A stretch of DNA of 63,966 nt, counting the filler, from Acidimicrobiia bacterium (lineage in GTDB: Bacteria > Actinomycetota > Acidimicrobiia > Spongiisociales > CAZKJJ01), in NCBI GenBank assembly GCA_046759765.1. It is 5 parts of 5 records of this genome, joined end to end, with 100 filler letters (N's around TTAATTAATTAA, not from the genome) between each part and the next. Parts side by side here need not be neighbours in the genome. Positions count along the whole stretch, not along the records: positions 55,728 to 63,966 come from JBHICV010000114.1; 4 more parts are not named here. One strand, given 5' to 3'. A program made the position numbers and the translations under genes. Positions within the stretch are counted from its first letter, which is position 1. The number at the start of each line of letters is the position of its first letter. Of this stretch, positions 1 to 63,966 are shown piece after piece. The notes beneath the pieces are model-generated. The model saw nothing but the letters and a program-made list of their open reading frames with translations. It did not search any database and was not told the DNA's origin.

Positions 1-537
1 CTCGAGCCTCGCTATCGGGCGTTGGTGCTCGTTGGTGGGTACACGGGACTTCGGATAGGTGAGGCGACGCATCTGAGACCCGACCATCTCAACCTGCTGC
101 GCCGTCAGCTGCGAGTCGTTGAACATCTAAAGACCGAGGCCTCCCTCCGCACGGTCTCCCTGCCGAGATTCCTGGTCGAGGAGCTCGCCCAGCATCTCGG
201 TAAATACCGAGGCGAATACGTGTTCATCGCCCCCGAAGGCGGACAGGTCCGGCCACAAAACTTCCGCCGACGAGCCTGGCGTCCGGTAGCTCCCGAAGGA
301 GTCAGGTTCCACGACTTACGCCACAGCCACGCGGCCATGCTGATCGCTGCCGGAGTGCACCCCAAGGTCATTCAAGAGCGACTGGGCCATACATCGATCA
401 AGACCACTCTCGACATCTACGGGCACCTCTACGACGGGCTGGACGAGGCTGCGGCTGACACCCTGGACGACGTCTTCGAGCGGTCACGCGTGGACAAAAT
501 GTGGCCAAGCTCAACAGGTCAACTAGCCCAGAGTTAA
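1..537 (+). CDS. Tyrosine recombinase/integrase, C-terminal catalytic domain (5' truncated by window start)
   Basis: Frame open from base 1. Catalytic motifs GLRIGE, FHDLRHS, LGH and IYGH. Stop lies 16 bp from the 3' end of a tRNA. Confidence 0.92.
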   Translation, partial: LEPRYRALVLVGGYTGLRIGEATHLRPDHLNLLRRQLRVVEHLKTEASLRTVSLPRFLVEELAQHLGKYRGEYVFIAPEGGQVRPQNFRRRAWRPVAPEGVRFHDLRHSHAAMLIAAGVHPKVIQERLGHTSIKTTLDIYGHLYDGLDEAAADTLDDVFERSRVDKMWPSSTGQLAQS

Positions 538-553
538 GAAACCCCAGGTCAGA

Positions 554-630
554 TGGTGGAGGTGACGGGATTTGAACCCGTGGCCTCTTCGTTGCGAACG
601 AAGCGCTCTGCCTGGCTGAGCTACACCCCC
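554..630 (-). tRNA. tRNA-Ala(CGC)
   Basis: Reverse complement GGGGGTGTAGCTCAG...CTTCG-TTCGCAA-CGAAG...GGTTCAAATCC...CACCTCCACCA: cloverleaf, G3:U70 Ala identity pair, encoded CCA. Confidence 0.97.
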
Positions 631-661
631 GGGACGGGCGTCAGCCTACCTGTCTGCGGTG

Positions 662-1279
662 CTACTCCTTCGCCAGCTCGGCTCGCAACCGCTCCTGGAC
701 GATGGTGGTGGCGAGGTCGGCGCGGCTCCGCTCGATGAGCTGTCGAGCGACGTCGGTGGTGCGACGCAGACCGCCTGTCATCCCGTCCGGGTAGTCGAGA
801 GCCACCAGTAAGTCCATCACCTCGTCCATCGTGGTGAAAGTGTCCTCCGCGGCGGGCACATCGCCCGAGCGAAGTTGATCGAGGAGCCGGCGGCGGAGCT
901 CCCCCACCGCCTCCCCCAGGCCGTTGAGATAGGACGCAACGGGAACGCCCAGTGCGTGGTGATCGGGGACTTCCCGATTCTGGAAGAGAGCGAAGGTCAG
1001 TCTCGCCTCGGCATACTCCTTGGCGGCGTCGTGTGCGAACCCGGCGTTGAGATCGGGATGATCGGCCAGTTCCGTCGAGGTCTCATCCAGCAGGACCTCG
1101 GCCTTGTTCATCAGGTCCTCGGCGTCGGCGAAGTCACCCCGGTGGATGGCCCGTATGGCGTTGGCCGACATCTGGATCGTCCTGCGACTGTTCTGGAGGA
1201 TCGCCTCTCGGGACTGGAACTTGGCGTCCAGTTCGCTGCGAACTTGTTGTTCGATTCGGCCCAGGTCCAGATGAGGCAT
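662..1279 (-). CDS. Translin/TRAX (C3PO)-family protein
   Basis: 205 aa, helical character. Motifs RE..SR, AIRAIHRG, KEYAEA, YLNGLGEAVGELRR and LRRTTDVAR are typical of prokaryotic translin-family proteins. Confidence 0.8.
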   Translation of the reverse strand: MPHLDLGRIEQQVRSELDAKFQSREAILQNSRRTIQMSANAIRAIHRGDFADAEDLMNKAEVLLDETSTELADHPDLNAGFAHDAAKEYAEARLTFALFQNREVPDHHALGVPVASYLNGLGEAVGELRRRLLDQLRSGDVPAAEDTFTTMDEVMDLLVALDYPDGMTGGLRRTTDVARQLIERSRADLATTIVQERLRAELAKE

Positions 1280-1281
1280 CC

Positions 1282-1716
1282 TCAGCGATGGGCGACGACT
1301 CGGACCGGCTGCTCCTCGTCGGCGTACGTTGTGAGGCCGACCACCCGTGCCTGCCCCTCGCGGCGTTGCCGGATCTGTATCAGTCTCACGATGTACCAGG
1401 CGAGCACACCGTCAACCACCACGTGGAAGCCGAGCAACACACGCGAGCTCAACCACAGCGCCAGCGCGATCGACGCTATCGCAAGCAAGATCAGCACCAA
1501 CAGCACCCGCCGACGACGCTCTATGACTTGCCGACGGCCGAGGCGCTGATTGTCGGCTGCAGCTCGTTGCACAGACTCGAGGCGGGCTGTGAGACGGCTG
1601 AACTGGCGGGTCGTGGACACGGGAGCGTCCTTTCGAACAGTGAACAGCGCAGGCAGAAGGAAGAACGCCCACACGCCTGCCACCAGAAGCAGCAGTATTA
1701 CGCCGATAGTGTCCAA
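1282..1716 (-). CDS. Membrane protein, GlpR/SepX-like
   Basis: N-terminal TM ending WAFFLLP, then ERRRRVLL and two more TMs. Sits in the syntenic slot between the moeA cluster and tRNA-Ala. TTG start inferred. Confidence 0.55.
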   Translation of the reverse strand: MDTIGVILLLLVAGVWAFFLLPALFTVRKDAPVSTTRQFSRLTARLESVQRAAADNQRLGRRQVIERRRRVLLVLILLAIASIALALWLSSRVLLGFHVVVDGVLAWYIVRLIQIRQRREGQARVVGLTTYADEEQPVRVVAHR

Positions 1717-1771
1717 ATCATCCGCCCGCTGAGGTCGGAGGAAGTGTAAAAGGCCCCGCGCGGCAGTCCAA

Positions 1772-2260
1772 CTAACTGGCGGGGGCTTGGTGCTCCGTCG
1801 GCTTTCCGGACAGCAGCGCCATCGCATGGGAGAGCGCCAGGCCGATGACCTCCAGCGACTCCTCGGCACCGGCAGGTGATCCGGGAAGATTCACAATCAG
1901 CGTCGATCCGGCGATCCCGGCCACTCCCCGCGAGAGCATTCCGTGAGGGTTCTTCCCGAAAGTGGCCGCCCGCATCGCCTCGACCAGGCCAGGCGCCGGG
2001 CGCTCGATCACCCCGCTGGTGGCTTCCGGTGTTACGTCTCGCGGTCCAAATCCGGTCCCTCCCGTCGTTACCACCAGGTCGATGCCTCCGCTGACATAAC
2101 CCTTGAGGGCCGAACGCACGGATTCGACACCGTCTGGCACCACCTCGATCTCGGCCGGGAATCCAAGGTCGGCCAGACGAGCGACTAGCGCCGGGCCGGC
2201 TCGATCCTCCGCTTCGCCAGCGCTGACGCGGTCACTAACGGTCAGAACCTTGGCTTTCAT
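1772..2260 (-). CDS. mog: Molybdopterin adenylyltransferase MogA/MoaB
   Basis: [33 protein letters not shown] overlap with moaC. Confidence 0.9.
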
Positions 2261-2727
2261 CGGGTCCACTCGCCCGATCGCCCTCCGCTCTTGAGCAGGA
2301 GGCGGACCCTCTGGATCTCGACACCCCGTTCGACGCCTTTGATCATGTCGTAGAGGGTCAAAGCTGCCACCGACGCCGCCGTCATGGCTTCCATCTCGAC
2401 TCCTGTCGGCCCGGTAGTGCTCACCCGGGCCAGAATCCGGGCTCCTTCATCTACGCGAGTGACCTCCACGGCAACTGATGTCAGCTGTAGTGGATGACAA
2501 AGAGGAATCAGGTCGGAGGTCTTCTTCGCGGCCATGATCCCGGCCAGTCGGGCCGCGGCCAGCGCATCGCCCTTCGGCAGGTCTGCCGAGAACAACAGCT
2601 CCTGTGTGGTGGGCGTCATCGCGACGATCGCCTCCGCCTCGGCCACCCGCTCGGCATCAGGCTTGTCCGAGACGTCCACCATTCGCGCCTCGCCCGAGGG
2701 CGAGAGATGGGTCAGTTCCTCAGCCAT
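2257..2727 (-). CDS. moaC: Cyclic pyranopterin monophosphate synthase
   Basis: [35 protein letters not shown]. Confidence 0.96.
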
Positions 2728-3955
2728 CCAGTACTTCCTCCCGGCGGCGGCTCTCAGGCCAGGTAAACATTTCGATCTCGACTTCGGCTCCGGCCTCAAC
2801 GTCCCCAACTCCTGCGGGTATGACCATAAAGCCGGTGGATGCGGCGAGCGCGGAAAGCATGTGGGAGCTCTGCCCACCGCTGAGGCCGGCCTCCCACCTA
2901 CCGGACCGCAGCTCCACCCAAGCACGCAAGAAGACCGTCTTGGAGTTGTCCGTGGTCACCGCCTCAGTGAGGATTCCCGGGACCCGCGGTCGGAACAGGA
3001 GCTCGGCACCCATCATGGAGAGCAAGGCCGGACGGGTGAACTGCTCAAAAGCAACCATCACAGAGACCGGATTGCCGGGCAGCCCGAAGAAAGGGCTGCC
3101 ATCGATGAGGCCGAAGGCAAACGGCTTCGCCGGCTGCATCGCTACCTTCCAGAACTCGACGCCTCCGAGCTCCGTCAGGACGGCTTTGACGAGGTCGTAT
3201 TCCCCCATCGACACCCCGCCAGACGTCAAGACCGCGTCGGCTTCGGCAGCCGCCTTCGTAAGGGTCTCACGGAGGAGGTCGGCGTCATCCGGAATTATGC
3301 CGAGATCCAGAACCTCGACGCCCAGCTCAGCGCAGAGCCCGCGGAGCAGGATCCGGTTGGTGTCTCGGATCTGGCCTGGCTTCAGCTGAGCCGTCTCCGG
3401 GGGCACGAGCTCGTCTCCGGTGGAAAGCACCGCCACTCGCGGCCGCCGACCCACCACCGGCTTTGCGGCACCGACCGACGCCAGCACGCCAAGGTGAGCG
3501 GGCCCGAGCCTCGTTCCCGACTCCAAGACGATCTGGCCGGCGACCAGGTCACTTCCCGCCGGACGGACGGCTTCACCGGGATCGACCGGGACCCGGACAA
3601 TCACCTCACCGTTGCCGCTTTCGGTATCTTCGACCTTGACCACCGCATCGGCGCCCGGCGGAAGGGGCGCTCCGGTCATGATCTTGATTGCCGTGCCCGC
3701 ACGCACTTCCCCGTGGGCGACGTGGCCAGCCGGCACATCCTCCAACACGGGAAGGCGGGCCGGCACCGTTTTTGTGTCCGCCGCCCGGAGCGCGTATCCG
3801 TCCATGGCGGAGTTCGCAAACGGCGGAACTGGATGCGGAGCGGTGACCGGCTCAGCCAGGACGAGACCGAGCGACTGCTCCAAATCGGTCGGCTCGCTGG
3901 GTAGGCGCGGGCACGCCTCTAGGACATCGCGCTGTGCGTCGCTCAGCGGCCTCAC
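2720..3955 (-). CDS. moeA: Molybdopterin molybdotransferase
   Basis: [40 protein letters not shown] start overlaps the galU stop. Confidence 0.95.
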
Positions 3956-4761
3956 AGGTCGAGCTCCTTCAGAAAGAGCCGGTATGCGTCGCCGTAGTCG
4001 GATTCGAGACCAAGCAGGGTCGTCCCCTCCAGGTACCCGTTGGGGTTCCCGACGTCCAGGGGTTCCGTCCCGACCACGACTGCCCGACACCTACCCCGCT
4101 GCGCCAGCCAGTCGATCGTGTCAGTGATCTGTACTTCTCCGCCGACACCGGGCTCCAAGGAGGCGAGATGATCAAAGATTTCCGGGGTGAAGAGGTAGCG
4201 GCCAATCAAGCCCAGGTTGGAAGGTGCATTATCCACCCCCGGCTTCTCGACTGCACCTTCTATGTCACATACGCGGTCCGAAATCCATCGTCCAGGCGCA
4301 ACGATGCCATAGCGGCCGAGCCACTCGTCGGTCACCTCCCGCACCGCCACGACAGACCCCTCAGATGCGGCCTCGGCTAGCTGCGGAAGTACGTCCTCGC
4401 CCGCCAGCACGATGTTGTCGGCGAGGAGGGAGAAGAACGGCCGCTCGGCAACCGCATCCCGGGCAGTCAGGATCGCGTCGCCGAGACCTCTCTGTCCTGG
4501 CTGGGTGACCGCTCTTACTTTCACCTCCTCGAGCCCCGGCAGTGCTCCCTCCTCATAGAAGTGGCGCTCGACAAGCTCTCCAACTCCCGGGTCGACCACC
4601 AGGATCACGTCGGTTGCTCCGGCCCGGGCGGCCTCTTCAACCACGTACTGGATAGCGGGGCGGTCGACGACCGGCATCAGGGCTTTCGGCAGGACTCTGG
4701 TGGCAGGCCTCATACGTGTGCCCTTGCCAGCCGCCGGTATGACGGCTACGTCAGCGGCCAT
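3952..4761 (-). CDS. galU: UTP-glucose-1-phosphate uridylyltransferase
   Basis: AVIPAAGKGTRMRPAT..PK, GLGDA, VEKP, GEVQITD. Actinobacterial galU-moeA synteny. Confidence 0.88.
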   Translation of the reverse strand: MAADVAVIPAAGKGTRMRPATRVLPKALMPVVDRPAIQYVVEEAARAGATDVILVVDPGVGELVERHFYEEGALPGLEEVKVRAVTQPGQRGLGDAILTARDAVAERPFFSLLADNIVLAGEDVLPQLAEAASEGSVVAVREVTDEWLGRYGIVAPGRWISDRVCDIEGAVEKPGVDNAPSNLGLIGRYLFTPEIFDHLASLEPGVGGEVQITDTIDWLAQRGRCRAVVVGTEPLDVGNPNGYLEGTTLLGLESDYGDAYRLFLKELDL

Positions 4762-4948
4762 GAGACACAATCTGGGGTTCGGAGCCGCGGCTGCTACCGC
4801 TCCTGACCGAATAGATGTAGACCCCGCGTCTTCGGCTCACCAGCACCGCGAAATCGAGGCTGCCGCGGAGATAAGACACGGCGGCTACCAGCGCATTCAC
4901 CGCCACGGCACAAGTCTATCCCGGGGTCTTGATATCATCTCCCGGTCC

Positions 4949-5242
4949 TTGCCCACCTACGAATATGCCTGTTCGCGGTGCGGTGAACGCCTGGAAGTGT
5001 TCCAGTCTTTCAGCGACAAGCCGCTACGCATTCACGAAGACTGCGGTGGCAGTCTCGAGAAGGTGCTGCATCCCCGCGGCGTGATATTCAAAGGGTCGGG
5101 CTTCTACACAACCGACTCTCGCAGTGCCCTGCCGAGAAAGGCTTCTCCAGCCTCCTCCAAGGGTGATGGCAAAACCAAGAGCTCTTCTGATGCCAAGACC
5201 GGCAGCAGCAAGAAGAAGGACTCATCGGATGGGAGTGGCTGA
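4949..5242 (+). CDS. FmdB-family zinc-ribbon protein
   Basis: PTYEYACSRCG...CGG...FKGSGFYTTD with a Ser/Lys-rich tail. TTG start inferred. Confidence 0.88.
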   Translation: MPTYEYACSRCGERLEVFQSFSDKPLRIHEDCGGSLEKVLHPRGVIFKGSGFYTTDSRSALPRKASPASSKGDGKTKSSSDAKTGSSKKKDSSDGSG

Positions 5243-6026
5243 CGTGATTGGCGTTTTCGGAGGTACTGGCTTCTACGAGTTCCTGGAGGAAGCCCAGGAG
5301 GTGAAAGTGGACACCCCTTACGGCCAGCCCTCAGCTCCGGCCACCGTAGGGCAGATCGGCGAGGTGGACGTGGTTTTCATCCCCCGCCACGGTCGGAGGC
5401 ACGAGTTCCCTCCGCACCTCGTTCCTTACCGCGCTAACGCCTGGGCCTTCCGAGAGCTGGGAGTGGATCGCATAATCGGGCCCTGTGCGGCCGGAAGCCT
5501 CACGCCTTCATACGAACCTGGACACTTCGTAGTAGCCGACCAGCTCGTCGACCGGACGCACGGGAGAGACTCGACCTTCTTCGACGATATCGAAACCAAG
5601 CACATCTCTTTCGCCGACCCTTACTGTCCGGAGCTTCGCCCGCTTGCCATTGCGGCCGCCCGGGAAGCAGGAGCAACAGTCCACGAGCGAGGAACGGACG
5701 TGATCGTGCAGGGGCCACGATTCTCTACTCGGGCCGAGAGCCAGTGGTATGCGCGAGCCGGTTGGGAGTTGATCAACATGACCCAACTACCCGAAGCTTC
5801 GCTGGCCCGCGAGCTGGAGATTTGCTATGTCAACGTGGCAGTCATTACCGACTACGACGTCGGAGTCGAAGGCGAGATCGAGCCGGTGACTCACCGGCAG
5901 GTCATCGAGGGCTTCAAAGCCAGCCTGGGGACGCTCCGGCAGACAATTCGCAACTTCGTCGGGCCCGCCTCGCAGACGCCCCGCAATTGCCCGTGCGCGA
6001 GGTCACTCGCTGACGCCGCTGGATAA
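5235..6026 (+). CDS. mtnP: S-methyl-5'-thioadenosine phosphorylase
   Basis: IGVFGGTG, TPYG, PRHG, GPRFSTRAES, NMT, TDYD. Confidence 0.9.
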   Translation: MADVIGVFGGTGFYEFLEEAQEVKVDTPYGQPSAPATVGQIGEVDVVFIPRHGRRHEFPPHLVPYRANAWAFRELGVDRIIGPCAAGSLTPSYEPGHFVVADQLVDRTHGRDSTFFDDIETKHISFADPYCPELRPLAIAAAREAGATVHERGTDVIVQGPRFSTRAESQWYARAGWELINMTQLPEASLARELEICYVNVAVITDYDVGVEGEIEPVTHRQVIEGFKASLGTLRQTIRNFVGPASQTPRNCPCARSLADAAG

Positions 6027-6081
6027 CTGCGCTCGCCCTGATGACTCACTCCAGCTCGCGTCGCATGTTCCTGCCAAGGCC

Positions 6082-6666
6082 ATGACGGAGCCGGTCGCGG
6101 CGATCCTCGTGGGGGGCCGGAGCCGCAGGATGGGCGCCGATAAGGCCCTGGTGAGGATCGCGGGTCTGCCAATGGTGCGCTGGGTCGCCAAAGCGGCAGA
6201 CTCGATCACGTCTCGGGTGGTTGCCGTCGGGCGGGACAACCCTCTCGCCGGCATTCCTGCGATTCCCGACATACCCACCTCTAGAGAGGGAACGCTGGCC
6301 GGCCTGGTGACGGCGCTGGAATTCGCCGCCCCCGATCCGGTTCTGCTTCTTGCGGTTGACCAGCCCTTTGTCCGCTCGGAGACACTCAACAATCTCTGGA
6401 AGGAGCTCGAAGGCACGCCAATCGTGCCGCTGGACGAGCAGGCCCGGCAGGTGACCTGCGCGATATATCCGGGATCACTCGCTAACGACGCCTCCGCGGA
6501 ACTGGAGCAGGGAGGCTCGGTCCAGAGCTTGCTCGACCGGGTCTCTCATGAAGAGCTGCCGGCGGATGTTTGGGAGACCTGGGGAGAGGACGGCAGATCC
6601 TGGTTCAGCGTCGACAGCACCGAAGCACTCGCCGAGGGCCTCCGCCGATACGGCTCACCGGGCTGA
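6082..6666 (+). CDS. mobA: Molybdenum cofactor guanylyltransferase
   Basis: ILVGGRSRRMGADKA and LAVDQPF motifs. Close to the Moco genes. Confidence 0.85.
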   Translation: MTEPVAAILVGGRSRRMGADKALVRIAGLPMVRWVAKAADSITSRVVAVGRDNPLAGIPAIPDIPTSREGTLAGLVTALEFAAPDPVLLLAVDQPFVRSETLNNLWKELEGTPIVPLDEQARQVTCAIYPGSLANDASAELEQGGSVQSLLDRVSHEELPADVWETWGEDGRSWFSVDSTEALAEGLRRYGSPG

Positions 6667-6708
6667 CATCCCTCTTCCGATGGCCGGCCCGGCGCGGTAC
6701 GTTGGCGG

Positions 6709-7242
6709 GTGTACTGGCTTCGGCGGCCCCCCTACCTTCGTTACGCGGCCGCCGTGGCCATCTTCTTGGGCGCCGCCTGGCTCGAGCTCCGCGGACCAGC
6801 GCTGGTGCTCCATCCATTCGCCTTAGATGAGGTTCCGGCCGGCACGCCGTTGTTGGAGGGCTCTGTTGAGTGGCGGGAGGTGCCGGCGGGGCTGCTCCCA
6901 CCCGTACCTGCCGACGGCGTAACGAGCCGTCTTGTGGAACCAGGCAGCCCGCTGCTGCCTGGCGACGTCGGTTTAGCGGGCCCGCAGGCTCCGGAAGGCT
7001 GGTGGGGACTCGAGCTACAGATTCCCAGCCGAGCTCAGGCAGGCCAAGAGGTCCAGATCGTTGTCATGGAAGCGTTCGGGGGCGGCATCACCTCTGTGCC
7101 CGGCGTGGTTCTAGAGCCGAGCCAAGGCGACTCTTTTGGCTTCGGCGACGTGCCAGGTCTCGTCGCGGTGCCCGCCGAGCACGCGGTTGTCGTGGCGCTG
7201 GCGTCTGCAGAGGGACAACTCACGGTTCTTATCGAGCCTTGA
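6709..7242 (+). CDS. SAF/CpaB-like membrane-anchored protein
   Basis: N-terminal TM followed by a beta-clip-like segment (VPAGTPL...GSPLL). SAF proteins occur in this actinobacterial locus. Confidence 0.45.
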   Translation: MYWLRRPPYLRYAAAVAIFLGAAWLELRGPALVLHPFALDEVPAGTPLLEGSVEWREVPAGLLPPVPADGVTSRLVEPGSPLLPGDVGLAGPQAPEGWWGLELQIPSRAQAGQEVQIVVMEAFGGGITSVPGVVLEPSQGDSFGFGDVPGLVAVPAEHAVVVALASAEGQLTVLIEP

Positions 7243-7289
7243 CGCAGGGCCGGTTGAAATCGCCGGCGCGCATCGCCAACCTTTCTTCC

Positions 7290-7721
7290 GTGCCTGAGAC
7301 CGCAGATATTCGGCTCGCCGCTTACGCATACAGCGTCCGCGACGGATCGCTCTTACTCGCTCAGATCGCCCCCGGCGAAGACGACGCCGGTCATTGGACG
7401 TTGCCGGGCGGGGGGCTCGACTGGGGTGAGCATCCCGAGGATGGGCTCGCCCGCGAGCTGTGGGAAGAGACCGGGCTCCGGGGCACGATCGAGGATCTGC
7501 TGGGTATCGAGTCGATCGTTTTTCCGGCTGAACGGCGGCCCGGATTACCGGCGCTGCACTCGCTTCGCATCGTCTACCGGGTCGACTGCTCCGGTGTGCC
7601 CAGAGTCACGGAGAAGGACGGCAGTGTCGACGATACGCGGTGGATTCCCCTGGACGATCTCAGCTCCATCCCTACGGTCGACCTCGTGGACTTTGCGCTC
7701 CAGAAGTCGGGTGCTCACTAG
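7290..7721 (+). CDS. NUDIX hydrolase
   Basis: Nudix box GGGLDWGEHPEDGLARELWEETG. Confidence 0.9.
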   Translation: MPETADIRLAAYAYSVRDGSLLLAQIAPGEDDAGHWTLPGGGLDWGEHPEDGLARELWEETGLRGTIEDLLGIESIVFPAERRPGLPALHSLRIVYRVDCSGVPRVTEKDGSVDDTRWIPLDDLSSIPTVDLVDFALQKSGAH

Positions 7722-7730
7722 GGTGCGTCC

Positions 7731-8489
7731 GTGCTCGAGCCCGTACTGTGGGGCTTAGTCCAAGGCCTGACCGAGTTCCTCCCCATCTCCTCGTCGGGTC
7801 ACCTCGTCTTGATACCGGAGCTGTTAGGAGTCGACGCTCCCGACCTGGCCACCACGGCGGTGCTGCACTTGGGAACGCTTACGGCAGTGGTGGTCTACTA
7901 CCGCGGGGAGCTCGTCTGGCTTGCCCACTTCCGATCTGATACGGATGCCCGCCGGGTCCTGACCCTGCTGGTAATTGCCACGCTGCCCGCTATAGCAGTG
8001 CTCGCAGTGGAGGGGTTGATCGAAGACGTGCAGGCTTCGGCCGTTGCGGTCGCCTGGCTGCTGGTGATGAACGGGGGCATCCTTTTCATCTCCGGGTTCC
8101 TGCGCACCGGCTCCCGGTCACTCGAGGGCGGGAAGCCTTGGGATGCGATAGCCGTCGGGGTTGCGCAGGTGCTCGCGGTTTTCCCCGGACTTTCCCGTTC
8201 CGGCCTCACGATCACGGCCGGCCAGGCCCGGGGTTTCCAAGGGACCCAGGCGGCACGCTTCTCCTTCCTACTCAGCATTCCCGTCATCCTCGCCGCCGCG
8301 ATAATCGAGGGCGCTGAGCTGGCGGGGGAAGGAGGCCTAGCCGTCGACGTACTGATCGCGGTCGCGGTAGCCGCCTTGGCGGGCTACGCAGCGATTGCCA
8401 TCGTGTTGAGAGTTGTCAACCGGTACGGGCTGCGACCCTTCGCCTACTACTGCTTCGCGCTCGCGGCCGTAGCGCTTATCGCGCTCTAG
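7731..8489 (+). CDS. uppP: Undecaprenyl-diphosphatase
   Basis: GLVQGLTEFLPISSSGH, PGLSRSG, multiple TMs. Confidence 0.96.
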   Translation: MLEPVLWGLVQGLTEFLPISSSGHLVLIPELLGVDAPDLATTAVLHLGTLTAVVVYYRGELVWLAHFRSDTDARRVLTLLVIATLPAIAVLAVEGLIEDVQASAVAVAWLLVMNGGILFISGFLRTGSRSLEGGKPWDAIAVGVAQVLAVFPGLSRSGLTITAGQARGFQGTQAARFSFLLSIPVILAAAIIEGAELAGEGGLAVDVLIAVAVAALAGYAAIAIVLRVVNRYGLRPFAYYCFALAAVALIAL

Positions 8490-8509
8490 GGTCAGAGAAG
8501 GAGGGCGGT

Positions 8510-8890
8510 ATGTCATTTCAAGGTATCTCGTGGGTAGGCCACAATGTTCCGGATTTCAAACAGTCCGTCGAATTCTTCAATGACCTCGCTGGACTGGAGC
8601 TGACTCACCGTGACAACGAGACGGAGGTTGCCCACTTCCGGCTTGGCAACGGCGACATCTTCGAAGTCTTCGGGCCTTCCCACCCCGAGGAGGCTGACCG
8701 CGGCCAGCAGCTAGCCATGGCCTTCGAGGTGGACGACTTAGAGAAATCCCGCGCCGAGATGGAAGCCCGAGGCGTGAATTTCGTCACGAAGATCGAAACC
8801 TGGAAGGACCACGCCTGGTGCTATTTCGAAACGCCCGACGGGGTCGTATTCGAGATCAAGCAGTCAGGCCGAAGGCCCGAGAGGTCCTAA
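8510..8890 (+). CDS. VOC/glyoxalase family protein
   Basis: AFEVDDL...YFETPDGVVFEI pattern. RBS AGGAGG upstream. Confidence 0.85.
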   Translation: MSFQGISWVGHNVPDFKQSVEFFNDLAGLELTHRDNETEVAHFRLGNGDIFEVFGPSHPEEADRGQQLAMAFEVDDLEKSRAEMEARGVNFVTKIETWKDHAWCYFETPDGVVFEIKQSGRRPERS

Positions 8891-9384
8891 CCCATCCAGC
8901 CAGGCGGTCCGTCGTCGGGAAGGAAACTGTAGACCCGCTCGCCCGAGAAGAGCCTCTGTTCGGGATCCCAGGGGAAGAAGATGACGTTTCGCCAGCTGAG
9001 TTCCTCTCCGGTCGGTTCGTGACCGAGCCAAGCGTTGGTATGCGTCCCGGTGACCACGGCCTCTTCACATACGCCCTGGGGACCGATGACGATGTAGGTG
9101 AGGCTGAAATTAATGTCAGGGAAGGCTGTCAGCAGCTCGGTGTAGAAGCGGGCCGCTCCCTCATGGCCTTTCCAGCGGTGCCCGGTCTGGACCAGCTCGT
9201 AGACACAGTCCGGCGTGAGCGTCGAGAGGATGCCCGGTAGATCCCGGGCGTCCTCCGCTTTGGAGTGCTTTTTCCAAAGGGCTCTGATCTCGTCGTAGGA
9301 CGGGAAGTCGTCGTCACGCGCCAGTAGCTCCCTCATCGCCGGCCGCTTGTTGGCCGCCTCCTGCACCAATTCCGTCGTGCCCAA
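8887..9384 (-). CDS. SnoaL-like ester cyclase / NTF2-fold protein
   Basis: FY..LLTAFPD, GTHTNAWLGHEPTG, GERVY. Confidence 0.75.
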   Translation of the reverse strand: MGTTELVQEAANKRPAMRELLARDDDFPSYDEIRALWKKHSKAEDARDLPGILSTLTPDCVYELVQTGHRWKGHEGAARFYTELLTAFPDINFSLTYIVIGPQGVCEEAVVTGTHTNAWLGHEPTGEELSWRNVIFFPWDPEQRLFSGERVYSFLPDDGPPGWMG

Positions 9385-9393
9385 TCTCGCCTC

Positions 9394-10611
9394 CTAGAAG
9401 AACATGGGGCACCACGGTTCGTGGTCGCCCCTGAACATCCCATCTAGCACCCGTACCGCTGCCTGGGACCCTGAAATCCTGCCTGCTTGATACAGGCCAC
9501 GGGTGTGATCCGCCCCTAAGTAGATTGCGCCAAGAGCCTGGACATCGAGCTCCAGATCAGCTTCTTCTTCGGTCTGTTGGCAAGTTGAACCCTCGGGGCC
9601 TCCTTCGAGCTCGAAGCGGCCGCCAACGTCGGGGAGTAGCTGATCGCCGACCTCGATGACCAGACGAGCCTCCTGCCCGTAGCGCCGCGCTTCGAGTGCG
9701 GCCGGCACATCGAGGATGCGGACCCACAGACCATCGGACCGCTTTATCTGCAAGCGCCGCGGGTCGGCAAGCATCCATTCGAGCAGCTCGTCTGCGGGAC
9801 GCACTTGTGCCCCGATCTTGGTTACCAGATCGATCCCGAATAGATATCCCCAGAGGGCCTCGTAAGCCTCGAGCGTCTCGGCCAGCATCAGGCGAACCGC
9901 CACCTTGCCGGCTCCAAACCCGTCTTCCCACTTGCTGTGAGTGCTGTAGACCGCGGCGCCTAGTGCTTCCCCTGCCTCTTCGTAGATCGCATAGCGGCGC
10001 TCGGACGCTCCCTCCCGCCAATACTCCGGGTCGAACCACATCCACTCCCAGCGCTCCTCGGGCCAGGTCAACATTCCTGCGCGTCCGGGACGGATCGCCT
10101 CGTATACACCGGGAACGATCTTCTTGGCTTCGTCTACCTCGATCAGCCGGACTTGGCCTGCGGGCAGTGCCGAGTGGGCGATAACGGTGTGGGTTCGGTC
10201 GATCTCCCAGGAGGCTTTTGCCGCCGCCATGCCGTATCCGAAACGTCCGTAGATGAGCGACTCCGACGCCCACAAGGCCGCTACGGGCTCGCTCCGCTCA
10301 CGGACATCAGTGAGCTGACGCTCCATCATCGCCCGCAGTACGCCCCGGCGGCGGTGGCTCGGGAGCACAGAGATCATCGTCACGCCGGCCGTCGGAACTA
10401 AGCCACCCGGGACGGTCATCTGGAATGTGATCGCTCCCGCCGTGCTGACCATGCGGCCGTCTTCGAAGCCGGACAGAGTGCGATCAAACTCCAGGCCCTC
10501 CTTCCACAGCTCGGTCTCGTGCTCGCGAAACACCCAGCCGAAGGCATGACTCATGACCGAAGTGAACTCTTCGAACTCCTCGGGTGTGATCGGACGCAGC
10601 TCAGGAGCCAT
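9394..10611 (-). CDS. Eis-like GNAT acetyltransferase with C-terminal SCP2-like domain
   Basis: VLPSHRRRGVL, LWASESLIYGRFGYG, 405 aa, aromatic C-terminus. Confidence 0.88.
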   Translation of the reverse strand: MAPELRPITPEEFEEFTSVMSHAFGWVFREHETELWKEGLEFDRTLSGFEDGRMVSTAGAITFQMTVPGGLVPTAGVTMISVLPSHRRRGVLRAMMERQLTDVRERSEPVAALWASESLIYGRFGYGMAAAKASWEIDRTHTVIAHSALPAGQVRLIEVDEAKKIVPGVYEAIRPGRAGMLTWPEERWEWMWFDPEYWREGASERRYAIYEEAGEALGAAVYSTHSKWEDGFGAGKVAVRLMLAETLEAYEALWGYLFGIDLVTKIGAQVRPADELLEWMLADPRRLQIKRSDGLWVRILDVPAALEARRYGQEARLVIEVGDQLLPDVGGRFELEGGPEGSTCQQTEEEADLELDVQALGAIYLGADHTRGLYQAGRISGSQAAVRVLDGMFRGDHEPWCPMFF

Positions 10612-10623
10612 CGGCCGGAAACC

Positions 10624-11451
10624 CTACTCAGGGCCTGAAGCCGGGGCACGTCGCTTCCGTGCGAATAGCACTATCCCGGCTACCAGTGTGACGCCGACGG
10701 CGGCAACGAGGAGTGGGACCTCGCCCCGGCTGGCCAGAACCACCGAGACGGTCCGCCCTAGTGGCGATCCACCTCCACCTGGATCAGCGATCCAGGCGGC
10801 CACCTGCAAGATCACCCAGAAGGACAGCCCGGCCACCATGATGCGTAATGCGAGTGCCCGCAGGGTTGCCCTCCGGTCTGAGCTCAATGCCAGCAAAAGG
10901 GACCCTGCTGTGGCCATCAGCAGGACCGCGACCACGGTAGCCGTGGTGAGGGGCCGACCCACTCGCTCCGAGAGCACAGGCGCCCGGGGTTCGGACTGCA
11001 GGGTGAGAGCAGGAACGCTCTGTAGAGCCGACTCAATGACCGCCGGCTCGAGCGCAATGCCATATGCCGCGAGCTCAGACGAAATCCGGGACGAAAGTGG
11101 AGCCAGCAGAGCTCCGATGTCGACTGACGAAACAGCCGGGTCGTAAGCAGCCTCGACCAGTTCCTGAACGATCTCCGAGCTAGCGTGACGCACCTCGGGC
11201 AGCTCCGCTAGCTCGGCAACGGCCTCCTGCGCCTGCGGCGGTGCCAGCTCGAGTCCGCTTACCACCCAAGAAACCACCTGCTCGGTAACAAGATCGGCAG
11301 GGGCGAGCTCTTGCGCTGCCTCGGCCACAACCTCGCGGTCCGCCACGATGGCGCGACCCCACAGGGATATCAGCAGGACCGTTACAGACAGGCCGAAAAT
11401 CCACCACAGGGTCGTCGTCGACACAGACCGGGTTAGTTCTCGCCAAGACAC
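10624..11451 (-). CDS. Hypothetical membrane protein
   Basis: 275-aa ORF with several hydrophobic segments. Fits between its neighbours. Confidence 0.6.
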   Translation of the reverse strand: MSWRELTRSVSTTTLWWIFGLSVTVLLISLWGRAIVADREVVAEAAQELAPADLVTEQVVSWVVSGLELAPPQAQEAVAELAELPEVRHASSEIVQELVEAAYDPAVSSVDIGALLAPLSSRISSELAAYGIALEPAVIESALQSVPALTLQSEPRAPVLSERVGRPLTTATVVAVLLMATAGSLLLALSSDRRATLRALALRIMVAGLSFWVILQVAAWIADPGGGGSPLGRTVSVVLASRGEVPLLVAAVGVTLVAGIVLFARKRRAPASGPE

Positions 11452-11482
11452 GGCGGGCAGTATGGCTTCTCCCCGGTGCTAC

Positions 11483-11827
11483 TCAGGCGAGAATCGTCTC
11501 TTCGGTCAAGATCGTCTCGGGCCCCCGACGGACAAGCTCCCGATAGAACTCCTGGGGAGGCACGATTGTCTCTGGAGGATGGACGCCAGGACGGCTGATG
11601 AACCCGTCGGCCAGCCAGCGGGCAGCGATCGCGGCCGGTGCTCCGACCACCATTGTTCTCCCGCCACTTCCAGCTCTTTCGAAGGCCACGCCGTCGTGTC
11701 GAGCCGGCGGCGGACCGCCGAGCCGTCCTTCGGCCGCTATCCGACCTGCGGCAACGGCCACTGAATCGGCCGGCTCTCTCGCACCAAAGATCTTCCCATT
11801 GGTGAATACGAAATCAGGCGGACGCAC
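11483..11827 (-). pseudogene. Probable chimeric remnant: amidohydrolase N-terminus joined to a saccharopine-dehydrogenase-like C-terminus
   Basis: PDFVFTNGKIF...SVAVAAGRIAA runs directly into VGAPAAIAARWLADG..GVHPPETIVPPQEFYRELVRRG. Both catalytic cores are missing. Confidence 0.5.
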
Positions 11828-11860
11828 GACCGGGAGCGTATCGGTAGAGTCCCCGAAGCC

Positions 11861-13111
11861 GTGAGCTCGTTCTGGCACCCCTTCGCGCAGATGTGGAAGG
11901 TTGACGCCAATCCTTTTGTGGTCGAGCGCGGCGACGGCGTTTACCTATATGACGGCGCCGGAAAGCAATACCTGGACGGAACTGGTGCCCTTTGGTTCTG
12001 CCAGATCGGCTATGGCCGCCAGGAGATGGCCGACGCGATCGCGGCGCAGGCACGCGAGCTGCACGCTTTTCACACGTTCGGTGACTATTCGAATCCGCGC
12101 GCCGAGGAGTTGGCCAGTCGAATCGCTTCTATCGCCCCGCTGCCCCGAGCCAAGGTGTTCTTTACGAGCGGCGGTTCGGATTCAGTTGACACAGCCGCCA
12201 AGCTCACCCGCCGCTACTTCAATGCCACCGGTCAATCCGACCGGACCGTCTTTGTCTACCGGGACTGGGCTTACCACGGCATGCACGCCTTCGGCACGAC
12301 CTTTTCCGGCATGGACATGAACTTCGAGGGACACGGGCCGATGATCCAGGACGTCGTCAAGGTCCCGTGGGACTCGGTCGAGGATCTCGCCGAGGTCATC
12401 GAGAGAACCGGACCCGATCGGATAGCGGGAATGTTCGCCGAGCCCATCATCGGTGCCGGAGGTGTGCGTTTCCCGCCTGAGGGTTACCTGAAGGGTGCCC
12501 AAGAATTGATTCACGAGGCAGGCGGATTCTTCATCTCCGATGAGGTAATCACCGGGTTCGGGCGGACGGGTGCTTGGTTCGCATCGACTCGCTTCGGACT
12601 GGAGCCCGACCTAATCACGTTCGCCAAGGGAGTCACCTCTGGATATCAGCCGCTCGGCGGTGTGATCGCCGCCGCCAATGTGGCGGAACCTTTCTGGTCG
12701 TCGGCCGAATCGCCGATGTGGCGGCACGGGTACACGTACTCCGGCCACGCGGTGGCCGCGGCGGCCGGGATGGCCAACCTCGACATCATGCAGAGGGAGG
12801 GCCTGGTTGAGCGAAGCTTGGCGCTCGAATCCGACTTGGTGGAGGCTCTCGCACCCGTCGGCGCTCACGCGCTAGTCAGTCACATTCGCCACGGCGCCGG
12901 CTTCCTGGCCGGAGTTCAGATCGACGAGGAGCGGGTGGCCGCCGACCCGGACCTCCCTTTCGCCGCGGCCGACGCCTGCCGTGATTCGGGCCTCCTCAGC
13001 CGCGCGATGGGAGGAGGAGCCCTTCAGATCTCTCCACCGCTGGTGATGACGAAGGAGCATCTCGACGAGCTAGCCGAACGAATGGTGGCCGGCCTCGACG
13101 CGGTCGGCTGA
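11861..13111 (+). CDS. Class III (omega-amine) PLP aminotransferase
   Basis: YLDGTGALW, SGGSDS, AYHG, DEVITGFGRTG, FAKGVTSGY, HGYTYSGH. Confidence 0.93.
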   Translation: MSSFWHPFAQMWKVDANPFVVERGDGVYLYDGAGKQYLDGTGALWFCQIGYGRQEMADAIAAQARELHAFHTFGDYSNPRAEELASRIASIAPLPRAKVFFTSGGSDSVDTAAKLTRRYFNATGQSDRTVFVYRDWAYHGMHAFGTTFSGMDMNFEGHGPMIQDVVKVPWDSVEDLAEVIERTGPDRIAGMFAEPIIGAGGVRFPPEGYLKGAQELIHEAGGFFISDEVITGFGRTGAWFASTRFGLEPDLITFAKGVTSGYQPLGGVIAAANVAEPFWSSAESPMWRHGYTYSGHAVAAAAGMANLDIMQREGLVERSLALESDLVEALAPVGAHALVSHIRHGAGFLAGVQIDEERVAADPDLPFAAADACRDSGLLSRAMGGGALQISPPLVMTKEHLDELAERMVAGLDAVG

Positions 13112-13123
13112 CGGAGAGGCCGC

Positions 13124-14212
13124 CTAGAGGACGAATTGCTCGTACTCGTAGTGGGCCGGCAATCCCCATACCGCCCAGAAATCACCGGTCGCGGGGCGCA
13201 TGATGGCTGCTCCGCACGTGGCGGCGTAGTACGGATGCCCTCCTTGTCGGCAGATGATGTCGTCGCGCGTTACCTCGAATAGCGACTCACTGGTGAGGGG
13301 TCGCTCCTTGAGCAGCTCCTCGGCTCGGCGGAGTCGCGCCTCCGATGAGGCCTCCAGCTCCGGTGGTCGAGGCGCTTCCAACGCCCTGGTCTCGGGACTC
13401 AGACAGTGATTGGTGTGCACCAGCATGTCGTTTTCGAGTGCCTCTACGTGGCTACGGCCGGGCATGGCCTCGACGTTGAACCCGCGACCGTTGCTATCGA
13501 AGAGCAGAAAGTTGTGGGCGCCGGCGAGGTCGGCGTCGAGAACACACTGGAGCGCCTCATCGAGAGTGGTCTGCTCCAAGGCTTTACGCACCACAAACGG
13601 CCAGGTCACACCCGGTTTCCCGTTGTCGGCGCTGAGGTTGTTGATGCCGACCGCAATCCCGGCCTCGTTCAGGCCCATCTGGCCCAAACAACCCACGGTC
13701 GAGTAGACGAGCACTTTGGGCCCATCGATGGGCTTGATTCTCAGCATGACAACAAACGGCTCAGCCGTGGCGTGCATGTCCCAGGTCTGACCGAGGTAGC
13801 CGGCCCCTTCAGCGGCTTTGTCAGCTACCAGGAACGCCGTGCATGTGTCTTCGAACGGGGCGGCCCCGAGACGAGCTCTGACCACGTCAACAAAGTCGGT
13901 CAAGCCTCCGACCACGACCATCTCGGCCGGGGTGAGACCCGCGGCCTGGCCTGTGGCAACCATTTCGTCGAACAGCTCGGGCGAGTACTCCTGGTGCGCC
14001 GGTAGGCACTCTTCGGCGAGCTTGAGAGCAGCTCGCGGGTGAGCTCGCCTCCCGGCCCAGGTGCCCTCGTACGAGAGTCGGAGCCGTTCTTCCGCATAGC
14101 TACGTATCTCGGCCGAGTGGGCGGAGCCATGGGTCCGTCCCCGTTCGGCAGGCGACCCGGTCAGGTCGAGCATGCGAATCGGCCGTCGCTGTAACTCGGA
14201 GCTTCGTCCCAT
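13124..14212 (-). CDS. C45-family Ntn acyltransferase/hydrolase
   Basis: Internal nucleophile DTCT, GQTWD, GLNEAG, HTNH. Start uncertain. Confidence 0.85.
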   Translation of the reverse strand: MGRSSELQRRPIRMLDLTGSPAERGRTHGSAHSAEIRSYAEERLRLSYEGTWAGRRAHPRAALKLAEECLPAHQEYSPELFDEMVATGQAAGLTPAEMVVVGGLTDFVDVVRARLGAAPFEDTCTAFLVADKAAEGAGYLGQTWDMHATAEPFVVMLRIKPIDGPKVLVYSTVGCLGQMGLNEAGIAVGINNLSADNGKPGVTWPFVVRKALEQTTLDEALQCVLDADLAGAHNFLLFDSNGRGFNVEAMPGRSHVEALENDMLVHTNHCLSPETRALEAPRPPELEASSEARLRRAEELLKERPLTSESLFEVTRDDIICRQGGHPYYAATCGAAIMRPATGDFWAVWGLPAHYEYEQFVL

Positions 14213-14233
14213 CTCGGCGAGGTTAACTCCCGC

Positions 14234-14282
14234 GTTCCTGTCAATCGGCGCGTCGCTTTCCGACGCGGGCATTGACACGAAC
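14234..14282. repeat. 49-bp palindromic element (TGTCAAT type)
   Basis: Arms GTTCCTGTCAAT / ATTGACACGAAC around a 25-bp spacer with inner stem CGCGTCG/CGACGCG. Confidence 0.7.
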
Positions 14283-14357
14283 CGGAGGGCTACGAGCGGA
14301 TCACCAGGTCGGGGTGGGTGCGGACGCGGGGTTTGCGGTCGATTACTTCCTGCGCTA

Positions 14358-14457
14358 NNNNNNNNNNNNNNNNNNNNNNNNNNNNNNNNNNNNNNNNNNN
14401 NTTAATTAATTAANNNNNNNNNNNNNNNNNNNNNNNNNNNNNNNNNNNNNNNNNNNN
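14358..14457. other. Artificial contig linker
   Basis: N-run, TTAATTAATTAA (stops in all frames), N-run. Confidence 0.99.
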
Positions 14458-14812
14458 GACCCTGTTCGTCGACGCTCCCAAGGGCTCGGAGATCCTTTCC
14501 AGTGAGGTGTTCGGTCCTGTGCTCACCCTCCAGACCTTCAGGGACGAAGGAGAGGCCATCGAGATCGCCAACAGCACCACCTACGGCCTCGCTGCCATTC
14601 TCTACACCGGCGACCACGAGCGGTCCGAGCGGGTCTCTGGCCGGTTGACGGCCGGCACCGTGTGGGTGAACTGCTTCTACGTGCGTGACCTGCGAGCGCC
14701 CTTTGGTGGCTCTCGTAACAGCGGCGTCGGAAGGGAAGGCGGCAACTGGAGCTTCGACTTCTACGCCGACGTGAAAAACACCGTCAGCTCCCCGGAACAC
14801 TGGTCGGACTGA
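14458..14812 (+). CDS. Aldehyde dehydrogenase C-terminus (hydroxymuconic-semialdehyde dehydrogenase-like), 5' truncated
   Basis: EVFGPV, YGLAA, GTVWVNCFYVRDLRAPFGG..SGVGREGG. Confidence 0.88.
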
Positions 14813-14820
14813 AGTCTGAG

Positions 14821-14869
14821 GTTTCTGTCAATCTCAGTACCGCCTGGCGGCATTTCGATTGACAGAAAC
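14821..14869. repeat. 49-bp palindromic element (TGTCAAT type); may also act as a terminator between convergent genes
   Basis: Perfect 13-bp inverted repeat GTTTCTGTCAATC / GATTGACAGAAAC with inner CCGCC-T-GGCGG. Confidence 0.75.
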
Positions 14870-14879
14870 GCGGGTGGCC

Positions 14880-15455
14880 TTAGCCCAGCACCTGCTCCAT
14901 CGCCGTGAACGAGCCCAGGAGGGCGCTTCTCTGATCGGGATAGAGCCTTACGTATATCCGCTTGGGGGGGAACGCGGTGATGACCTCGGAGGCTCCGATC
15001 AGCTCGGTCTCGGCCCTCCAGACGTTGGCTTCTCGACGGAGCTCGTAGCGCTTGAAGTCCAGCTCTATCAGCGCTCGCTCGAACCCCTTGTTCGTAATGA
15101 GGCGGTCGACGGCCTCTGTGAAGGCGGCGTCGCCCTCCTTGACGACGGCCTCGACGCCGGTTCTTTTGAGCCGGCCGGTGTTGCGCAGTACGGCATGACC
15201 TGAGCGACCCTCCGGAGCAGGCATCGAGTAGCCGAACACCACCACCGTGATGTGTCCGAGGAAGTTCTTGATGACATCTTCGTGAACGTCGAAAGAGGGG
15301 AGCCCGCCTCCCTTAGTTAAAAAGCGCCCCCGATTGGGGCTTGCGAGCTCCAATTCGTGTTGCCGTAGATCGACCGCTATCCGGGAAAGCAGCTTCCCCG
15401 GCCGGTACGACCGGGGAAGCTTTCCTTTTCCTAGGAACCGGGCAACCGAGTTCAC
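14880..15455 (-). CDS. DUF3156-like protein associated with the APC permease
   Basis: YRPG near the N-terminus, LDFKR, GASEV...YVRL. Start overlaps the permease stop. Confidence 0.6.
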   Translation of the reverse strand: MNSVARFLGKGKLPRSYRPGKLLSRIAVDLRQHELELASPNRGRFLTKGGGLPSFDVHEDVIKNFLGHITVVVFGYSMPAPEGRSGHAVLRNTGRLKRTGVEAVVKEGDAAFTEAVDRLITNKGFERALIELDFKRYELRREANVWRAETELIGASEVITAFPPKRIYVRLYPDQRSALLGSFTAMEQVLG

Positions 15456-16918
15456 ATGCCCTCGGGTGCCTCCGCCATTCCCTCCTCTGCCAGGAACGTC
15501 TCAGGCTCCTCGGGTTTCCACGGATTCTGCTTCTGTACGAAGTACGTCCAGATCAAGGCATAGATCGCCGATGCCCCGAGCATGATCCCGAACGGGATGT
15601 ATATGTCGCTCCGGGTCAGACCGGGCGGAGCTATGTACCAGAACGCGATCACTAGTCCGATCGTGGCCAGGATCTGCGGCAACGGGTACAGAGGAGTCTT
15701 GTACGGACGATCGATATCGGGCCGCCGAGCCCGCAGCGCGACAATCGAGATGTTGATCAACACGTAGCTGAAGATCCACGCCCCGACCGCGGCCAGAATG
15801 AGCTGGATGATCGATGCGACATCCCCGTCACGCACCAAGTCGATGTATAGGGTCCCAAGAATCGGAAGGAGCCCTACCAGGGCAATTCCGACCCAAGGCT
15901 CCCGAAAGCGGGGGTGCAGGTAGCCAAACACCGAGGGAACAGTGCCGTCCTTGGCCATCCCGTACAAGATCCGCGGGATGCTGGCCAGCACCGTGTTCAG
16001 AGTCGCCGCGGCGGCGAAAAGCACCGCAATGCCCAGCCAGTAGCGGCCGAAGGTTCCGAAGATCTCCTCGGCAAACAGCGGGATCGCTATTGGTGTGTCG
16101 AGAATCGCTTCCCCGGTATCCGGATCCAGCACTTCGTTCTCGACCTGCCGGGCGATGGCAGCTCCATATATGAACATCGCGAAGCCGACCGCCGTAACCC
16201 CGATATACATCGCTCTCGGGATCGTTCTGGCCGGCTCTCTGACCTCGGCTGCGAGCGGTACCACGTACTCCATCCCCACGTACAGGAACAACGCCAATGC
16301 CACCATCGACAAGATGTTCTCCAGGTTCACCGGAAACACCGGGTCGCCGAAGAAGCCGGTGATGCTCGTCTGCTTGGCGCTGAATATGCCCACCAGGCTG
16401 AACAGCACGAGCGTGCCCCACATGGCAATCGTCAGGCCGATCTCGACGCTGCCGTAGACGCGGATGCCAAGGGCGTTGACGAGGGCCAGGATGACCACCA
16501 GGCCCACACCGATCCACCAGTTGCCGGTCAGCGAGAAGTTCTCCAGATCGCCGAAGTTGGCTCGGGCGAAGATGCCCGCGGCCGCCGCCTCTGCACTGCC
16601 CGCAAACACGTCGACCAGGAGATACGCCGCCAATGTCCCGGTGATCGCAAAGAACCGCCCCATGCCCGAGGCGATGTAGTCATACACCGAGCCTGCCGTC
16701 GGCAGAATCGCCGATCCCTCCGCGAAGCTGGCCGACTGGGCAATCATCAACACATAGGCGATCACTACCGCAATGGCGAAGACGTAACCCCCGGCGCCAT
16801 AGCCGACAGTCGCCGACAGGAGCACCGAGCTCGCGATAATGAGCCCGACCGTCGTTGCTAGGGCAGTGGGAAAGCCGACTGCTCCCCGTTCTAGCGTTAC
16901 ATCGCCACCGTTTGCCAT
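15452..16918 (-). CDS. APC-family amino acid/amine permease
   Basis: About 12 TMs, PRILYGMAKDG, RPYKTPLYP. ATG at 16918 with GGAGG RBS. Confidence 0.92.
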   Translation of the reverse strand: MANGGDVTLERGAVGFPTALATTVGLIIASSVLLSATVGYGAGGYVFAIAVVIAYVLMIAQSASFAEGSAILPTAGSVYDYIASGMGRFFAITGTLAAYLLVDVFAGSAEAAAAGIFARANFGDLENFSLTGNWWIGVGLVVILALVNALGIRVYGSVEIGLTIAMWGTLVLFSLVGIFSAKQTSITGFFGDPVFPVNLENILSMVALALFLYVGMEYVVPLAAEVREPARTIPRAMYIGVTAVGFAMFIYGAAIARQVENEVLDPDTGEAILDTPIAIPLFAEEIFGTFGRYWLGIAVLFAAAATLNTVLASIPRILYGMAKDGTVPSVFGYLHPRFREPWVGIALVGLLPILGTLYIDLVRDGDVASIIQLILAAVGAWIFSYVLINISIVALRARRPDIDRPYKTPLYPLPQILATIGLVIAFWYIAPPGLTRSDIYIPFGIMLGASAIYALIWTYFVQKQNPWKPEEPETFLAEEGMAEAPEGM

Positions 16919-17122
16919 TCGAACCACCTCCCACCGCCCGGCCCGCCCGAGCGGCCTGCGATCGAACCTAGCAGTCGGTTTTCGCGCTCGTCTTGGAAAG
17001 TGGAGGTTTCGAAGAGCACAGTGAGTGGTGCCGGACGCGCTCCAAGTGGGGGCCTGCCGGTCGGACCTCGAGCCGGCGGCCTCCCTAGACTCGATCGCCA
17101 CCGGATCACAGGAGGAGCCCAA

Positions 17123-18406
17123 GTGCTGAGCGAGGAATATCACCGGCTTCGGGTGCTGTGGCCCGATCACCTGGGCCTCGCCCGCGGAAAGTACCTGCCC
17201 CGCGACTATGCCGAGCGAACCAATCACTGCATCACGCTGTTCGCGCTCGGCTACGACCGGGATATGACGCCGAATCCGGGCTCCTACTTTTTCGAGGGCA
17301 TGCCCGATTGCGAGGCCGTCTACGACATTTCTGAGGCCCGCAAGGGCTGGGAGGAAGGCACCGCGGTCGCGGTGGCGGACATCTTCAAGGACGGCAAGCC
17401 GGTAGAGCTCGCCCCGCGGACCGTGTTACAGCGGGCCGTGGCCGACTGGGAAGAGCTCGGATTTACCCCGCAGGTGGGCTTCGAGTTCGAGGCCTTCCTC
17501 TTCGAGCCCGACGGCGACGGCGGGTGGATCCCAATCGACACTCCCGGCGCCTACGTGTATGGAACCGGTACCGCGGTGGACCCGGCCGGCGTATTCGACG
17601 ACGTAATGGTGGCGTGTGACGAGGTCGGGATCCCGCTCGAGGCGATCAACAGCGAATACGACAACGGGCAGTTCGAGCTGACGATCGCCTATGGAGATGC
17701 GACTGAGGCAGCTGACCACGCTTTTCTGTTCAAGGTGATGGCTCGGGAGATCGCCCATCGCAAGGGCTACCTGTGCACCTTCATGGACAAGCCGATCCCG
17801 GACCGGGGCGGCAGTGGGACGCACGTAAACCTGAGCCTGGCCAAGGACGGCGTGAATCTCTTTGTCGACGAGTCGGCGTCGGACGGCATCTCGGACCTCG
17901 CCAAGCGTTGCATCGCCGGGCTTGTTGCCCACCACGAGGGCATGGCGGCGATACAAGCTCCGACTGTCAACAGCTACCGGAGGCTCCGACCTGGACAACT
18001 GTCGGGCTATTGGGCCAACTGGGGCTACGACCACCGCGGGGTAGCGGTTCGGGTTCCGCCGGATCGAGACGCGAGGACTCGCCTAGAACATCGGCTTGGC
18101 GGCGCCTCCTGCACTCCTCACCAGGCGGCGGCGGCGACGCTCCAGGCGGCTCGGCTCGGCTATGTCAACGAGCTGGACCCGCCCGAGGCCGAGACGCAGG
18201 ACTGCCTCGAGAACGTGAGCACCGATCGGTCCGTGGCGCGGGACTTCGCAGCGGCACTCGACGAGCTGGAGGCGGACAAGGAGTTTGTCGAAGCGTTCAG
18301 CCCCGACTTCGTGGCCGCCTTCACGGTGATCAAGCGAGCCGAGTGGGAGCGGTTCCGTGGCTACACGACTGATTGGGAGCTCAACGAATACCTCCACTTC
18401 CTCTAG
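17123..18406 (+). CDS. Glutamine-synthetase-family gamma-glutamyl ligase (PuuA-like)
   Basis: DHLGLARGK, FEFEAFL, EYDNGQFE, GSGTHVN, NSYRRL, LEHR. GGAGGA RBS before GTG. Confidence 0.9.
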   Translation: MLSEEYHRLRVLWPDHLGLARGKYLPRDYAERTNHCITLFALGYDRDMTPNPGSYFFEGMPDCEAVYDISEARKGWEEGTAVAVADIFKDGKPVELAPRTVLQRAVADWEELGFTPQVGFEFEAFLFEPDGDGGWIPIDTPGAYVYGTGTAVDPAGVFDDVMVACDEVGIPLEAINSEYDNGQFELTIAYGDATEAADHAFLFKVMAREIAHRKGYLCTFMDKPIPDRGGSGTHVNLSLAKDGVNLFVDESASDGISDLAKRCIAGLVAHHEGMAAIQAPTVNSYRRLRPGQLSGYWANWGYDHRGVAVRVPPDRDARTRLEHRLGGASCTPHQAAAATLQAARLGYVNELDPPEAETQDCLENVSTDRSVARDFAAALDELEADKEFVEAFSPDFVAAFTVIKRAEWERFRGYTTDWELNEYLHFL

Positions 18407-18415
18407 GCGGCGGCG

Positions 18416-19591
18416 GTGACGATCGGAGAGACCGTAACCCTCGAGGACCTGGAGGCTGACCCCAACCCGATCCTTTCGCGGCTGCGGGGGGAGGAACCCG
18501 TTAGCTACATCGCCTCGATGCAGATGTGGCTCGTGACCCGCTGGGACGACATCGAATACGTCGAGGACCATCCGGAGCTGTTCACGGCGGCCACCGTGCC
18601 GTCGTTCCTGGCCCGGACTCTGGGCTCGAACATGCTGACGGTCGACCCGCCGGAGCACACGCGGATCAAGGAGGCGATGCTGCCGCCATTTCAGCCCGGC
18701 GGCTACAGCGGTTCCTACGCACGGGGGATGCTGCCGGCCATCTGTGACGAGCTCATCGATGGCTTCTTCGAACAGGGTGAGGTCGAGATCATGGAGGCAT
18801 ACGCCGCTCCGGTGAGCACCATCTCGCTCAAGACCGCTCTGGGGCTCGACAACGTCACCTGGCAGCAGCTGTGGGCATGGTGCGAGGGCCTGATCACCGA
18901 TCTGGCCAACTTCGAGGACGATCCCGAGCTGAAGGCGATTGGGGAGAAGACGAAGTCGGAGCTAGGTGCCGCTCTCCAATCCCGGATGGAGGAGTTGCGG
19001 GAGATTGCCGACGACTCGGCCCTTTCGCACATGCTGACCGAGGCGGAGAAGGGAAATCTCTCGGAGGAGGAGATCGTCAACAACGTCCGCCTGATGATCT
19101 CGGGCGGGATCAACGAGCCCCGAGACGGGATCGGGCTCGTGGCCTGGGTGCTGCTCACCGTCCCCGGTCTCAGGGGAGAAGTCGAGGGCAGCCCTCGTCT
19201 GTGGACAAGGCTCGTCGAAGAGGTGTTTCGCCTTTACAGCCCGGTCGGGACGATTACCCGCATGGCTACCCAGGACGTGGAGATCGGGGGAGTCACGATT
19301 CCTGAGGGAGCTCTAGTGGCCGGCGTTCTGCGGTCCGCCAATCTGGACGAGGACCACTGGGAACGACCGAACGAGTTCGATATCGGCCGGCGGGAAGGCC
19401 AGCACGCGGCCTTTGCCCTCGGCGTTCATCGTTGTTTAGGCGAGTGGCTCGGACGGCAAGAGGTCAGAGTCGGCACGCAGAAGCTCTTCGAGCGGCTCCC
19501 CGGATTGAGACTCCATCCCGACGAGACCGTGGAGCTGCACGGCTTCGAGTTCCGGGGCCCTCACTCCCTCCGTCTCCAATGGGACGTTTAA
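18416..19591 (+). CDS. Cytochrome P450 with atypical I-helix (GGINEP)
   Basis: ExxR (EVFR), heme motif FALGVHRCLG, C-terminal FRGPHSL. Confidence 0.95.
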   Translation: MTIGETVTLEDLEADPNPILSRLRGEEPVSYIASMQMWLVTRWDDIEYVEDHPELFTAATVPSFLARTLGSNMLTVDPPEHTRIKEAMLPPFQPGGYSGSYARGMLPAICDELIDGFFEQGEVEIMEAYAAPVSTISLKTALGLDNVTWQQLWAWCEGLITDLANFEDDPELKAIGEKTKSELGAALQSRMEELREIADDSALSHMLTEAEKGNLSEEEIVNNVRLMISGGINEPRDGIGLVAWVLLTVPGLRGEVEGSPRLWTRLVEEVFRLYSPVGTITRMATQDVEIGGVTIPEGALVAGVLRSANLDEDHWERPNEFDIGRREGQHAAFALGVHRCLGEWLGRQEVRVGTQKLFERLPGLRLHPDETVELHGFEFRGPHSLRLQWDV

Positions 19592-19606
19592 GGAAGGTCC
19601 GCCCTC

Positions 19607-19715
19607 GTTTTGGTGACGTCAATCCACCCTATGGGTGAGTACGCGTCACGAAAACAAGGCCCTCCGGTTCTTGTGACGTGAACCCACCGTATGGGTGAGT
19701 AGGCGTCACCAAAAC
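19607..19715. repeat. Tandem pair of 49-bp palindromes (19607-19655, 19667-19715)
   Basis: GTTTTGGTGACG...CGTCACGAAAAC, 11-bp spacer, GTTCTTGTGACG...CGTCACCAAAAC. Confidence 0.93.
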
Positions 19716-19760
19716 CAGAGGGGTATTGAGTTGGGTGGCTAAGAGTGGTCTTCTTCCGTT

Positions 19761-20723
19761 GTGGCGGATGCCGACCGAGTTGTCGCCGAGTTGGCTGCCC
19801 AGCAGGCGGGTGCCTTTTCATATGGGCAAGTGCGGGCAGTCGGATTCTCGGATCGCATGATCGAGCATCGGATTCGAAACGGTCGATGGCGCCGGCTGGA
19901 GAAGAGCGTGTTTGCTGTCGCGGGGACTCCGGATACCCATGAACAGCACCTCTTCGTGGCGGCTCTCGCTGCAGGCCCGGGCGGTGCGATTTCACACCGA
20001 ACGGCAGCCGAGCTTCACGGAATTGGCCGCTTCAGGCAACCGATTGAGATCATCACTCCCCGTCCACGCCGATATCGGACCGCCCATGTGATCGTCCACA
20101 CGTCGAAGAAACTCGGGCCCATCGACATCGAGCTTCATGACCAGCTGCCCGTCACCACGGTTGCTCGAACGCTCATCGACTTAGGAGCCGTTGTGCATCC
20201 GGACAGGGTCGAGGACGCCCTCGATGTGGCCCTTCGGGAGCGGTTGGTGGCATTGGGTGAGCTGAAGAGGCGACTCACGGCTCTGCGGAAGAGCGGACGC
20301 GGCGGCACAGGTGTCATGGCAGACATCCTGGAGCGGAGGGATCCAGCCTCCATGCCAGAGAGCCGCTACGAGCGCCTCTTTTTGCGTGCGATCGAGATGG
20401 CGGGGCTTCCGCTTCCAGAGTTGCAGGTGGAAATCCGGGACGGGGAGCGATTTCTCGGACGAGTCGACGCGGCCTGGCCGGAGCGACGACTGGCAGTGGA
20501 AGTCGATGGCCACCGATTCCACGCAACCCGAAAGCAGCGCGCGGCCGATGCAACTCGCGAAAACGCGATCAAGCTCGCAGGCTGGCGGGTCCTCCGCTTC
20601 ACGACCGATCAGGTGTGGCAAGAGCCTGCGTGGGTAGCTCGTACGATTGCCAAGGCGCTGGGTCACGGTGCCCAGTCGTTTCCACCCCCGGGTTTTAGTG
20701 ACGCCTATCCACCGTATGTGTGA
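19761..20723 (+). CDS. AbiEi-like wHTH + DUF559 (Vsr-like PD-(D/E)XK nuclease) protein
   Basis: N-terminal LAAQQAGAF, ISHRTAAELHG, TTVARTLIDL. C-terminal ESRYE, RVDAAWP..LAVEVDG..FH..D..R..GWRVLRFT. Confidence 0.88.
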   Translation: MADADRVVAELAAQQAGAFSYGQVRAVGFSDRMIEHRIRNGRWRRLEKSVFAVAGTPDTHEQHLFVAALAAGPGGAISHRTAAELHGIGRFRQPIEIITPRPRRYRTAHVIVHTSKKLGPIDIELHDQLPVTTVARTLIDLGAVVHPDRVEDALDVALRERLVALGELKRRLTALRKSGRGGTGVMADILERRDPASMPESRYERLFLRAIEMAGLPLPELQVEIRDGERFLGRVDAAWPERRLAVEVDGHRFHATRKQRAADATRENAIKLAGWRVLRFTTDQVWQEPAWVARTIAKALGHGAQSFPPPGFSDAYPPYV

Positions 20724-20800
20724 GTACGCGTCACCAAAACGAGGCCCTCCTGTTCTTGTGACGTGAACCCACCGTATGGGTGAGTAGGCGTCACCAAAAC
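20692..20800. repeat. Tandem pair of 49-bp palindromes (20692-20740, 20752-20800)
   Basis: Direct repeat of 19607-19715. Second unit identical to 19667-19715; first unit differs from 19607-19655 at 6 of 49 positions. Confidence 0.93.
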
Positions 20801-20832
20801 GAGAGACGGCAACGGAAGTACCATCCCCGGAC

Positions 20833-21624
20833 ATGCCCGAAGTCAAGGGGTTTTTCTATCCCCGAACCGCCACCGGTCGGTCGTCGATCGTGCCGGGGCC
20901 GCCCTGGCACTACTCGGGGGACGTGCTGACCATCGAGTACCGCACTGACCCGGACCGAGTGGCGGAGCTGCTGCCGGACCCCCTGGAACCAGCGGACGAT
21001 CCGGGGGCGGTAGCCGTTGTGTTCGCCGACTGGCAGTCGTGCTCGGACACCTTTGAGGAGCTGCTCGACCCCGTTCGCTCTCAATACAAGGAATGCTTCA
21101 TCGTGATCCGGTGCCGGTACGGCGGCGAGACCTACTCGCGCTGCGTGTACATATGGGTGGACAAGGACTTCGCGCTCGTGCGTGGCCAGCACCAGGGATA
21201 TCCGAAGAAGCTGGGCGAGATCGACATGACCAGGCCCGTCACGGTGGGCAAGGCCGGCCCGCGACTCGAGAAGGGCGGGACGTTCGGCGCCACCCTCTCG
21301 AGCGCCGGAAGGAGGCTGATCGACGCCCGATTCACCATCACGGGACCCTCGGGCGATGCCGGGTTCGTCAACGCCCTGCCCATGCTCCATCACCGCTGGT
21401 TCCCGGCAATCGAGTCCGACGGGACCGATTCCATGCACGAGCTGGTGACCATGCGCGGCTATGACGCCGAAGCCGGACCGGCCTACACAGGCGAGGCAGA
21501 GATCGAGCTGCACGCCTCCCCCGTGGAGGAGCTGACCGCGCTCGAACCGAGGGACATGATCGGCGGTTACTGGCGCAGCGTCGCGACGTCGTGGCGAGAG
21601 GGAACCACCCTCGAGCGGAGCTGA
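20833..21624 (+). CDS. Acetoacetate decarboxylase-family protein
   Basis: PGPPWHY, QYKEC, Schiff-base Lys motif GYPKKLG. Confidence 0.88.
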   Translation: MPEVKGFFYPRTATGRSSIVPGPPWHYSGDVLTIEYRTDPDRVAELLPDPLEPADDPGAVAVVFADWQSCSDTFEELLDPVRSQYKECFIVIRCRYGGETYSRCVYIWVDKDFALVRGQHQGYPKKLGEIDMTRPVTVGKAGPRLEKGGTFGATLSSAGRRLIDARFTITGPSGDAGFVNALPMLHHRWFPAIESDGTDSMHELVTMRGYDAEAGPAYTGEAEIELHASPVEELTALEPRDMIGGYWRSVATSWREGTTLERS

Positions 21625-21705
21625 GAGCTCCGACCCGGCGGCCCGCCGACCGCTTGGGCCACCACCAATCTGGCGTATTCTTCGTTCAACGAGACGGAGT
21701 GATGT

Positions 21706-22581
21706 ATGGGTGAAGTCGTAGGCGCGGGGCTCGTTTCGCACGTTCCGACTCTCATGTTCGATGAGAATCAGCGAAGAGCCCTCAACGAAGGCAAGGAAAT
21801 CAGCCTGGTTCCCGGTATGCACCGGCTGCGGAACGAGGCGCTGGATCGGCTCGAGCCGGACACCATCGTTATCTTCGACACCCACTGGTTCTCTACCGTT
21901 GAGCATCTGATCAGCTCGCATGCCCAGCTGCAAGGAAAGTTCACCTCGACGGAGCTGCCCAGGGGCATGGCTGGCATTCCCTACGACTATCCGGGCGATC
22001 CCGAGCTAGCCAACTTGACCGCCCAGATAGGCAACCAGCTCGGAACACCGACCACCGCCACGGACGATCCGTACCTGGCCCTCTTCTACGCCACCGTCAA
22101 TCTCGTTCATTACCTCCGCAAGGACGAGAAGGTGGTTTCGGTCAGCGTGTGTCAGACCGGTGAACCAGACGACTTCCTGACCTTGGGGGCCGCCGTAGGA
22201 GAGGCCGTCAGCCGTATCGAGAGGGATGTCGTCCTCTTGGCCTCAGGCGGTATGAGCCACAAGTTCTGGCCGCTCAAGCAGATACCCAAGCACGAGGCAT
22301 CCGACCCCGTTCACATCATCAGTCCCGAGGCGAGAGCCGCCGACGAGCACCGGATCGAGCTGATGAAGCAGGGCCGGCACAAAGACATCATCCAGTTGAT
22401 GGACGATTACATGGAGCATGACCCAGAGGGACGCTTCGGTCACTATCTGATGATGGTCGGTGCGATCGGCGGGGAAGAGTGCACTGCCCCCGGCGAGCTC
22501 TACTCCGACTACGAGAATGCCACCGGCACCGGCCAGGTCCACGTCTGGTTCGACAAGCCGGAAGGAGGCTGGACCAGCTAG
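21706..22581 (+). CDS. LigB/HpaD-type extradiol ring-cleavage dioxygenase
   Basis: SHVP, DTHW, YPGDPELA, SGGMSH, GHY, GTGQ. Confidence 0.88.
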   Translation: MGEVVGAGLVSHVPTLMFDENQRRALNEGKEISLVPGMHRLRNEALDRLEPDTIVIFDTHWFSTVEHLISSHAQLQGKFTSTELPRGMAGIPYDYPGDPELANLTAQIGNQLGTPTTATDDPYLALFYATVNLVHYLRKDEKVVSVSVCQTGEPDDFLTLGAAVGEAVSRIERDVVLLASGGMSHKFWPLKQIPKHEASDPVHIISPEARAADEHRIELMKQGRHKDIIQLMDDYMEHDPEGRFGHYLMMVGAIGGEECTAPGELYSDYENATGTGQVHVWFDKPEGGWTS

Positions 22582-22590
22582 GCGTCCGGG

Positions 22591-23226
22591 TCAGCGGCCG
22601 CGCCGCCACCAGCGGTCGTAGACGCCCATCCACCGCGAGCGAGGAGCGGCGCCAGCCGGCTCCGATGGCGAGGCAGCGCCCTTAACCTCCGCCAGCTCAC
22701 CGCGGAGCTCAGCCATCCGCTCACGGAGAAACTGTGCCTCGGTCTCCGCCCGGGCGGCGCGTTCCCGAGCCTCGGCCAGCTGACGTCCTGCCTCGTGGAG
22801 ATTGCCGAGCTGGTTCAGCATCTTGTTCCAGGCATCAATCGGAACGATCATCGCCCCCTCCGGCACGCGCTGATCCCGCGGCGTCCCTAGAGGAGTCCGC
22901 GCCGGGGGAGAGGGCGGTCGCGAGGCGACCGGCTCGGGCATCAAAGCCGGCGGCGGGGCCTGGCTGCGCTGCTGGACCCGCCCGATGACCTCGTCGAGTG
23001 CCACCAGCCGTCGCGGGCGATTGCCCGTTAGGTCGAGCTGACTCTCGACGTGACCCTCGCGGGCCCAATAACGGAGTGTCGATACGGGTACACCCGTCTG
23101 CTCGTGGGCCTCCCGGATGGTGACCCATCCGATCCGCTCGGGGGCTGTTGAGGGCCCGGCGGGCTGGTCGGGGGACCGCCGCTCTTGCGATGGCAGCGGT
23201 CGACTACCGGTTGCCGGCTGCGTCAT
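22591..23226 (-). CDS. MerR-like HTH / coiled-coil protein
   Basis: VTIREAHEQTGVPVSTLRYWAREG HTH and a C-terminal coiled coil. Divergent from the BMC operon. Confidence 0.6.
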   Translation of the reverse strand: MTQPATGSRPLPSQERRSPDQPAGPSTAPERIGWVTIREAHEQTGVPVSTLRYWAREGHVESQLDLTGNRPRRLVALDEVIGRVQQRSQAPPPALMPEPVASRPPSPPARTPLGTPRDQRVPEGAMIVPIDAWNKMLNQLGNLHEAGRQLAEARERAARAETEAQFLRERMAELRGELAEVKGAASPSEPAGAAPRSRWMGVYDRWWRRGR

Positions 23227-23306
23227 ACCCCTCCCCCTTTGGGCGGCCCATCATACGACGGCCTTCCGGAGGGCACCTCTAGGATCTGCGGGACGAGGGG
23301 AGGGAC

Positions 23307-23879
23307 GTGCCTTCGACAGAAGAGGTACGCGAGCTGGTCCGCGCGATCGTGGAAGGCGTGGCCACCGACCCGGAAGAGTCCGATCCCGAGCCTGGCGAAG
23401 AGACTCCGCGCAGCTCCGTCCCGACCGTCGCGATTGGTGCTGATCACGGCGGCTTTCCACTCAAAGAGCGCATCGGATTTCTCCTCAAGGAACAGGGTTA
23501 CGAAGTCACCGACGTCGGTACCGGAAGCCGTGAATCGGTGGACTATCCGGACTTCGCCCACAAGGTCGCCGAGCTTGTGGCTTCTCAGTCCTGCGACGTG
23601 GGAATAATCATCGATGGAGCCGGAATCGGCTCCGCGATGGTGGCCAACAAGGTTCCCGGAGTGAGAGCGGCGCTCTGCTATGACGTGTCTTCGGCGAAAA
23701 ACAGCCGGGAGCACAACCACGCTAATGTCCTGACGCTCGGTGCCGGTCTCATCGGGGAGCACCTCGCCTGGCAGATCGTCGAGGTCTGGCTCGCCACTCC
23801 GTGGGGGGAGGGCCGACATGCCCGGCGCGTTGGGAAGATCATCGACATCGAGCGGGCATACGCAAAGGGCACGGAGTGA
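23307..23879 (+). CDS. rpiB: Ribose-5-phosphate isomerase B family with N-terminal encapsulation peptide
   Basis: [37 protein letters not shown]. Amphipathic N-helix [14 protein letters not shown]. Confidence 0.9.
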
Positions 23880-24733
23880 TGGCGACCAGAGAGGATCTCG
23901 TTGACGCGATAACGCGTGAGGTCCTGCTGGTACTCGCTTCTGAGGGTGGGGACTGCCCCAACTGTGACGGCAGCTGCGCCGCTCACAACCCCGACCGCGT
24001 GCGGGCGGTCGTTGCCACCGGCGCCGAACGGATCAGCTTCAACGGATCGGCGCCGGCCGTTCCCGCCGACCTGGCCCACTACATAGATCACACGCTGCTG
24101 CGCCCCGAGGTATCGGCGGCGGAGATCGACCAGCTGTGCCAAGAAGCCCGCGAGTTCGGATTCGCCACGGTGTGCGTCAACCCCGTCTGGGTTCGCAGAT
24201 GCGCGGACAACTTGAAGGGATCAGAGGTAAAGGTCTGCTCAGTGGTCGGGTTCCCTTTCGGAGCCACCACGCCGGAAGTGAAGGCGTGGGAGGCTCGGCG
24301 GGCGATCCGGGACGGTGCCCGCGAGATCGACATGGTGATCAACATCGGCGCACTGAAGAGCGGCGACCTCGACCTAGTTCGAGAGGACATCTCCAAAGTC
24401 GTCGACGCTTGTCACGAAGCTGGAGTCCGCTGCAAGGTGATCATCGAGGCGGCGCTGCTCACGGATGAGGAGAAGGTGATCGCCTCCCATCTGACCAAGC
24501 AGGCCAGGGCCGACTTCGTAAAGACCTCGACGGGGTTTGGACCCGGCGGCGCCACGGTTCACGACGTACTGCTGATGAGCGAGACCGTCGGGCCAACAGT
24601 GGGTGTCAAAGCGGCGGGAGGTATTCGGTCGCAGGAGGATGTCGAAGACATGATCGCCGCCGGAGCCACTCGCATCGGGGCCTCCGCCGGGGTCGCCATC
24701 GTCGGGGGAGGCGAGGGCCATGAACGGTATTGA
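23879..24733 (+). CDS. deoC: Deoxyribose-phosphate aldolase with N-terminal extension
   Basis: IDHTLL, VGFPFG, EIDMV, VKTSTGF, VKAAGGI. N-terminal [12 protein letters not shown] helix. Confidence 0.95.
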
Positions 24734-25349
24734 TCTCCGGTCATACATCTTCCTGGACAGCCTGCAACCGCAATACGCCGCCTTCCTCGGGACAGTGGCG
24801 CAAGGCTTCCTGCCTCTCGCGGGCGACGCCTCCCTCTATGTCGAGATAGCACCAGGGATCGAGATCAACCGTCTGACCGACGTCGCCCTGAAGTCCACGA
24901 CGGTCAAACCGGGCATGCAGATCATCGAGAGGTACTACGGCCTGCTGGAGGTGCACTCGCCGGACCAGGCGGAAACCCGAGCAGCCGGAGAGGCGATTCT
25001 CTCGGACATCGGGCTCGGCGAGACGGACCGCATGAAGCCACGTATCGTCTCGTCCCAGATCATCAGACGGATCGACGACCATCAGGCGCAGCTGATCAAC
25101 CGGCAGCGCCACGGGCAGATGTTGATACCCGGCCAAACTCTCTACGTGATGGAGGTAGAGCCCGCAGCCAACGCTCCGCTCGCAGCCAACGAGGCGGAGA
25201 AAGCCGCCGAGATAAACGTCCTCGAAGTCAGGGCGTTTGGCTCGCTGGGACGTGTCTACCTTGGTGGCGAAGAGCGGGACATCGATGTGGGCTGGCAGGC
25301 GGCAGTATCGGCCGTGGAAGGATTGGAAGGACGGGAGATGCCGGGGTAA
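24720..25349 (+). CDS. BMC-T shell protein (CcmP/CsoS1D-like double-stacking type)
   Basis: [40 protein letters not shown]. Confidence 0.9.
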
Positions 25350-25376
25350 GAACCCCGGAGTGAGGAAGGGAGCCAA

Positions 25377-25685
25377 ATGGCAGAAGCACTCGGGATGATC
25401 GAGACCCGCAGCTTTGCAGCCTCAGTCGAGGCGGCGGACGCAATGGTGAAGGCTGCCAAGGTGGAGCTGGTCTCCTATGAGGAGACCGGCGGCGGCTACG
25501 TCACGACGGTGGTACGGGGCGACGTAGCGGCGGTCCGAGCTGCGGTGGACGCGGGTGTCCGAGGCGCCGAACGTGTGGGTGAGGTCATCGCTTCGCACGT
25601 CATCGCGCGGCCGCACGTCAACATCGACGTTGTGCTTCCCCTGGGTCGTGCCGACGAGGCTCGCGAAGAGGGCGAAGGGTCTTAG
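25377..25685 (+). CDS. BMC-H hexamer shell protein (EutM/PduA-like)
   Basis: ALGMIET...[10 protein letters not shown]...RGDVAAV...HVIARPH. Confidence 0.96.
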
Positions 25686-25694
25686 AGGCTCACC

Positions 25695-25982
25695 GTGCTG
25701 CTTGGGCGCGTAGCTGGCACGCTCGTCGCCAGCCGTAAGGAGCCGAGAATGGAGGGGCTCAAGCTCCTCGTTCTCCGCCAAGTCGACGCGCACAACGACG
25801 ATACGGACAGCTATGTGGTGGCAGTCGATGTGGTTGGCGCCGGAGTGGGCGAGGTTGTTCTATATGCGCAGGGCAGCGCGGCGCGCCAGACGGAGATCAC
25901 CCATGAAAGACCGTGTGACGCAGTGATTATGGCCATCGTCGACACTTGGGAGCTGGGCGGCGACGAGATCTACAAGAAATAG
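25695..25982 (+). CDS. BMC-P pentamer (EutN/CcmL family)
   Basis: [35 protein letters not shown]. Confidence 0.95.
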
Positions 25983-25984
25983 CG

Positions 25985-27448
25985 ATGAACGATCTCACTG
26001 AAGCGGACATCCAGGACATCATCGAGAGGGTCCGGCTCCGGTTGCGCGAAGCCGGGGACGGCAGGCCTGGTCTAGCGGTCGAGGCTGCCGAGCAGGTCGA
26101 GGCCGCCGCAGAAGCGGAGTACCGCGACGGCATCTTCCGAACGATCGACGAGGCAGTGGCGGCGGCCAAGCAGGCCTTTCAGGCCTACTCGGTGATGGGG
26201 CTCGATCGGCGTCGGACGATCATCGACTCGGTCCGCCAGTCCATGCTTGCGCACGGCGAGCAGCTGGCGCGGATGGCACACCAGGAGACGGGGCTTGGCC
26301 GCTGGGAAGACAAAGTCATGAAGAACCGGCTCGTCACCACCAAGACACCGGGTCCCGAGGACCTTGAAACGACGACGGTGACCGGCGACCAGGGAATGAT
26401 GGTGACCGAGTGGGCTCCCTTCGGCATCATCGCCGCCATCACCCCGACGACCAACCCGACATCGACCATCATCAACAACGCGATCTCGACCCTGTCCGCC
26501 GGCAACGCGGTCGTCTTCAATGTGCACCCCAATGCCAAGACCACCTCGGCCGAGAACGTTCGTCTTCTCAATCAAGCCATTACGGCGGCCGAAGGACCCC
26601 CCAATCTCGTCACCGCCATCCCTAACCCGACGATCGAAAGCGCGCAGGAGCTGATGCACCATCAGGATGTCAACGTCCTGTTGGTTACGGGCGGGCCAGG
26701 CGTCGTCCGCGAGGCTCTCAAGACGGACAAGCGAGCGATAACGGCTGGGCCGGGAAACCCTCCGGTCGTTGTCGATGAAACGGCCGAGATTCCCAAAGCC
26801 GCCCGCGATGTGGTTCTGGGAGCGTCCTTCGACAACAACATCGTCTGCACCGACGAGAAGGAGGTTTTCGTAGTCGACACGGTCGCCGATCGCTTCCTTC
26901 GTGAGATGGTGGAGAACGACTGCTATCTGCTGAAAGAGCACGAGCTGCGCCGTCTGGAGAGGGTCATCTTCCACGAGCTGGGCGAACCCTCCCGGCCAGG
27001 CGTCATCAACACTTCCTGGATCGGAAAGAACGCCGGCGTGATCTTGAGCGAGATCGGCATCAATGTCGGAGACGATGTCAGGTTGGCGGTTGCCGACGTT
27101 CCGAGAGAGCACTCGCTGGTGTGGACAGAGCAAATGATGCCGGTACTGCCGGTCGCTCGCGTCCCGGATGCAGAGACTGCCATGGAGCTATCGGTGCGAG
27201 CCGAGCACGGGTTCCGCCACACGGCATCTATCCACTCCACCAACGTCGAGCGCATCACTCGGATGGCCAGAATGATGAACTGCTCGATTTTCGTCGCCAA
27301 CGCGCCCAACTACTCAGGATTGGGCGAAGGAGGAGAGGGCTTTACGTCATATTCGATCGCCAGCCCGACCGGAGACGGGCTGACCAGGCCGCGGACTTTC
27401 TCCCGTGAGCGGCGCATTGCTGTCGTCGGCGCGCTAAGAATCGTCTGA
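25985..27448 (+). CDS. CoA-acylating aldehyde dehydrogenase (EutE/PduP-like) with encapsulation peptide
   Basis: PTTNPT, TGGPGVV, AGPGNPP, SFDNNIVCTDEKE, TGDG. N-helix DIQDIIERVRLRL. Confidence 0.93.
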   Translation: MNDLTEADIQDIIERVRLRLREAGDGRPGLAVEAAEQVEAAAEAEYRDGIFRTIDEAVAAAKQAFQAYSVMGLDRRRTIIDSVRQSMLAHGEQLARMAHQETGLGRWEDKVMKNRLVTTKTPGPEDLETTTVTGDQGMMVTEWAPFGIIAAITPTTNPTSTIINNAISTLSAGNAVVFNVHPNAKTTSAENVRLLNQAITAAEGPPNLVTAIPNPTIESAQELMHHQDVNVLLVTGGPGVVREALKTDKRAITAGPGNPPVVVDETAEIPKAARDVVLGASFDNNIVCTDEKEVFVVDTVADRFLREMVENDCYLLKEHELRRLERVIFHELGEPSRPGVINTSWIGKNAGVILSEIGINVGDDVRLAVADVPREHSLVWTEQMMPVLPVARVPDAETAMELSVRAEHGFRHTASIHSTNVERITRMARMMNCSIFVANAPNYSGLGEGGEGFTSYSIASPTGDGLTRPRTFSRERRIAVVGALRIV

Positions 27449-28032
27449 TGGCCCAGCCGGCGCTGGCGCTGCTGGAGTTCGACTCGGTTGCGGTTGGGAT
27501 CGAGGCCGGAGACGCGATGGTCAAACGAGGCCCGGTCGAAGTCCTGTTGGCGGGCACCGTCCAACCGGGAAAGTACCTCGTCCTGGTCGCCGGCGAGGTG
27601 GGGGACGTTGAAGAGGCCGTCGAGGCCGGCACTGTCGTCGGCGGTCCCCATCTCGTGGACGAAGTCCTCCTACCCGACGTCCACCCGGCAGTGGTCGACG
27701 GTGCCCGTGGATCGCGCCACGAAGGATCAGGCGAGGCACTTGGAGTAATTGAGACCACGAGCGTCGCCGGCGTACTCGACGCGGCCGATGCGGCGATGAA
27801 AGGGGCAGATGTCACACTCCAGGAGCTCCGCATGGCCGACGGCCTCGGTGGGAAGGGTTACGCCCTGTTTCGAGGCATCGTATCCGAGGTGGAGGCCGCG
27901 GTTGGCTATGGGGTCGAGCGGATCTCCGCCGACCAGCTGGAGCAGTCGGCCATCATCTCCCAGCTTCACGATGAGATGAGAGAGAACCTGCTGGCCGAGG
28001 CAAGATTCAACCCGCGAGTCCGGGAGGAATAG
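27448..28032 (+). CDS. BMC-T shell protein (PduT-like)
   Basis: Tandem BMC domains: LALLEFDS..GDAMVK..PGKY and LGVIET..ADAAMK..GLGGK. Confidence 0.9.
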   Translation: MAQPALALLEFDSVAVGIEAGDAMVKRGPVEVLLAGTVQPGKYLVLVAGEVGDVEEAVEAGTVVGGPHLVDEVLLPDVHPAVVDGARGSRHEGSGEALGVIETTSVAGVLDAADAAMKGADVTLQELRMADGLGGKGYALFRGIVSEVEAAVGYGVERISADQLEQSAIISQLHDEMRENLLAEARFNPRVREE

Positions 28033-28033
28033 G

Positions 28034-28315
28034 TTGCAGCTCGGACGAGTGGAGGGCACGGTTGTCGCCACGGAGAAGGCACGGGGACTGGAAGGAATCA
28101 AGTTCCTGATCGTCCAGCCGCTCGACAAACAGAGACGGCCCAAGGGCGAACACGTGGTGGCTGCGGACGCAGTTCAGATGGCAGGCCCGGGCGACCTCGT
28201 GTACGTGGTGGCGGCGAGAGAGGCATCCCAGGCTTTACCCGATACCTTCGTCCCGGTTGACCATGCGGTGGTCGGAATCGTCGATGCGGTTTCCTCCCTC
28301 GGGGAGCCGCAATGA
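28034..28315 (+). CDS. BMC-P pentamer (EutN/CcmL family)
   Basis: GRVEGTVVATEK, VAADAV, AGPGD, PVDHAVVGIVD. Confidence 0.92.
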   Translation: MQLGRVEGTVVATEKARGLEGIKFLIVQPLDKQRRPKGEHVVAADAVQMAGPGDLVYVVAAREASQALPDTFVPVDHAVVGIVDAVSSLGEPQ

Positions 28316-28593
28316 AGATCGGCAGGGTGGCCGGAACCGTCGTCTCGACGATCAACTCCCCGGTCTTCGACGGGAGAAGGCTGCTCCTCTGCGATCTGTT
28401 GGACCCTTCCAGTACGCCCACGGGGGACTACACGATTGCGGTCGACGCCGTCGGTGCAGGAGCGGGAGAGGAAGTGCTGATCATCGACGAGGGAAACTCT
28501 GCGCGTCAGGTGGTCGGAATGGATCCCGCCCCGATCAGAGCAGTGGTCGTAGGCATCATTGACCAGATCGACCTGGAGGCGGCGGGCCTTTGA
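28312..28593 (+). CDS. BMC-P pentamer (EutN/CcmL family)
   Basis: GRVAGTVVST, AVDAVGAGAGE, EGNSAR, VVGIID. Confidence 0.93.
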   Translation: MKIGRVAGTVVSTINSPVFDGRRLLLCDLLDPSSTPTGDYTIAVDAVGAGAGEEVLIIDEGNSARQVVGMDPAPIRAVVVGIIDQIDLEAAGL

Positions 28594-28621
28594 CAGACAT
28601 CACAGTCTGGACGTATCCCTG

Positions 28622-28721
28622 NNNNNNNNNNNNNNNNNNNNNNNNNNNNNNNNNNNNNNNNNNNNTTAATTAATTAANNNNNNNNNNNNNNNNNNNNNNN
28701 NNNNNNNNNNNNNNNNNNNNN
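28622..28721. other. Artificial contig linker
   Basis: N-run, TTAATTAATTAA, N-run. Confidence 0.99.
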
Positions 28722-31318
28722 TGGACGAACTCGCCATCCTCTTGAAGACAATCGAGCGGGTGGCCAGTCCATCCGGTCCTACTCCGGGACGCTCCCGCCT
28801 GCTGGACGCGCTTGTTGATCTATTTGGCCGCCTCAGTGCGGAGCGGCCCGTCCTAATTGCACTCGACGACATCCACCTGGCCGACACGTCGTCGTGGGAA
28901 GCACTTCGGTATCTGGGCCGTCGGCTTTCGGGATCGCCAATCAGCGTACTGGCCGCGGCGCGACCGACGGAGATCCAACGCCACCCGGTCGCGGTGGAAG
29001 TTCTGATCGGCCTCAGTGAGGACGGCCAATTGAGCCGACTCGAGCTCGATCCGCTCACGCAGAGCGAAATCGCACAGCTCGCCTGCGATATCGTCTCCTC
29101 CGAGCCAGGGAAACGTTCACACATACCTGAGGCACTCGTGACCTGGTTGCACCAGCGGTCGCTTGGCCATCCGCTCTTCGTCGTCAGCCTGCTCCGAGCC
29201 CTGATCGAAGACCAAGCCGATCTCGCCGCACCTCAGCTCGACCGGATTCCCGAGACTTTGCGCGAGCGCGTGGATCTAGAGCTGGCAGGTCTACGCCACG
29301 AAGATCGAGAGATCCTCGAGATCCTGGCGGTGGTCGATCGGCGCATTGACCTTGCAGACCTAGCCCGAATCAGCGCAAAGCCGCCCGAGGAGCTGGCAGA
29401 GGGTCTGGAGAACCTCAGTCGGTTCCGGTTGATCTCCGAGCACGAAACGCGGGCTGACCTCCGGTACGAGGTGACGCATCCGATGATCCAGGAGACGATC
29501 TATGAAGGTATCGGTGGTGCCCGTCGCCTGTCCTTGCACCGGACAGTGGCACGGGCACTCGTCGAATCCGGAGAGCTCGGTACAGCCGCCGCCCACTTCG
29601 CACGCTCGGCGGGGCGTGATGACGAGGTGGTCGACACCCTCTGCCTAGCGATGCAGCAGGCGGAGGAGCGAGGCTTGTTCGAGGAAGCGCTTGGGATTCT
29701 GGCCGCGCTCCTGGACGTGCTGCCCTCGAGTGATGAGAGGTGGCTGCGCGTGTGGGAAGCCATGGACTGGCACGCCGAGTGGGTAATTGGTCATCTGGCC
29801 GAGGGCGACGTTGGGATTGCCATTGCGGCGATGGAGGAGATCAAGCCCCTCGTCGAGAGGTCCGGCAGTCTCCTGCCTCTGGGCACGGTCAACCTCCACT
29901 TAGCTGCTTTTCTCTCCATTGGGGCAGGACGGCTAGAAGAGGCGGAGGCGGTCTGCCGTCAAGCTATCGATCAGTTCGAAGCTGCCGGCGATGAAGAGCG
30001 GTCCCTGCTCGCTCGGAACGAACTGGCGTGGATCCAGGCGTGCTCTGGCGACCTCGAGCAAAGCCTGGCGCTTGCTACGGAGGTGGCAAGTGGAGCCGGC
30101 GCTTTTCCACGCGCCGCCGTGCACGCGGGAGGAACACGCGCTTACACACTGGCGCGCTTGGGGAGGTTTGCTGAGGCGGAAGAGTCGTTACGGGAAAGCA
30201 TCGGCCTGGCTCGAGAGCATGGCTACGCCTACCGGGTTGCTTGGGGCCTGAACCAGCTCGGATGGGTCTTTAGCCTTTCGGGTCGACTGACCGAGGCGAT
30301 CGCGTCGATCGAGGCCGCACTGGAGGAAGACGCATCCGCTCCAGACGCCGGCACGTATGAGTACATGGCTCACACGCACTGGCTGCGCGGAGATCTGGCG
30401 TCGGTCGCCACTTGGGTTCAGCACGCCGAGGTGAGGCGGCCGATGCATGGCAGCCGCCGCCGTGCCTGGGCTCTGGCCGTCGCCGCCCGCGCCTATGCGG
30501 AAACCGGCCATCACGACCGGGCACGGCGCAGAGTGGATCGTGCCCGGGCCACGTACGAAGGCCGCCAGATCCTCGAGTGGGCCTGCTGGTGCGACTGGAC
30601 CGACGGGATCTTGGCGTGGCTCAACGGGGAGCACAGCCGGGCGTTGGAAGCGCTCTACCGAGCGGCCGATTGGCTAGGAAGCATGGGAGCCAACGCCTAC
30701 GAACCCTTGGTTTTCGTTGACGCCGCCGAAGTAGCAGCTGACGCGGAGGACGCCGCTAGTGCGGCTAATGCCGCCAGCAGACTCAGCGGAATCGCCGGGA
30801 CGCTCGAGAGCGACTTTCACACCTCCTTGGCCGCATTGGGTGGAGCGTGGAGTGAGTTGAAACGCGACCCGCAGGCCGCCGCCGGGTCCGCGCACCAGGC
30901 GGCTGACTATTTCTTCAGGGCTGGGTACGGGCTGTATCAAGGCACCGCGCTCGAGGTGGAGGGTCGTGCACTCGAAGACCACGACCGCGAACGAGCGATC
31001 GAAGCGCTGCACGCCGCGGCGGCGGTCTTTGATGAGTGCGGGTCCGTATGGCGACGAGATCGGGTCCTTGCGCGGCTGGATAGCCTCGGTAGCCGGGGCC
31101 GTCGGGCCGCGGCCGCCGTACTAGGACCAGCAGCTCTTACGGAGCGCGAACGCGAGGTCGCCGTTCTTGCGACCCAGGGGTACACGGCTCAAGAAACCGG
31201 CGAGCAGCTGTTCATCAGCAGGCGCACGGTGGAGGCCCACCTGGCAAGCGTCTACGCCAAGCTCGGCGTGGCGAACAAACGGGAGCTCGTTCGCCGCGCC
31301 AACGAATGGGACCTGTAA
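28722..31318 (+). CDS. AAA-ATPase/TPR/LuxR-HTH regulator (LAL type), 5' truncated
   Basis: Walker B-like LDDIHLAD, GHPLF, HPMIQE, C-terminal LTEREREVA..G...LFISRRTVEAHLASVYAKLG. Confidence 0.9.
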
Positions 31319-31353
31319 CAGCTAGGCCGGTTCTAACCAACGAGTCGAGCTCA

Positions 31354-31830
31354 CTAAGACCCGGGTGGCGGTCCGAGAACCTCCATGCCGTGCCTGGTCG
31401 CTGCCTCGACGAGGCTGTCGAGGTCCGGAGGCCCGGGCGGCGGCGGCGGAATTGTCGCCGACAGCGCCGGCTCGCCGATCTCCTCGAAGAACGGCATCAA
31501 CCGCGCCGGTAGCACGGCCATCAGGAACTTCGCTGTAGGTGAGTCAACCCGAAAAGCGTGCTTCTCTTTAGCCGGCACATACGCGAACGAGCCTGCCGTA
31601 GCCTTGAACTCCTCCTCCCCGATGATCATGTAAACCTGGCCTTCCAGGATGTAGAAGGCCTCCGCTTCGTTCACATGCGCGTGGACGGGCGACGCGTAGC
31701 CTTCGGGCCCTGTGTGCTCAAGCAGCTCAAACAGCCCCTCTGTGTCCCTGCCGACCGCCTTGCCGTTGACTAGAGCGCCGAGGGCCCAGACCAGCTCCCC
31801 CTCCTCCGGTTGCCGCACGAATCCCGTCAT
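31354..31830 (-). CDS. Cupin-domain protein (quercetinase-like)
   Basis: PVHAHVNEAEAFYILEG and H-A-F motifs. RBS GGAGGGAG. Confidence 0.85.
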   Translation of the reverse strand: MTGFVRQPEEGELVWALGALVNGKAVGRDTEGLFELLEHTGPEGYASPVHAHVNEAEAFYILEGQVYMIIGEEEFKATAGSFAYVPAKEKHAFRVDSPTAKFLMAVLPARLMPFFEEIGEPALSATIPPPPPGPPDLDSLVEAATRHGMEVLGPPPGS

Positions 31831-31920
31831 ATCTCCCTCCGATCGGGACACTCCGACGGTACCTGTCAGGTAAGGGTCTGGACCACCGTGACAGTTACGT
31901 AATCCGTTACGCGGCGACCT

Positions 31921-32304
31921 CTAGGCGACTATCGCCTTCTGCGCCTGCCGATCCTCGACTATTAGCAGGGCAATCAGGACCACTTCGATCGCCTTGCTGA
32001 TATAGGCCTCAGTGATGCGTTGGCCGATAAAAACCCACCCGATCACTATCCCAGCGGTAAAAAGAATGAGGAGCCATCGGATTGGGCGGCGGTACCTCTG
32101 AAGCAGACGTATCGGAAGATAAAGAGCCAAAAGGAGTCCGACGTAGCCGGCGGCGGTGAGGAGGAAGCTGTTGATCCCGAACAGATCGAAGGGAGCGAAG
32201 TCAGTGACTCTTACGTGGATATAGGCCGTCGCCACCGTCAGAACAACGATGGCGATCTGGAGGATCCCAAATCTGCTGGTTACTGGCGCTGACGGTTTCT
32301 CCAC
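31921..32304 (-). CDS. Small hypothetical membrane protein
   Basis: Four hydrophobic segments, TAYIH and KAIE motifs. Directly downstream of the cyclase gene. Confidence 0.6.
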   Translation of the reverse strand: MEKPSAPVTSRFGILQIAIVVLTVATAYIHVRVTDFAPFDLFGINSFLLTAAGYVGLLLALYLPIRLLQRYRRPIRWLLILFTAGIVIGWVFIGQRITEAYISKAIEVVLIALLIVEDRQAQKAIVA

Positions 32305-32313
32305 GTCGGCAGG

Positions 32314-34938
32314 CTACGCGCCGGTGGCGCCGTTTGGCTCGCCGAGCGCATAGGCGATCGCTTCTTCAACCGACATCGAACGGCCCTCTTCGCGCGCTTT
32401 GTCAAAGGTCTTCTCGTTCATGTGGCGCCGCGCGTCCTCTATATCGCCGAACACCTTGCCTTCGATCTCCGCCATCTTTCCGACCATCTCTCGGGCTGTT
32501 TTAGCTCCTTCGTATAGCTTCACCGCCCGTTCATAGTCGCCACGCTCCACCGCCACCCCCGCATAGCCCCAGAGAGCAATCGATACGCCGTGGAGATTGC
32601 CGACCTCCTGCGAGGACTCGAGGCCTCGTCGATATCGCGCCTCGGCGGCCTCCAGGTTTCCTTCCAACCGGTCCACGTGCCCGAGCACCCTGCTTACGAA
32701 GAGCAACCAGATCTGATCTGACTCCTCGAACCCGCCCCGCGCCTCCTCGGCCATGCGCCGCGCTGCCGCCAGATCACCTTCCGTCATCTCGATAAGGCCC
32801 AGTCTCAGGGTGATTTGGGCAGTTTTGGTCTTGTTCCCAACCTCGAGGCTCAGGGCGCGACCTTCTATGAGGACCTGCCGGGCACTGGCAAGGTCATCTA
32901 TTACGAGAAACTGGATGCCGAGTTCACTGAGCGAGTCAGCCAGGCCTGGTCGATCGTCGATTTCTCGAAAGATCTCGGCGGCCTCGCGGATCAGCGTCAG
33001 AGAGTCGATCCGCTCGTCCCACGCGAACGTATTGAGATCGGCCAGGCAGGTCAGTGCCCTGGCCCGAACGGCCGACGGTTCTTCGGCACCGGGAAGCGCC
33101 AACAGACGCTCGAGCCACCCAATGCCTTCCCGAAAGTGGTTCTTCACGAGCCAGTAGCCACGTAATTCCGTTGCCAGGCGCAGGCCGAGAGTCGCCTCGC
33201 CGATTTCCAGCGTCCAATCGAACGACGCACGAAAATTCGGGCTCTCCTCATCCAGCCTCACGATCGTTGCCCGATCAGGCTGCGGTTCCCAATCGAAGGA
33301 CGCCAGCAAGTCCAGCCAGTGTTCGGTCACGCGACGCCGGGGGTGGCCATCGTCGGCTTCGTCGAGGCGCTCTAGGGCGAACTCGCGGATCGTCTCCAGC
33401 ATCCCGTACCGAGGCTCGGTCCGATCAGACTCGGTCTGCCTGACGAGGCTCTTGTCGACCAGCGACGTCAGCACACCGAGCGAGTCGTCTAGCGCAGCGT
33501 CCTGCGCCAAAACGTCGATCGCTTCGAAATCGCCCCCACCAGGCAGCGCTCCGATACGCGAGAAAAGGGCTTGCTCGTCGCGGTTGAGCAGCTCGTAGCT
33601 CCACGCGATGGCCCCGCGCAAGGTTCGCTGGCGCTCCGGCAAATCCTGAAGAGGCGAAACCAAAAGCGGGAGCGCCTGTTCGAGACGCTCCTGGATAGCT
33701 TGCGGGCTCAAGAGCTTGACCCGGCTGGCCGCCAGCTCGATGGCCAGGGGCAGCCCGTCCAAGCGGACACAGATGTTCGCGACTGCCCCGGCGTTCTCGT
33801 CCGACAGCTCGAAGTCTTCTTTGGTCGACCGGGCTCTCTCGATGAAGAGAGCGATCGCCTCGTAGGTGGATAGCTCTTCCAGATCGAGCCGATCCTCATC
33901 CGGTAGCTCAAGCGGAGCGACCGCAAATTCCTGCTCTCCAGATACATGCAGCGGGATCCGACTCGTCACGAGTGCCTTGACGTTCTGAGTTTCCCTGAGG
34001 AGTTGGCCGACTACGGGTGCCGCCTCGACAACTTGCTCGAAGTTGTCCAAGACCAGTAACAGCTCGAGCTGTGCCAGGTGCTCGGCCATCAACGACAGCA
34101 ACTCGCGGTCGGGTTGCTGCTTGACACCGAGCGTATCCGCGGTTACCTGTGCAACCAGCTCGGGGTCGCTCACCGCCGAAAGGTCCACAAAGAAGGCGCC
34201 GTCCCTGAAGTCGACGAGAACGCTGCCCGCCACCTCCAGCGCCAGCCGAGTCTTTCCGGTACCCCCCGGCCCGGTCAGCGTGACCAGCCTCTGTTGAGCC
34301 ACGACCTCTGAGATGCGTGCGATGTCGTCGGTCCTGCCCACGAAGCTCGACAGCTGAGCGGGCAGGTTATTGGGTCGAGCATCCAAGGTCCGAGGCGGCG
34401 GGAAATCCTGGTCAAGGCCCTCAACCACCAGCTGGTACAGGTGCGCACTGCCCTCGATGTCTTTCAGCCGATGCGGGCCCAGGTCGCGGAGATCGACACC
34501 CGTCTCCAGGGCGCCTTTCGCGAGGGCCGCCGTCGCTTCCGAAAGAAGCACTTGCCCCCCGTGCGCCGCCGCCGAGATCCGCGCCGCCCGGTTGACATCG
34601 AGGCCCAGATAGTTGTCTCCACCAAGAATCGCTTCCCCGGTATGTAGGCCCATCCGAACGCGGACCTCCGCTCCGGCTGGCCAATCCCCCGCGTCGAGCG
34701 CTTTTTGAGCCTCCGCCACAGCCCGTGCCGCTCCCGCCGCAGTGCGAAAGACCGCGAAGAAGGAGTCGCCCTCTGTGGAGATTTCCGTCCCCCCACCAGA
34801 CGAAATAGCCGCTCTCAGAATGGCGGCATGAGTTTCCTGCAGATCGTGGTAGCTCTCCCCCAGCTCCTGCAGAAGCCGGGTGGACCCCTCGATATCTGTG
34901 AACAGAAACGTGACAGTGCCCGTCGGCAGGTCGGCCAT
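32314..34938 (-). CDS. Class III nucleotide cyclase + NB-ARC-like ATPase + TPR protein
   Basis: FTDIEGST, GDSFF, RMGLHTG, VNRAAR; P-loop GPGGTGKT; LDNFE; LDGLPLAIELAA. Confidence 0.92.
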   Translation of the reverse strand: MADLPTGTVTFLFTDIEGSTRLLQELGESYHDLQETHAAILRAAISSGGGTEISTEGDSFFAVFRTAAGAARAVAEAQKALDAGDWPAGAEVRVRMGLHTGEAILGGDNYLGLDVNRAARISAAAHGGQVLLSEATAALAKGALETGVDLRDLGPHRLKDIEGSAHLYQLVVEGLDQDFPPPRTLDARPNNLPAQLSSFVGRTDDIARISEVVAQQRLVTLTGPGGTGKTRLALEVAGSVLVDFRDGAFFVDLSAVSDPELVAQVTADTLGVKQQPDRELLSLMAEHLAQLELLLVLDNFEQVVEAAPVVGQLLRETQNVKALVTSRIPLHVSGEQEFAVAPLELPDEDRLDLEELSTYEAIALFIERARSTKEDFELSDENAGAVANICVRLDGLPLAIELAASRVKLLSPQAIQERLEQALPLLVSPLQDLPERQRTLRGAIAWSYELLNRDEQALFSRIGALPGGGDFEAIDVLAQDAALDDSLGVLTSLVDKSLVRQTESDRTEPRYGMLETIREFALERLDEADDGHPRRRVTEHWLDLLASFDWEPQPDRATIVRLDEESPNFRASFDWTLEIGEATLGLRLATELRGYWLVKNHFREGIGWLERLLALPGAEEPSAVRARALTCLADLNTFAWDERIDSLTLIREAAEIFREIDDRPGLADSLSELGIQFLVIDDLASARQVLIEGRALSLEVGNKTKTAQITLRLGLIEMTEGDLAAARRMAEEARGGFEESDQIWLLFVSRVLGHVDRLEGNLEAAEARYRRGLESSQEVGNLHGVSIALWGYAGVAVERGDYERAVKLYEGAKTAREMVGKMAEIEGKVFGDIEDARRHMNEKTFDKAREEGRSMSVEEAIAYALGEPNGATGA

Positions 34939-35001
34939 CAGATCTCAAAGCGTACGCCACGTGATTCGCCCGGCTGAGCGACAGGCGGTCATACTGGCGC
35001 G

Positions 35002-35982
35002 GTGGTCACGGAGCGCCCCTCCCACCGTCTCACACTGGACGCCATTGCGGAGGCCGCGCGCAGCATTGACCCAGTTTTCCTGCACTCGCCTCAATACCAA
35101 TGCGAGCCGCTTTCGGAGCTGCTCGGCTGTCGCCTTACCCTCAAAGTTGAGACCGCCAACCCGATCCGCAGTTTTAAGGGGCGCGGGGCCGACTACTTCC
35201 TGTCCCAAGTGAATGCACGTGGCGACACCAGGCACCTTGTCTGCGCCAGCACCGGCAACTTCGGTCAGGCCATGGCTTATTCGTGCCGCCGTCACGACCG
35301 GCCGCTGACCGTTTTCGTGAACGAGGACGCCAACCCTGTGAAAGCCGCGCGGCTGCTCGAGCTAGGTGCCGATGTTCGTCTCGCCGGGCACGACTTCGAC
35401 GCGGCCAAGAGCGAGGGCAGGAATCACAGCGCGAACATCGGGGCCTGGTTTGTGGAGGATGGGCGTGAGCCTGAGATCAGTGAGGGTGCCGGATCGATCG
35501 GGGTCGAGCTGTTGGCTCGGGGTGATCTCTTTGACTCGGCCCTGATCCCAGTCGGCAACGGAGCTTTGATCGCTGGTATCGCCCGCTGGTTGAAGGAGGC
35601 GACTCCCTCCACCGAGGTGGTCGGCGTCTGCAGTGCCGGCGCTGACGCGATGGAGAAGTCGTGGCGAGAGGGTCGCATCGTCGAGAGGCCGAGAGTCGAC
35701 ACCATCGCAGATGGAATTGCGGTCCGAGTGCCGATTCCCGAGGCGGTGGACGACATGACAGGTGTTGTGGACGAGGTGCTCCTCGTTGACGACGAGCCGA
35801 TCATTGAGGCAATGCGTCTTCTCTGGGAGCACGCCGGCCTCCTGTCCGAGCCAGCAGGTGCCGTCGGGGTGGCGGCGATCGCGGCGGAGCCGGAGAGGTT
35901 TCGAGACCAAAGGGTCGCCACTGTCGTGACCGGGAGCAACCTCACGCAAGAAGAAATCGAACGCTGGTTGAGACCTGCCTAA
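35002..35982 (+). CDS. PLP-dependent threonine/serine dehydratase family
   Basis: SFKGRG, ASTGNFG, PVGNGAL, TIADG, EPAGA. Confidence 0.9.
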   Translation: MVTERPSHRLTLDAIAEAARSIDPVFLHSPQYQCEPLSELLGCRLTLKVETANPIRSFKGRGADYFLSQVNARGDTRHLVCASTGNFGQAMAYSCRRHDRPLTVFVNEDANPVKAARLLELGADVRLAGHDFDAAKSEGRNHSANIGAWFVEDGREPEISEGAGSIGVELLARGDLFDSALIPVGNGALIAGIARWLKEATPSTEVVGVCSAGADAMEKSWREGRIVERPRVDTIADGIAVRVPIPEAVDDMTGVVDEVLLVDDEPIIEAMRLLWEHAGLLSEPAGAVGVAAIAAEPERFRDQRVATVVTGSNLTQEEIERWLRPA

Positions 35983-36084
35983 TCACGACCGCCGCGAGTT
36001 GGCGGCAATCGTCTGCGACACGTACGACCTCTAGCGCGGTGCGAGCCCCTGTTCGACCCAGGGGCCCGCTCGACCGGAAGGAGT

Positions 36085-38796
36085 TCAGCCGACCGCTACC
36101 AGCTCTCTTTCCTCGGGTACAGGAAGCGACGCTTCCGGCTCTCTCGTCACCAACAGCAGCACGCTGGGAAGCACGACGAGGGCGGCGACCAGGGAAAGGC
36201 CGATCATCGTCGCGGTGAGGATGCCGAAGGTTGCGAATATCGGCGTGGGCGCCAGCGCCATCACCGTGAAGCCGAGGACGGATGTCAGCGCGGAGAGCAC
36301 GAGGGCACCCCCCGTCCCTTGACCGGCTCGACGCAGTGCTTCTAGCCGGTTCGGCCTGTCCTGGATCTCTTCTCGAAAGCGCGCAGTGAAGTGGGTCGAG
36401 AAGTCGATCCCGACTCCAACCGCGATGGCGGCAATCGTTGCGGTGAGCACGTTGATCGTGAAGCCGGCGACGGTCATGAAGGCATACAGCCCGACAACCA
36501 CGAACCCGATCGGGATCACCGAGGCGACCGCATACCTGATCGACCGCAGCAGGACCGCGGCGACCATCAGCGTCAGCGCCACTGCCAACGGCAGAGCCAG
36601 CAACATCGAATTGCGGAAGGATTCGAGCAACTCGAACTCCGCAACGACGTCGCCCGTTACGCCGACCGTCTGGAGATGCGGCGCGGCTGACCGCAGCGTT
36701 GTGACAGCCGCCTCCATCGCTGCTTGCGCCGGGCGAATGACCGCACCGTCGCTGAACGAGCCGATCTGGACGACAAGTGCGGTCGCCTGGACATCGCCGT
36801 CATGCGCCAAGAAGCCAGCAACGTCGTCGGCGCTGTACGCCAGTCCACCGTCCGGGGTCGGCACTCCGTTCGCCACCAGGTAGTCGTAGATGGCGACGAC
36901 CTGATCTGTAGTGTCCGGGAGCCCGTTGGCGTCCTGATCGGTTATTTCCACATCCATCGCCCCGATTTCGGCGATCGCGGCCGATGACGCCAGAGTCATC
37001 CGAACCGCCTCTGTGGCGTATGGCTCAACGATCAGTTCGCCGTTCGGATAGCGACCGAACTCGGCTCTGCTCCCGTCCAGCTGCTCGACCACGCGATCGA
37101 GGCTGGCCAGCGTGGCCGGATCGGTGAGGTCTCCTTCGACGTAGATGAAGCTGCTGCCTTCCCCATTGGAGGGGAAGTGCGTCCGGAATCGGTCGATCGA
37201 CTGGACCACTCCGGTGTTGGTGGAGAGGAAGTCTTTCAACTCGAAGCCGGATTGGACCCGGAGGGCGAAGAACAATCCAATCGCACCGACCACCAGAACG
37301 GCCGGGACCGTGATGATGCGACGAGAGGCGAGGCGGTGAACAACGCTCCCTGCGGTCCTCAGTCCGTGAGCCGCACCGGCCACGCTGTCAGTAACTGAAC
37401 GTCCACGTGCCGCCGCCCGGCGATTGCGCCTACGCGTCAGGAGCAGCGGAAGGGTCACGAACAGAACCATTACTACGGCCACCGCTATGGCTCCGGTCTG
37501 TGGCTCGACTACGGCCAGCGTTACCGCAAGGCCGGCGACAATGGCGACGGGTAGGAGCGCCAGCCCATAGATGATCCTGCTCCGGCCCTTGACGGGGTTC
37601 GGTCCTACGGTCGCTTCGATTCCGACGAGTACACGGGGCGCCCCCAGACCCAGAATGAGATAAGCAAGGACCAGTGCTATGCCCGCGCCGATGCCGAACT
37701 GAACGATGGCCTCGGTCCCGGAGCTGGCGTTGGACAGAAACGCCACCACCGAGGACGTTGCCGCCAGCAGCATCGCTATGAACACCGCCGTCATACCTGT
37801 CGGATACGCGCGGTCCCGTGTCGCGCCGCCGTCGACCTGGACTTCTCTCACCCGCCCAGATCCGTGGATGAAGAAGTCCACTCCAAAGCTGATCATCGCA
37901 ATCGGCACGATGAAGGCCAGCAGCACCGATCCCATCTTCAGGCCGGCCAGAGCTGCTACCCCGTTGTAAGCGAGCATGGTCAGTCCCAGGCCGCTCATCA
38001 CCAGCACTGCAGACCAGTAGGAGCGGTGCACGGCAGATACCAAAAGCACTATGAGCGCGACCGCTAAGAAAATGAAGGGGGTCGAGGCCTGAAGCGCCTC
38101 TTCGAAAGTCTGATCCCAATCGATGGCCAGTCCGATCGAGCTGGTGTGTGCGGCTCCTTCACGAAGATCACTCTGAACCTCCCGCAACCAGAGTTCCGAG
38201 TCGATGTAGCTCTCGAAGGTGGCGGTGTCGTAGGTGATCTGGGTAAGGAAGGCCGGCGCAACCGGGTTACTCCCGGAGTAGGTCGCCAGCTCTGAGAGTG
38301 TGAACCGCATGCCGCTACTCGGGGAGGACGGATCCAAGACTTCGGTCAGAGCTGCTTTAACGTCTGCGTCGGTTGCCGTCTCGAGCCCGCTGGGAAGCTG
38401 TGCCTCAACGAGATCAACGACCGAGAGCACACCCGGAACCTCGGAGCCGAGGTCGGGATCGAACTGGGTCACCAGATGGGATGAGTGTTCCGGATGGCTG
38501 CGAATCCGATCCGTGGCCTTCGCCCACTCCCGAAAGGCGTCCGCAGTAAGGACATCTCCGCCATCGGCTGCCTCAACTATGAAAGCTGCCGAGGCGATCG
38601 TGGAATGGCTGTTGAGCGTCTCTTGGGCGCGGTCGCGGAGATCGAAGACTTCGCCAGCAGGTTCGAAGTCGGCGTCGTCGGTGTTCGCCACCATTGACGC
38701 AGTAACGCCCAGCGTCAAGGCGATAATCACAACGGCCGCCCCTACGGGACGGGCATGGCGATTGACCCATTCAAAGAATCGGTAGTTACCTCTCAT
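36085..38796 (-). CDS. MMPL/RND-family transporter
   Basis: 903 aa with two TM bundles and GVDFFIH / GIDFSTH motifs. Confidence 0.88.
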   Translation of the reverse strand: MRGNYRFFEWVNRHARPVGAAVVIIALTLGVTASMVANTDDADFEPAGEVFDLRDRAQETLNSHSTIASAAFIVEAADGGDVLTADAFREWAKATDRIRSHPEHSSHLVTQFDPDLGSEVPGVLSVVDLVEAQLPSGLETATDADVKAALTEVLDPSSPSSGMRFTLSELATYSGSNPVAPAFLTQITYDTATFESYIDSELWLREVQSDLREGAAHTSSIGLAIDWDQTFEEALQASTPFIFLAVALIVLLVSAVHRSYWSAVLVMSGLGLTMLAYNGVAALAGLKMGSVLLAFIVPIAMISFGVDFFIHGSGRVREVQVDGGATRDRAYPTGMTAVFIAMLLAATSSVVAFLSNASSGTEAIVQFGIGAGIALVLAYLILGLGAPRVLVGIEATVGPNPVKGRSRIIYGLALLPVAIVAGLAVTLAVVEPQTGAIAVAVVMVLFVTLPLLLTRRRNRRAAARGRSVTDSVAGAAHGLRTAGSVVHRLASRRIITVPAVLVVGAIGLFFALRVQSGFELKDFLSTNTGVVQSIDRFRTHFPSNGEGSSFIYVEGDLTDPATLASLDRVVEQLDGSRAEFGRYPNGELIVEPYATEAVRMTLASSAAIAEIGAMDVEITDQDANGLPDTTDQVVAIYDYLVANGVPTPDGGLAYSADDVAGFLAHDGDVQATALVVQIGSFSDGAVIRPAQAAMEAAVTTLRSAAPHLQTVGVTGDVVAEFELLESFRNSMLLALPLAVALTLMVAAVLLRSIRYAVASVIPIGFVVVGLYAFMTVAGFTINVLTATIAAIAVGVGIDFSTHFTARFREEIQDRPNRLEALRRAGQGTGGALVLSALTSVLGFTVMALAPTPIFATFGILTATMIGLSLVAALVVLPSVLLLVTREPEASLPVPEERELVAVG

Positions 38797-39017
38797 GAGG
38801 ATCGGTTTCCTTTCCGGGTTCGGAGGGTCCGGCCTGATGCCGCCACCCGTTTGTCTCTGGGCGATTGTGCGGAGACGCGCGGCCGGCGACTATTGGGTAT
38901 GTCCCGCCAATGACCCTGAGGGCCCAGGGAGAATCTCAGGGATCTCTCGACTGCACTCGTTGCTGGGAACCCCGAGCCACCCCTCGACCGTCGAATGACA
39001 GTGAGGGGAGATTCACG

Positions 39018-39524
39018 ATGAGACCGAGCACATGGATGAGCGCGCTGGTACTGCTGCTAGTGGTTTTGGCGGCCTGCTCGTCACAACCTCCGACGGGCGA
39101 CCTAACCCCCCTCGCGGCCTGCGCCGAGGACGCTCCAGACTGCGACGACACTGTGGTCGTCGGCGATGACGATCTCTTCGTTGAAGACGAACCCGACGAC
39201 GGCGTTCGGCCCGGCTCTTCGGGTGGCTTTCTCGTAGAGGGCGGACTGACAGTGTCTGAAGCCCTCGAGACTGACGCCACGGGAATCCTGGCGGTGCATG
39301 GTTTCTATTTCTCCACGAGCGAAGGTACGTGGCTGTGCGAATTGCTCGCCGAGTCGCTCCCGCCGTTGTGCGGCGGGGAACGCCTCGCTCTTGGTGACAC
39401 GACCGGGATCGATCTGGGGATCCTGACCACCGCGCAAGCTGTCACCTGGTCTGATCACCTAGTAGCAGTCTTCGGCGAGATATCCGACGGGACACTCCTA
39501 CCTAACGCCCAGGTCACCGGCTGA
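39018..39524 (+). CDS. Hypothetical lipoprotein
   Basis: Lipobox LAAC; LCELLAESLPPLCGG motif. Confidence 0.7.
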   Translation: MRPSTWMSALVLLLVVLAACSSQPPTGDLTPLAACAEDAPDCDDTVVVGDDDLFVEDEPDDGVRPGSSGGFLVEGGLTVSEALETDATGILAVHGFYFSTSEGTWLCELLAESLPPLCGGERLALGDTTGIDLGILTTAQAVTWSDHLVAVFGEISDGTLLPNAQVTG

Positions 39525-39642
39525 ATCCGGCTGCACCCACCGACGTTTTCATTCAACATCGAGGGACCGAGGAGGAGATCAAACGCTGGTTGACGGGACG
39601 CGACCTGGCCTGATCGTGCGCGTGGCTCTAGCTAGGAGCTCC

Positions 39643-40374
39643 TTATGAGGGACCGGCAATACGGGCCTGGCGAACAGCCTCGCTTGCATCACCGGACCAG
39701 GGTTCACCGTGGCCCGGCAGCAAGACGCTGGCGCTGATCGACGCCACTGCATCGAGGGACCGGAGAGCGAGATCGGAGTCCTGGTTCAATGCGGCCGGCA
39801 TTACTTGTGGCCCGTCACGGCCCGTAAGCGGGTTGTGGGTGACCAAAGCGTCACCGGTGCAAAGTGCTGACCGATCCTCGAACCACAGTCCGGCGCTGCC
39901 GTCGGTATGGCCGGGAAGGTGGATCGCTCGGGGACGGCCGGGAACATCGAGGGTTTCCCCGTCGGCAAACGTCGACACCTCGGCAACCGGCACGATCTTG
40001 ACCCCTCCCTGCCTCAGCAGGCCCAGACTGGTCCGCCAAGTCTCCCAACGAAGCAGATACCGGCCGAGGCGAGCCTCGTTGGCAGGTGCTTTGCCTCCGC
40101 GTAGCCGTTCCTGATCGGCATTGTGAATGAAGATCCGTGCCTCAGCCTCCGCTCGGGCGCGCTCGGCAAAGCCGACATGATCGGGATGAGCGTGGGTGAG
40201 CAGGACCGCCTCTACATCTCTGACCCGGTGTTCCAGAGCCCGAAGAGCCTCTACTAGCAGCGACCAATCAGAGGCTGTCCCGGCGTCGACCACCACGAAG
40301 GCGCCTCCCTGTTCCACGAGGTACCAGTTGGCGATCCCCAGTGTCTGTCGATAGAGCCCTCTCGCTACTTCCAT
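39643..40374 (-). CDS. MBL-fold metallo-hydrolase
   Basis: THAHPDHVG, PGHT, GD, PGHG. Confidence 0.92.
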   Translation of the reverse strand: MEVARGLYRQTLGIANWYLVEQGGAFVVVDAGTASDWSLLVEALRALEHRVRDVEAVLLTHAHPDHVGFAERARAEAEARIFIHNADQERLRGGKAPANEARLGRYLLRWETWRTSLGLLRQGGVKIVPVAEVSTFADGETLDVPGRPRAIHLPGHTDGSAGLWFEDRSALCTGDALVTHNPLTGRDGPQVMPAALNQDSDLALRSLDAVASISASVLLPGHGEPWSGDASEAVRQARIAGPS

Positions 40375-40490
40375 GGCTCTGATTCTGATCGCGTTCGGGG
40401 CCGATCCTCGAATCGATGGGTAGGCCGCCAGACCATTGTGAGCCCTCGATGCTCTCCACCAGGCTCGATAGCCTGAGCACCGGTGGATCC

Positions 40491-40877
40491 ATGACTGCGT
40501 CCGTGAGGACTTCGCTGCAAGAGGCCCTGTGCACCATCTCGGGGATCGTGGAGAGCGATTCCATGTTCAAGGACGACCTGGCTTACTGGGTCAACGGCAA
40601 GGAGATCGCTCACTTCGAGTCTGACCGTGTGATCGAGATCCGCCTCACTCGGTCAGTTATCAGCGAAAACCGAGCTCGCCTTCGCGCTGACCAAAGAGTC
40701 GACCTCCGCCGATCCGGTTCCGACTGGATCGAAGTTGTGTTCACCAAATCCCGGGATCGTGACTTCGTGCTGGAGCTAGCTGAGCTCGCCGCGGCCGCTC
40801 ATCGAGCGCCGCCTGGCGCGACTCCTTCTCCACCACCGACCGGCGGTGACCTCGAACGCCGACGGCGATTCCACTGA
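40491..40877 (+). CDS. Hypothetical protein (DUF5519/luciferase-like domain)
   Basis: GKEIAHF motif, 128 aa. Confidence 0.55.
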   Translation: MTASVRTSLQEALCTISGIVESDSMFKDDLAYWVNGKEIAHFESDRVIEIRLTRSVISENRARLRADQRVDLRRSGSDWIEVVFTKSRDRDFVLELAELAAAAHRAPPGATPSPPPTGGDLERRRRFH

Positions 40878-40931
40878 GAAGGCGGCTCCCGCCGCCCTGA
40901 CCCTGGCAGCTCGAGGCAGAGCCATCGGGTG

Positions 40932-41678
40932 TCACTCCTCCAGCAAGACCCCAAAGCCGCCAACGGTGAGCTTCATAATCACATACCGGGGCGTGACCAG
41001 GTCGGCCACCCGCTGCCGGCATAACTCCTCGAGCCGAGCAAGCTCGGCCGTGTAACCGTCCGGGCCTTTCCGCCGGGCAGTGCTGAGCATGCTGGCGTTC
41101 TGCCAGCACTTTGCACGAGCCTCCTTCAGGAACCGTCTGGTCCCCGCTCGATTGAGTGGCTGCAGAATGCGGTCGACAAGCGTGCGATCGCCAGGCTCTT
41201 CGACTCTGGCCAGGATTCGGTCCTCCTCGGGAACACGTCGCACGAGGATCGAGTCAACATGAGCATGATCCGCGGCGCGCCGACCCACGACGGCTTCGTC
41301 TTTGAACTCTTCGTCGGTGATGACCGCTAACAGTGCCTGCGGCAAGTCGTAATTGATGTGAGCGTTGATACCAAGCAAAACGTGGCGTAGAGGTGGGATC
41401 ACAGGGTCTTGGGCCGCTTCAAACGCAACCCGCCACGGGCCGGCCGGATCGTCGCCGCGGTCCCAGATGTCAAAGGCGTCCAGGTACAGCTCCGCGAAGG
41501 CTTTGTCCCAGCGCTCCGTCCACTCAGCGTCGAGGAACCCGCCTGCGTAGATATCCTCCGTGACCGCCTTCGTCGAGCGTGTGTACGCGCCGTGAAAGTG
41601 TTGACGTTCATCGCCGGCCTCGACCAGTCGAGCGCCGATTTCCTCCATCCGCTCGATTACCGGGTCGAGAATCGACAT
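40932..41678 (-). CDS. DUF5995-like protein
   Basis: FAELYLDA, W..AF, LLGINAHINYDLPQAL. Confidence 0.75.
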   Translation of the reverse strand: MSILDPVIERMEEIGARLVEAGDERQHFHGAYTRSTKAVTEDIYAGGFLDAEWTERWDKAFAELYLDAFDIWDRGDDPAGPWRVAFEAAQDPVIPPLRHVLLGINAHINYDLPQALLAVITDEEFKDEAVVGRRAADHAHVDSILVRRVPEEDRILARVEEPGDRTLVDRILQPLNRAGTRRFLKEARAKCWQNASMLSTARRKGPDGYTAELARLEELCRQRVADLVTPRYVIMKLTVGGFGVLLEE

Positions 41679-41795
41679 CCCCGGAGTAAACCACCACGGC
41701 GTGTGGAGTGTGAACAGAGTCACACGACTCGGAGGGATTGAGGTCGCCCACCGGCACAAAGACCGAAGGTTCGTAAGCTGGTTACGTAGCCCAAG

Positions 41796-42271
41796 GTGCG
41801 ATATCGAAACCTGTTTCTTGCTGTGGCGCTCGTGGTCGCCGCCTGCAGCGGCGGAGATGTAGCTGTGAAGTCGCCTTCGACCTCAACTACGAGTGGCGCG
41901 GAAGGGCAAGTGATCCCGCCCGCAACGGGCTCGGTGCTCCGCAACCAGCTCGGCTTCGAATTTCCCCCGGCACCGGAGGTGTCGGACGGTCCGGCAAACG
42001 AGTCGCTGGTCGTGGTGCTCGACGCCCTCTTCTCGGACCTCGGCAGCGAAGTCGATCTCACTGCGTTGGAGCGCATCGGAGAGTCGGGGGACGCAAGGGC
42101 TGCCTGGCTGCTTTCCGACCTCCTCAGGTTCCTTGGCCCGAGTACCGCAAGAAACATCGCCCTTGCCGGGTTTGAGAGCCTGACGGGGGCCAGGCTCAGC
42201 GACGATCCCGTGGCGGCCCGCAGCACGTGGCAATCGGTGACCGATCACCTCATCGCCTGGGATCTGCCGGC
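41796..42271 (+). CDS. Lipoprotein, 3' truncated by contig end
   Basis: Lipobox VAAC. Frame runs into the linker. Confidence 0.65.
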
Positions 42272-42371
42272 NNNNNNNNNNNNNNNNNNNNNNNNNNNNN
42301 NNNNNNNNNNNNNNNTTAATTAATTAANNNNNNNNNNNNNNNNNNNNNNNNNNNNNNNNNNNNNNNNNNNN
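42272..42371. other. Artificial contig linker
   Basis: N-run, TTAATTAATTAA, N-run. Confidence 0.99.
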
Positions 42372-42600
42372 ACACGAGAAGCACGCGCACGACCAGGCGG
42401 ATGAGTTCTTCGTCGTGCTCGAGGGTGCAGGCGAAGTGTATACCGACGAAGAAAACCAGGCAGCGGTGGAAGGCGATGTCATCTTCACTCCTAGGGGCCA
42501 CTGGCACGGGTTCAACAACACGGGTGCGCTCGATGTAGTGCTCGTTTGGGGTTGGAGCGGTGCCGGTTCGCTCGAGCAGGCCGGATATCGCCTCGCGTGA
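42372..42600 (+). CDS. Cupin-domain protein, 5' truncated
   Basis: H.H..ADEFFVVLEG...GDVIFTPRGHWHGFNN. Confidence 0.8.
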
Positions 42601-43307
42601 GCCGGCCTTCCCTGGATCCCCGCGTTTCTGCCGGCATGAGACGACTCCGGAGGAAGCTCGACCGCCGCCTTGCCGGTGGCGAGCGTCTGATCGGTTGGAA
42701 AGTCGGCTTCGGATCGTCAGCCGGCCAACAGCTCCTTGGGCTCTCCCATCCACTCGTCGGCTTCCTGACCGACGCGACCGAACTTCCGAACGGCGGGAGC
42801 GCCGACCTCTCCACCTGGTCCAATGCTGTCGCTGAACCCGAGATCGCGGTCTATGTCGGTCAAGAGGTCCCGCCATCGGCGACCGACGAGGGCGTTCGAG
42901 ATGCGATCGAAGCACTTGGGGCGGCGATCGAGCTGGCCGACGTGTACCCGCCTCCGGAGGAGGTCGAAGATGTTCTGGCCGGCAACATCTTTCATCGGCA
43001 CGTCATTTTCGGTCTCCCGGACCAGGGCAGGGCCGGAGGCCACCTGGAGGGACTGCGCGCCGCGGTGAACGGCGAGCAGACGCCTCGGTCGTTCGACCTG
43101 GAGGAGAACACCGGCAAGCTGATCGACATCGTCCGTACGGTGGCGGAGGCGGCACCTTTGCTGGGGCATACCCTCGGCTTGGGCAATGTGATCATTGCCG
43201 GTTCGGTACTACCACCGCTCGCCGCAAGCATCGGCGAGGAGATCGATTTCAGGCTTGATCCACTCGAAGGCGTCTCGGTCGAATTCAAGGGAAGCCCGGT
43301 GGCCTAA
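42597..43307 (+). CDS. 2-keto-4-pentenoate hydratase / FAH-fold protein
   Basis: GWKVGF, EPEIA, AIELAD, AGN, IIAGS. Confidence 0.75.
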   Translation: MSRPSLDPRVSAGMRRLRRKLDRRLAGGERLIGWKVGFGSSAGQQLLGLSHPLVGFLTDATELPNGGSADLSTWSNAVAEPEIAVYVGQEVPPSATDEGVRDAIEALGAAIELADVYPPPEEVEDVLAGNIFHRHVIFGLPDQGRAGGHLEGLRAAVNGEQTPRSFDLEENTGKLIDIVRTVAEAAPLLGHTLGLGNVIIAGSVLPPLAASIGEEIDFRLDPLEGVSVEFKGSPVA

Positions 43308-43354
43308 CCGGGCTGGGTCGGGCTGGTCCCTACTGTGGACGGGTAGGCGCGGCT

Positions 43355-43960
43355 ATGAGGGAGGGTGAGATGGAGAGCGCGGCCAGTGGCGAATCTGTTA
43401 CCTGGGTCATAACCCACAACGTCCGACCGGACCAACGGAGGGGCTTCGAGGAGTGGCTGTCGGGCATTGCTGCAGATGCGGCGCAATACGAGGGCAGCGA
43501 GGGTTTGACGGTGCTGCGTCCCAGCCAACCCACTGACACCGAGTATGTGGTCATTGCTCGCTTCGCCACCTATGAGGATCTGAGGCGCTGGGAGGAGTCA
43601 CCGGAAAGGGCCGACTGGCTTGCTCGTCTAGAGCCGCTCGTTACCGAAGCGCCGAGGTACAGGAGCGAAAGCGGGCTCGAGACATGGTTTCAGCTGCCTG
43701 GGCACCAGGTAGTCGTGCCGCCGCCCAAGCGAAAGATGGCGGTGCTGGTCCTCTTGGCCATCTATCCGCTGATCCTCATCGTCGTGCCGTTACTCGGTGC
43801 GCTGCTGGGTAGCAACGCCTATCTCGCGGTTCCGGTCTCTCTGACCCTCGAATTCTTTGTCCGCACGCTGATTACCGCGGTCATCCTCGTCGTGCTGATG
43901 ACGTGGTTCGCCATGCCTCAACTCACCCGACTGTTTCGTGGTTGGCTCTATCCCCGCTGA
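43355..43960 (+). CDS. ABM-like domain membrane protein
   Basis: W..SPER..W, SGLETWF, PPKRKMA, two C-terminal TMs. Confidence 0.75.
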   Translation: MREGEMESAASGESVTWVITHNVRPDQRRGFEEWLSGIAADAAQYEGSEGLTVLRPSQPTDTEYVVIARFATYEDLRRWEESPERADWLARLEPLVTEAPRYRSESGLETWFQLPGHQVVVPPPKRKMAVLVLLAIYPLILIVVPLLGALLGSNAYLAVPVSLTLEFFVRTLITAVILVVLMTWFAMPQLTRLFRGWLYPR

Positions 43961-43964
43961 GCAC

Positions 43965-44522
43965 ATGACGGACGTACCGATAGAGGTCCACCCCGCCACT
44001 CCGGACCGCTGGGACGACCTGGTCGATCTGTTCGAGCGGCGCGGGCCCCGCGGCGGTACCCCTCCCACCGATGGCTGCTGGTGTATGTGGTGGCGGCAGC
44101 GGACGGGAGACGGCGCCAAGAACAAGCTGGCACTCAAGGGCCTGGTTGAGGCGGAACGAGAGCCCGGCCTCCTTGCCTACGAATCGGGCGTGCCGGTTGG
44201 TTGGGTCTCGGTCGGACCCCGACCCGAGTTCGGCCAACTGATGCGCTCGCGCGCGTACGGGCCTAAAGAGGATCAGAAGGCGCCGGACATCTTCACGATC
44301 GTCTGCTTCTACATCCATCCTGCTGCCAAGCGTCGGGGCGTCGCCGGCGCACTGCTCGATGCGGCCATCAAGTATGCGGTCGGGCGGGGCGCAAGAACCA
44401 TTGAGGCGTATGTCTTGGAGGGAGGCGACTTCATGGGCCGCCGCGAGGCTTATGAGACCCGCGGCTTCACAGAAGTCCGCACAGCCGGGAAGAGGGCCAT
44501 TCTCCAATACGCCGCAGAGTGA
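43965..44522 (+). CDS. GNAT acetyltransferase
   Basis: GCWCMWW, CFYI...RRGVA..LL, IEAY. Confidence 0.85.
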   Translation: MTDVPIEVHPATPDRWDDLVDLFERRGPRGGTPPTDGCWCMWWRQRTGDGAKNKLALKGLVEAEREPGLLAYESGVPVGWVSVGPRPEFGQLMRSRAYGPKEDQKAPDIFTIVCFYIHPAAKRRGVAGALLDAAIKYAVGRGARTIEAYVLEGGDFMGRREAYETRGFTEVRTAGKRAILQYAAE

Positions 44523-44586
44523 TCCTTTCCCCGCACAGACGCCGTCGCGGCGCGAAAATCTCTAGCGAGCTACTTCGGGGGTCCTT

Positions 44587-45831
44587 ATGGCCGAAAAAAG
44601 GAACCTTCTGTCCAGCGTGGTCGATCGAGCCGCCGACTTTGCCAGCCGTCCCACCGACAGCGACGAGGAGCGTCTGAAGAAGGCGATATTCGTGATCCTG
44701 GCCTTTACCGGGGCGCTGATCATCACTCCGCTTTGGGGGACGCTGTACTTGTTCCTAGGTGAACCGCTGGCCGCGCTCGGGCCTTATGGCTTCATGGTCG
44801 TCACCGGGATCTTTGTCCTCTATGTCCTTCGAACCGAGAGCCCCGGACCGTTCCCCTACATCCTCGCCGGCTACAACCTCGCCTCCAGCGTCTGGATACA
44901 CGTCGCGCTCGGTGGCTACAACGGATCGAGTGCCGTCATGTTGTGGGCGGTCTTCACCCCGGTAGGCCTGCTCTTGTTCGTCGGCCGTAAGGAAGGACTC
45001 CGGTGGATTCCCCTGTTTATCGCGGCCCTCGCAGTCCTGGCCCTCTTCGACAGCAGGCTGGCTCAACACGCCGACCTGCCGGAAGGTGTGATTACCGCCT
45101 TCTACGTCATGAACATCGGCGCGGCTTCGATCACACTCTTCGCAGTCCTCCTGTACTTCATGATCGAACGAGATCGGGCCCAGGAGCGATCCGAGCAGCT
45201 GCTGCTCAACATCCTTCCAAAGCCCATCGCAGAGCGCCTCAAGCGCGAGCCGGGGATCATCGCCGATCGATTCGATAGCGTCACGATCGTCTATATGGAT
45301 CTGGTGGGTTTCACGGCCCTCGCCGCCGATCTGCCGGCCGAGACGCTCGTCGGGTGGCTGAATGACGTTCACTCCGACCTCGACCAACTGGTGGCGTCTT
45401 ACGGCGTCGAGAAGATCAAGACGATCGGAGACGGCTATATGGCGGCTGCGGGAGTACCCGAGGCCCAGGCGGACCACGCCGAGCTGGCCGCCCGTCTCGC
45501 GCTCGATATGAAGAGCTATATAGATCGGTGCGACCCTCTCGCCGGTTACGAGATCACATGTCGCCTCGGGCTGAGTTCCGGACCGGTCATCGGCGGCGTG
45601 ATCGGCACTCACAAGTTCCAGTACGACCTGTGGGGAGACACGGTCAACACTGCCAGCCGGATGGAATCACACGCCGAGGCCGGCCAGATCCAGGTTTCCG
45701 TCTCGACGTATGAGCTCACCAAAGACAAGTTCTTATTCCGACGAAGAGGCGAGATCGACGTCAAGGGCAAGGGCACGATGGAGACCTTCTATTTGGTGGG
45801 CGAGCGTGAGCCGGCCGAAGCTCCGGTCTGA
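44587..45831 (+). CDS. Membrane class III adenylate cyclase
   Basis: About 6 TMs, LLNILP, DLVGFT, KTIGDGYM, YDLWGDTVNTASRME. Confidence 0.92.
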   Translation: MAEKRNLLSSVVDRAADFASRPTDSDEERLKKAIFVILAFTGALIITPLWGTLYLFLGEPLAALGPYGFMVVTGIFVLYVLRTESPGPFPYILAGYNLASSVWIHVALGGYNGSSAVMLWAVFTPVGLLLFVGRKEGLRWIPLFIAALAVLALFDSRLAQHADLPEGVITAFYVMNIGAASITLFAVLLYFMIERDRAQERSEQLLLNILPKPIAERLKREPGIIADRFDSVTIVYMDLVGFTALAADLPAETLVGWLNDVHSDLDQLVASYGVEKIKTIGDGYMAAAGVPEAQADHAELAARLALDMKSYIDRCDPLAGYEITCRLGLSSGPVIGGVIGTHKFQYDLWGDTVNTASRMESHAEAGQIQVSVSTYELTKDKFLFRRRGEIDVKGKGTMETFYLVGEREPAEAPV

Positions 45832-45919
45832 CAGCTCTGATTTGAAAGTTCCCCCGGCTGTCTTGAGACTGCCGGGAGATGCGGCCGTTCTTGTGCTCAA
45901 GTGACCGCTGAAGCCGCAC

Positions 45920-47152
45920 GTGGCTGAGGCTCGGACCCCTCGGTCGTCACTGGGCCGCCAGGTCGCCTCCCCTATTGCGATCACGATCCTGGCGGTCTTG
46001 CCCGCCTTCCTTGTTGGGGCCCTGGCGGTGGAGATCCGCGCCGAGCTGGAGTTTTCCGACCTGCGCCTGGGCGCGTTGGTGACGATCTTCGCCGTCACGG
46101 GCTTTCTGGCTTCTCCGCTGGCGGGCCGGCTCATCGACGCCAAGGGTGAGAAGGCAGGAGCCGTTGCATCATCAACTCTTGTGGCGGGCGGTCTGGCGGT
46201 AGCAATGCTGTCGCAGTCATGGACGGCGCTGGCAGTCGCCTACGTGATCGCCGGTCTGGGAAGTGCGGCGGCCAATCCAACGGCCAACCTCGCCCTCGTC
46301 ACTCGTGTACCCCCGGCCCGCCAGGGCCTCGCTTTCGGACTCAAGCAGGCGGCGATTCCAATAGCCATTTTCCTGGCCGGGGTAGCAGTACCGGCTGTCG
46401 GGCTCACTGTGGGCTGGCGCTGGGCCTTCGCCGGCGGAGCGGTTGCCGCACTTTCTCTGGCTATCAACGCCGCCCGTAGCAGTCCGGTCACCGGCCGAAG
46501 GGAAGCGTCCGCTCGCCGTGGCACTGGTGACCCAGTTCCTTTGTTGCTGGTGGCGGGCGTCGGTTTCCTCGCCATTGCCGGAGTTCAAGCGGTGGCCACG
46601 TTTCTGGTGGTGGCCGCGGTGGACCTCGGCATCGGATCAGGGGCCGCCGGGTTCCTCCTGGCGGCGGCCAGCCTGGTAGGGATCGCGGTGCGGATTGGTT
46701 CGGGGTGGATGGTCGACCGGGTGCCGGGGCGGTCAGTACTGCTCATCATCGCCTCCTACATGGCGATCGGAGCCGTCGGCCTGGCTCTCATAGCTTTCGC
46801 CGAGGTCTTTGTCGCCTTCGGGTTGGGGACTCTGCTGGGGCTCGGGGCGGGATGGAGCTGGAACGGCATGATGCACTTCGTCGTAGTACGCGGCTACCCG
46901 GAAGCTCCGGCCAGCGCCACCAGCATTCTCCAAACCGGGCTCCTTGCCGGCGCCGCATCGGGGCCGTTGCTCTTCGGATGGATCGTCACCAACGGCGAGT
47001 TCCGGTCCGCTTGGCTGGTGGCCGGAGCAGCTCTACTGATGGCGGCAGTACTGGCCACCGTGGCGTGGAGGGTGTGGCTGCCCCGACAGATCGCCGCCGA
47101 CGAACAGCGCCAAGCCGCAGCTGTGTCATCCAGCTCTCGACCTTCCAGCTAG
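45920..47152 (+). CDS. MFS transporter
   Basis: About 12 TMs, GRLID, GLAFGLKQ, GWMVDR. Confidence 0.88.
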   Translation: MAEARTPRSSLGRQVASPIAITILAVLPAFLVGALAVEIRAELEFSDLRLGALVTIFAVTGFLASPLAGRLIDAKGEKAGAVASSTLVAGGLAVAMLSQSWTALAVAYVIAGLGSAAANPTANLALVTRVPPARQGLAFGLKQAAIPIAIFLAGVAVPAVGLTVGWRWAFAGGAVAALSLAINAARSSPVTGRREASARRGTGDPVPLLLVAGVGFLAIAGVQAVATFLVVAAVDLGIGSGAAGFLLAAASLVGIAVRIGSGWMVDRVPGRSVLLIIASYMAIGAVGLALIAFAEVFVAFGLGTLLGLGAGWSWNGMMHFVVVRGYPEAPASATSILQTGLLAGAASGPLLFGWIVTNGEFRSAWLVAGAALLMAAVLATVAWRVWLPRQIAADEQRQAAAVSSSSRPSS

Positions 47153-47166
47153 AGCCCCTACGATGG

Positions 47167-47215
47167 TTTCCTGTCAGTCATGGTCCCGCCCTCCGGGCTG
47201 GTTACTGACAGGAAA
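47167..47215. repeat. 49-bp palindromic element (TGTCA type)
   Basis: Perfect 12-bp arms TTTCCTGTCAGT / ACTGACAGGAAA, 25-bp spacer with inner CCCG/CGGG. Confidence 0.72.
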
Positions 47216-47229
47216 ACCGGAGGGAATGC

Positions 47230-47634
47230 ATGACGACCATTGTCGCCACACTCTCGGTCGTAAACGTCGGCGTGGGTGGTCTGTTGACGGCCATGTTCCT
47301 GACCGCGGACGAGGTCCCTGTCCTCGTTTTGGCGTTGGGTATCGGGCTCGTTGCGCAAGGCGGCTACACGCTCGCTTACGTGATGGGCCTCCTCTCTCGC
47401 TGGGACCGGTGGACCTCGCGGCTCCTGGTAGCGGGCCAGACGCTGGCGCTCGTTGTCGGCGCGCTCGGATTCGTCGCCTCTTTCGTCAGCAACATCAACC
47501 CACCGCGAGGCGACTACGAGTACGGCCCGCTCGCGGTTGGCTTTCTCATCGGGTTGCACGCGGCCCTTACCTTGTTCACCTATGCCGGTAACACCCCACT
47601 GATGCGAGAGGAAGCCGCCGGGGGCCCGGGGTAA
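47230..47634 (+). CDS. Hypothetical membrane protein
   Basis: Four TMs. RBS GGAGG. Confidence 0.6.
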   Translation: MTTIVATLSVVNVGVGGLLTAMFLTADEVPVLVLALGIGLVAQGGYTLAYVMGLLSRWDRWTSRLLVAGQTLALVVGALGFVASFVSNINPPRGDYEYGPLAVGFLIGLHAALTLFTYAGNTPLMREEAAGGPG

Positions 47635-47669
47635 GAACAACTGCGGGGCCCGGGTAGCCTCGGGTGTTC

Positions 47670-49028
47670 ATGCGCCTCCGTTCTGCCGTTCTCGGCTTCG
47701 CGCTCGTTCTGGCCGCGTGCGCCGGCTCAGAAGGCTCTTTGGTGCCGGAGAGCATCCCACCTGCGACGACCTCGCCGCCGACCACGACACCTTCGGCTAC
47801 AGCACGATCGACCGCTCCTCCAGTTACGACCGCTCCTCCGGTTACCCAGGCGCCGGAGGTCACCGCGCCCAAGGACCCGCTCACCGCGCAGATCGAAGAG
47901 CTAATGCAGGTAACCGAGGAAATTCGTGGCCTGGAGTTTCTCCAGACGCCGGATATCACAATTCTCGACGAGGAGGGCGTAGCGGAGAGGATCGTCGAGC
48001 TCTTCGATGAGGAAGTGGACCCGGTCCAGTACGCCGCCAGCGACGAGCTCTACACCGTCCTCGGCCTTCTGCCGGAGAACGAAGATCTCCTGCAACTTCT
48101 TCGCCGGCTCCAGGCGGAGCAGGTGGTTGCCTTTTATGCCACCGAGAGCAAGGAGCTGGTAGCTCCGGCCACGGAGGGCGAGCTGACCACTACCCAGAGA
48201 ATTACGATGGTCCACGAGCTGACCCATGCACTGACCGACCAGCATTTCGACCTCTTCTCGGTCATGGACCAGTTCGATGAGGAGCAGCGGTACGACGAGG
48301 CCTCGGCCTATCGCGCACTGGTCGAGGGCGACGCGACCGTCGTCGAGACCCTCTATCTCCAAGGCCTTTCTCGGGAAGAGCTGTTCGGTTTTTTGCAGGA
48401 CGTTCTCGCTCTCGAGAGTCCCGTGTTCGACTCGTCGCCCCAGTTCCTGCAGGACAGCCTGCTGTTTCCTTACTTGGCGGGAAGAGAGCTCGTCTCGAGC
48501 ATCTGGACGGCCGACGGATTCCAGGGAGTTGACGACGCCTACCTCGACTATCCCAGCACGACCGAGCACGTCCTGGAGCCCGGAACTTACTTCAACTCAG
48601 AGCCCGCCCTGCCGGTCGCTCTCCCTGCTGTGGATCTGAGTAACTACCAGCTGATCGAAGCGTCCACGTGGGGTCAGCTCGGACTACAGACGATGCTCGA
48701 TCAAGTGCTTTCCGGCGTCACGGCCACGACCGCGGCTCAGGGCTGGGGGGGCGATCGCTATGAGCTCTACTGGAACGGTCGGGACATGGCCTTCGTGTTG
48801 TCCTACCTCGGCGACTCGGAGCAAGATGCGCTAGAGCTGCACGATGCTCTGAGTGAGTTCGTCAGAGAGTCGATGCGGGTCGGATTGGGCGAGAGCGACG
48901 GCTCTGGCACGGTCTATGGGGGCGAGGACTACGCGTTCGTATCCAAAGAGGGAGACAACGTTCTGTTTATCGCAGCCAGCGATATAGGAGCCGGCCAGAC
49001 AGTGAGGGCTGCCTTCACCGAGTTCTGA
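47670..49028 (+). CDS. Lipoprotein with HExxH zinc-metallopeptidase-like motif
   Basis: Lipobox LAAC, Pro/Thr linker, VHELTHALTDQHF, EGDAT, FPY..G, GWGGD. Confidence 0.78.
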   Translation: MRLRSAVLGFALVLAACAGSEGSLVPESIPPATTSPPTTTPSATARSTAPPVTTAPPVTQAPEVTAPKDPLTAQIEELMQVTEEIRGLEFLQTPDITILDEEGVAERIVELFDEEVDPVQYAASDELYTVLGLLPENEDLLQLLRRLQAEQVVAFYATESKELVAPATEGELTTTQRITMVHELTHALTDQHFDLFSVMDQFDEEQRYDEASAYRALVEGDATVVETLYLQGLSREELFGFLQDVLALESPVFDSSPQFLQDSLLFPYLAGRELVSSIWTADGFQGVDDAYLDYPSTTEHVLEPGTYFNSEPALPVALPAVDLSNYQLIEASTWGQLGLQTMLDQVLSGVTATTAAQGWGGDRYELYWNGRDMAFVLSYLGDSEQDALELHDALSEFVRESMRVGLGESDGSGTVYGGEDYAFVSKEGDNVLFIAASDIGAGQTVRAAFTEF

Positions 49029-49040
49029 TAGGGGCGTATC

Positions 49041-49367
49041 TTGGGGCGCATGTGGCTGGAGCTGCGAGGAGGGGGATGGAGGTCAGGGCCGGTTCTGCTG
49101 GCGGTAGGTTTTAGGCAACGGTGGCGGGGTCTGCGTCCCTATCCAGGCTCCGGTCTGCTCATGGCGGTTTCGTCGGTTCACGGACTAGGACTGCGATCAC
49201 CGATCACGGTGGCCGGACTCAGCGGCTCGGGCCGTGTAATCGAGGTTGACACACTGGCACCCGGCGGCTGGTCCTGGATCAGCGGAGCTCGCTGGCTGCT
49301 CGAGCTTCCTCCTGATCGACCGGCTCCTCCTCCTGGCCTCACTCTCGACGCCTACGCACTGTCGTGA
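49041..49367 (+). CDS. Hypothetical protein (DUF192-like)
   Basis: R.RGL..., SVH..G, ARWLLELP pattern. Stop overlaps the rsmI start. Confidence 0.5.
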   Translation: MGRMWLELRGGGWRSGPVLLAVGFRQRWRGLRPYPGSGLLMAVSSVHGLGLRSPITVAGLSGSGRVIEVDTLAPGGWSWISGARWLLELPPDRPAPPPGLTLDAYALS

Positions 49368-50194
49368 GCGGACTCCTCATTCTTTGCTCCACCCCCATCG
49401 GTAACCTCGCCGACGTCTCCGAGCGCCTCCGGGAAAGCTTGGCGGCTGCCGACACCATCTACGCAGAAGACACTCGCCGCTCGGCGAAGCTGCTGAAGCA
49501 CCTCGGCGTCTCGACCCCCCTCCGCTCATATTTCGTCGGCAACGAGGCCAACAGGCAAGAGGAGCTGGGCAGCCGGCTGGCGGCCGGCGAGACCATTGCG
49601 CTGGTGACGGACGCGGGAACGCCAGGAATATCCGATCCCGGCTACACAGCTGTCCGCGCCGCCCTAGCAGCCGGAGCTCGGATCACGGTCATACCCGGTC
49701 CCAGCGCCGCTACGGCGGCGCTCGTTGCTTCCGGACTCCCCTCCGACCGCTTCGTTTTCGAGGGGTTCCTGCCCCGTCGGGGCGCCGCACGATCGGAGCG
49801 AATCGCGGGCCTCGGCTCCGAGCGCCGAACCATCGTTCTCTTCACCTCTAAGACGAGGCTGGTCGCGGACCTGGAGGATCTTTCTCAAGCGCTGGACGCC
49901 GACCGCCGCTGCGCCGTCGCTCGAGAGCTGACCAAGATCAACGAAGAGCTGTGGCGTGGAACGCTCGGCGAGGCCGTGGGTCACTGGGGCTCGGCCGAGC
50001 CGAAGGGGGAGTTCACACTGGTGATCGAGGGCGCACCCGCACCGGCGGCGGACCTCACGGCTGCCGTGGCCGAGAGCCTGAAGCGCGTCTCGGAGGGCTC
50101 GACCACCGCGGACGCGGTTAGGGGGGTGGCGACCGAGCGCGGCGTTTCTCGCCGGGAGCTCTATGAGGCCGTTATTGAAGAGCGCCCTACGTGA
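49364..50194 (+). CDS. rsmI: 16S rRNA C1402 2'-O-methyltransferase
   Basis: TPIGNLAD, AEDTR, DAGTPGISDPG, PGPSA, FEGFLP, RELTK. Confidence 0.96.
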   Translation: MSGLLILCSTPIGNLADVSERLRESLAAADTIYAEDTRRSAKLLKHLGVSTPLRSYFVGNEANRQEELGSRLAAGETIALVTDAGTPGISDPGYTAVRAALAAGARITVIPGPSAATAALVASGLPSDRFVFEGFLPRRGAARSERIAGLGSERRTIVLFTSKTRLVADLEDLSQALDADRRCAVARELTKINEELWRGTLGEAVGHWGSAEPKGEFTLVIEGAPAPAADLTAAVAESLKRVSEGSTTADAVRGVATERGVSRRELYEAVIEERPT

Positions 50195-50420
50195 GCTGAC
50201 CTCGGCAAGAAACGCAGATGCCCTTGCCCTTGAAAGGAGAGACGTTCTCGGTCGATCCGCAGAACGTGCAGGTCGAGTCGAGTTTCCGCAGCACAATGCT
50301 GTCGCCTTCGACCGAGATGATTAGCTGATCACCTTCCCTGATATTGAACAGGCGGCGGGTCTCGGCCGGAATCACGATGCGCCCCAAGTCGTCGATCTTG
50401 CGCGCGATGCCCGCCTCCAT
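50187..50420 (-). CDS. abrB: AbrB-family transition-state regulator with C-terminal zinc ribbon
   Basis: GIARKIDDLGRIVIP, CTFC...CVSC. RBS GGAGGAGG. Confidence 0.88.
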   Translation of the reverse strand: MEAGIARKIDDLGRIVIPAETRRLFNIREGDQLIISVEGDSIVLRKLDSTCTFCGSTENVSPFKGKGICVSCRGQLT

Positions 50421-50483
50421 GCCTCCTCCGGGCTTTGAGGGAACCCGAGCGGAGCCTACTCGCTGAGCGGTACGCTGCCGCTC

Positions 50484-51227
50484 GTGTGGGTTGACACACA
50501 TGCGCACATCCAGCTGGCATCGGAGTCCGCCAGGGCGTTGCTCTCGCGAGCAGTAGACGTCGACTGGGTCGTGGTCCCCGGGATCGACCTTGCCTCCTCG
50601 GAGGCGGCTCTTACCCTCGCGGATCAGTATCCGTCGCGGGTCATAGCCTCCGCCGGCCTGCATCCCCACGAGGCACGACGGTGGGGTGAGCAAGGGGCAG
50701 AGATTGCCCGACTGGCTCGACTAGCGGGCGCGGTGGGTGAGACCGGACTGGACTTCTATCGCAACCTGTCCTCGGAGAGAGACCAGCTGGAAGCATTCCA
50801 AGCCCAGGCAGAGCTGGCGATCGAGCTCGATAAGCCGCTGATCGTGCATTGCCGCGACGCCTTCGGAGCGGTCCACGAGGTCGTCGAGTCACTCGGCTGC
50901 GGCGGCAGAACCATCCTCCACTGCTGGACCGGCGGCAGGCGATGGACCAAAAGGTTCCTCGACCTGGATGTGACCTTCTCCTTCGCCGGTCCGATCACCT
51001 ACGAAGGCGGCGACGATGTCAGGGCGGCCGCCTCGATCGTGCCCCACGGAAAGGCGACGGTGGAGACAGACACGCCCTATCTGACGCCTCCGCCAGACCG
51101 CGGTCTCCCGAACGAGCCCGCCAACGTTGCCGCAGTCGGCGAGGCGCTGGCGAGAGTGTGGAAGACGAGTGTCGAGGAGGTAGCGAAGGTCACGACCGTC
51201 GCCGCCGAGAAGGCTTTCAGACGTTGA
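50484..51227 (+). CDS. tatD: TatD-family nuclease
   Basis: DTHAH, GLHPH, GETGLDF, VHCRDA, LHC, ETDTPYL. Confidence 0.93.
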   Translation: MWVDTHAHIQLASESARALLSRAVDVDWVVVPGIDLASSEAALTLADQYPSRVIASAGLHPHEARRWGEQGAEIARLARLAGAVGETGLDFYRNLSSERDQLEAFQAQAELAIELDKPLIVHCRDAFGAVHEVVESLGCGGRTILHCWTGGRRWTKRFLDLDVTFSFAGPITYEGGDDVRAAASIVPHGKATVETDTPYLTPPPDRGLPNEPANVAAVGEALARVWKTSVEEVAKVTTVAAEKAFRR

Positions 51228-52033
51228 CTCAGACGCCCAGTCAGATTCGCGACCTGCTTCGCCGTTACCAGATTGCCCCGCGTAAATCCCTGGGCCAGCA
51301 CTTCCTCGCCGACCCAAACATCACGGCCAAGATCGCCGCGCTCGCTCCGGTCGCGCTTCCCATCGTGGAGGTCGGGGCCGGAACCGGCGCTCTCACCGTC
51401 GCCCTGGCAGATGCCGGCCATGAGGTCATCGCCTACGAAGTCGACGAGCGGCTCCGACCGGTGCTGGAGGAGGTTCTCGAGGGCGTCACCGGCGTAGAGC
51501 TCCGGTTCGCCGACGCGATGGACGTCGACCTGGCAGACGACGTAGCAGCTTCGAAGTGGGCGCTAGTAGGCAACCTCCCCTACAACATCGCTACCCCGCT
51601 GATACTCGACGTGCTGCGTCACGTCCCCGCTGTGGGCCGCTTCGTGGTGATGGTTCAGACCGAGGTCGCAGAGCGGTTTGTGGCCCGGCCCGGCACGAAG
51701 TCCTACGGGGTCCCCTCGGTCGTCACACAGCTCTATGGATTACCTGCCCTCGAGTTCCGAGTCCCGCCCCAGCTGTTCGTTCCACCTCCCGCCGTTGGAT
51801 CGGCGGTCATCATCATCGATCGTCGCCCTGACGTACGGTCTTCAGCGTCCAGAGCCGCCGACCTGGCCGCAGCTGCCTTCGGACAGCGCAGGAAGATGAT
51901 CCGGTCGTCCCTTGCCGATGCGGTTCCCAACCTAACGGACGTGCTGGCGCGGGCGGCGGTGGCCGACGATCTCCGGGCCGACGCCCTTCGGCCTGCCGAC
52001 TATCTGGCCATCGCGGAGGCAGAGGCCGCATGA
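51224..52033 (+). CDS. rsmA: 16S rRNA m6,2A dimethyltransferase
   Basis: KSLGQHFL, EVGAGTG, GNLPYNI, MVQ.EVA, F.QRRK. Confidence 0.95.
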   Translation: MTQTPSQIRDLLRRYQIAPRKSLGQHFLADPNITAKIAALAPVALPIVEVGAGTGALTVALADAGHEVIAYEVDERLRPVLEEVLEGVTGVELRFADAMDVDLADDVAASKWALVGNLPYNIATPLILDVLRHVPAVGRFVVMVQTEVAERFVARPGTKSYGVPSVVTQLYGLPALEFRVPPQLFVPPPAVGSAVIIIDRRPDVRSSASRAADLAAAAFGQRRKMIRSSLADAVPNLTDVLARAAVADDLRADALRPADYLAIAEAEAA

Positions 52034-52881
52034 CCGTCCGAGCAGAGGCACCGGCCAAAGTAAACCTCGCTCTTCGTGTCCTGCGGCAGGAAGCCTCCGG
52101 GTTTCATGCCATCCGCTCTCTTGCGCAAACCGTGGGCTGGACCGACGCCTTGGAAGCGGACACACATGCGGAGGATGCCCTCGAAGTGAGAGGAGCGGAG
52201 GTCCCAACAGGTACAGACAATCTGGTCTGGAAGGCGCTGAACCTCTACCGCGAAGCGGCAGAGAAGATGGTCCGACTCCAGATCACGCTTACCAAAGAGA
52301 TCCCCACCGCGGCCGGCCTGGGAGGCGGAAGCGCGGATGCTGCCGCCGCCTTGCGTATCGCCACCGAGCTGATCCCGGGAGAAGTCAACCTGGCCGAACT
52401 CGCTCCTCGGGTGGGCGCGGACGTGCCCTTCTGTGTGAAGGGAGGCACGGCACTCGTATCGGGCGTCGGCGACCGGGTGGAAGCCGTCGACCCCCAAGCC
52501 GGGTACTGGCTCGGGGTGGTCGTGCCCCCGTTCGAGCTGGCGGCCGGCGACGTTTATCACGCATGGGACCAGCTCGACGGGCCGGCGGATGAAGGTGTGT
52601 CAGGGGCGGCCGTTCCTCCACCACTGCGTGACTACACACCGCTGGTCAACGACCTCTACCCGGCGGCGGTCTCGCTGAATCCGGGCCTGGACGATTGGCG
52701 GGCAAGCTTGCAGAGCGCTTGGGACCGACCGGTGATGATGTCCGGTAGCGGCCCGTCTCTCTTCGGTTACTTCGCCGATGAGAACGAAGCCGGCGACGCC
52801 ATCGAGGCCATTCCACCAGGCGCCAGGGCTGCGCAGGCCGCGGCCCCGGTGTCGCAAGGAGCGAGAATCACCGACCGATAG
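52030..52881 (+). CDS. ispE: 4-diphosphocytidyl-2-C-methyl-D-erythritol kinase
   Basis: APAKVNL, IPTAAGLGGGSADAAA, GADVPF, MSGSGP. Confidence 0.95.
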   Translation: MTVRAEAPAKVNLALRVLRQEASGFHAIRSLAQTVGWTDALEADTHAEDALEVRGAEVPTGTDNLVWKALNLYREAAEKMVRLQITLTKEIPTAAGLGGGSADAAAALRIATELIPGEVNLAELAPRVGADVPFCVKGGTALVSGVGDRVEAVDPQAGYWLGVVVPPFELAAGDVYHAWDQLDGPADEGVSGAAVPPPLRDYTPLVNDLYPAAVSLNPGLDDWRASLQSAWDRPVMMSGSGPSLFGYFADENEAGDAIEAIPPGARAAQAAAPVSQGARITDR

Positions 52882-52912
52882 ACTGTTTCTGCCCGGTGTC
52901 GAGGCGCCCCCT

Positions 52913-52984
52913 TGGGGGGTGGTGTAACAGGCAGCACAGCGGTTTTTGGTGCCGCTAGAACGGGTTCGAATCCTGTCCCCCCAG
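52913..52984 (+). tRNA. tRNA-Gln(TTG), CCA not encoded
   Basis: TGGGGGG/CCCCCCA acceptor, anticodon arm GCGGT-TTTTGGT-GCCGC, GGTTCGAATCC T-arm. Usual position before glmU. Confidence 0.95.
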
Positions 52985-53005
52985 CTGAGCTAGAGAGGGA
53001 GAAAC

Positions 53006-54391
53006 ATGCCCGTCAAGGCGGTAGTGATGGCTGCCGGGGAGGGCACCCGAATGCGGTCGGATCTGCCGAAGGTCCTCCATCCCGTTGCGGGGCGGCCGCT
53101 GTTGTGGTGGGTGTTGGAGTCGGTCCGGGCATTGGAGCCGGACGAGACGCTGGTCGTAATAGGTCACGGTGCCGAGCACGTGAAGGACAAGCTTGGCGAC
53201 GGAACTCGATGGGTTCTTCAGCCCGAGCAATTAGGAACAGGGCACGCGGTCGAGATCGCGCTGGCCGAATTGGGCGACGTATCCACCGACACCGTCGTCG
53301 TCGTACCCGGTGACGCGCCACTGATGGGAGATCGGCTGCCGGAGTTGCTGGCGCATCACAGCGACACGGGTGCAGCCGTCACCTTTCTGACCGCGGAGCT
53401 CGAGGATCCGTATGGCTACGGACGAATTGTACGCGCCGCCAACGGAGAGGTGGTCGGTGTCGTGGAGGAAACCGATGCGGAGGAGGAGCAGCTGGCCATC
53501 GCGGAAGTCAACGGCGGCATCTATGCCTTCGATGGTGGTCGCCTAGGGGCCGCGTTGGCCACCCTCGACCGTGAAAACGCGCAGAAGGAGTACTACCTGC
53601 CCGACGTGGTCGCGGCTCTGTCACGCGAGGGTTATCGACTCGAGGCGCTGCGTGCTGGTGCCGATGACATTGCTGGCGTGAACAGCCACGATCAGCTCGC
53701 CTTTGCCGATGCCGTTGCCCGAGCTCGAATCAACCGTGCCTGGATGCGGGAAGGCGTCTGGATGCAGGACTCGCAAAGGGTCTATGTCGACGCCGACGTC
53801 CGGCTGTCGCCGGGCGTGCGCCTCTACCCGGGCGTTCACCTGGAGGGGACGACCGAGGTGTCCGAAGATGCCGTGCTCGGTCCGGATGTGTTCGCGTTGG
53901 ACTCGACAATTGGCCAGGGCGCAAGAGTGTGGTACTCGGTGCTGCGCGAGGCGAAGATCGGAGCGGAGGCCCAGGTGGGTCCTTACGCCAGCCTGAGGCC
54001 CGGGACGGTCATCGACGCCGGCGCCAAAGCGGGGACGTTCGTGGAGATGAAGAACGCCCACGTTGGCGAGGGCGCCAAGGTGCCGCACCTTTCCTATATG
54101 GGGGACGCGGAGATCGGTCCGCGGGCCAATATCGGGGCGGGGACGATCACCTGCAACTACGACGGCGTGGCCAAATACGAGACCGTGATCGGGGCCGATG
54201 CCTTCATCGGATCGGACACGATGCTCGTCGCGCCGGTGGAGATCGGGGAGGCGGCCGTGACGGGCGCCGGATCGACCATTACCGAGGATGTCTCGCCCGG
54301 TGCGCTCGCCGTCGAGCGTTCGTCGCAGGATGAAGTTCCCGGCTACGCTGAAAAATTGGAGGAACGACGGAGGCGCAAAGCGGAGGAATAG
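53006..54391 (+). CDS. glmU: Bifunctional UDP-GlcNAc pyrophosphorylase / GlcN-1-P acetyltransferase
   Basis: MAAGEGTRM, QLGTGHAV, EYYL, HLSYMGD, TCNYDG, hexapeptide repeats. Confidence 0.97.
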   Translation: MPVKAVVMAAGEGTRMRSDLPKVLHPVAGRPLLWWVLESVRALEPDETLVVIGHGAEHVKDKLGDGTRWVLQPEQLGTGHAVEIALAELGDVSTDTVVVVPGDAPLMGDRLPELLAHHSDTGAAVTFLTAELEDPYGYGRIVRAANGEVVGVVEETDAEEEQLAIAEVNGGIYAFDGGRLGAALATLDRENAQKEYYLPDVVAALSREGYRLEALRAGADDIAGVNSHDQLAFADAVARARINRAWMREGVWMQDSQRVYVDADVRLSPGVRLYPGVHLEGTTEVSEDAVLGPDVFALDSTIGQGARVWYSVLREAKIGAEAQVGPYASLRPGTVIDAGAKAGTFVEMKNAHVGEGAKVPHLSYMGDAEIGPRANIGAGTITCNYDGVAKYETVIGADAFIGSDTMLVAPVEIGEAAVTGAGSTITEDVSPGALAVERSSQDEVPGYAEKLEERRRRKAEE

Positions 54392-54393
54392 CG

Positions 54394-55365
54394 ATGGACC
54401 AGGTAGGGCACAAGCGGATGATGCTCTTCGCCGGGGGCGCTAACCCGGAGCTGTCCGATGAGGTGGCGGAGCATCTGGGAGTTCCATTGGGAGGTATGGA
54501 GCGCAGCCAGTTCGCCAACGGGGAGATCTACGTCCGGGCTACAGAAAGCGTTCGGGGAGCCGACTGCTTCGTCATCCAGACGCACTCGGATCCGATCAAC
54601 TTCCACATCATGGAGCAGCTGTTGATGATCGACGCCCTCAATCGGGCGTCGGCCAAGCGGATCACCGCGGTTGTACCGTTCTTCGGCTATGCCCGCCAGG
54701 ACAAGAAGGTGCTACCACGCGAGCCCATCTCGGCGCGATTGGTCGGCGACCTCTACATGGCCGCGGGAGCCGACCGAATCGTGTCGGTCGATCTCCACAC
54801 AGGACAGATTCAGGGTTTCATTCCGCGACCCTTCGACCACCTCACGGCACTGCCGATATTCGCCGACTACTTGAATGGCCGACTCGACGGGCCGATCACG
54901 GTGGTGTCGCCAGATGCCGGTGGTGTGAAGCGAGCAGAGAAATATGCCCGCCATCTCGAGGCCTACGTGGCATTCGTCGCCAAGCGCCGGGAGGAAGAGG
55001 AACACAACGTGTCCGAGGCCCTGGCGATGGTCGGAAAGGTGCGTGATCGGCACGCGGTCATCGTCGACGACATGGTCGATACTGCCGGGACATCTGCTAA
55101 CGCCGCCCGACTGCTCAGGGAGAAGGGCGCCAAGAGTGTCCTGCTGATGGCAACCCACGGCGTGTTCTCCGAGCCGTCCATCGACAATCTCAAGAACGCT
55201 CCCGTCGATGAGGTCATTGTCACGAACACGCTTCCCCTTCCGGATGAGGCCGAAGCGCTGGACAAGATCACTGTGCTCTCGGTTGCGGGAATAGTGGCGG
55301 AGGCACTGAAGGCCATCTTCACCGAGACGTCGGTCTCCGAGATCTTCCTCGGCGAAAACGTTTAA
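54394..55365 (+). CDS. prs: Ribose-phosphate diphosphokinase
   Basis: FANGE, YARQDKK, DLH, VSPDAGG, VDDMVDTAGT. Confidence 0.97.
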   Translation: MDQVGHKRMMLFAGGANPELSDEVAEHLGVPLGGMERSQFANGEIYVRATESVRGADCFVIQTHSDPINFHIMEQLLMIDALNRASAKRITAVVPFFGYARQDKKVLPREPISARLVGDLYMAAGADRIVSVDLHTGQIQGFIPRPFDHLTALPIFADYLNGRLDGPITVVSPDAGGVKRAEKYARHLEAYVAFVAKRREEEEHNVSEALAMVGKVRDRHAVIVDDMVDTAGTSANAARLLREKGAKSVLLMATHGVFSEPSIDNLKNAPVDEVIVTNTLPLPDEAEALDKITVLSVAGIVAEALKAIFTETSVSEIFLGENV

Positions 55366-55388
55366 ACCTTTCCTGATCGGTCGACCTC

Positions 55389-55627
55389 ATGTCCCTCTCT
55401 GAAGACGGACCGCTACTTCTTGCTTTAGCGCTGCTCGTAGTGCTGGCCGCCTTTCTCGCCGCCGCCGAAGCGGCGCTCGTACGGATGCCAAAAGTTAGGG
55501 CGGCGTCTCTGGCGGCAGCCGGCGGACGGGCCGAGGCCCGTCTGGCGGCGCTCGTCGATGACCTTCCCCGGGTGCTGAACGCGATTCTTCTCGCGGCCCT
55601 CTTGGCCCAGATCGGCGCAGCCACCGT
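55389..55627 (+). CDS. CNNM/DUF21 hemolysin-family protein, 3' truncated
   Basis: TM followed by AFLAAAEAAL motif. Confidence 0.75.
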
Positions 55628-55727
55628 NNNNNNNNNNNNNNNNNNNNNNNNNNNNNNNNNNNNNNNNNNNNTTAATTAATTAANNNNNNNNNNNNNNNNN
55701 NNNNNNNNNNNNNNNNNNNNNNNNNNN
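55628..55727. other. Artificial contig linker
   Basis: N-run, TTAATTAATTAA, N-run. Confidence 0.99.
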
Positions 55728-55958
55728 GTAAGCCAAGACAATCCGCGTGTCTCCGAGCAGACACCTGCTCTTCAGCACCCCGGCCCTGCGTGCCCGGCCA
55801 TAAGCCACGATTGCCAGCCCGCTCATCACCGCCACCATCAGTGGAGGGGAGAGGAGCCAGGCCAGGAGCGCGACTGTCGTAAACACGCACAACCGCAGTG
55901 GGTCGAAGGGCTTTGTCTCGGGCCGGGCGGTGAAGGCTGCGGGCGGGGCAGATCTCAT
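55728..55958 (-). CDS. Small membrane protein of the radical SAM operon, 3' truncated
   Basis: DPLRLCVFTTVALLAW...SRCLLGD. ATGA overlap with the radical SAM stop. Confidence 0.7.
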
Positions 55959-57523
55959 GTACGGCCTCCAATTGCCACGGGGACGTTTTCGCTATCGATG
56001 CGGGCGACCTCGGCCAGCTTCAGCTCACCCAGAGGTCGCCAGGCCTGCATGGCACAGAACGGGGCGCACTGATGGTCACCGTTCTTGCTGGCGCCAACGT
56101 GCACACAGCACTGCATCAGCCGCTCCTCCAGCATCGTGTTGATGTCCATGAAAGGCTTGATCGTGATCCGCTTGACGCGAGTCGCAACTAACTCGCGGAT
56201 CCGGCGACGCTCCGAGGAGCTGGTCGCCATTTTCAGGAGAGTGCCCATCCCGAGGTCGCAGGCCTCGCAGACGTCGCGAAACAGATCCAGGAGCTTCGGG
56301 TGGGTCAAGGACGTTTGTTCGCTCAGCAGTCCGAGCAGCGACGCCTTGACGAGCTTCTGGAGGTCCTCAGTGAGAGAGTGATCGGCCATCTTGTTGCTGA
56401 CCAGATCGAGGTGCATCTTGAGCCGTTCGTGCCCGATCACTCCGACGAGCGATCTCCAGTCACCGTCATCGGTCTTGAGCATGTAGCCGACGCTGGCGCA
56501 ATGAGGATGGGAGCACGGTAGGGCGGTCAGGTCCTTCCAAGTGACCGTGTCGTTGGTTTGCGGTCCCAGACGGTGCAAAACGCCGGTGTGAGTCAGCCTG
56601 TCGAGGGGGTCAATCGGATTCGAGCGGCCTGATCCGAACTGAGGTTGGATGCAGATCCCGCCGACGTAATCCGTTTCGAGGCCTTTCATGACCACCGCTC
56701 CGATCTCGTCGTCGTTGACACCGAGCGCGGCGGTCATAGTGAGCGTGGTGAATATTCCGGCATCGCTCAGGCGGTTTATCGCTCGTTCCTTCAGAGACCG
56801 CAGGTCGGCGTTTCGGTGGTGGAGATAGGTCTCCTTGCGGAATCCGTCGAACTGGAGATACACCTCCACGCGATCCTTGTGTCGGGCGAGCAAATCGAGC
56901 AACTCGTCGTTGCGGGCGATGAGCACCCCGTTGCTGTTGACCAAGATGCGCCCGATCTCACGCTGGGTGACGAGCCGGAGGATTTCGGCGAAGCGCGGGT
57001 GGATAGTCGGCTCGCCGCCGGAGAGCATCAAGACATCGATACGACCGCCCTCCCGAGCCAGCCTCGTATCGATGTTGGCGAGGACATCGTCAACTTGGGC
57101 CACTCCGGTCAGCTCGGGCATCGAATCGGCGTAGCACGTCGGGCACCGGAGGTTGCAGTTCTCGTTGATGTCCTCGAGCAGGATGCAAGTGTGCTGGGTC
57201 TGCATCTCGCCTAGGCCCTCGAGATAAGCCGCCGGTATGGGCGAGTAGTTGCCGTCCGTGTCAGGAATATGGACTTTCGTGGGCGCAGTCCATTCCTCCA
57301 GGTAGGAGAGGATCTCGGGATCCTCGTCATAGAGAGTGACGACCTTGCCGTGCTTCGGGCATCCCCGCACGAGCCAGACTCGACCCTCGGCCTCTGACAG
57401 GTAGCCGGCCAGCCGTTCGACCTCCTCGAGGGGAGCACTGGGATTCTCGTCATGGCAGAGAGGGCAGAAGGAGGTCACGTAGCGATGGATGCGATCCTCC
57501 CTGACCGGCATACCCAGGGTCAT
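55955..57523 (-). CDS. Radical SAM enzyme, Tes/GDGT-MAS (MJ0619)-like family
   Basis: CNLRCPTC, SGGEPT, YLQFDG, N-terminal CPLC...CPKH, PCSHPHC, C-terminal FMD...CCVH...PFC. Confidence 0.85.
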   Translation of the reverse strand: MTLGMPVREDRIHRYVTSFCPLCHDENPSAPLEEVERLAGYLSEAEGRVWLVRGCPKHGKVVTLYDEDPEILSYLEEWTAPTKVHIPDTDGNYSPIPAAYLEGLGEMQTQHTCILLEDINENCNLRCPTCYADSMPELTGVAQVDDVLANIDTRLAREGGRIDVLMLSGGEPTIHPRFAEILRLVTQREIGRILVNSNGVLIARNDELLDLLARHKDRVEVYLQFDGFRKETYLHHRNADLRSLKERAINRLSDAGIFTTLTMTAALGVNDDEIGAVVMKGLETDYVGGICIQPQFGSGRSNPIDPLDRLTHTGVLHRLGPQTNDTVTWKDLTALPCSHPHCASVGYMLKTDDGDWRSLVGVIGHERLKMHLDLVSNKMADHSLTEDLQKLVKASLLGLLSEQTSLTHPKLLDLFRDVCEACDLGMGTLLKMATSSSERRRIRELVATRVKRITIKPFMDINTMLEERLMQCCVHVGASKNGDHQCAPFCAMQAWRPLGELKLAEVARIDSENVPVAIGGRT

Positions 57524-57822
57524 ATCTGACCTGGGATCAAAACCACCAGCAGCGTGCAGTTCCCCATCGAGAGGATCGTGAGCAGGGCATAGCCGACCGC
57601 GATGCCGATCCCGAGACTCCGGTTGCCGCCGCGGAAGGCCAAGACGACTACCGCAGCAGTCGCGGCCAGCAGCAGCAGCGCCAACGGCGCGGCAACCCAG
57701 TCGGGCGCGTCAAGGCCGAGCGCGGTGAAGAACACCACCCAAAAGAAGACCGTGATTCCGAGCACCGAGACTCCCAGACCCAGCATCAGCTGACCCCAGT
57801 TGATCTGGCGTGCTTCCGTCAT
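57520..57822 (-). CDS. Small 3-TM membrane protein ending in a GxC motif
   Basis: 100 aa, ends LTILSMGNCTLLVVLIPGQI. Overlaps both neighbours by 4 bp. Confidence 0.7.
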   Translation of the reverse strand: MTEARQINWGQLMLGLGVSVLGITVFFWVVFFTALGLDAPDWVAAPLALLLLAATAAVVVLAFRGGNRSLGIGIAVGYALLTILSMGNCTLLVVLIPGQI

Positions 57823-58607
57823 GTGGCTACTTGCCTAGTTCGGTAGGCACCCTGAGACCACTGGCGCAGGAAGTACACCCCGACGAAAGGGACCGTGACC
57901 AATAGGAAGAGCTGGGAGCCTGATAGGCCCAGCCAGAACTCCGGGTTCCCTCGGACGAACTCGACTACGAATCGGAAGAGCCCATAGGACAGCAGGAAGA
58001 TCTTCAGCAGCTCACCCTGGACGGGGATGCGCCCTCGCAGAACCAGCAAACCGCCGAACGCCAGTGCGAGAAATGCGATCTCGTAGAGGAAGGAAGGATG
58101 CAGCGGGATACCTGACACACACTGGGGGCAGTTAGCAATCTGGGAGCCGATCGCGGGGTCCAGGGTGATGCCCCAAGGCAGCGAGGTGGGCGTTCCGACC
58201 TGCTCAGTCAAGAAGCATCCGATGCGGCCGATAGCCAGTCCGAGAGCGACGGCCGGTGCGAACAGGTCCCCGGTCCTCTCGCGGTAGCCGACGATTCGCT
58301 TGGTCACGATCGCTCCGAAGTAGGCCCCCGCCAAGCCTCCAAGCACACTGCGACCGCCCTGGAGCCAGAGGCCTTGAAGAGTGGGTTCCGGGGCCGTGGC
58401 CAGGTATTGCCAGCCCGTTGAGAGCTTGCCAAAGACGGCTCCTCCCAGGAGGGCGCCGATCGCGACCCAGAGCGTCTTCTCAGTTAGCTTCCGACGGCGA
58501 CGCGCCTCCCACAGGTAAAAGGCGAAAGCCGCCGCCACGCCCAGCAGCAGGAATGCGTCGTGCGTCGGGATGGCCAGTTCCCCGAGGGGTAGCAACGTGG
58601 GCCTCAT
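57819..58607 (-). CDS. Prolipoprotein diacylglyceryl transferase (Lgt)-family paralog
   Basis: GGRSVLGG, IGRIGCF, LPWG, HPSFLYE, YGLFRFVVEFVR. Confidence 0.85.
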   Translation of the reverse strand: MRPTLLPLGELAIPTHDAFLLLGVAAAFAFYLWEARRRRKLTEKTLWVAIGALLGGAVFGKLSTGWQYLATAPEPTLQGLWLQGGRSVLGGLAGAYFGAIVTKRIVGYRERTGDLFAPAVALGLAIGRIGCFLTEQVGTPTSLPWGITLDPAIGSQIANCPQCVSGIPLHPSFLYEIAFLALAFGGLLVLRGRIPVQGELLKIFLLSYGLFRFVVEFVRGNPEFWLGLSGSQLFLLVTVPFVGVYFLRQWSQGAYRTRQVAT

Positions 58608-58726
58608 CAAACGTTGAGCAGCAGGGCGCAGGTGCCACCGAGCAGAACCAGCACACCGATGGCGATGAGGACCACCATGCCGACCCGTCTCCAGCCAGAC
58701 GGAGATTCGGGTTCGCGCTCGCCCAT
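58607..58726 (-). CDS. Unannotated 39-aa hydrophobic peptide MGEREPESPSGWRRVGMVVLIAIGVLVLLGGTCALLLNV
   Basis: Translated by hand (below the ORF-track cutoff). ATG preceded by GGAAGG; its TGA overlaps the Lgt-paralog ATG (TGATG). Confidence 0.7.
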   Translation of the reverse strand: MGEREPESPSGWRRVGMVVLIAIGVLVLLGGTCALLLNV

Positions 58727-58791
58727 GGACCTTCCGCTATTCGGCCGGAGCGTATTCGAGCGCTAGCCCGTCTCCAACGACCGTCGCGGGG

Positions 58792-60444
58792 TCAGACTTT
58801 GACGGCGGTTCCTTTACGGACGATCTCTTCGATCTCCAGAGGCCGCACCGGCTTGCCGAACAGGTAGCCCTGGGCGATGTCACAACCCAGCTCCGAAAGG
58901 ATCTCGTGCTGTTCGGGAGTCTCGACTCCTTCTGCGATCACCTTTAATGAGAGACTGTGCGCAAGCCGAATAACGGCAGTGGGAATGGCCATGGAATCGG
59001 GCTCGCGCTCGAGGTCCGTAATGAAGGAGCGATCGATCTTCAGGTAGTCGATCGGGAACTGCTTCAGATAGCTCAGCGAGGAGTAGCCCGTACCGAAGTC
59101 GTCGATCGATATGCGCACTCCCATCTTCTTGAGTCTCTCCAATGTCCGCCGAGTCATTTCGGTGTCTTCGATCAAGGTGCCCTCTGTCAGCTCGAGCTCA
59201 ATCAGCTTGGGATCGACGCCGCTGTCTCGGAGTGCCCTTCCCACGGTTTCGACCAGGTCGCCGTGCCGGAACTGTCTCGCGGCGACGTTCACCGAGACCG
59301 AGATGTTCGGGAGCGACGAGTCCATCCACTCGCGGGCCTGGTGGCAGGCTTCGGTTAACACCCACTCGCCCAGTGGGAGGATCAGATCCGTGTCCTCCGC
59401 GATCGGAATGAACTGGCCGGGCATAACGGCACCCATTTCGGGATGATCCCACCGGAGTAACGCTTCCACACCGGTGACCTGCCCCGTCTCGAGCCAGAGC
59501 TTGGGCTGATAAGCCAGCCAGAGCTGGTCGTCACGGGCCAGCGCCGCGCGCAGGCTGGTGAGGAGCTCAATCCGCGCTGACGTCTTGGCTCTCAGCTCTG
59601 CAGTGACGAACTGGTAGGTGTTCTTGCCGGCGTCTTTGGCCGAGTACATAGCGAGGTCGGCGTCGCGTAGGAGCCCGTCGATGCTCTCGCCGTCCAGGGG
59701 GTAAACGACGATCCCGATGCTTCCGGTAACGAAGAGCTTGCGGTCGAGCAGCAGGAAAGGCTTCTCGAGCGCGCTGAGCACCTTCTCGGCCACCTGGCCG
59801 GCGTCCTCCGGGCGTGTCCCGCCCTCGAGGATGATCATGAACTCGTCGCCACCAAGGCGGGCAACGGTGTCGCTCTCCCGCACCGAGTCCTCGAGTCGGC
59901 CTGCCACCTGCCGGAGTAGTTGGTCGCCGATGTGGTGGCCGAGCTGGTCGTTGACAGCTTTGAAGTCGTCGAGATCGATGAACATCACGCTGACCAGCGT
60001 TCCGTCTCTCCGAGCTCTCACGACTGCATGTTCGAGGCGGTCCCTGAGCAACACCCGGTTGGCGAGACCGGTCAGAGGATCGAACTGGGCCAGGTAGTTG
60101 ATCTCTTCCCCGTCCTGTTCGCGCTCGGCTTCGTGTTCCTCCTCCCGCTCGGCCCGTCCCTGCTTGATCCGCCTCGCCAAAGGTCGAAAGAGGAAGATTC
60201 CTTCGACGAGCGCCACGAGCAGAATTCCCTGCAAGAGCAATGGCTGGATATCAGCGTCCTGGCGGGAAAGGGCGCGAGCGACCAGGTAGGTCGAGCTGAT
60301 GGCAAAGACAGCGATCAGGCCGAGGCCGAGAAGATACCGAGCTATGAGTGGACGCGTGGGTGCGTCCCTGGGCTCATTCTTCGTGACGTCTTCATGGTTT
60401 TCCCAGGGATCTCCGCCGTCCTTGCTGTGCCGCTGATCCGGCAT
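58792..60444 (-). CDS. GGDEF-EAL diguanylate cyclase/phosphodiesterase
   Basis: DPLTGLANR, RLGGDEF, EALLRW, DDFGTGYSSL, AEGVE, QGY. Two N-terminal TMs. Confidence 0.95.
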   Translation of the reverse strand: MPDQRHSKDGGDPWENHEDVTKNEPRDAPTRPLIARYLLGLGLIAVFAISSTYLVARALSRQDADIQPLLLQGILLVALVEGIFLFRPLARRIKQGRAEREEEHEAEREQDGEEINYLAQFDPLTGLANRVLLRDRLEHAVVRARRDGTLVSVMFIDLDDFKAVNDQLGHHIGDQLLRQVAGRLEDSVRESDTVARLGGDEFMIILEGGTRPEDAGQVAEKVLSALEKPFLLLDRKLFVTGSIGIVVYPLDGESIDGLLRDADLAMYSAKDAGKNTYQFVTAELRAKTSARIELLTSLRAALARDDQLWLAYQPKLWLETGQVTGVEALLRWDHPEMGAVMPGQFIPIAEDTDLILPLGEWVLTEACHQAREWMDSSLPNISVSVNVAARQFRHGDLVETVGRALRDSGVDPKLIELELTEGTLIEDTEMTRRTLERLKKMGVRISIDDFGTGYSSLSYLKQFPIDYLKIDRSFITDLEREPDSMAIPTAVIRLAHSLSLKVIAEGVETPEQHEILSELGCDIAQGYLFGKPVRPLEIEEIVRKGTAVKV

Positions 60445-60492
60445 CGGCTATCACCTTGAAGCGCTAAGGAGATATCGGCGCTTCTTGGCTGC

Positions 60493-61413
60493 CTATTGAG
60501 TGAGAGGCTCCTGTCGATCGGTGTCGACTGTCACGTTGAATACGTCCGGTCGGAAGTAGTGCCCGGCAGGATCGAAGTTCTGCCGCTCCGCAAGGACCGC
60601 ATCGACGTCCAGGTCGGCGTAAACGATTGTCTCATCACCTTTGACCGGGCCCGCGATGCCCTTTCCGTCCGGTCCGACGATGCAAGTACCTCCGGTCATG
60701 AATCGATCCGCGGTGCCGAGTTTGTCCTTCAAAGGGAAGCCGCTGGGGATGTCGGAAGCGCTCAATACTCCGCCCGTAGAGATCACGTAAACCCTGCCCT
60801 CTAGAGCTATGAAGCGGGTGATGTCGCGTGTCAACCAGGGCGAGCCCGGCCACGTGGCGATGTGGACCTGTTCACCTTGTGCGTACAGGCTGTGTCGAGC
60901 CAGCGGCATCCAGTTCTCCCAGCAGTTGAGACCGCCGACTCGAAAGCCTCCCCAATCGTGGACTGCCAACCCGTGCCCATCACCCGACGACCAAACCAGC
61001 CGCTCCTCATAGGTGGGACGGAGCTTTCTGTGGATCGACACCACGCCCCGCTCGGGGTGTACGGCCGCCAGGGACGCGTACACCGATCCTCCCGAAGCTG
61101 ATAGCTCCACAAATCCCAGATAGGTGAAGACACCAAGCTCGGCCGCGGCCGCCACGACCGCCTCGATCTCGGGACCGTCAGGGGCAACGGCGCCGCGTAC
61201 GTAGGCGGCGTAGGCGGCCTTCTGCTCCGGGTCGTTGAACCTGGCGCCTCCAGTGCGCGATAACCAGAACGGATACCCGGCGAGAAAAGTCTCCGGAAAC
61301 ACGCACAGTTCGGCGCCGCCCGAGGAAGCTTCCTTCATGAGGGTGAGGACCTTGTCTGTTGTCCTCTGCGGATCGCAGAAGACCGGAGCCGCTTGGATGC
61401 CGGCGACTCTCAT
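60493..61413 (-). CDS. Nitrilase (carbon-nitrogen hydrolase)
   Basis: FPETF, HRKLRPT, LNCWENW catalytic triad, DPAGHY.RPD. Confidence 0.92.
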   Translation of the reverse strand: MRVAGIQAAPVFCDPQRTTDKVLTLMKEASSGGAELCVFPETFLAGYPFWLSRTGGARFNDPEQKAAYAAYVRGAVAPDGPEIEAVVAAAAELGVFTYLGFVELSASGGSVYASLAAVHPERGVVSIHRKLRPTYEERLVWSSGDGHGLAVHDWGGFRVGGLNCWENWMPLARHSLYAQGEQVHIATWPGSPWLTRDITRFIALEGRVYVISTGGVLSASDIPSGFPLKDKLGTADRFMTGGTCIVGPDGKGIAGPVKGDETIVYADLDVDAVLAERQNFDPAGHYFRPDVFNVTVDTDRQEPLTQ

Positions 61414-61991
61414 CTGTTCCTCCATTCGAGCGGGTCGCCTGACCCGGCGGCCTCCGACACCTCCGGGTCGACTTGGATACCGAAGCCGTCGGCCAGTCTC
61501 GTGAGATGGTTGAAGATCCCAACAATGTGGCCCACTTCGAGACAAGCCTCATCGTCAAATCCCAGCTGGCGTAGCTGGGCCCAGTCGGCCTCGACCATCC
61601 CGGTCGGCTCGGCGGACATCTTCTCAGCCACCGTGCACAGGGCCACTTCACGTTCGCTGAGCGGTAGATCTCGCCACCGACGCTCCTTGATCGCTTCGAC
61701 GAGTCCCGGATCACCGGCTTCGGCACGCAGAAACTCTGCGTGAGACTCAGTTCAGTAGAAGCACTCCTGGGCGGCGGAGGCTACGGCGGCCACCATCTCC
61801 CGTTCGCTGCGGGTCAGCGCACCTTCTCGAAACATGATCTCGAGGTAAAGCTCGCCAAAGCGAGGACCGATGCGGGGATGGGCGTCGATCAGCTTGGACA
61901 TCGCCGGTATCCGACCGAAGTCGTAAACCGACCGGTCGCCTCTTGCTCTGACCTCTTCCTCGCTGGGGAGGTCGAGCCACGCTTCGCGCAT
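61410..61991 (-). CDS. AhpD/CMD-like peroxidase-related selenoprotein (in-frame UGA at 61752-61754, motif CFYU)
   Basis: ORFs 61752-61991 and 61410-61646 share a frame and are separated only by one TGA. Readthrough gives LTRSEREMVA..ECFYUTESH...FNHLTRLADGFG, 193 aa. Confidence 0.85.
61724..61742 (-). promoter_or_regulatory. Candidate bacterial SECIS hairpin
   Basis: CACGCAGA-GTT-TCTGCGTG, a perfect 8-bp stem starting 10 nt after the UGA, with a G in the loop. Confidence 0.65.
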
Positions 61992-62009
61992 GTATCTTTC
62001 TCCGTTTGC

Positions 62010-62058
62010 GTTCCGGTCAACCTGAGCCGCACTTTTCGCGGCTTAGATTGACACGAAA
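62010..62058. repeat. 49-bp palindromic element (GTCAA/TTGAC type)
   Basis: Arms GTTCCGGTCAAC / ATTGACACGAAA, inner stem CTGAGCCGC/GCGGCTTAG. Right arm matches that of 14234-14282 at 11 of 12 positions. Confidence 0.68.
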
Positions 62059-62059
62059 G

Positions 62060-62518
62060 TCAGTCGAGGAGCATGGCGTCGGTCTCCCGGAGACGCTGCG
62101 ATAGCCCCTGCAGGATCTTTCGCGCCAGACCGGGTACGTCGTCGAGCAGCTGACTGAAGTCGCTCCGATGCATCACCAGCAGCACCGAGTCCTCTTCGAC
62201 AGTCACCGTTGCCGAGCGAGGCTGGCCGTCGAGCAACGACATCTCGCCCACGAAGTCACCGTCGCCCCTGCTGGCAAGCTTCTGCCCGTCTCTGGTGATC
62301 GTGGCGCTGCCCGAGACGATGATGAACATCTCGTTGCCCAGATCCCCCTGCTCAGCCAGCACCGAGCCGGCCTCCTTCTTGATCTCATCCGTGTGACGGG
62401 CGACCTCGGTGAGCTGCTTCGGTGACAGATTGGCGAAGAGGGGCACTTGCTTCAGCAGATCGGTCTTGTCGGAATGACGCCTGAGCGCTGCCATGGAATC
62501 TCCTCCGTGGCTCGCCAT
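62060..62518 (-). CDS. Stand-alone cyclic-nucleotide-binding domain protein
   Basis: VPLFANL, GDFVGEMSLLDGQPRSATV. Confidence 0.9.
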   Translation of the reverse strand: MASHGGDSMAALRRHSDKTDLLKQVPLFANLSPKQLTEVARHTDEIKKEAGSVLAEQGDLGNEMFIIVSGSATITRDGQKLASRGDGDFVGEMSLLDGQPRSATVTVEEDSVLLVMHRSDFSQLLDDVPGLARKILQGLSQRLRETDAMLLD

Positions 62519-62554
62519 ATTCTATGTTGGCTACTCGAGGGGCGAGCTCCGGAG

Positions 62555-63091
62555 TCATCTGCACTCAGCGAACCAGTACATCGTTTCGGCGTTGAGGCCG
62601 AGCAGTGCGGTGCCCTCGTAGTGCTGGCCTTGGTAGTCGAAGGCCACGGGAACTTCGTAAGTTTGCGCCGCCGTGCTGCCGGTGGCGGTTTCGAAGGCGC
62701 GGATGATCGGACCGATCGCCTCGCCGGTCTGCTCGTAGTTCTCGAGCTGGAGGATCTCCCGGGTCACAAAGGCGCGGCACCGATCAGTCCCGTAGGCGTC
62801 GATTACTACGGGGTGCAGGCGCTCCATTAGGAAGCTCACGTCTTGTGCGTCGATCGCCACGCGAAACGAAACGACGAACGAAGAGGCCGGGTCTTGAGCT
62901 GTCGTGGCGGCAGACGCCGGCGCGGTCGAAAGAGCCGTGGGAGGGCCCTCGTCGATAGGACTGTCACTGGGGACTAGGAGTACGACTGCTAACGCAACGC
63001 CAAGCGCACCCCCGATCGCAGCCAGCGGCCACCACAGTCTCTTGCCCGTAGGGAGCCCCGTGTTCTCTCGATGGTCTGGAATGCCGAGAAT
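62555..63091 (-). CDS. Hypothetical membrane-anchored protein, start unresolved
   Basis: Frame is open from 63091 and encodes a TM (WWPLAAIGGALGVALAVVLLV) and a Pro/Thr linker upstream of the tracked ORF. Confidence 0.45.
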   Translation of the reverse strand: MLGIPDHRENTGLPTGKRLWWPLAAIGGALGVALAVVLLVPSDSPIDEGPPTALSTAPASAATTAQDPASSFVVSFRVAIDAQDVSFLMERLHPVVIDAYGTDRCRAFVTREILQLENYEQTGEAIGPIIRAFETATGSTAAQTYEVPVAFDYQGQHYEGTALLGLNAETMYWFAECR

Positions 63092-63135
63092 CTACTTTCG
63101 CTGTCATCGGTATCCTGCACCAAGCGGAAGGGAGA

Positions 63136-63927
63136 TTGGTGAAGTACCCACACGGAATGTTCTCATGGACGGATCTCGGCGTTCCCGACGGCGGAGCCGC
63201 CAAAGCGTTCTACGGGGAGCTCTTTGGCTGGCAGTTCAAGGATCTACCGGGACGAGGCGATCTGCCGTACTCGATGGCGATGGTCGGCTCCCACGACGTG
63301 GCAGCGGTGTACCAGCAGGGTCCACAGCAAGCCGGCACGCCACCGGCATGGATGAGCTACATCAACGTCGAGGATGCCGACAAAGTCGCGACACGCGCCT
63401 CGGAGCTGGGCGGGTCAGTAGTGGCTGAGCCGTTCGAGGCCGAGGGCGCGGGACGTTTGGCAGTCATCTCCGATCCGACGGGTGCCGTCGTCTCGTTGTG
63501 GCAGCCGGTCCAGCACGAAGGAGCCGGAATTTTCAACGTTCATGGAGCTATGACCTGGAACGAGCTGGCCACCAGAGACGGCGAAACGGCAAAATCGTTT
63601 TTCGGCGATCTGCTTGGTTGGACGTTCCATACAACGGAGACCCCTCGGCTCGTCTACCACGAGATTCGGGTGGACGGTCGCAGCAACGGAGGCATCCTCG
63701 AGATGGACGAGCGCTGGTCTCCGGAAGCGCCGGCCCGATGGATGACGTACTTCGCAGTCGACGACTGCGACGAGACTACCGAGAAGGTGGTTGAGCTAGA
63801 GGGCACCGTGGCGGTCCCACCCACCGACATCCCGGCGGGGCGCTACGCGATCGTCAAGGACCAGCAAGGCGCGGCGTTCACGATATTTGCCTTCCCCGAA
63901 GGACAAGGCGGAACCCAGCCCGTGTGA
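63136..63927 (+). CDS. Two-domain VOC/glyoxalase protein (CFP32-like)
   Basis: Duplicated W.(D/E)L...FF/YG.L.GW...W..Y..V.D...GR.A...D..GA. Confidence 0.9.
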   Translation: MVKYPHGMFSWTDLGVPDGGAAKAFYGELFGWQFKDLPGRGDLPYSMAMVGSHDVAAVYQQGPQQAGTPPAWMSYINVEDADKVATRASELGGSVVAEPFEAEGAGRLAVISDPTGAVVSLWQPVQHEGAGIFNVHGAMTWNELATRDGETAKSFFGDLLGWTFHTTETPRLVYHEIRVDGRSNGGILEMDERWSPEAPARWMTYFAVDDCDETTEKVVELEGTVAVPPTDIPAGRYAIVKDQQGAAFTIFAFPEGQGGTQPV

Positions 63928-63966
63928 GGCTGCCGGTAGCCTTCGCTTTGGAGGCGTCCGGACGCC

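Follow-up and report, generated by a model that had tools for sequence, protein, structure and literature searches.

We found that a gene in a genome of the class Acidimicrobiia, which codes for a protein with an AbiEi-type module and a DUF559 domain, is bracketed on both sides by members of a dispersed family of palindromic repeats. The association between gene and repeat is specific, repeated and co-varying. The reading that we favour, and regard as rather probable, joins three components: a REP-like repeat family, a bracketed gene for a protein specific to that family, and a mechanism in which this protein would bind and cut the palindromes, with repair to follow.

Architecture of the locus and of the encoded protein

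The window, i.e. the whole stretch of 63,966 nucleotides that was analysed, consists of concatenated contigs of a metagenome-assembled genome (MAG), and all elements described below lie on a single contig of 14,164 bp. The features are:

18416-19591, plus strand: cytochrome P450 gene (Pfam), left neighbour, outside the system
19602-19720, plus strand: upstream doublet, units 1 and 2 with an 11-nt spacer, its last unit ending 45 nt before the GTG start codon
19604-19618 and 20789-20803, no strand: left and right arms of the outermost 15-bp perfect inverted repeat, read from the sequence
19607-19655: palindrome unit 1, 49 bp, upstream doublet
19667-19715: palindrome unit 2, 49 bp, upstream doublet
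19761-20723, plus strand: AbiEi-DUF559 gene, open reading frame for a 320-aa protein, GTG start, TGA stop (Pfam, PADLOC, AlphaFold2, Foldseek)
20687-20805, plus strand: downstream doublet, units 3 and 4, with the stop codon of the gene inside unit 3
20692-20740: palindrome unit 3, 49 bp, downstream doublet
20752-20800: palindrome unit 4, 49 bp, downstream doublet
20833-21624, plus strand: acetoacetate decarboxylase (ADC) family gene (Pfam), right neighbour, outside the system

The coordinates of all four units agree with the layout put forward in the original prediction, namely two units per side at a 60-bp period, and comparison of the units bore out that 2 and 4 are identical while 1 and 3 differ at 6 positions. 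The predicted outer inverted repeat pairs perfectly over its 15 bp, the TGA stop codon (20721-20723) falls within unit 3 as proposed, and the Pfam assignments of both neighbours confirm the position of the cassette between the P450 and ADC genes. The blocks 19602-19720 and 20687-20805 constitute a 119-nt direct repeat with 91% identity; within any one unit the arms pair imperfectly (1-2 mismatches over 12-13 positions). The unit pattern has four matches in the window versus none in 100 shuffles. The third-position GC content (GC3) of the AbiEi-DUF559 gene is 0.67, versus 0.78-0.85 in the neighbouring genes. A scan for sigma-70-like promoter sites found none in the stretch from the upstream doublet to the start codon. 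We rejected a known-RNA reading of the locus, for which Rfam returned just two chance-level matches, far below the gathering scores.

The stretch is present in four DNA sequencing runs of one study, and among the runs listed as containing it there are no RNA runs. Each junction is represented in Logan contigs of two samples, but these contigs end within the identical units 2 and 4, and so provide no phasing; contigs that skip the gene or join across it do not occur in the four DNA runs, a result that is uninformative on excision. The same layout is found in 12 other genomes, which argues against an assembly artefact.

Profile searches and the predicted fold divide the protein into a putative AbiEi-type DNA-binding module (residues ~1-195) and a predicted DUF559/Vsr-like nuclease domain (residues ~200-300). 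Its sole Pfam domains are AbiEi_4 (residues 8-53) and DUF559 (PF04480), the latter with 34.6 bits against a curated cut-off of 20.6; the MTES_1575 profile scores 37.6 bits, slightly below its cut-off of 38.2. PADLOC reports an AbiEi match to residues 3-180 (3.6e-35), and a profile match to 3hrl has an E-value of 9e-4. The AlphaFold2 model (pLDDT 86.9) was matched by Foldseek to the AbiEi antitoxin fold of 6y8q (E 1.3e-6, TM 0.66 normalised by target length), to Rv2827c (1zel), to the catalytic domain of the homing endonuclease I-Bth0305I (3r3p, TM 0.69-0.70) and to Vsr (1cw0, also 1vsr). The fold predicted for the protein is AbiEi plus a Vsr/I-Bth0305I-like nuclease. A D...ExDGxxxH motif is conserved in the nuclease domain, and the residues D236, E247, D249, H254 and D263, invariant across 31 sequences, are putatively catalytic.

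Palindrome families and their association with the gene

The palindrome that brackets the gene, termed here family 1, is represented by 59 units at 36 loci (clusters) in this 2.7-Mb MAG, which is 92% complete. This count uses an arm-based definition; a strict self-pairing filter, which kept just 12 units, was dropped. With exact arms, 54-55 units are found in the genome versus none for a reversed-pattern control. Each repeat has a self-pairing inner part of 25 nt, which lies between two arms of 12 bp (GTTYTKGTGACG and its complement); conservation of the arms extends over six families of the order, and the inner part is lineage-variable yet still pairable. None of the 36 clusters has a unit inside a called gene. 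The clusters lie between convergent (12), tandem (15) or divergent (5) gene pairs or at contig ends (4); genome-wide, 62% of gene pairs are tandem, and convergent and divergent pairs make up 19% each. Orientation of the units relative to transcription exhibits no clear bias (same direction at 6 loci, opposite at 3). The doublets on either side of the gene are the most similar among 210 doublet pairs (0.927 identity), and share 9 of 11 spacer positions; spacers within doublets, which have a period of 60 bp, are otherwise unconserved.

Analysis of the order reveals 13 orthologues (42-57% identity) in six families, which form one clade (SH-aLRT 98), and all 13 have the same palindrome type on both sides. 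Among the 12 flanking pairs that could be scored for orientation (one more was not scorable), 9 score higher as direct and 3 as inverted repeats; two pairs are clearly direct (0.96 and 0.98, versus 0.67 and 0.74 inverted), and the weaker cases are ambiguous because the units are palindromes. The gene is present in one copy per genome, at different loci in different families, with neighbours that stay the same from genus to genus within two families. Of 401 genomes of the order, 12 contain at least 14 copies of the palindrome and the remaining 389 at most 5; a flanked orthologue was detected in 9 of the 12, the exceptions being G017, G037 and G346 (the last only 72% complete). Orthologue-bearing genomes have from 3 to 57 copies, the lowest number being that of G327 (86% complete), with just three pattern matches genome-wide. 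Two congeners without the gene have 23 and 19 copies versus 57, with a nearest-neighbour identity of 0.85 and 0.81 versus 0.90 (samples of 14, 9 and 11 units), which is a weak trend in the direction expected for decay after gene loss.

The present genome contains two AbiEi-DUF559 paralogues, including the gene studied here. The second one is flanked by a different palindrome, family 2, with GTCAAT arms (56 copies versus 1 in a shuffle), so that each paralogue is flanked by its own family, as the original prediction had proposed to check. Own flanking palindromes were found in 12 of 16 further paralogues of the order; by a rather crude test, no flanking repeat was detected in the other 4 of these close paralogues and in 29 of 35 distant ones. 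The family-1 type does not occur around paralogues (0 of 8 and 0 of 35). Proteins with GTCAAT-type and GCAAT-type flanking arms cluster together (SH-aLRT 95).

The sites at which the gene resides differ among relatives. At the ADC gene, a glutamine-synthetase-like (GS) gene is directly adjacent in three genomes of another family, and a sigma/anti-sigma pair separates the GS-like gene from ADC in one genome of the same family; thus, the occurrence of the P450 gene and the cassette at this site is specific to the lineage. The syntenic site in G017 and G037 contains a different hairpin that resembles the second family, rather than a clean solo copy, and therefore cannot be read as a clean excision or as a clean pre-insertion state. 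No clean empty site was found, the comparison for the P450-ADC site having covered distant relatives. In G006 five ordinary genes (DUF885, LiaF-like, GT2, EamA and 3-hydroxyacyl-CoA dehydrogenase) are bracketed by this palindrome too, hence bracketing alone is not unique to the nuclease gene. The same genome has identical palindrome copies at separate loci, and its DUF885 gene, with identical flanking palindromes, is found at a different locus in G017; in G037 that site lacks the gene.

Proposed mechanism and alternative explanations

The flanking of orthologues, the co-occurrence across genomes, the paralogue-specific repeats and the lack of RAYT and AbiEii matches (see below) allow the original prediction, which postulated a REP-like system with a DUF559 nuclease as the cognate enzyme, to stand as a gene-repeat partnership; its biochemical side, i.e. 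DNA binding, cutting and repeat spreading, can be envisaged as follows. The AbiEi-type winged-helix module would bind the two inverted arms, one protomer on each, as the symmetry of the site suggests. The upstream copy may serve as the gene's own operator and hold the nuclease at a low level, and the copy over the stop codon may act as a terminator hairpin or offer a further binding site. The DUF559/Vsr-like domain would nick or cut the bound palindromes, and repair templated by other copies would homogenise the repeats and occasionally seed new copies or local tandem duplicates. Finally, recombination between copies could move the gene plus one palindrome among repeat loci.

Part of the evidence could be accounted for by a protein with a regulatory or architectural role, namely an autoregulated AbiEi-type DNA-binder for which the palindromes are a regulon, insulators/terminators or nucleoid-structuring sites, with the repeats spread by other means and the nuclease domain having another role, e.g. 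in repair at stalled hairpins. Homologues of AbiEi bind to inverted repeats in front of the genes that encode them (PMC7319586), and the distance of 45 nt between the upstream copy and the start codon, as well as the conservation of the 12-bp arms, as half-sites should be, agree with such a role. Doublets that have a 60-bp period and unconserved spacers point to a spacing set by a bound protein, and the single gene copy with neighbours kept across genera in two families suggests vertical inheritance. We nonetheless consider this explanation unlikely: the copies favour gene 3' ends and the gaps of convergent gene pairs over promoter regions, G006 has identical copies at separate loci, the nuclease residues show no variation, and the range of 3 to 57 copies together with the lineage-variable inner sequence is more in keeping with repeats that amplify than with a fixed regulon. 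Another explanation regards the gene as a selfish nuclease cassette on a resident repeat family, in which the gene plus one palindrome would be mobile via homing-type cleavage and repair or via recombination, and something else would spread the repeats themselves. The likeness of the gene's two doublets, the highest among the 210 pairs and shared by the otherwise unconserved spacer, is the pattern expected from integration at, or duplication of, one doublet; the deviating GC3, the different loci of the gene in different families, the changing location of the bracketed DUF885 gene between G006 and G017, with its absence from the site in G037, and the predicted resemblance of the catalytic domain to I-Bth0305I point the same way. 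Against it stand the single copy of the gene per genome, the stable neighbourhoods, the coincidence of repeat-rich with gene-bearing genomes, the lack of any other candidate spreader such as RAYT in the present genome, and the fact that neither a clean empty site nor a gene-less contig was seen, and we hold it to be quite improbable.

A further view, that palindromes accumulated by chance in permissive intergenic spots around the gene or that the layout is an assembly artefact, could invoke the bracketed ordinary genes of G006 and the breaks of Logan contigs in units 2 and 4. It is largely refuted by the flanking of all 13 orthologues in six families, including the genome with three matches in all, by the strong support for their clade, and by the two paralogues of one genome, each with its own family. 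Moreover, contigs of two samples extend over every junction, and with 36 clusters in ~2,000 intergenic regions we calculate that both flanks would be occupied by chance in ~3 of 10,000 cases; we therefore regard this view as very remote.

A search of the literature outside subscription journals and supplements returned no description of AbiEi-DUF559 genes partnered with palindromic repeats. A very common and uncharacterised actinobacterial architecture (AbiEi plus DUF559) is now tied to specific repeat families; for the proteins this suggests a function that can be tested, and for the repeats a candidate for their maker. It may be, although we would stop short of calling it probable, that AbiEi-DUF559 proteins constitute a large unrecognised class of repeat partners in Actinomycetota and beyond, which recognise clade-specific palindromes via a diversifying winged-helix and whose Vsr-like nuclease copies, homogenises and moves the palindromes and the genes bracketed by them. 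On this view, repeats would spread by nicking and repair without a transposase, in a parallel to REPIN-RAYT systems that has an independent origin. The 12-bp arm sequence differs from one protein clade to the next, and these proteins and repeats provide natural matched protein-DNA pairs for working out a recognition code, as well as a handle on the origin of repeats and the reshuffling of genes in RAYT-free genomes.

Comparison with known systems

The closest parallel is provided by the REP/REPIN-RAYT systems (REPtrons) of Proteobacteria (PMC3116915, PMC3337134, PMC3733652). The enzymes that these papers describe as partners of bacterial extragenic palindromes are encoded by RAYT genes, which are tied to the GTAG class; the conserved GTAG tag is located at one end of the repeat (PMC3733652). 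As far as those accounts go, the likeness comprises short extragenic palindromes dispersed in tens of copies (here 59 units in 36 clusters), a single-copy gene bordered by its own repeat family (here 13 of 13 orthologues plus the second paralogue), several gene-repeat pairs that may coexist in one genome, mostly vertical inheritance with patchy loss, and repeats that persist and seemingly decay after loss of the gene; the arms described here (GTTYTKGTGACG), in contrast, are devoid of the GTAG tag that those accounts report. The enzyme also differs, as RAYT is an HUH Y1 transposase while the protein studied here is predicted to combine an AbiEi winged-helix with a DUF559/Vsr-like PD-(D/E)xK nuclease; the repeats are longer (49 bp with 12-bp arms), the doublets are tandem at a 60-bp period whereas REPINs are inverted, and the host belongs to Actinomycetota. 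RAYT genes have flanking repeats in inverted orientation, whereas the flanking copies here are mostly direct. The Y1_Tnp (PF01797)/RAYT profile has no matches in the 92%-complete genome, while control genomes gave matches.

The N-terminal 195 residues relate the protein to the AbiE type IV toxin-antitoxin systems, whose AbiEi fold they are predicted to adopt (6y8q, 1zel); the promoters of AbiEi genes contain inverted repeats to which the AbiEi proteins themselves bind (PMC7319586). Here, however, a predicted nuclease domain forms the C-terminus, copies of the presumed binding site are scattered over the genome, and AbiEii (PF08843, DUF1814) is absent both beside the gene and across the 92%-complete genome. 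The transposase, target-site duplication and AbiEii partner that the original prediction had noted as missing appear neither in Pfam profiles nor in the sequence itself, and since the first two are missing, we rejected a MITE or IS reading. Judging by the arrangement of the repeats, we also discarded an integron cassette with attC sites, a reading that direct palindromic repeats around single genes had suggested: the repeats occur as scattered single copies or pairs and form no array.

Residues ~200-300 share their predicted fold (1cw0, 3hrl, 3r3p) and the D...ExDGxxxH motif with Vsr/DUF559 proteins and the EDxHD homing endonuclease I-Bth0305I. Unlike Vsr, the protein has no Dcm partner or CCWGG context that we could see. 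Homing endonucleases of the I-Bth0305I type lie in an intron, an intein or a phage gene and have a cleavable empty allele; for the present gene the likeness concerns the predicted catalytic fold, no intron or phage setting was seen (Rfam detects no intron match at the locus), and the site in congeners contains a different hairpin. The protein differs from both in the fusion of the domain to an AbiEi module and in the tie to a repeat family.

Many repeat families lack a known partner, as the pertinent text of PMC3733652 states for CGTC-tagged REPs, which 'apparently lack a dedicated transposase', have stems of 8-9 bp with loops of 4-5 nt, and are reported there from Proteobacteria, Chlorobi, Bacteroidetes, Spirochaetes and Thermotogae. 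With these the present repeats share a palindromic nature without a known RAYT partner, but differ in that no partner gene is named for the CGTC-tagged REPs in that text, whereas for the family described here a partner gene has been identified.

The nuclease gene and its flanking doublets

The AbiEi-DUF559 nuclease gene is located on a single 14.2-kb contig (window 14458-28621) of the source MAG (2.73 Mb in 308 contigs, 92% complete), with the following features.

Features of the nuclease locus (window coordinates)
19602-19720: upstream block, 119 nt, with palindromic units 19607-19655 (unit 1) and 19667-19715 (unit 2)
20687-20805: downstream block, 119 nt, with palindromic units 20692-20740 (unit 3) and 20752-20800 (unit 4)
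19604-19618 and 20789-20803: outermost perfect inverted repeat, 15 bp
19761-20723: nuclease ORF, the sole ORF between the blocks, with its TGA stop codon within unit 3
ending at 19591: cytochrome P450 gene, left neighbour of the cassette
starting at 20833: acetoacetate decarboxylase (ADC) family gene, right neighbour of the cassette

The two blocks form a direct repeat (91% identity), and each consists of two palindromic units of 49 bp with a period of 60 bp; unit 2 is identical to unit 4, while unit 3 differs from unit 1 at 6 positions. The original prediction had described this arrangement, including the outer inverted repeat, the stop codon within unit 3, the position between the P450 and ADC genes and the lack of an AbiEii partner, and it was borne out in all details that we checked. 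The GC3 of the nuclease gene is 0.67, compared to 0.78-0.85 in the neighbouring genes.

Pfam assigns AbiEi_4 to the N-terminal and DUF559/MTES_1575 to the C-terminal part of the protein, and the PADLOC AbiEi models span residues 3-190. In the AlphaFold2 model (31 relatives as input, mean pLDDT 86.9), the first 200 residues match the Streptococcus agalactiae AbiEi antitoxin (6y8q) and Rv2827c (1zel), and the last 100 residues match the catalytic domain of the homing endonuclease I-Bth0305I (3r3p), Vsr (1cw0, 1vsr) and 3hrl. The nuclease domain belongs to DUF559, and D236, E247, D249, H254 and D263 are invariant in 31/31 sequences. An AbiEii toxin gene was found neither next to the nuclease gene nor anywhere else in the 92%-complete genome, and an AbiE toxin-antitoxin pair is therefore ruled out.

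Palindrome families and their association with AbiEi-DUF559 genes

The core of the 49-bp palindrome, GTGACG-N25-CGTCAC, occurs 54 times in the genome, versus 0 for a control pattern. With adjacent degenerate units counted, this family (family 1) comprises 59 units at 36 loci, i.e. 23 tandem doublets and 13 single units. According to a crude GC3-based gene call none of the 36 loci is inside a gene: 12 lie between convergent, 15 between tandem and 5 between divergent genes (the genome-wide split of gene pairs is 19%, 62% and 19%, respectively), 4 are at contig ends, and copies are often only a few bases from a stop codon. Going inwards, the consensus consists of an outer stem of 12 bp, a middle part with loose pairing and a short inner stem (CCACC/GGTG); DNA folding energies average -12.2 kcal/mol, versus -3.9 for shuffled sequences.

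The 11-nt spacers within doublets are unrelated between loci while the 60-bp period stays fixed (23 doublet loci of this genome, e.g. C2:47019-47127 and C37:13059-13167). Identity between the units of one doublet is 0.65-0.96, mostly 0.80-0.96, and doublets at different loci have a mean identity of 0.70. Since units within a doublet are usually more alike than doublets of different loci, the doublets seem to be made or homogenised locally at a fixed period, perhaps by copying or conversion at a set distance. The doublets that flank the nuclease gene are the most similar of 210 doublet pairs (0.927, versus 0.862 for the next pair) and have 9/11 spacer bases in common; both come from one doublet, via duplication or conversion.

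To collect orthologues, which are 42-57% identical to the protein, we used the single protein as a query against 401 genomes of the order (E <= 1e-60, 9 genomes), a profile search (one further genome) and a scan of a species-representative collection. The latter gave 80 loci, of which 35 partial matches were set aside and 45 matches covering most of the protein were analysed; 10 of these 45 are orthologues, 7 in genomes already counted and 3 new. All 13 distinct orthologues are flanked on either side by a palindrome with arms of one type (12/12 without G004, a genome flagged as unpublished), of the pattern GTTCTYGTG[A/T]CG, 25 or 26 nt, and the complement. The upstream copy ends ~34-56 nt before the aligned start (98 nt in genome G102), and the downstream copy lies over the stop codon or close behind it. 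The flanked orthologues form one clade (SH-aLRT 98), and this palindrome type was found beside 0/8 and 0/35 members of two paralogue sets. With a stricter pattern, 12 of the 401 genomes have at least 14 matches and the remaining 389 have at most 5. A flanked orthologue is present in 9 of the 12 repeat-rich genomes; no orthologue was detected in the other three, one of which is 72% complete, and one orthologue-bearing genome has only 3 matches. The gene-plus-repeat pairs span six families of the order, the related genomes in this count not being independent.

Paralogue-specific palindromes were also found. The genome's sole other AbiEi-DUF559 paralogue (36% identity, on contig G000:C39) is framed by a dispersed family of its own (family 2, GTTYCTGTCAAT arms), with 56 copies in the genome versus 1 in a shuffle.

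Family-2 copies around the second paralogue and in the window
L129 (locus of the second paralogue) 736-790 and 1736-1790: two 55-nt copies, 85% alike, GTTYCTGTCAAT arms
window 14234-14282 (core 14240-14276) and 14821-14869 (core 14827-14863): two copies

Including this one, 12/16 paralogues of the order are flanked by palindromic direct repeats of their own (scores 22-109; null maximum <=16), which are absent at 4/16; among distant paralogues, 6/35 score at least 23, these 6 being from other Actinomycetota and two Planctomycetota records. Proteins framed by GTCAAT-type and GCAAT-type arms cluster on the tree (SH-aLRT 95), and every arm type starts with a TTCT-like motif. Distinct protein clades thus go with distinct arms.

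History of the gene and comparison with known systems

The neighbours of the nuclease gene are constant across genera in two families and each genome has a single copy, which suggests mainly vertical inheritance. Two species of the genus to which G006 belongs (G017 and G037) have no copy of the gene at the syntenic position, which is occupied instead by ~58 bp with a family-2-type hairpin; G006 and G027 carry the gene at the corresponding site. The hairpin (loci L028 and L029, syntenic with L016 1430-2496) is a single one of ~50 bp with TCGTCAATGC arms, and resembles family 2, not family 1. The gene-less congeners have 23 and 19 palindromes left, versus 57 in G006; in one of the two, the three orthologous copies that were compared have changes in otherwise invariant arms, and the copies in both species resemble each other less than do those in G006 (small samples).

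At the locus corresponding to that in the window, a glutamine-synthetase-like (GS) gene adjoins ADC in three genomes of another family, and a sigma/anti-sigma pair is present in the sole same-family genome; thus, among the genomes compared, only this lineage has the P450 gene and the cassette there. A clean empty site for the nuclease gene did not turn up among the sites compared, nor was a gene-less contig seen. The GS-ADC adjacency is broken differently in this genome and its one family-mate, and in window 17000-22581 the GS-like, P450, ADC and LigB genes all have one direction.

The layout works like that of a REPtron, yet the system is not a member: in place of the HUH transposase there is an AbiEi-DUF559 protein (Y1_Tnp, i.e. 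RAYT, has no match in the genome), the palindromes have no GTAG tag, and the flanking copies at orthologues are mostly direct, not inverted. A 2013 survey of tagged REPs states that CGTC repeats have no enzyme of their own; Actinobacteria do not appear in its main text (PMC3733652). In the openly accessible literature searched, supplements aside, we found no link between DUF559 or AbiEi-DUF559 proteins and dispersed palindromes.

A putative family-specific nuclease and palindrome-bounded segments

On balance, we consider it probable that the palindromes constitute a REP-like family of repeats whose specific DNA-binding nuclease is the product of the bracketed gene. The AbiEi module would bind the palindrome arms, the upstream copy being a putative site of autoregulation; for AbiEi proteins, binding to inverted repeats in the promoters of their own genes has been reported (PMC7319586). 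The DUF559 domain would cut DNA, repair would copy and homogenise the palindromes, and recombination between copies may move the gene. A purely regulatory or architectural role appears unlikely. A selfish cassette landing in repeats that something else makes we regard as somewhat less likely still. The last alternative, no link or an artefact, we hold to be very improbable.

Since five ordinary single genes of G006 are also bracketed by the family-1 palindrome, bracketing does not by itself set the nuclease gene apart in a genome rich in these repeats. Four of them (L134, L135, L136 and L137) encode an EamA transporter, a LiaF-like protein, a GT2 glycosyltransferase and a 3-hydroxyacyl-CoA dehydrogenase; by a rough estimate, about one such pair is expected by chance. 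The DUF885 gene of G006 (L130 3928-6027) lies between two identical 49-bp palindromes, its counterpart in G017 (L139) has a different neighbourhood, and in G037 (L138 5421-5677) the gene is missing from that site, where a single palindrome stands. This case suggests that palindrome-bounded segments move. A 3.9-kb stretch of G006 (L131 3405-7296), also present in G017, corresponds to 43 bp in G037 (contig G037:C126), and one break of this difference falls within a family-1 palindrome.

Follow-up and report, generated by a model that had tools for sequence, protein, structure and literature searches.

A conserved gene cassette of an Lgt paralog, a radical SAM enzyme and small TM-GxC-tail proteins: a candidate membrane protein or lipid modification system

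The analysed window, i.e., the whole stretch of 63,966 nucleotides, consists of five contigs separated by N44-TTAATTAATTAA-N44 linkers. ORF calling over the whole window gave an operon of five translationally coupled genes at 55728-58726 on the minus strand (Table 1), which encode, in this sequence, the peptide pep39, an Lgt paralog, a 100-aa protein, a radical SAM enzyme and a protein with two cysteines. All five were found where the original prediction had placed five minus-strand genes with stop/start overlaps: three gene borders are ATGA overlaps, and pep39 and the Lgt paralog meet in a TGATG overlap, or in TTGA with a TTG start, the ATG at 58607, 3 nt downstream of the TTG, being the likelier start of the paralog. 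The GC3 of the five genes (0.75–0.81) brackets that of the adjoining GGDEF-EAL gene (0.77). The fifth gene is broken off after 77 codons because a linker occupies 55628-55727, and the glmU/prs genes left of this linker are not neighbours of the operon.

Table 1. Features of the operon and of the adjacent contig joint, in window coordinates.
Feature	Position	Strand	Basis or remark
Artificial contig joint, N44-TTAATTAATTAA-N44	55628..55727	.	Not biology; truncates the operon in the window
Two-Cys, two-TM small membrane protein, 5' part (77 codons)	55728..55958	-	ORF; incomplete at contig end
Radical SAM enzyme, GDGT-MAS/Tes/TrsS superfamily, 522 aa	55955..57523	-	Pfam, NCBIfam and PDB search
100-aa membrane protein	57520..57822	-	ORF; second TM-GxC-tail protein; ATGA overlap at each end
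G-N-C motif of the 100-aa protein, Cys89	57556..57564	-	Translation GNC
Lgt paralog, 263 aa	57819..58610	-	Pfam LGT 1.7e-31; length from TTG start
pep39, 39 aa	58607..58726	-	ORF; smallest version of the TM-GxC-tail module
G-T-C motif of pep39, Cys33	58628..58636	-	Translation GTC

The small proteins on either side of the Lgt paralog both close with a TM segment, G-x-C and a short tail, and the translations agree in this with what had been claimed. In pep39 (...LLGGTCALLLNV), a charged short N-terminus with RR precedes a single TM helix, G-T-C and the 6-residue tail ALLLNV; GGAAGG lies 5 nt upstream of its ATG, its GC3 is 0.75, and no family match was obtained in Pfam or NCBIfam. The 100-aa protein (...LSMGNCTLLVVLIPGQI) has three apolar segments and a basic loop, RGGNRS, its final TM being followed by G-N-C and the 11-residue tail TLLVVLIPGQI; only nine proteins matched it at E<=0.001 in a search of 1.84 billion representatives.

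For comparison, loci were collected with the radical SAM protein as query, taking the best 80 of 151 matching genomes, and every ORF of 30 aa or more on either strand of these 80 loci was scored for a strict GxC motif. This motif is far from chance: of the ORFs that abut the Lgt paralog, 34 of 397 carry it, vs. 13 of the 7848 remaining ORFs, and all 13 lie inside cassettes on the cassette strand, with no match on the opposite strand. When the window is added to the best 80 of 151, the cassette contains one or more TM-GxC-tail ORFs in 71 of 81 loci, so that conserved GxC small ORFs do accompany homologous Lgt/radical SAM pairs, as the check proposed with the original prediction had asked; one further match lies beyond the cassettes on the cassette strand. 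Contig ends interrupt five of the ten loci lacking such an ORF, and no GxC gene was found near the cassettes of L020, L021 and L040. Direct abutment to the Lgt paralog was seen for 65 of 79 GxC ORFs, of which 53, carrying the same module as the 100-aa protein, start at the paralog stop and 12 end at the paralog start, including pep39 equivalents of 39–50 aa (L002, L003, L005-L008, L056).

The two proteins are conserved as a C-terminal module only, not as sequence families; GxC proteins occur in 1–3 tandem copies with unrelated N-termini. Among 78 unique C-termini, the cysteine follows the last K/R by 20–21 residues in 61, the tail after it measures 5–12 residues in all 78 and is charged in only seven, and position -1 is Pro in 40, with Gly/Ala/Ser rare. 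The proteins have one or three apolar segments, an odd number, with basic residues ahead of the last one; therefore, under the positive-inside rule, the cysteine should come to lie at the outer face. In this geometry, the module matches a lipoprotein signal peptide, in which a basic anchor is followed by about 20 apolar residues and a cysteine.

The description of the neighbouring enzyme as an "atypical Lgt" is correct at the family level: it matches Pfam LGT, stays below the TIGR00544 cut-off (72.2 vs. 118.9 bits), and its AF2 model (pLDDT 92.3) has E. coli Lgt (5azb; TIGR00544/PF01790) as sole PDB match (TMq 0.61; hhalign probability 98.4). Invariant in the paralog family are H17, R129, C132, E136, H171, E177, R213, E217 and R220, and the equivalents of E. 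coli R143, E202, Y235, R239, E243, R246 and the signature glycines G142 and G145 are invariant or almost invariant, and the paralog retains the larger part of the 13-residue Lgt motif. The family differs from E. coli Lgt in an invariant His for Y26, an invariant Cys for N146, Leu for H103, seven additional residues within the signature motif and its linkage to a radical SAM gene. In the account of Mao (2016), Y26 and H103 belong to the E. coli residues whose mutation is lethal to function or not tolerated, HGGL is the proposed binder of the lipobox peptide, and the active site lies at the outer face. The likely acceptor of the paralog resembles that of E. coli Lgt in being a cysteine where an apolar helix that follows basic residues ends on the outer side; its cognate motif, in contrast, would be a C-terminal G-x-C with Pro commonest at -1 and 5–12 residues to follow.

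The same two invariant substitutions, Y26H and N146C, are reported for MSMEG_5408 of M. smegmatis, with a "presumed low Lgt activity" (bioRxiv 10.1101/2025.03.27.645668; mBio 2026 PMC13251419), which makes it a putative member of the paralog family; the passages on it mention no radical SAM neighbour. Many Mycolicibacterium species, M. goodii among them, carry the radical SAM family of the cassette.

Also at the family level, "Tes/MJ0619-like" was an apt label for the 522-aa radical SAM enzyme. Pfam assigns Radical_SAM (1.7e-20) and the "HMPTM" (MJ0619-type) zinc ribbon (6.7e-10), the best solved relative is GDGT-MAS (7tol, E 4.6e-31), and a fold search with the model of the 76% identical protein of locus L009 returned 7tol at TMq 0.67 and TMt 0.70 (E 3e-25), the next best reaching 0.32. 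The likeness to Tes/GDGT-MAS (MJ0619; 7tol, 7tom) covers the full-length fold, the rubredoxin-type CX2C...CX2H, the CX3CX2C motif and the aligned cysteines of the C-terminal cluster domain. However, alignment to GDGT-MAS revealed no ligands C73, C77 and C80 for the auxiliary N-terminal cluster [Fe4S4]N, and Met439 and Tyr459, reported as strictly conserved in archaeal Tes, are replaced by an invariant Lys and an invariant Val, respectively. GDGT-MAS is described to act on lipid tails via a C-S(cluster) intermediate (Lloyd, 2022); because the [Fe4S4]N ligands, Met439 and Tyr459 are absent, the reaction of the present enzyme may differ from tail-tail coupling. It further departs from Tes in its NCBIfam score (141.9 bits vs. 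a cut-off of 450), in its hosts, which are bacteria with ester lipids, and in its gene's linkage to those of an Lgt paralog and of small Cys proteins, for which no Tes counterpart has been described. The top curated family is TrsS (NF045646), a radical SAM (seleno)protein family described by Haft and Tolstoy (2025), although the scores of the window protein (186.5 bits) and of a Microbacterium protein (190.4 bits) stay below its cut-off of 490. No small protein of the cassette matched an NCBIfam model, Tso partner families included.

The fifth gene had been listed merely as coding for a Cys-bearing membrane protein; this holds, but its importance was undervalued, as two cysteines are invariant and, judged by sequence, no other small protein of the system is conserved as well. 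It carries the motifs FDPLRLC and RSxCxLGDTR, its full-length relatives measure about 100 aa, and C28 (66 of 66 rows not gapped at that column) and C70 (71 of 71) never vary, at a mean column identity of 45% and 50–67% identity between phyla. In 72 of the best 80 of 151 loci a profile search found it after the radical SAM gene, always behind it and often with an ATGA overlap; near the cassettes of five full-flank loci (L022, L031, L034, L048, L056) it was not found, and neither Pfam nor NCBIfam yielded a family match. When the radical SAM protein of L009 was co-folded with the two-Cys protein of that locus, the score was 0.52 (runs 0.54, 0.52, 0.00), classed as "weak support", a class of scores that is wrong oftener than right unless the pairing is likely beforehand. 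None of three controls scored above 0.00, the pLDDT of the partner did not fall below 66, and the runs had 10% or more of contacts in common. Among solved complexes, 116 of 157 pass the mark, as do 2 of 215 mismatches, and scores up to 0.60 comprise 18 of the 157 solved complexes plus both passing mismatches. Based on this model, the two-Cys protein probably docks the radical SAM enzyme on the membrane.

Within the best 80 of 151 loci, the Lgt paralog stands beside the radical SAM gene in 73, contig ends interrupt six of the seven others, and any further neighbour is common to at most 14. Three gene orders (G-L-R-M, L-G-R-M and R-M-L-G(n)) keep the parts, and the hosts are Acidimicrobiia, other Actinomycetota, Chloroflexota, Acidobacteriota (Blastocatellia) and Gemmatimonadota. 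We found no description of an Lgt-paralog/radical SAM/GxC cassette in the literature, in line with the statement that there is no characterised example; the class of the paralog itself, however, is already in print as MSMEG_5408. Because the cassette is conserved across several phyla without a known function, it probably marks an undescribed modification of membrane proteins or lipids.

C-terminal sorting signals such as LPXTG/sortase, PEP-CTERM/exosortase, PGF-CTERM/archaeosortase and MYXO-CTERM combine a short motif with a TM module on unrelated proteins, with a dedicated membrane enzyme encoded nearby. The GxC module is likewise short, on unrelated proteins and beside a membrane enzyme, but its elements run in reversed order (basic residues, TM, motif, short tail) and the neighbouring enzyme is homologous to Lgt and not a transpeptidase. 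Exosortase, sortase and rhombosortase families were not found in the cassette neighbourhoods of the best 80 of 151 loci.

The reading we favour, at a probability of about 0.4, is a dedicated lipidation of the GxC cysteine together with radical tailoring of the lipid; the cassette could then, equally tentatively, be a self-contained membrane module with up to four kinds of part. The GxC C-terminus would mimic a lipoprotein signal peptide at the wrong end of the protein: basic residues on the cytoplasmic side would serve as anchor, a helix of about 20 residues would lead to G-x-C on the outer face, and just 5–12 uncharged residues would follow. The Lgt paralog, encoded beside the GxC proteins and translationally coupled to them, would be dedicated to them; it keeps the catalytic network of Arg143/Arg239/Glu243/Arg246 and is altered at Tyr26 (donor-lipid binding), at the HGGL site (proposed acceptor binding) and at Asn146. 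It would move a glyceryl-lipid group from a phospholipid, the donor that we infer, to the thiol of the GxC cysteine as putative acceptor. The presumed substrate of the radical SAM enzyme would be an unactivated carbon of a lipid tail, from which it would take a hydrogen, either on the donor before transfer or on the anchor thereafter, and it could then make a C-C or C-S bond via its C-terminal [4Fe-4S] cluster in a GDGT-MAS-like manner, assisted by the putative docking role of the two-Cys protein. The expected product is a small membrane protein bearing a tail-modified lipid (cross-linked, macrocyclic or membrane-spanning).

Several points argue against this lipidation model. By its sequence, GxC is no canonical lipobox, and the stretch after the cysteine is too short for a "mature protein"; Y26 and H103, mutation-intolerant in E. 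coli Lgt, are both replaced. The low activity presumed for MSMEG_5408, the missing [Fe4S4]N ligands, Met439 and Tyr459, the cassettes that lack a two-Cys or a GxC gene and the weak class of the co-folding score count on the same side. Moreover, the radical SAM enzyme must act in the cytoplasm, whereas the proposed lipidated cysteine lies at the outer face. We know of no membrane-spanning lipids from Microbacterium or mycobacteria. Overall, the interpretation given in the original prediction appears partly supported, with the comparison of loci in its favour.

Less probable, but foremost among the alternatives, is a lipid pathway without a protein acceptor, in which the two enzymes would jointly make or remodel an unusual glycerolipid (e.g., tail-coupled, macrocyclic or sulfur-bearing) and the small membrane proteins would be subunits, scaffolds or regulators rather than substrates. 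The radical SAM enzyme has as its only solved relative a pure lipid enzyme (Lloyd, 2022), the invariable changes at the Lgt donor site (Y26) and cavity (N146) would fit another lipid, and the two-Cys protein is conserved in a subunit-like way and co-folds weakly with the radical SAM enzyme; left unexplained are the fixed depth of the cysteine (20–21 residues) in otherwise variable GxC proteins, their 1–3 tandem copies with unrelated N-termini and the retention of an Lgt catalytic network for thiol transfer. Somewhat less likely still, GxC proteins could be precursors of a RiPP-like lipopeptide, modified by the radical SAM enzyme (e.g., by a thioether at the Cys or by cross-linking the tail through a C-C bond), lipidated by the Lgt paralog and released as a short lipidated C-terminal peptide acting as signal or antibiotic. 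Such a pathway would suit small, tandem proteins with a conserved recognition part and a variable short tail, coupled to enzymes, and the radical SAM core weakly matches peptide maturases (AlbA 1.1e-11, SkfB 5.6e-07, PDB 6efn). These matches, however, reflect the common radical SAM core only (AlbA 43.9 bits vs. a cut-off of 850), the full-length fold is that of a lipid enzyme, and no conserved SPASM/RRE domain, protease or exporter was found in the neighbourhoods of the best 80 of 151 loci. Signal peptidase II has a preference at position -1, and the Pro found there in 40 of 78 C-termini argues against its cleavage.

It is improbable that the paralog, as presumed for MSMEG_5408, acts on ordinary lipoproteins as a second Lgt that is weak and redundant, its neighbours being functionally unrelated. 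Most of the 13-residue motif is indeed retained, and for M. smegmatis it is reported that neither lgt homologue is essential and that residual lipoprotein labelling remains without MSMEG_3222 (bioRxiv 10.1101/2025.01.07.631728), but the radical SAM linkage in 73 of the best 80 of 151 loci, across several phyla and three gene orders, and the overlapping stop/start codons of abutting GxC ORFs speak against it, and the invariant Y26H and N146C favour a constrained new function over decay. High-GC genomes are rich in spurious ORFs, and GxC endings could in principle arise by chance or gene calling from hydrophobic ORFs in GC-rich DNA; this explanation is refuted by the empty opposite strand, by the confinement of the 13 of 7848 non-adjacent ORFs to cassettes, by the single same-strand match outside them, and by a coding-type GC3, a fixed tail length and a fixed distance to the anchor.

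A known lipidating family and a known lipid-coupling family meet in the cassette at the beginning of the last contig (55728-63966), in a combination not described before. It is a real, widespread and unnamed four-part system, made up of an Lgt paralog, proteins ending in a transmembrane (TM) helix, G-x-C and a short tail (GxC proteins), a radical SAM enzyme and a small membrane protein with two cysteines (two-Cys protein). The window is a pseudomolecule, in which five contigs are joined by four N44-TTAATTAATTAA-N44 linkers with stops in six frames, and glmU, prs and the CNNM gene lie on another contig and are thus no neighbours of the operon. The original prediction of five coupled minus-strand genes, with GxC ends on a 39-aa peptide (pep39) and a 100-aa membrane protein (mp100), is confirmed by ORFs, junctions and translations. 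Three junctions are ATGA overlaps, the first one is TGATG, and the C-termini are LLGGTCALLLNV (pep39) and LSMGNCTLLVVLIPGQI (mp100). The fifth gene, encoding the two-Cys protein, is incomplete in the window, being cut by the contig end.

Features of the window around the cassette and the joins between its contigs
Feature	Position	Strand	Remark
Contig linker	14358-14457		artificial adjacency across it
Contig linker	28622-28721		artificial adjacency across it
Contig linker	42272-42371		artificial adjacency across it
Contig linker	55628-55727		artificial adjacency across it
glmU/prs/CNNM	53006-55627		on another contig
Fifth gene (two-Cys protein)	start 55958	minus	incomplete ORF; contig end after 77 codons
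Radical SAM protein	55955-57523	minus	ORF, 522 aa
mp100	57520-57822	minus	ORF, 100 aa
Lgt paralog	57819-58610	minus	ORF, 263 aa
pep39	58607-58726	minus	ORF
GGDEF-EAL protein	58792-60444	minus	membrane region at the N-terminus; its end lies 65 bp upstream of pep39
CN-hydrolase (nitrilase-type), CMD-family fragment, cNMP-binding protein, two-domain glyoxalase-type protein	60493-63927		none recurs beside the cassette in other loci

All five operon genes have a GC3 of 0.75-0.81, the flanking GGDEF-EAL gene being alike, and GGAAGG stands 5 nt ahead of the first ATG. No promoter-like site was found at the operon, terminator-like sites amounted to one (1.4 expected), and Rfam gave no match at E<=1 across 55728-60600. 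The GGDEF-EAL gene is probably unrelated to the cassette, as it recurs nearby in just 3/80 loci (tblastn).

Conservation was followed by scanning one genome per species with the radical SAM protein; 151 genomes matched, and the best 80 loci were kept (given below as L with a number). By tblastn, the Lgt paralog is present in 73 and the fifth gene in 72 of them. Six of the seven loci lacking the paralog are contig-cut on the relevant side (L004, L012, L013, L014, L023, L042); at L020 its apparent absence is not explained by a contig end. At L017 (5735-5887, an Oscillochloridaceae MAG) no more than a 51-aa fragment of the paralog could be detected, although both the radical SAM gene and the GxC ORF (4752-5303) are intact; an assembly error or pseudogene formation could account for it. 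Among GC3-filtered, non-overlapping ORFs of the 80 loci, no other gene cluster is common to more than 14, the next being a 445-aa aminotransferase-like gene (14 loci) and regulators or transporters (5-7 loci). No conserved protease or transporter surrounds the cassette, and the commonest further neighbours (at most 14/80 loci) are unrelated.

Gene order varies between lineages. The succession GxC-Lgt-radical SAM-two-Cys is found in Acidimicrobiia and Micromonosporaceae, Lgt-GxC-radical SAM-two-Cys in Chloroflexota, Blastocatellia, Mycobacteriaceae and Nakamurella, and radical SAM-two-Cys-Lgt followed by one to three GxC genes in 32/36 Microbacteriaceae loci, Micrococcaceae and Demequinaceae; the window itself has GxC-Lgt-GxC-radical SAM-two-Cys. 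Through all orders, the Lgt paralog stays paired with GxC genes and the radical SAM enzyme with the two-Cys protein. The link spans at least four phyla and includes the cultivable genera Microbacterium, Agromyces, Arthrobacter, Mycolicibacterium and Hamadaea.

As sequence families, pep39 and mp100 had to be given up: tblastn recovered them weakly at 1/80 and 10/80 loci, phmmer with mp100 against 1.84 billion representatives returned 9 proteins at E<=0.001, and both are conserved as a C-terminal module only. When G-x-C was required to lie 2-16 residues from the end and to follow 18 uncharged, mostly apolar residues (strict pattern), this matched 34/397 ORFs abutting the Lgt paralog vs 13/7848 other ORFs on both strands, and all 13 were cassette-strand ORFs within cassettes whose over-extended starts had escaped the adjacency rule. 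When the pattern was relaxed and applied to the cassette strand, at least one GxC ORF was found within the cassette in 71/81 loci (the 80 and the window), with one same-strand match outside cassettes (L060, 2170-2373). The comparison proposed with the original prediction, i.e., conservation of small GxC ORFs beside related Lgt/radical SAM pairs, thus came out in its favour. Most of the 79 GxC ORFs start at the stop of the paralog (53) or end at its start (12); the others are further downstream tandem copies (7), lie where Lgt is off-contig (4) or further upstream (2), or are over-extended (1). Five of the ten loci without a match are contig-cut (L004, L014, L042, L047, L060), L009 has S-A-G-Q-C with an additional helix behind it, L057 has a 660-aa ORF after the paralog, and no GxC ORF was found nearby in L020, L021 and L040.

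The module itself is tightly built. In 78/78 unique C-termini the Cys is followed by a tail of 5-12 residues (2-18 were allowed by the filter), with D, E, K or R in just seven tails, and in 61/78 the last K/R precedes the Cys by 20-21 residues. The Cys and the G at -2 are fixed by the search pattern, around which Pro is found at -1 (40/78), Gly/Ala at +2 (57/78) and Leu at +3 (49/78). GxC proteins range from 39 to about 290 aa, the longest computed lengths stemming from over-extended starts, and their N-termini are unrelated and often proline-rich; the minimal forms of 39-50 aa indicate that the C-terminal module is the functional unit. A short tail is not universal, as the closest full homologue of mp100 (L009, 5612-6004) continues after S-A-G-Q-C for 46 more residues, among them another helix and a charged end. 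For 20 + 9 GxC or two-Cys proteins no Pfam or NCBIfam cut-off was reached, and the ESM Atlas offered "hypothetical protein" clusters only.

Several variants of GxC proteins were observed. Two or three tandem genes follow the paralog in L035, L050, L062, L068, L069 (e.g., 8388-9859) and L075, as short single-TM (...GAKGVLIGCG...LGPCIGLNTY) and three-TM types. At least one additional Cys occurs within the last 130 residues of 44/78 unique C-termini, often as (I/V)GCG at the start of the first TM, or as RGC preceding the motif Cys by 18-22 residues, where the same helix has its cytoplasmic end; the other 34 have none, both window proteins among them. The 660-aa ORF of L057 (8903-10885, Microbacterium sp. 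8M) has the usual proline-rich N-terminus, continues as a multi-TM sensor-like protein with no GxC end, and looks like a deletion or fusion. GxC proteins of Chloroflexota/Blastocatellia (L011 5147-5857, L015 2798-3280, L010 5456-5971) have a small domain of helical type at their start, ...Y(L/I)xxxRxx(F/Y)(T/D)xxALRxxLxxxGVxxxxVDxAxxQ(V/L)Y, which is doubled in L011 and matches no Pfam family at cut-off.

The Lgt paralog is covered over its whole length by the Pfam LGT domain (PF01790, 1.7e-31, residues 4-240), and its AF2 model (pLDDT 92.3) has E. coli Lgt (5azb) as sole PDB match (TMq 0.61, probability 1.00). It shares family domain and fold with canonical Lgt, but departs from it in equivalog score (72.2 bits vs a cut-off of 118.9 for TIGR00544), in the full 13-residue motif and in the motif of its candidate acceptors; all other lgt models score it far under their cut-offs, and the Microbacterium member behaves alike. 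We aligned 72 family members and mapped them on the E. coli protein by HMMER and by hhalign vs the K-12 protein (probability 98.4). In E. coli numbering, the equivalents of G142, R143, G145, E202, Y235, R239, E243 and R246 are (near-)invariant, Y26 is invariantly His, N146 invariantly Cys and H103 is Leu. From the proposed 13-residue motif (Y26, H103, G104, G142, R143, G145, N146, E151, G154, Y235, R239, E243, R246; bioRxiv 10.1101/2025.03.27.645668), the paralog retains nine, namely G104, G142, R143, G145, G154, Y235, R239, E243 and R246; E151 aligns with Q137, which an invariant E136 adjoins. The signature motif carries a 7-residue insertion, R239 corresponds to R213, and the Arg of the PRHPS/PLHPS pair is R195.

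For the E. coli enzyme, loss of activity was reported for mutants at Y26, H103, R143, E151, Y235, R239, E243 and R246; the donor lipid is hydrogen-bonded at its sn-2 ester by Y26, the catalytic pocket is made up of R143 and R239, and the lipobox peptide was proposed to bind at HGGL (Mao 2016, PMC4728403). The paralog thus retains the transfer machinery, with altered donor- and acceptor-contact positions. The canonical lipobox is [LVI][ASTVI][GAS]C at the end of an N-terminal signal peptide (PMC12462473); the candidate GxC acceptors, in contrast, carry their motif 5-12 residues from the C-terminus and most commonly have Pro at -1.

The 522-aa enzyme combines a Radical_SAM domain with an MJ0619-type zinc ribbon. 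Its best curated families are TrsS (NF045646), with 186.5 bits vs a cut-off of 490, and Tes, with 141.9 vs 450, and it falls outside both since it scores under both cut-offs. Nor do partners of the TrsS (seleno)protein system accompany it, as no small protein of the window or the Microbacterium cassette matches a Tso family of NCBIfam. The only close solved relative is the archaeal tetraether synthase GDGT-MAS (Tes, MJ0619; PDB 7tol, E 4.6e-31). A model of the L009 enzyme, 76% identical to that of the window, matches 7tol over its full length (pLDDT 72.5; TMq 0.67, TMt 0.70; next best 0.32). A database search counted 3077 close relatives at E<=0.001 among 7998 scored, and the best 119 (self excluded) are 65-77% identical.

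CX3CX2C, a rubredoxin-type CX2C...CX2H domain and the four-domain fold are shared with GDGT-MAS (motifs: Lloyd 2022, PMC9433317); in an alignment of 75 family sequences, C123/C127/C130 and C20/C23/C55/H58 are (near-)invariant, and the C-terminal cluster cysteines are retained. The N-terminal [Fe4S4]N cluster of Tes is ligated by C73, C77, C80 and a His, whereas our enzyme is without these three Cys: in the HMMER alignment they face A/E/G of ...AAYLEGLGEMQTQHTC, and the 75 sequences show no conserved Cys column in this region except C113. Where 1000 archaeal homologues all have Met439 and Tyr459 (Lloyd 2022), this family has an invariant Lys (K457) and an invariant Val (V477). As GDGT-MAS variants M439A and Y459F/L remain active (Lloyd 2022), both positions mark the family and not the chemistry.

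Of the small proteins of the cassette, the product of the fifth gene is the best conserved. In its core of about 65 residues, FDPLRLC is followed by 28 apolar residues that include a near-invariant Pro, by a strongly basic loop (ARRxGLxRSxCxLGDTR) and by a second helix; the median net charge of the loop is +6, that of the N-tail -1. Both Cys are invariant in all rows having a residue there (66/66 and 71/71). By profile search the protein occurs in 72/80 loci, in each of them behind the radical SAM gene, and was not found despite full flanks in L022, L031, L034, L048 and L056. Cassettes without it belong to Pseudonocardiaceae, Mycolicibacterium sp. CBMA 247, a Micromonosporaceae MAG and an Acidimicrobiia MAG; where missing, it is either dispensable or encoded elsewhere. 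Of 8000 proteins scored in a database profile search, 1361 reached E<=0.001, and the 120 matches listed are all annotated as "hypothetical" except one "uncharacterized membrane protein" and one "DUF4190 domain-containing".

Co-folding of the L009 radical SAM enzyme with its two-Cys protein, using own alignments, reached 0.52 (runs 0.54, 0.52, 0.00; partner pLDDT >=66, runs sharing at least 10% of contacts), rated as weak support, and the controls gave 0.00 as best of three. The mark applied is reached by 116/157 solved complexes and 2/215 mismatches; scores of 0.60 or less came from only 18 of those 157 complexes and from both passing mismatches.

How could these parts work together? The GxC module resembles the layout of a lipoprotein signal peptide, with a basic n-region, an apolar h-region and a Cys predicted at the outer face, but is placed at the C-terminus with almost nothing beyond the Cys. 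As the paralog keeps the catalytic pocket and is altered exactly at donor-lipid and acceptor-peptide contacts, the simplest reading is that it S-lipidates the GxC Cys. By analogy to GDGT-MAS, whose fold it shares and which abstracts a hydrogen at the lipid-tail end, parks the radical on a cluster sulfur and then performs C-C coupling (Lloyd 2022), the radical SAM enzyme would be expected to act on a lipid tail, be it that of the donor ahead of transfer or that of the anchor once transfer is done, and the two-Cys protein could keep it on the membrane. We infer these roles in lipidation, tail modification and membrane-holding. Taken further, they would amount to a new posttranslational modification, to which we give about one chance in four: a dedicated Lgt-class enzyme lipidates a "reverse" C-terminal lipobox, and the radical SAM enzyme, kept at the membrane by the two-Cys protein, joins the lipid tail by a C-C or C-S bond. 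The lipobox, consisting of a basic anchor, a 20-residue helix, G-x-C and a tail of 5-12 residues, would carry a glycerolipid, and the partner in the new bond would be either a cysteine of a protein or the tail of a second lipid. This could yield protein-bound macrocyclic or membrane-spanning lipids in ordinary aerobes, e.g., Microbacterium or fast-growing mycobacteria. The interpretation in the original prediction is partly supported: its comparative part has held, and the modification chemistry stays a proposal.

Three rival readings compete with this modification. In a lipid-only pathway, the enzymes would make lipids with no protein acceptor. A RiPP-like lipopeptide would be in line with peptides as small as pep39, but the enzyme matches RiPP maturases in its core domain only (AlbA 43.9 vs a cut-off of 850 bits; SkfB 28.7 vs 300), and no conserved protease or exporter was found among the neighbours in the 80 loci. 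Finally, the paralog could be a redundant, weak Lgt. Lgt has been viewed as a housekeeping enzyme with one purpose and as an antibiotic target, with any second copy dismissed as a weak duplicate; one class of second copies (Y26H/N146C), however, comes with acceptor-like proteins of its own and with a partner of the radical SAM type.

If the proposed lipidation and tail coupling are true, a new protein-lipid modification would be defined and a first link be made between lipoprotein biogenesis and archaeal-type radical lipid coupling. A large branch of the Tes/MJ0619 superfamily in bacteria would also gain a function, a branch which figures in the debate on bacterial sources of membrane-spanning lipids, and explain a long-standing oddity of the M. 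smegmatis genome. Literature searches of titles and abstracts found no published description of an Lgt paralog, a radical SAM enzyme and a C-terminal lipobox in combination, and in the searchable part of a 2026 review on lipid-modifying radical SAM enzymes the terms "lipoprotein" and "Actinobacteria" do not occur; the paralog class itself is already noticed in print. In Mycolicibacterium the radical SAM family occurs commonly (fortuitum, septicum, peregrinum, mageritense, wolinskyi, goodii), and M. smegmatis is not among the best 80 of 151 loci nor the 120 radical SAM proteins listed. For M. smegmatis, neither lgt homologue was reported as essential, and residual labelling was described without MSMEG_3222 (bioRxiv 10.1101/2025.01.07.631728). 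MSMEG_5406, a "hypothetical protein" encoded two genes from MSMEG_5408, was reported to be 9-fold down under zinc chelation with TPEN (PMC7174638).

Follow-up and report, generated by a model that had tools for sequence, protein, structure and literature searches.

The ORF at positions 58607..58726 on the minus strand (stop codon included) of the window, i.e. the whole stretch of 63,966 nucleotides of DNA that was analysed, encodes a single-helix membrane peptide of 39 amino acids, here called pep39, which is almost certainly a real gene and a member of a family of membrane helices that end in a G-x-C motif. Judged from sequence, pep39 is the minimal, stand-alone version of the last helix in three-helix membrane proteins of 100–215 aa, and its gene lies together with those of an active-site variant of the Lgt family (the Lgt variant), a radical SAM enzyme (rSAM) and a small membrane protein, ds92. 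In the most likely reading, to which we give about an even chance, pep39 would be a dedicated acceptor substrate of the Lgt variant and would be lipidated on its cysteine.

A hidden ORF of 39 codons had been pointed out at this place in a preliminary description of the DNA, and it is present as described, with an ATG start and the translation MGEREPESPSGWRRVGMVVLIAIGVLVLLGGTCALLLNV in the ORF listing. The layout read at that time also agrees with the translation, namely an n-region ending with WRR, a hydrophobic run of 15 residues (VGMVVLIAIGVLVLL), GGTC and the tail ALLLNV. An SD-like sequence, GGAAGG, was found by inspection at 58730..58735 (minus strand), 4–9 nt 5' of the ATG, and purine-rich SD-like motifs are also located 5' of the ATG of the small ORFs in the related loci L001, L002, L006 and L007. 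The TGA stop codon of pep39 occupies 58607–58609 and overlaps both candidate starts of the Lgt-family gene, TTG at 58610 and ATG at 58607 (TTGA / TGATG, 58607..58610, minus strand; junction ...GTTTGATGAGG...). The GC content by codon position is 0.72/0.46/0.77 for pep39, 0.65/0.48/0.77 for the Lgt variant and 0.63/0.41/0.78 for the rSAM gene, and as pep39 has the pattern of its neighbours this was counted as evidence for it being a gene. A scan of positions 55300–59000 for promoters and terminators gave no promoter-like site and one terminator-like site, situated in the Lgt gene, which does not exceed the shuffle expectation, and in the whole window Rfam gave two tRNAs only, none of them near pep39.

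Small ORFs of 36–50 aa are found in synteny directly 5' of the Lgt variant in eight related loci (L001–L008), and 14 homologues of 33–57 aa were found in the databases, all with the G-x-C motif (14/14). Conservation of the ORF and of its cysteine had been named beforehand among the points whose failure would refute the proposal, and both stand up, the cysteine being kept in all 14 database homologues and in nearly all of the profile matches described below. In the 8-sequence alignment A2 the residues G31 and C33 are invariant; the codons of G31-T32-C33, at the outer end of the helix, are located at 58628..58636 on the minus strand, as placed by A2 and the profile matches. Stop and start codons overlap in eight of the nine small-ORF genomes (as TGATG, TTGA, GTGA or ATGA) and are 2 nt apart in L008 (TGAAATG), and since they are thus overlapping or abutting in 9/9 the proposed translational coupling to the Lgt-family gene is borne out. 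A comparison of the small ORFs of L003 and L004 over 51 codons gives eight synonymous changes and one conservative change (I to V), with the Cys codon altered from TGC to TGT and the residue kept, while the 150 nt 5' of the ORF show just 35% identity (position by position, ungapped). This codon conservation, which the preliminary description had suggested looking for, indicates that the peptide sequence is under purifying selection.

The tblastn search suggested at the same time came out empty when pep39 was used alone, with none of the 80 related loci at E<1e-3 and a best E of 0.006, and a profile is therefore needed to detect the family. A profile made from other genomes only matches pep39 at E=5.5e-5, and in iteration 2 the value weakens to 3.2e-3; this drop and the empty tblastn search weigh against the reading proposed here. 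The notion that pep39 is a chance ORF in GC-rich DNA, and no gene, could draw on its shortness and its absence from the ORF track, and on the fact that long open frames are common in GC-rich genomes, with several spurious ones overlapping the Lgt gene; but the synteny in eight further loci, the 14 homologues, the 8:1 ratio of synonymous to nonsynonymous changes, the SD-like sites, the conserved stop/start overlap and the lack of any antisense profile match leave it with next to no probability.

The operon has contents that were absent from the preliminary description, namely the rSAM gene, the small downstream membrane gene ds92, and mem100 (57520..57822, minus strand), which was recognized as an ORF and by profile matches and encodes a three-helix membrane protein of 100 aa. 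The last helix of mem100 ends with ...SMGNC followed by a tail of 11 residues, and it is matched by the first profile (E=1.8e-3), in iteration 2 (E=3.7e-7) and in the full-frame scan (E=2.2e-6). By these matches mem100 is a second member of the G-x-C helix family in the same operon as pep39, and in the 64-kb window the iteration-2 profile matches these two only. Over the 80 loci the iteration-2 profile has 73 matches at E<0.01, located in 68 loci, and none on the antisense strand; the profile was seeded with motif-rule picks, so that the match counts are partly circular and the control lies in the strand asymmetry. The first profile likewise gave no match at E<1e-3 on the antisense strand of the 80 loci, and a scan for motif plus hydrophobicity picked 51 of 6831 frames on the operon strand versus 0 of 7778 antisense. 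Among the iteration-2 matches the Cys is present in 74/75, G at -2 in 71/72, and V, L or I at -1 in 42/72. The Cys follows the last basic residue by 16–27 residues (median 21; in pep39 C33 is 19 residues past R14), and 3 to about 40 residues, usually 3–15, follow the Cys. Most family members are already integral proteins with three helices, for which a lipid anchor would be without obvious purpose, an observation that speaks against the acceptor reading.

There is roughly one helix copy per cluster, with two in the window and two to three in L063, L070 and L073; one extra copy in L073 is missing the Cys. Twelve of the 80 loci have no helix match at E<0.01, four of these having weak ones (E 0.03–0.5), and in L077 an internal helix match appears in the full-frame scan. 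These gaps and the copy missing the Cys likewise weigh against the reading proposed here. Long frames in L025, L031, L036, L040, L048, L067 and others at first sight fuse the helix module to the Lgt variant. The two are in different frames, which makes the long frames that span both GC-rich artefacts, and the full-frame scan gave no in-frame match N-terminal to Lgt. The family is uncurated: no Pfam or NCBIfam family matches pep39, mem100 or ds92 at cut-off, and twelve larger relatives and the L001 homologue of ds92 gave only sub-threshold hits at chance level (best DUF7937, 25.2 versus 31 bits). A search of the ESM Atlas with mem100 returned clusters of unnamed 'hypothetical protein' entries, with fold rows at chance level only.

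The preliminary description regarded pep39 as essentially a lipoprotein signal peptide with a short tail. Part of this stands, as pep39 has the basic n-region (WRR) and the 15 hydrophobic residues of an h-region, but the homology makes it a stand-alone version of what in three-helix proteins is the last helix. The deviation of GGTC from the canonical lipobox was correctly noted; the sequence does not fit the strict pattern [L/V/I][A/S/T/V/I][G/A/S]C, as defined in the available text of PMC12462473, and neither do any of the 74 family helices, and with six residues only past the Cys pep39 is without a mature domain. An ordinary signal peptide for the housekeeping enzymes (Lgt, Lsp), or an upstream ORF that acts in regulation and whose product has no role of its own, would account for the basic n-region, the hydrophobic core and the Cys, and for the tight coupling to the downstream gene. 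The first of these is contradicted by the lack of the strict lipobox throughout the family, by the near-invariant G at -2 and the frequent V, L or I at -1, and by the very short tail, and the second by a peptide sequence that is conserved, under purifying selection and homologous to a helix in larger proteins, and we consider both very improbable.

The 80 loci were picked by homology to the rSAM, and the linkage described here is thus conditional on the presence of that gene. They come from Actinomycetota, Chloroflexota, Gemmatimonadota, Acidobacteriota and Rhodothermales. The Lgt variant is present in 77 of them, and in the three others the rSAM gene is less than 900 nt from a contig end. The helix gene is located 5' of Lgt in 14 loci, between the Lgt and rSAM genes in 36 and after ds92 in 12, i.e. 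it shifts place yet remains within the cluster. From this conservation of gene neighbourhood we conclude with high confidence that pep39 is functionally linked to the cluster, which upholds the functional link contained in the earlier proposal that the peptide is a precursor or substrate of the adjacent enzymes, while its role as substrate keeps the probability given above. In the literature searches none of the papers listed connects a Tes homologue with an Lgt variant plus Cys helix, and no paper was found that treats tetraether lipid synthase jointly with prolipoprotein diacylglyceryl transferase.

The Lgt-family gene (57819..58610, minus strand) encodes an integral membrane enzyme of 263 aa, assigned by Pfam LGT, fold and family invariants, with His17 and Cys132 as active-site variants. 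The product matches Pfam LGT (PF01790) over residues 4–240 with 109.9 bits (cut-off 24.9, E=1.7e-31); the NCBIfam lgt equivalog TIGR00544 is not reached (72.2 versus 118.9 bits), and the scores with the remaining four lgt models likewise fall well short of the cut-offs. The AF2 model (pLDDT 90.7) has the seven-helix Lgt fold, and with this model E. coli Lgt (5azb) is the sole PDB match at E≤0.001 (E=6.6e-7, TM 0.65/0.61). According to the available parts of PMC13251419 and PMC4728403, the essential set of E. coli Lgt includes R143, G154, Y235, R239 and R246, and also E243; R143 and R239 activate the C3-O bond of PG so that the acceptor Cys can attack it, with the active site on the periplasmic side (PMC4728403). 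The corresponding residues R129 (R143), Y209 (Y235), R213 (R239), E217 (E243) and R220 (R246) occur without exception in the Lgt-variant sequences (75/75 for each), and G139 (G154) is present in 73/75. Three further positions are changed, Y26 to H17 in 75/75, N146 to C132 in 74/75 and H103 to L90 in 71/75. E. coli Lgt is described as having an absolute requirement for Y26 and N146, and H103 as essential, yet variable in true Lgts (PMC13251419, available text). That these required residues differ is an observation against the acceptor reading, and with all three changed, diacylglyceryl transfer may not be the activity of this enzyme at all. The residues at these sites identify the neighbour of pep39 as an active-site variant and not a standard Lgt; no second Lgt was found within the 64-kb window.

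Compared with the bacterial Lgt pathway (E. coli Lgt, 5azb/5azc), the enzyme has the same fold, Pfam family and set of Arg143, Arg239, Glu243, Tyr235 and Arg246, and in the acceptor a basic residue is likewise followed by a hydrophobic membrane span that has a Cys at its outer end. Unlike in that pathway the enzyme has His for Tyr26, Cys for Asn146 and Leu for His103, the acceptor carries G-x-C with a bulky residue at -1 in place of the strict lipobox, the helix is usually the last one of a polytopic protein with few residues past the Cys, and a radical SAM gene accompanies those of enzyme and acceptor. When the Lgt variant (alignment A4) and pep39 (A2) were co-folded, the score was 0.01 (mark 0.32) and the partner pLDDT below 50, a result that is counted neither in favour of binding nor against it.

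The radical SAM gene (55955..57523, minus strand) encodes a protein of 522 aa whose N-terminal part forms a zinc ribbon, and was assigned by Pfam (Radical_SAM, 1.7e-20; Zn_ribbon_HMPTM, 6.7e-10), NCBIfam and PDB 7tol; the CxxxCxxC motif reads CNLRCPTC in the translation. Like Tes, represented by GDGT-MAS (7tol), it has the N-terminal zinc ribbon, and it aligns to that enzyme over nearly its whole length (residues 13–493 in two stretches, E=4.6e-31). Unlike Tes it scores far under the Tes equivalog cut-off of NCBIfam (141.9 versus 450 bits), and in the rSAM-selected loci it is always paired with the Lgt variant and the Cys helix. The best NCBIfam model, TrsS, is also not reached (186.5 versus 490 bits), and for TrsS the available literature gave nothing beyond its naming as a selenoprotein. 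Directly 3' of the rSAM gene, in the window as in 75 of the 80 loci by tblastn, is ds92 (55680..55958, minus strand), which encodes a small membrane protein where two Cys are invariant. At its 3' end the gene runs into masked N's (runs at 55628–55671 and 55684–55727), so that the stop given here is provisional; the homologue in L001 has 101 aa, and partners of this type generally have about 90–100 aa.

A small Cys peptide whose operon includes a radical SAM gene might also be a RiPP-like precursor, the Cys being cross-linked or tailored by the rSAM as in sactipeptides to give a secreted or membrane-active product, and the core domain of the rSAM does show a weak likeness to AlbA, SkfB and other maturases (SkfB 6efn, E=6.9e-5). 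The cut-offs of the peptide maturases are however far from reached (AlbA 43.9 versus 850 bits, SkfB 28.7 versus 300 bits, others lower), and the enzyme is a full-length homologue of a lipid enzyme. In at least 60 loci, moreover, the module forms the final helix in a membrane protein of 100–215 aa and is no short precursor, and the Cys would be at the outer leaflet with the enzyme in the cytoplasm. An unsystematic look at the ORF listings of the window, L001, L006, L041 and L074 revealed no protease or exporter gene. We therefore regard a RiPP-like precursor as improbable.

In the acceptor reading pep39 would be a small inner-membrane protein in which the basic residue holds the helix at the cytoplasmic side, and the invariant G-x-C about 21 residues further on would be placed at the outer-leaflet end, the depth at which Lgt acts on a lipobox Cys. 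The Lgt-fold enzyme, with its lipid-binding and catalytic Arg/Glu/Tyr set kept but Tyr26 and Asn146 replaced by His and Cys, respectively, would put a glycerolipid-derived group on the thiol of the G-x-C cysteine. Both pep39 and mem100 should then be dedicated non-lipobox acceptors, passed over by the housekeeping Lgt and Lsp, and the radical SAM enzyme might work afterwards on the attached lipid chains, a step that the sequence data let us propose only tentatively. In a more far-reaching version, which we consider unlikely, the cluster would encode an undescribed protein-lipid conjugation pathway where the Lgt variant S-lipidates the helix Cys and the rSAM, tethered by ds92, couples the lipid tail(s). 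Joined among themselves, or with a lipid of the inner leaflet, the protein-bound tail(s) would yield a macrocyclic or membrane-spanning lipid that is anchored on the protein.

The main rival to the acceptor reading, which we find possible but doubtful, makes the G-x-C helix a partner or subunit that docks into the Lgt-fold protein, its Cys pairing with Cys132 in a disulfide, a shared metal site or a thiol relay, and a stable membrane complex with ds92 would then recruit or serve the cytoplasmic rSAM acting on free membrane lipids. The invariant Cys (74/75) and His (75/75) at the Asn146 and Tyr26 sites would be a ready partner for the helix Cys, ds92 has two invariant Cys as well, most family members are polytopic and need no lipid anchor, and roughly one helix gene per cluster is what would be expected of a subunit. 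The clusters with two or three copies, the window included, are however easier to explain if the helices are substrates, the spacing from basic residue to Cys resembles that of a signal peptide h-region and lipobox Cys, and the PG-activating Arg pair and the Glu/Tyr network are fully kept, which argues for transferase chemistry and for the acceptor reading.

The Y26H and N146C signature of the family is also reported for the second Lgt homologue in Mycolicibacterium smegmatis, MSMEG_5408, which is described as of 'presumed low Lgt activity' (PMC13251419, available text) and is non-essential, with a speculated preference for another lipid (PMC11741404, available text). In the available parts of these two papers neither a partner peptide nor a radical SAM gene or an acceptor is named for MSMEG_5408, and a literature search for MSMEG_5406, 5407, 5409 and 5410 found nothing relevant. 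The enzyme of M. aquaticum (L074) has homologues with 76–97% identity in many Mycolicibacterium and Mycobacterium species among the matches listed, where M. smegmatis is absent and public records call these homologues plain Lgt, and by analogy MSMEG_5408 may belong to the same four-gene cluster.

Sortase (LPXTG), exosortase (PEP-CTERM) and archaeosortase (PGF-CTERM) systems also combine a short motif and a terminal transmembrane helix with a dedicated membrane enzyme encoded nearby, and PGF-CTERM processing ends with lipid attachment. The present system resembles them in the terminal-helix motif and the nearby enzyme. In those signals the motif stands before the helix and a basic cluster after it, whereas here the basic residue is before the helix and the motif at its end; the enzyme is of the Lgt fold and not a sortase or exosortase, and no NCBIfam sorting-signal model matches.

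The Lgt variant and the radical enzyme beside a Cys helix point to an undescribed pathway of protein-lipid modification. For the actinobacterial 'second Lgt' of the Y26H/N146C type, e.g. MSMEG_5408, a co-encoded non-lipobox Cys acceptor is a testable substrate hypothesis. The helix peptides add a family of conserved, very small membrane proteins (33–57 aa) that are often overlooked by gene callers, and acceptors of the pep39 type would escape lipobox-based lipoprotein predictors entirely. Bacterial Tes homologues are known and have been proposed to make membrane-spanning lipids (PMC8941075, PMC13459092); according to the available text of PMC8941075, no role has been demonstrated for these bacterial counterparts of the archaeal tetraether synthase. 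Their strict pairing with the Lgt variant and the Cys helix suggests protein-linked lipid chemistry, instead of, or besides, free membrane-spanning lipids. If the conjugation pathway exists, the widespread Tes homologues in aerobic members of Actinomycetota, Chloroflexota, Gemmatimonadota and Acidobacteriota would get a function other than free tetraether synthesis.

An ORF of 39 aa (pep39) had been described at 58607..58726 (-) as a lipoprotein-signal-like peptide translationally coupled to an Lgt-family gene, and it is present there with an ATG start and the product MGEREPESPSGWRRVGMVVLIAIGVLVLLGGTCALLLNV. GGAAGG is located 4–9 nt 5' of the ATG, the TGA and the TTG/ATG start of the Lgt-family gene overlap (junction GTTTGATGAGG), in line with the coupling described, and the GC content by codon position is 0.72/0.46/0.77, a pattern shared by the flanking genes. 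Four more genes follow on the same strand: the Lgt-family gene (57819..58610 (-), Pfam LGT E=1.7e-31), here called the Lgt variant; mem100 (57520..57822 (-)), which lies between the Lgt variant and the radical SAM gene and encodes a membrane protein of 100 aa; rSAM (55955..57523 (-)), encoding a 522-aa radical SAM enzyme with an N-terminal zinc ribbon; and ds92 (55680..55958 (-)), encoding a small membrane protein, which is incomplete since its 3' end falls inside an N run. N runs of 44 bases occur in the window as four pairs (14358-14457, 28622-28721, 42272-42371 and 55628-55727) that recur about every 14 kb (spacings ~13.4-14.3 kb) and look as if the provider had masked these positions; the last pair covers the ds92 3' end and part of an oppositely oriented ORF, 55389..55679. 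No second Lgt was found within the 64-kb window.

The gene upstream of pep39, at 58792..60444 (-), encodes a 550-aa GGDEF-EAL protein (c-di-GMP turnover) with an N-terminal membrane segment, and ends 65 nt from pep39 on the same strand. The scan gave no terminator-like site between the two, which may therefore be co-transcribed. At the other loci looked at, this neighbour is not conserved. A tRNA at 52913-52984 opens the region 52913..55365 (+), followed by two ORFs that we take, by eye from their translations, to be glmU-like (53006..54391 (+)) and prs-like (54394..55365 (+)). The order tRNA-glmU-prs is typical of Actinomycetota.

Genome contigs were scanned with an alignment of 12 rSAM homologues; at least 601 stretches matched the pattern, at least 591 were confirmed as relatives, and the best 80 were kept as loci L001–L080. 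These belong to Actinomycetota (including Acidimicrobiia, Dactylosporangium, Nocardia, Nocardioides and Mycobacterium aquaticum), Chloroflexota, Gemmatimonadota, Acidobacteriota and Rhodothermales. All 80 were chosen via the rSAM gene and the linkage counts are conditional on it. By tblastn at E<1e-3 the Lgt variant is found in 77/80 of these best loci, the misses being L013, L017 and L055 where the rSAM gene lies 163-900 nt from a contig end, ds92 in 75/80 and mem100 in 13/80. The pep39 peptide as tblastn query found 0/80 at this threshold, with a best E of 0.006.

By position, a small open frame ends at the Lgt start in each of L001–L008 (Acidimicrobiia and one Egibacteraceae). Assuming plausible starts, which are uncertain for some (L003–L005), these ORFs encode 36-50 aa with one helix, ...[L/I/S/F]-G-x-C and then 8-13 residues, and clear SD-like sequences precede four of them (L001, L002, L006, L007). 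In 8/9 genomes, the window included, stop and Lgt start overlap (TGATG, TTGA, GTGA or ATGA), and in L008 the two are 2 nt apart (TGAAATG). In an alignment of eight peptides, made without L004 as it is nearly identical to L003, G24, L28, G31 and C33 are invariant in the helix. Between L003 and L004, 9/51 codons differ, with eight synonymous third-position changes, one of them in the Cys codon (TGC to TGT), and one I to V; DNA identity is 94% in the small ORF and 95% in the Lgt gene vs 35% in the 150 nt upstream (ungapped, position by position). When the protein collection was searched with a profile of these peptides, 14 proteins of 33-57 aa matched at E<=0.01, several of them 'hypothetical protein' from Acidimicrobiia or Egibacteraceae, and the G-x-C stands 7-13 residues from the end in 14/14, with no variation of the Cys among these homologues. 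Synteny and codon conservation, the latter a check proposed in the preliminary description, show that pep39 is a real small gene, and its reading as a chance ORF is poorly supported.

By its sequence pep39 belongs, as the minimal form, to a wider family of membrane proteins whose last helix ends in G-x-C. A motif rule (small-residue pair, any residue, Cys, 3-14 residues more, last 25 residues hydrophobic) matched 51/6831 operon-strand frames vs 0/7778 antisense frames in the best 80 loci. A profile was built from 50 of these matches, omitting the ds92 of L041; the seeds being motif-selected, the contrast between the strands and the detection of sequences outside the seed set served as controls. 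It matched 67 operon-strand and no antisense frames at E<1e-3 in the same loci, and recovered the non-seed sequences pep39 (E=5.5e-5) and mem100 (E=1.8e-3). The second iteration gave 73 matches at E<0.01 in 68/80 loci and 0 antisense, with E-values of 3.7e-7 for mem100 and 3.2e-3 for pep39. Whole-frame scans found 67 C-terminal and 4 internal matches in the best 80 loci, and only pep39 and mem100 in the 64-kb window. Twelve of the 80 loci have no match at E<0.01 (L015, L016, L019, L028, L033, L039, L042, L049, L058, L060, L064 and L077), with weaker candidates in L039, L049, L058 and L060 (E 0.03-0.5) and an internal match gained in L077 by the whole-frame scan. Neither the helix family nor ds92 has a model in Pfam or NCBIfam.

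A typical family member has 100-215 aa, a proline-rich N-terminus and three predicted helices, with a last-helix consensus of roughly R-x-W-G-L-G-hhh-G-...-[G/A/F/I]-G-x-C; pep39 as a RiPP precursor is poorly supported. The second member in the window is mem100, which ends in ...LLTILSMGNCTLLVVLIPGQI with G-N-C as its G-x-C and is more canonical than pep39; its membership had not been flagged earlier. Its counterparts in the window-like loci L006 (1507-2142, SGGVC) and L005 (4189-5004, SAGQC) have a longer tail after the motif. In L006 this tail holds a further hydrophobic helix, showing that a position of the Cys close to the C-terminus is not required. Some members have an extra helical domain: in Chloroflexota and Acidobacteriota there are one or two copies, N-terminal and cytoplasmic (L013:233-877, L026:2798-3277, L044:1303-1824, L048:4526-4975, L056:4517-4981 and L068:220-861), with the pattern ...YL.QH....Y....LR..L...G..P..V..AI... 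and weak sub-threshold RecX_HTH1-like matches.

Of the best 80 loci, 36 have the helix gene between Lgt and rSAM, 14 have it upstream of Lgt and 12 have it after ds92; some have two or three copies. Within rSAM-selected loci these data show it to be obligatorily linked to the Lgt-fold enzyme. Helix-Lgt fusions, suggested by apparent long frames across Lgt, were rejected since the frames spanning Lgt lie in a different frame. Two or three paralogous helix proteins surround one Lgt/rSAM pair in the actinomycetotal loci L073 (2853-4172, 6804-7427 and 7414-7812), L070 (6688-7706) and L063 (3408-3785 and 4568-4990). The cluster of L038 (1290-6906, Acidobacteriota) is duplicated or rearranged: rSAM matches there at 2631-3485 and again at 5001-6209, ds92 also matches twice, and the G-x-C helices are at 1955-2695 (internal match) and 4850-4981.

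The Cys is present in 74/75 profile matches, the exception being the third L073 copy, which reads ...VVGGAAAVV.... The -2 residue is G in 71/72. Position -1 holds A in 19, V in 19, L in 15, I in 8, T in 4, S in 2, G in 2, F in 2 and N in 1, and position -3 holds G in 29, A in 15, F in 12, I in 11 and other residues in 5. Behind the Cys come 3-15 residues in 72 matches and more in a few (L005, L006, L034, L070, L077). The last Arg/Lys precedes the Cys by 16-27 residues (median 21, exactly 21 in 30/73; 19 in pep39), and since by the positive-inside rule this basic residue is cytoplasmic, the Cys should lie at the outer-leaflet boundary. The GGTC of pep39 is not a strict lipobox, in agreement with the earlier reading, and 0/74 helices have one. 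The invariant Cys is thus positioned like a lipobox Cys, yet in a non-lipobox context, and pep39 as a canonical lipoprotein is poorly supported.

The Lgt variant scores 72.2 bits against the NCBIfam lgt equivalog, under the 118.9-bit cut-off. Its AlphaFold2 model (44 family sequences, pLDDT 90.7) has E. coli Lgt 5azb as sole significant PDB match (E=6.6e-7, TM 0.65). Residues were mapped by a phmmer alignment to 5azb and the published motif numbering (G142-RLGNFINGELWG-154, H103GGL), and counted across 75 family sequences. R129, Y209, R213, E217 and R220 (E. coli R143, Y235, R239, E243 and R246) are each found in 75/75 and G139 (G154) in 73/75, while H17 replaces Y26 (75/75), C132 replaces N146 (74/75) and L90 replaces H103 (71/75); an invariant Glu, E136 (74/75), stands one position ahead of the residue that aligns with E151. 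E. coli Lgt is reported to have an absolute requirement for Y26, H103, R143, N146, G154 and R239 (PMC13251419). According to PMC4728403, its active site faces the periplasm, Y26 hydrogen-bonds the sn-2 ester, and R143 and R239 are proposed to activate the PG C3-O bond, which the acceptor Cys then attacks. The comparison shows an Lgt-fold enzyme that keeps the lipid-activating residues, with two concerted active-site substitutions. The main rival to lipidation gives the helix a putative structural or thiol-partner role, in which its Cys would pair with Cys132 of the enzyme. A C-P-x-C pair (residues 161-164, 58118..58129 (-)) lies in the periplasmic loop ahead of the conserved HPSF.Y and may form a disulfide in the head region; both Cys are present in only 30/75 members, so the pair is lineage-specific.

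To date the Y26H/N146C type of Lgt is on record solely as a second homologue that has gone unexplained. An example is MSMEG_5408 of Mycolicibacterium smegmatis, which is reported to carry Y26H and N146C and to have presumed low Lgt activity (PMC13251419). Among the matches listed, the M. aquaticum enzyme (L074) has homologues of 76-97% identity in many Mycolicibacterium/Mycobacterium species, the named ones all annotated as ordinary Lgt, and we infer that MSMEG_5408 belongs to the Lgt-variant/rSAM/helix cluster. A preprint speculates that MSMEG_5408 prefers another lipid (PMC11741404).

Among curated models rSAM scores best with TrsS (186.5 bits against a cut-off of 490) and Tes (141.9 bits against a cut-off of 450). 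Of the solved structures, that of the tetraether/macrocyclic archaeol synthase GDGT-MAS (7tol, E=4.6e-31) is the best match. The helix gene is linked to a radical SAM enzyme of a type that couples lipid tails. Tes makes tail-to-tail C-C bonds via a lipid-cluster C-S intermediate (PMC13459092), and bacterial Tes homologues are documented, for which a still hypothetical role in making membrane-spanning lipids has been proposed (PMC8941075). The ds92 homologues measure 74-104 residues between the beginning of the alignment and the stop, and the one in L001 has 101 aa. Two Cys are invariant, one in a conserved D-P-x-x-x-C located at the first hydrophobic stretch and one in a conserved basic loop, ...C-x-L-x-D-x-R.

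The simplest mechanism, proposed from sequence comparison, would be a dedicated S-lipidation, in which the Lgt variant would use the helix Cys as its dedicated acceptor, and radical SAM chemistry on the attached lipid would come later. Among the papers listed, none joins an Lgt homologue to a Tes-like enzyme or to a dedicated acceptor, and there is a modest chance that the cluster constitutes a categorically new protein-lipid pathway. The nearest known chemistry for the helix and the Lgt variant is Lgt-type protein lipidation, here in an altered form.
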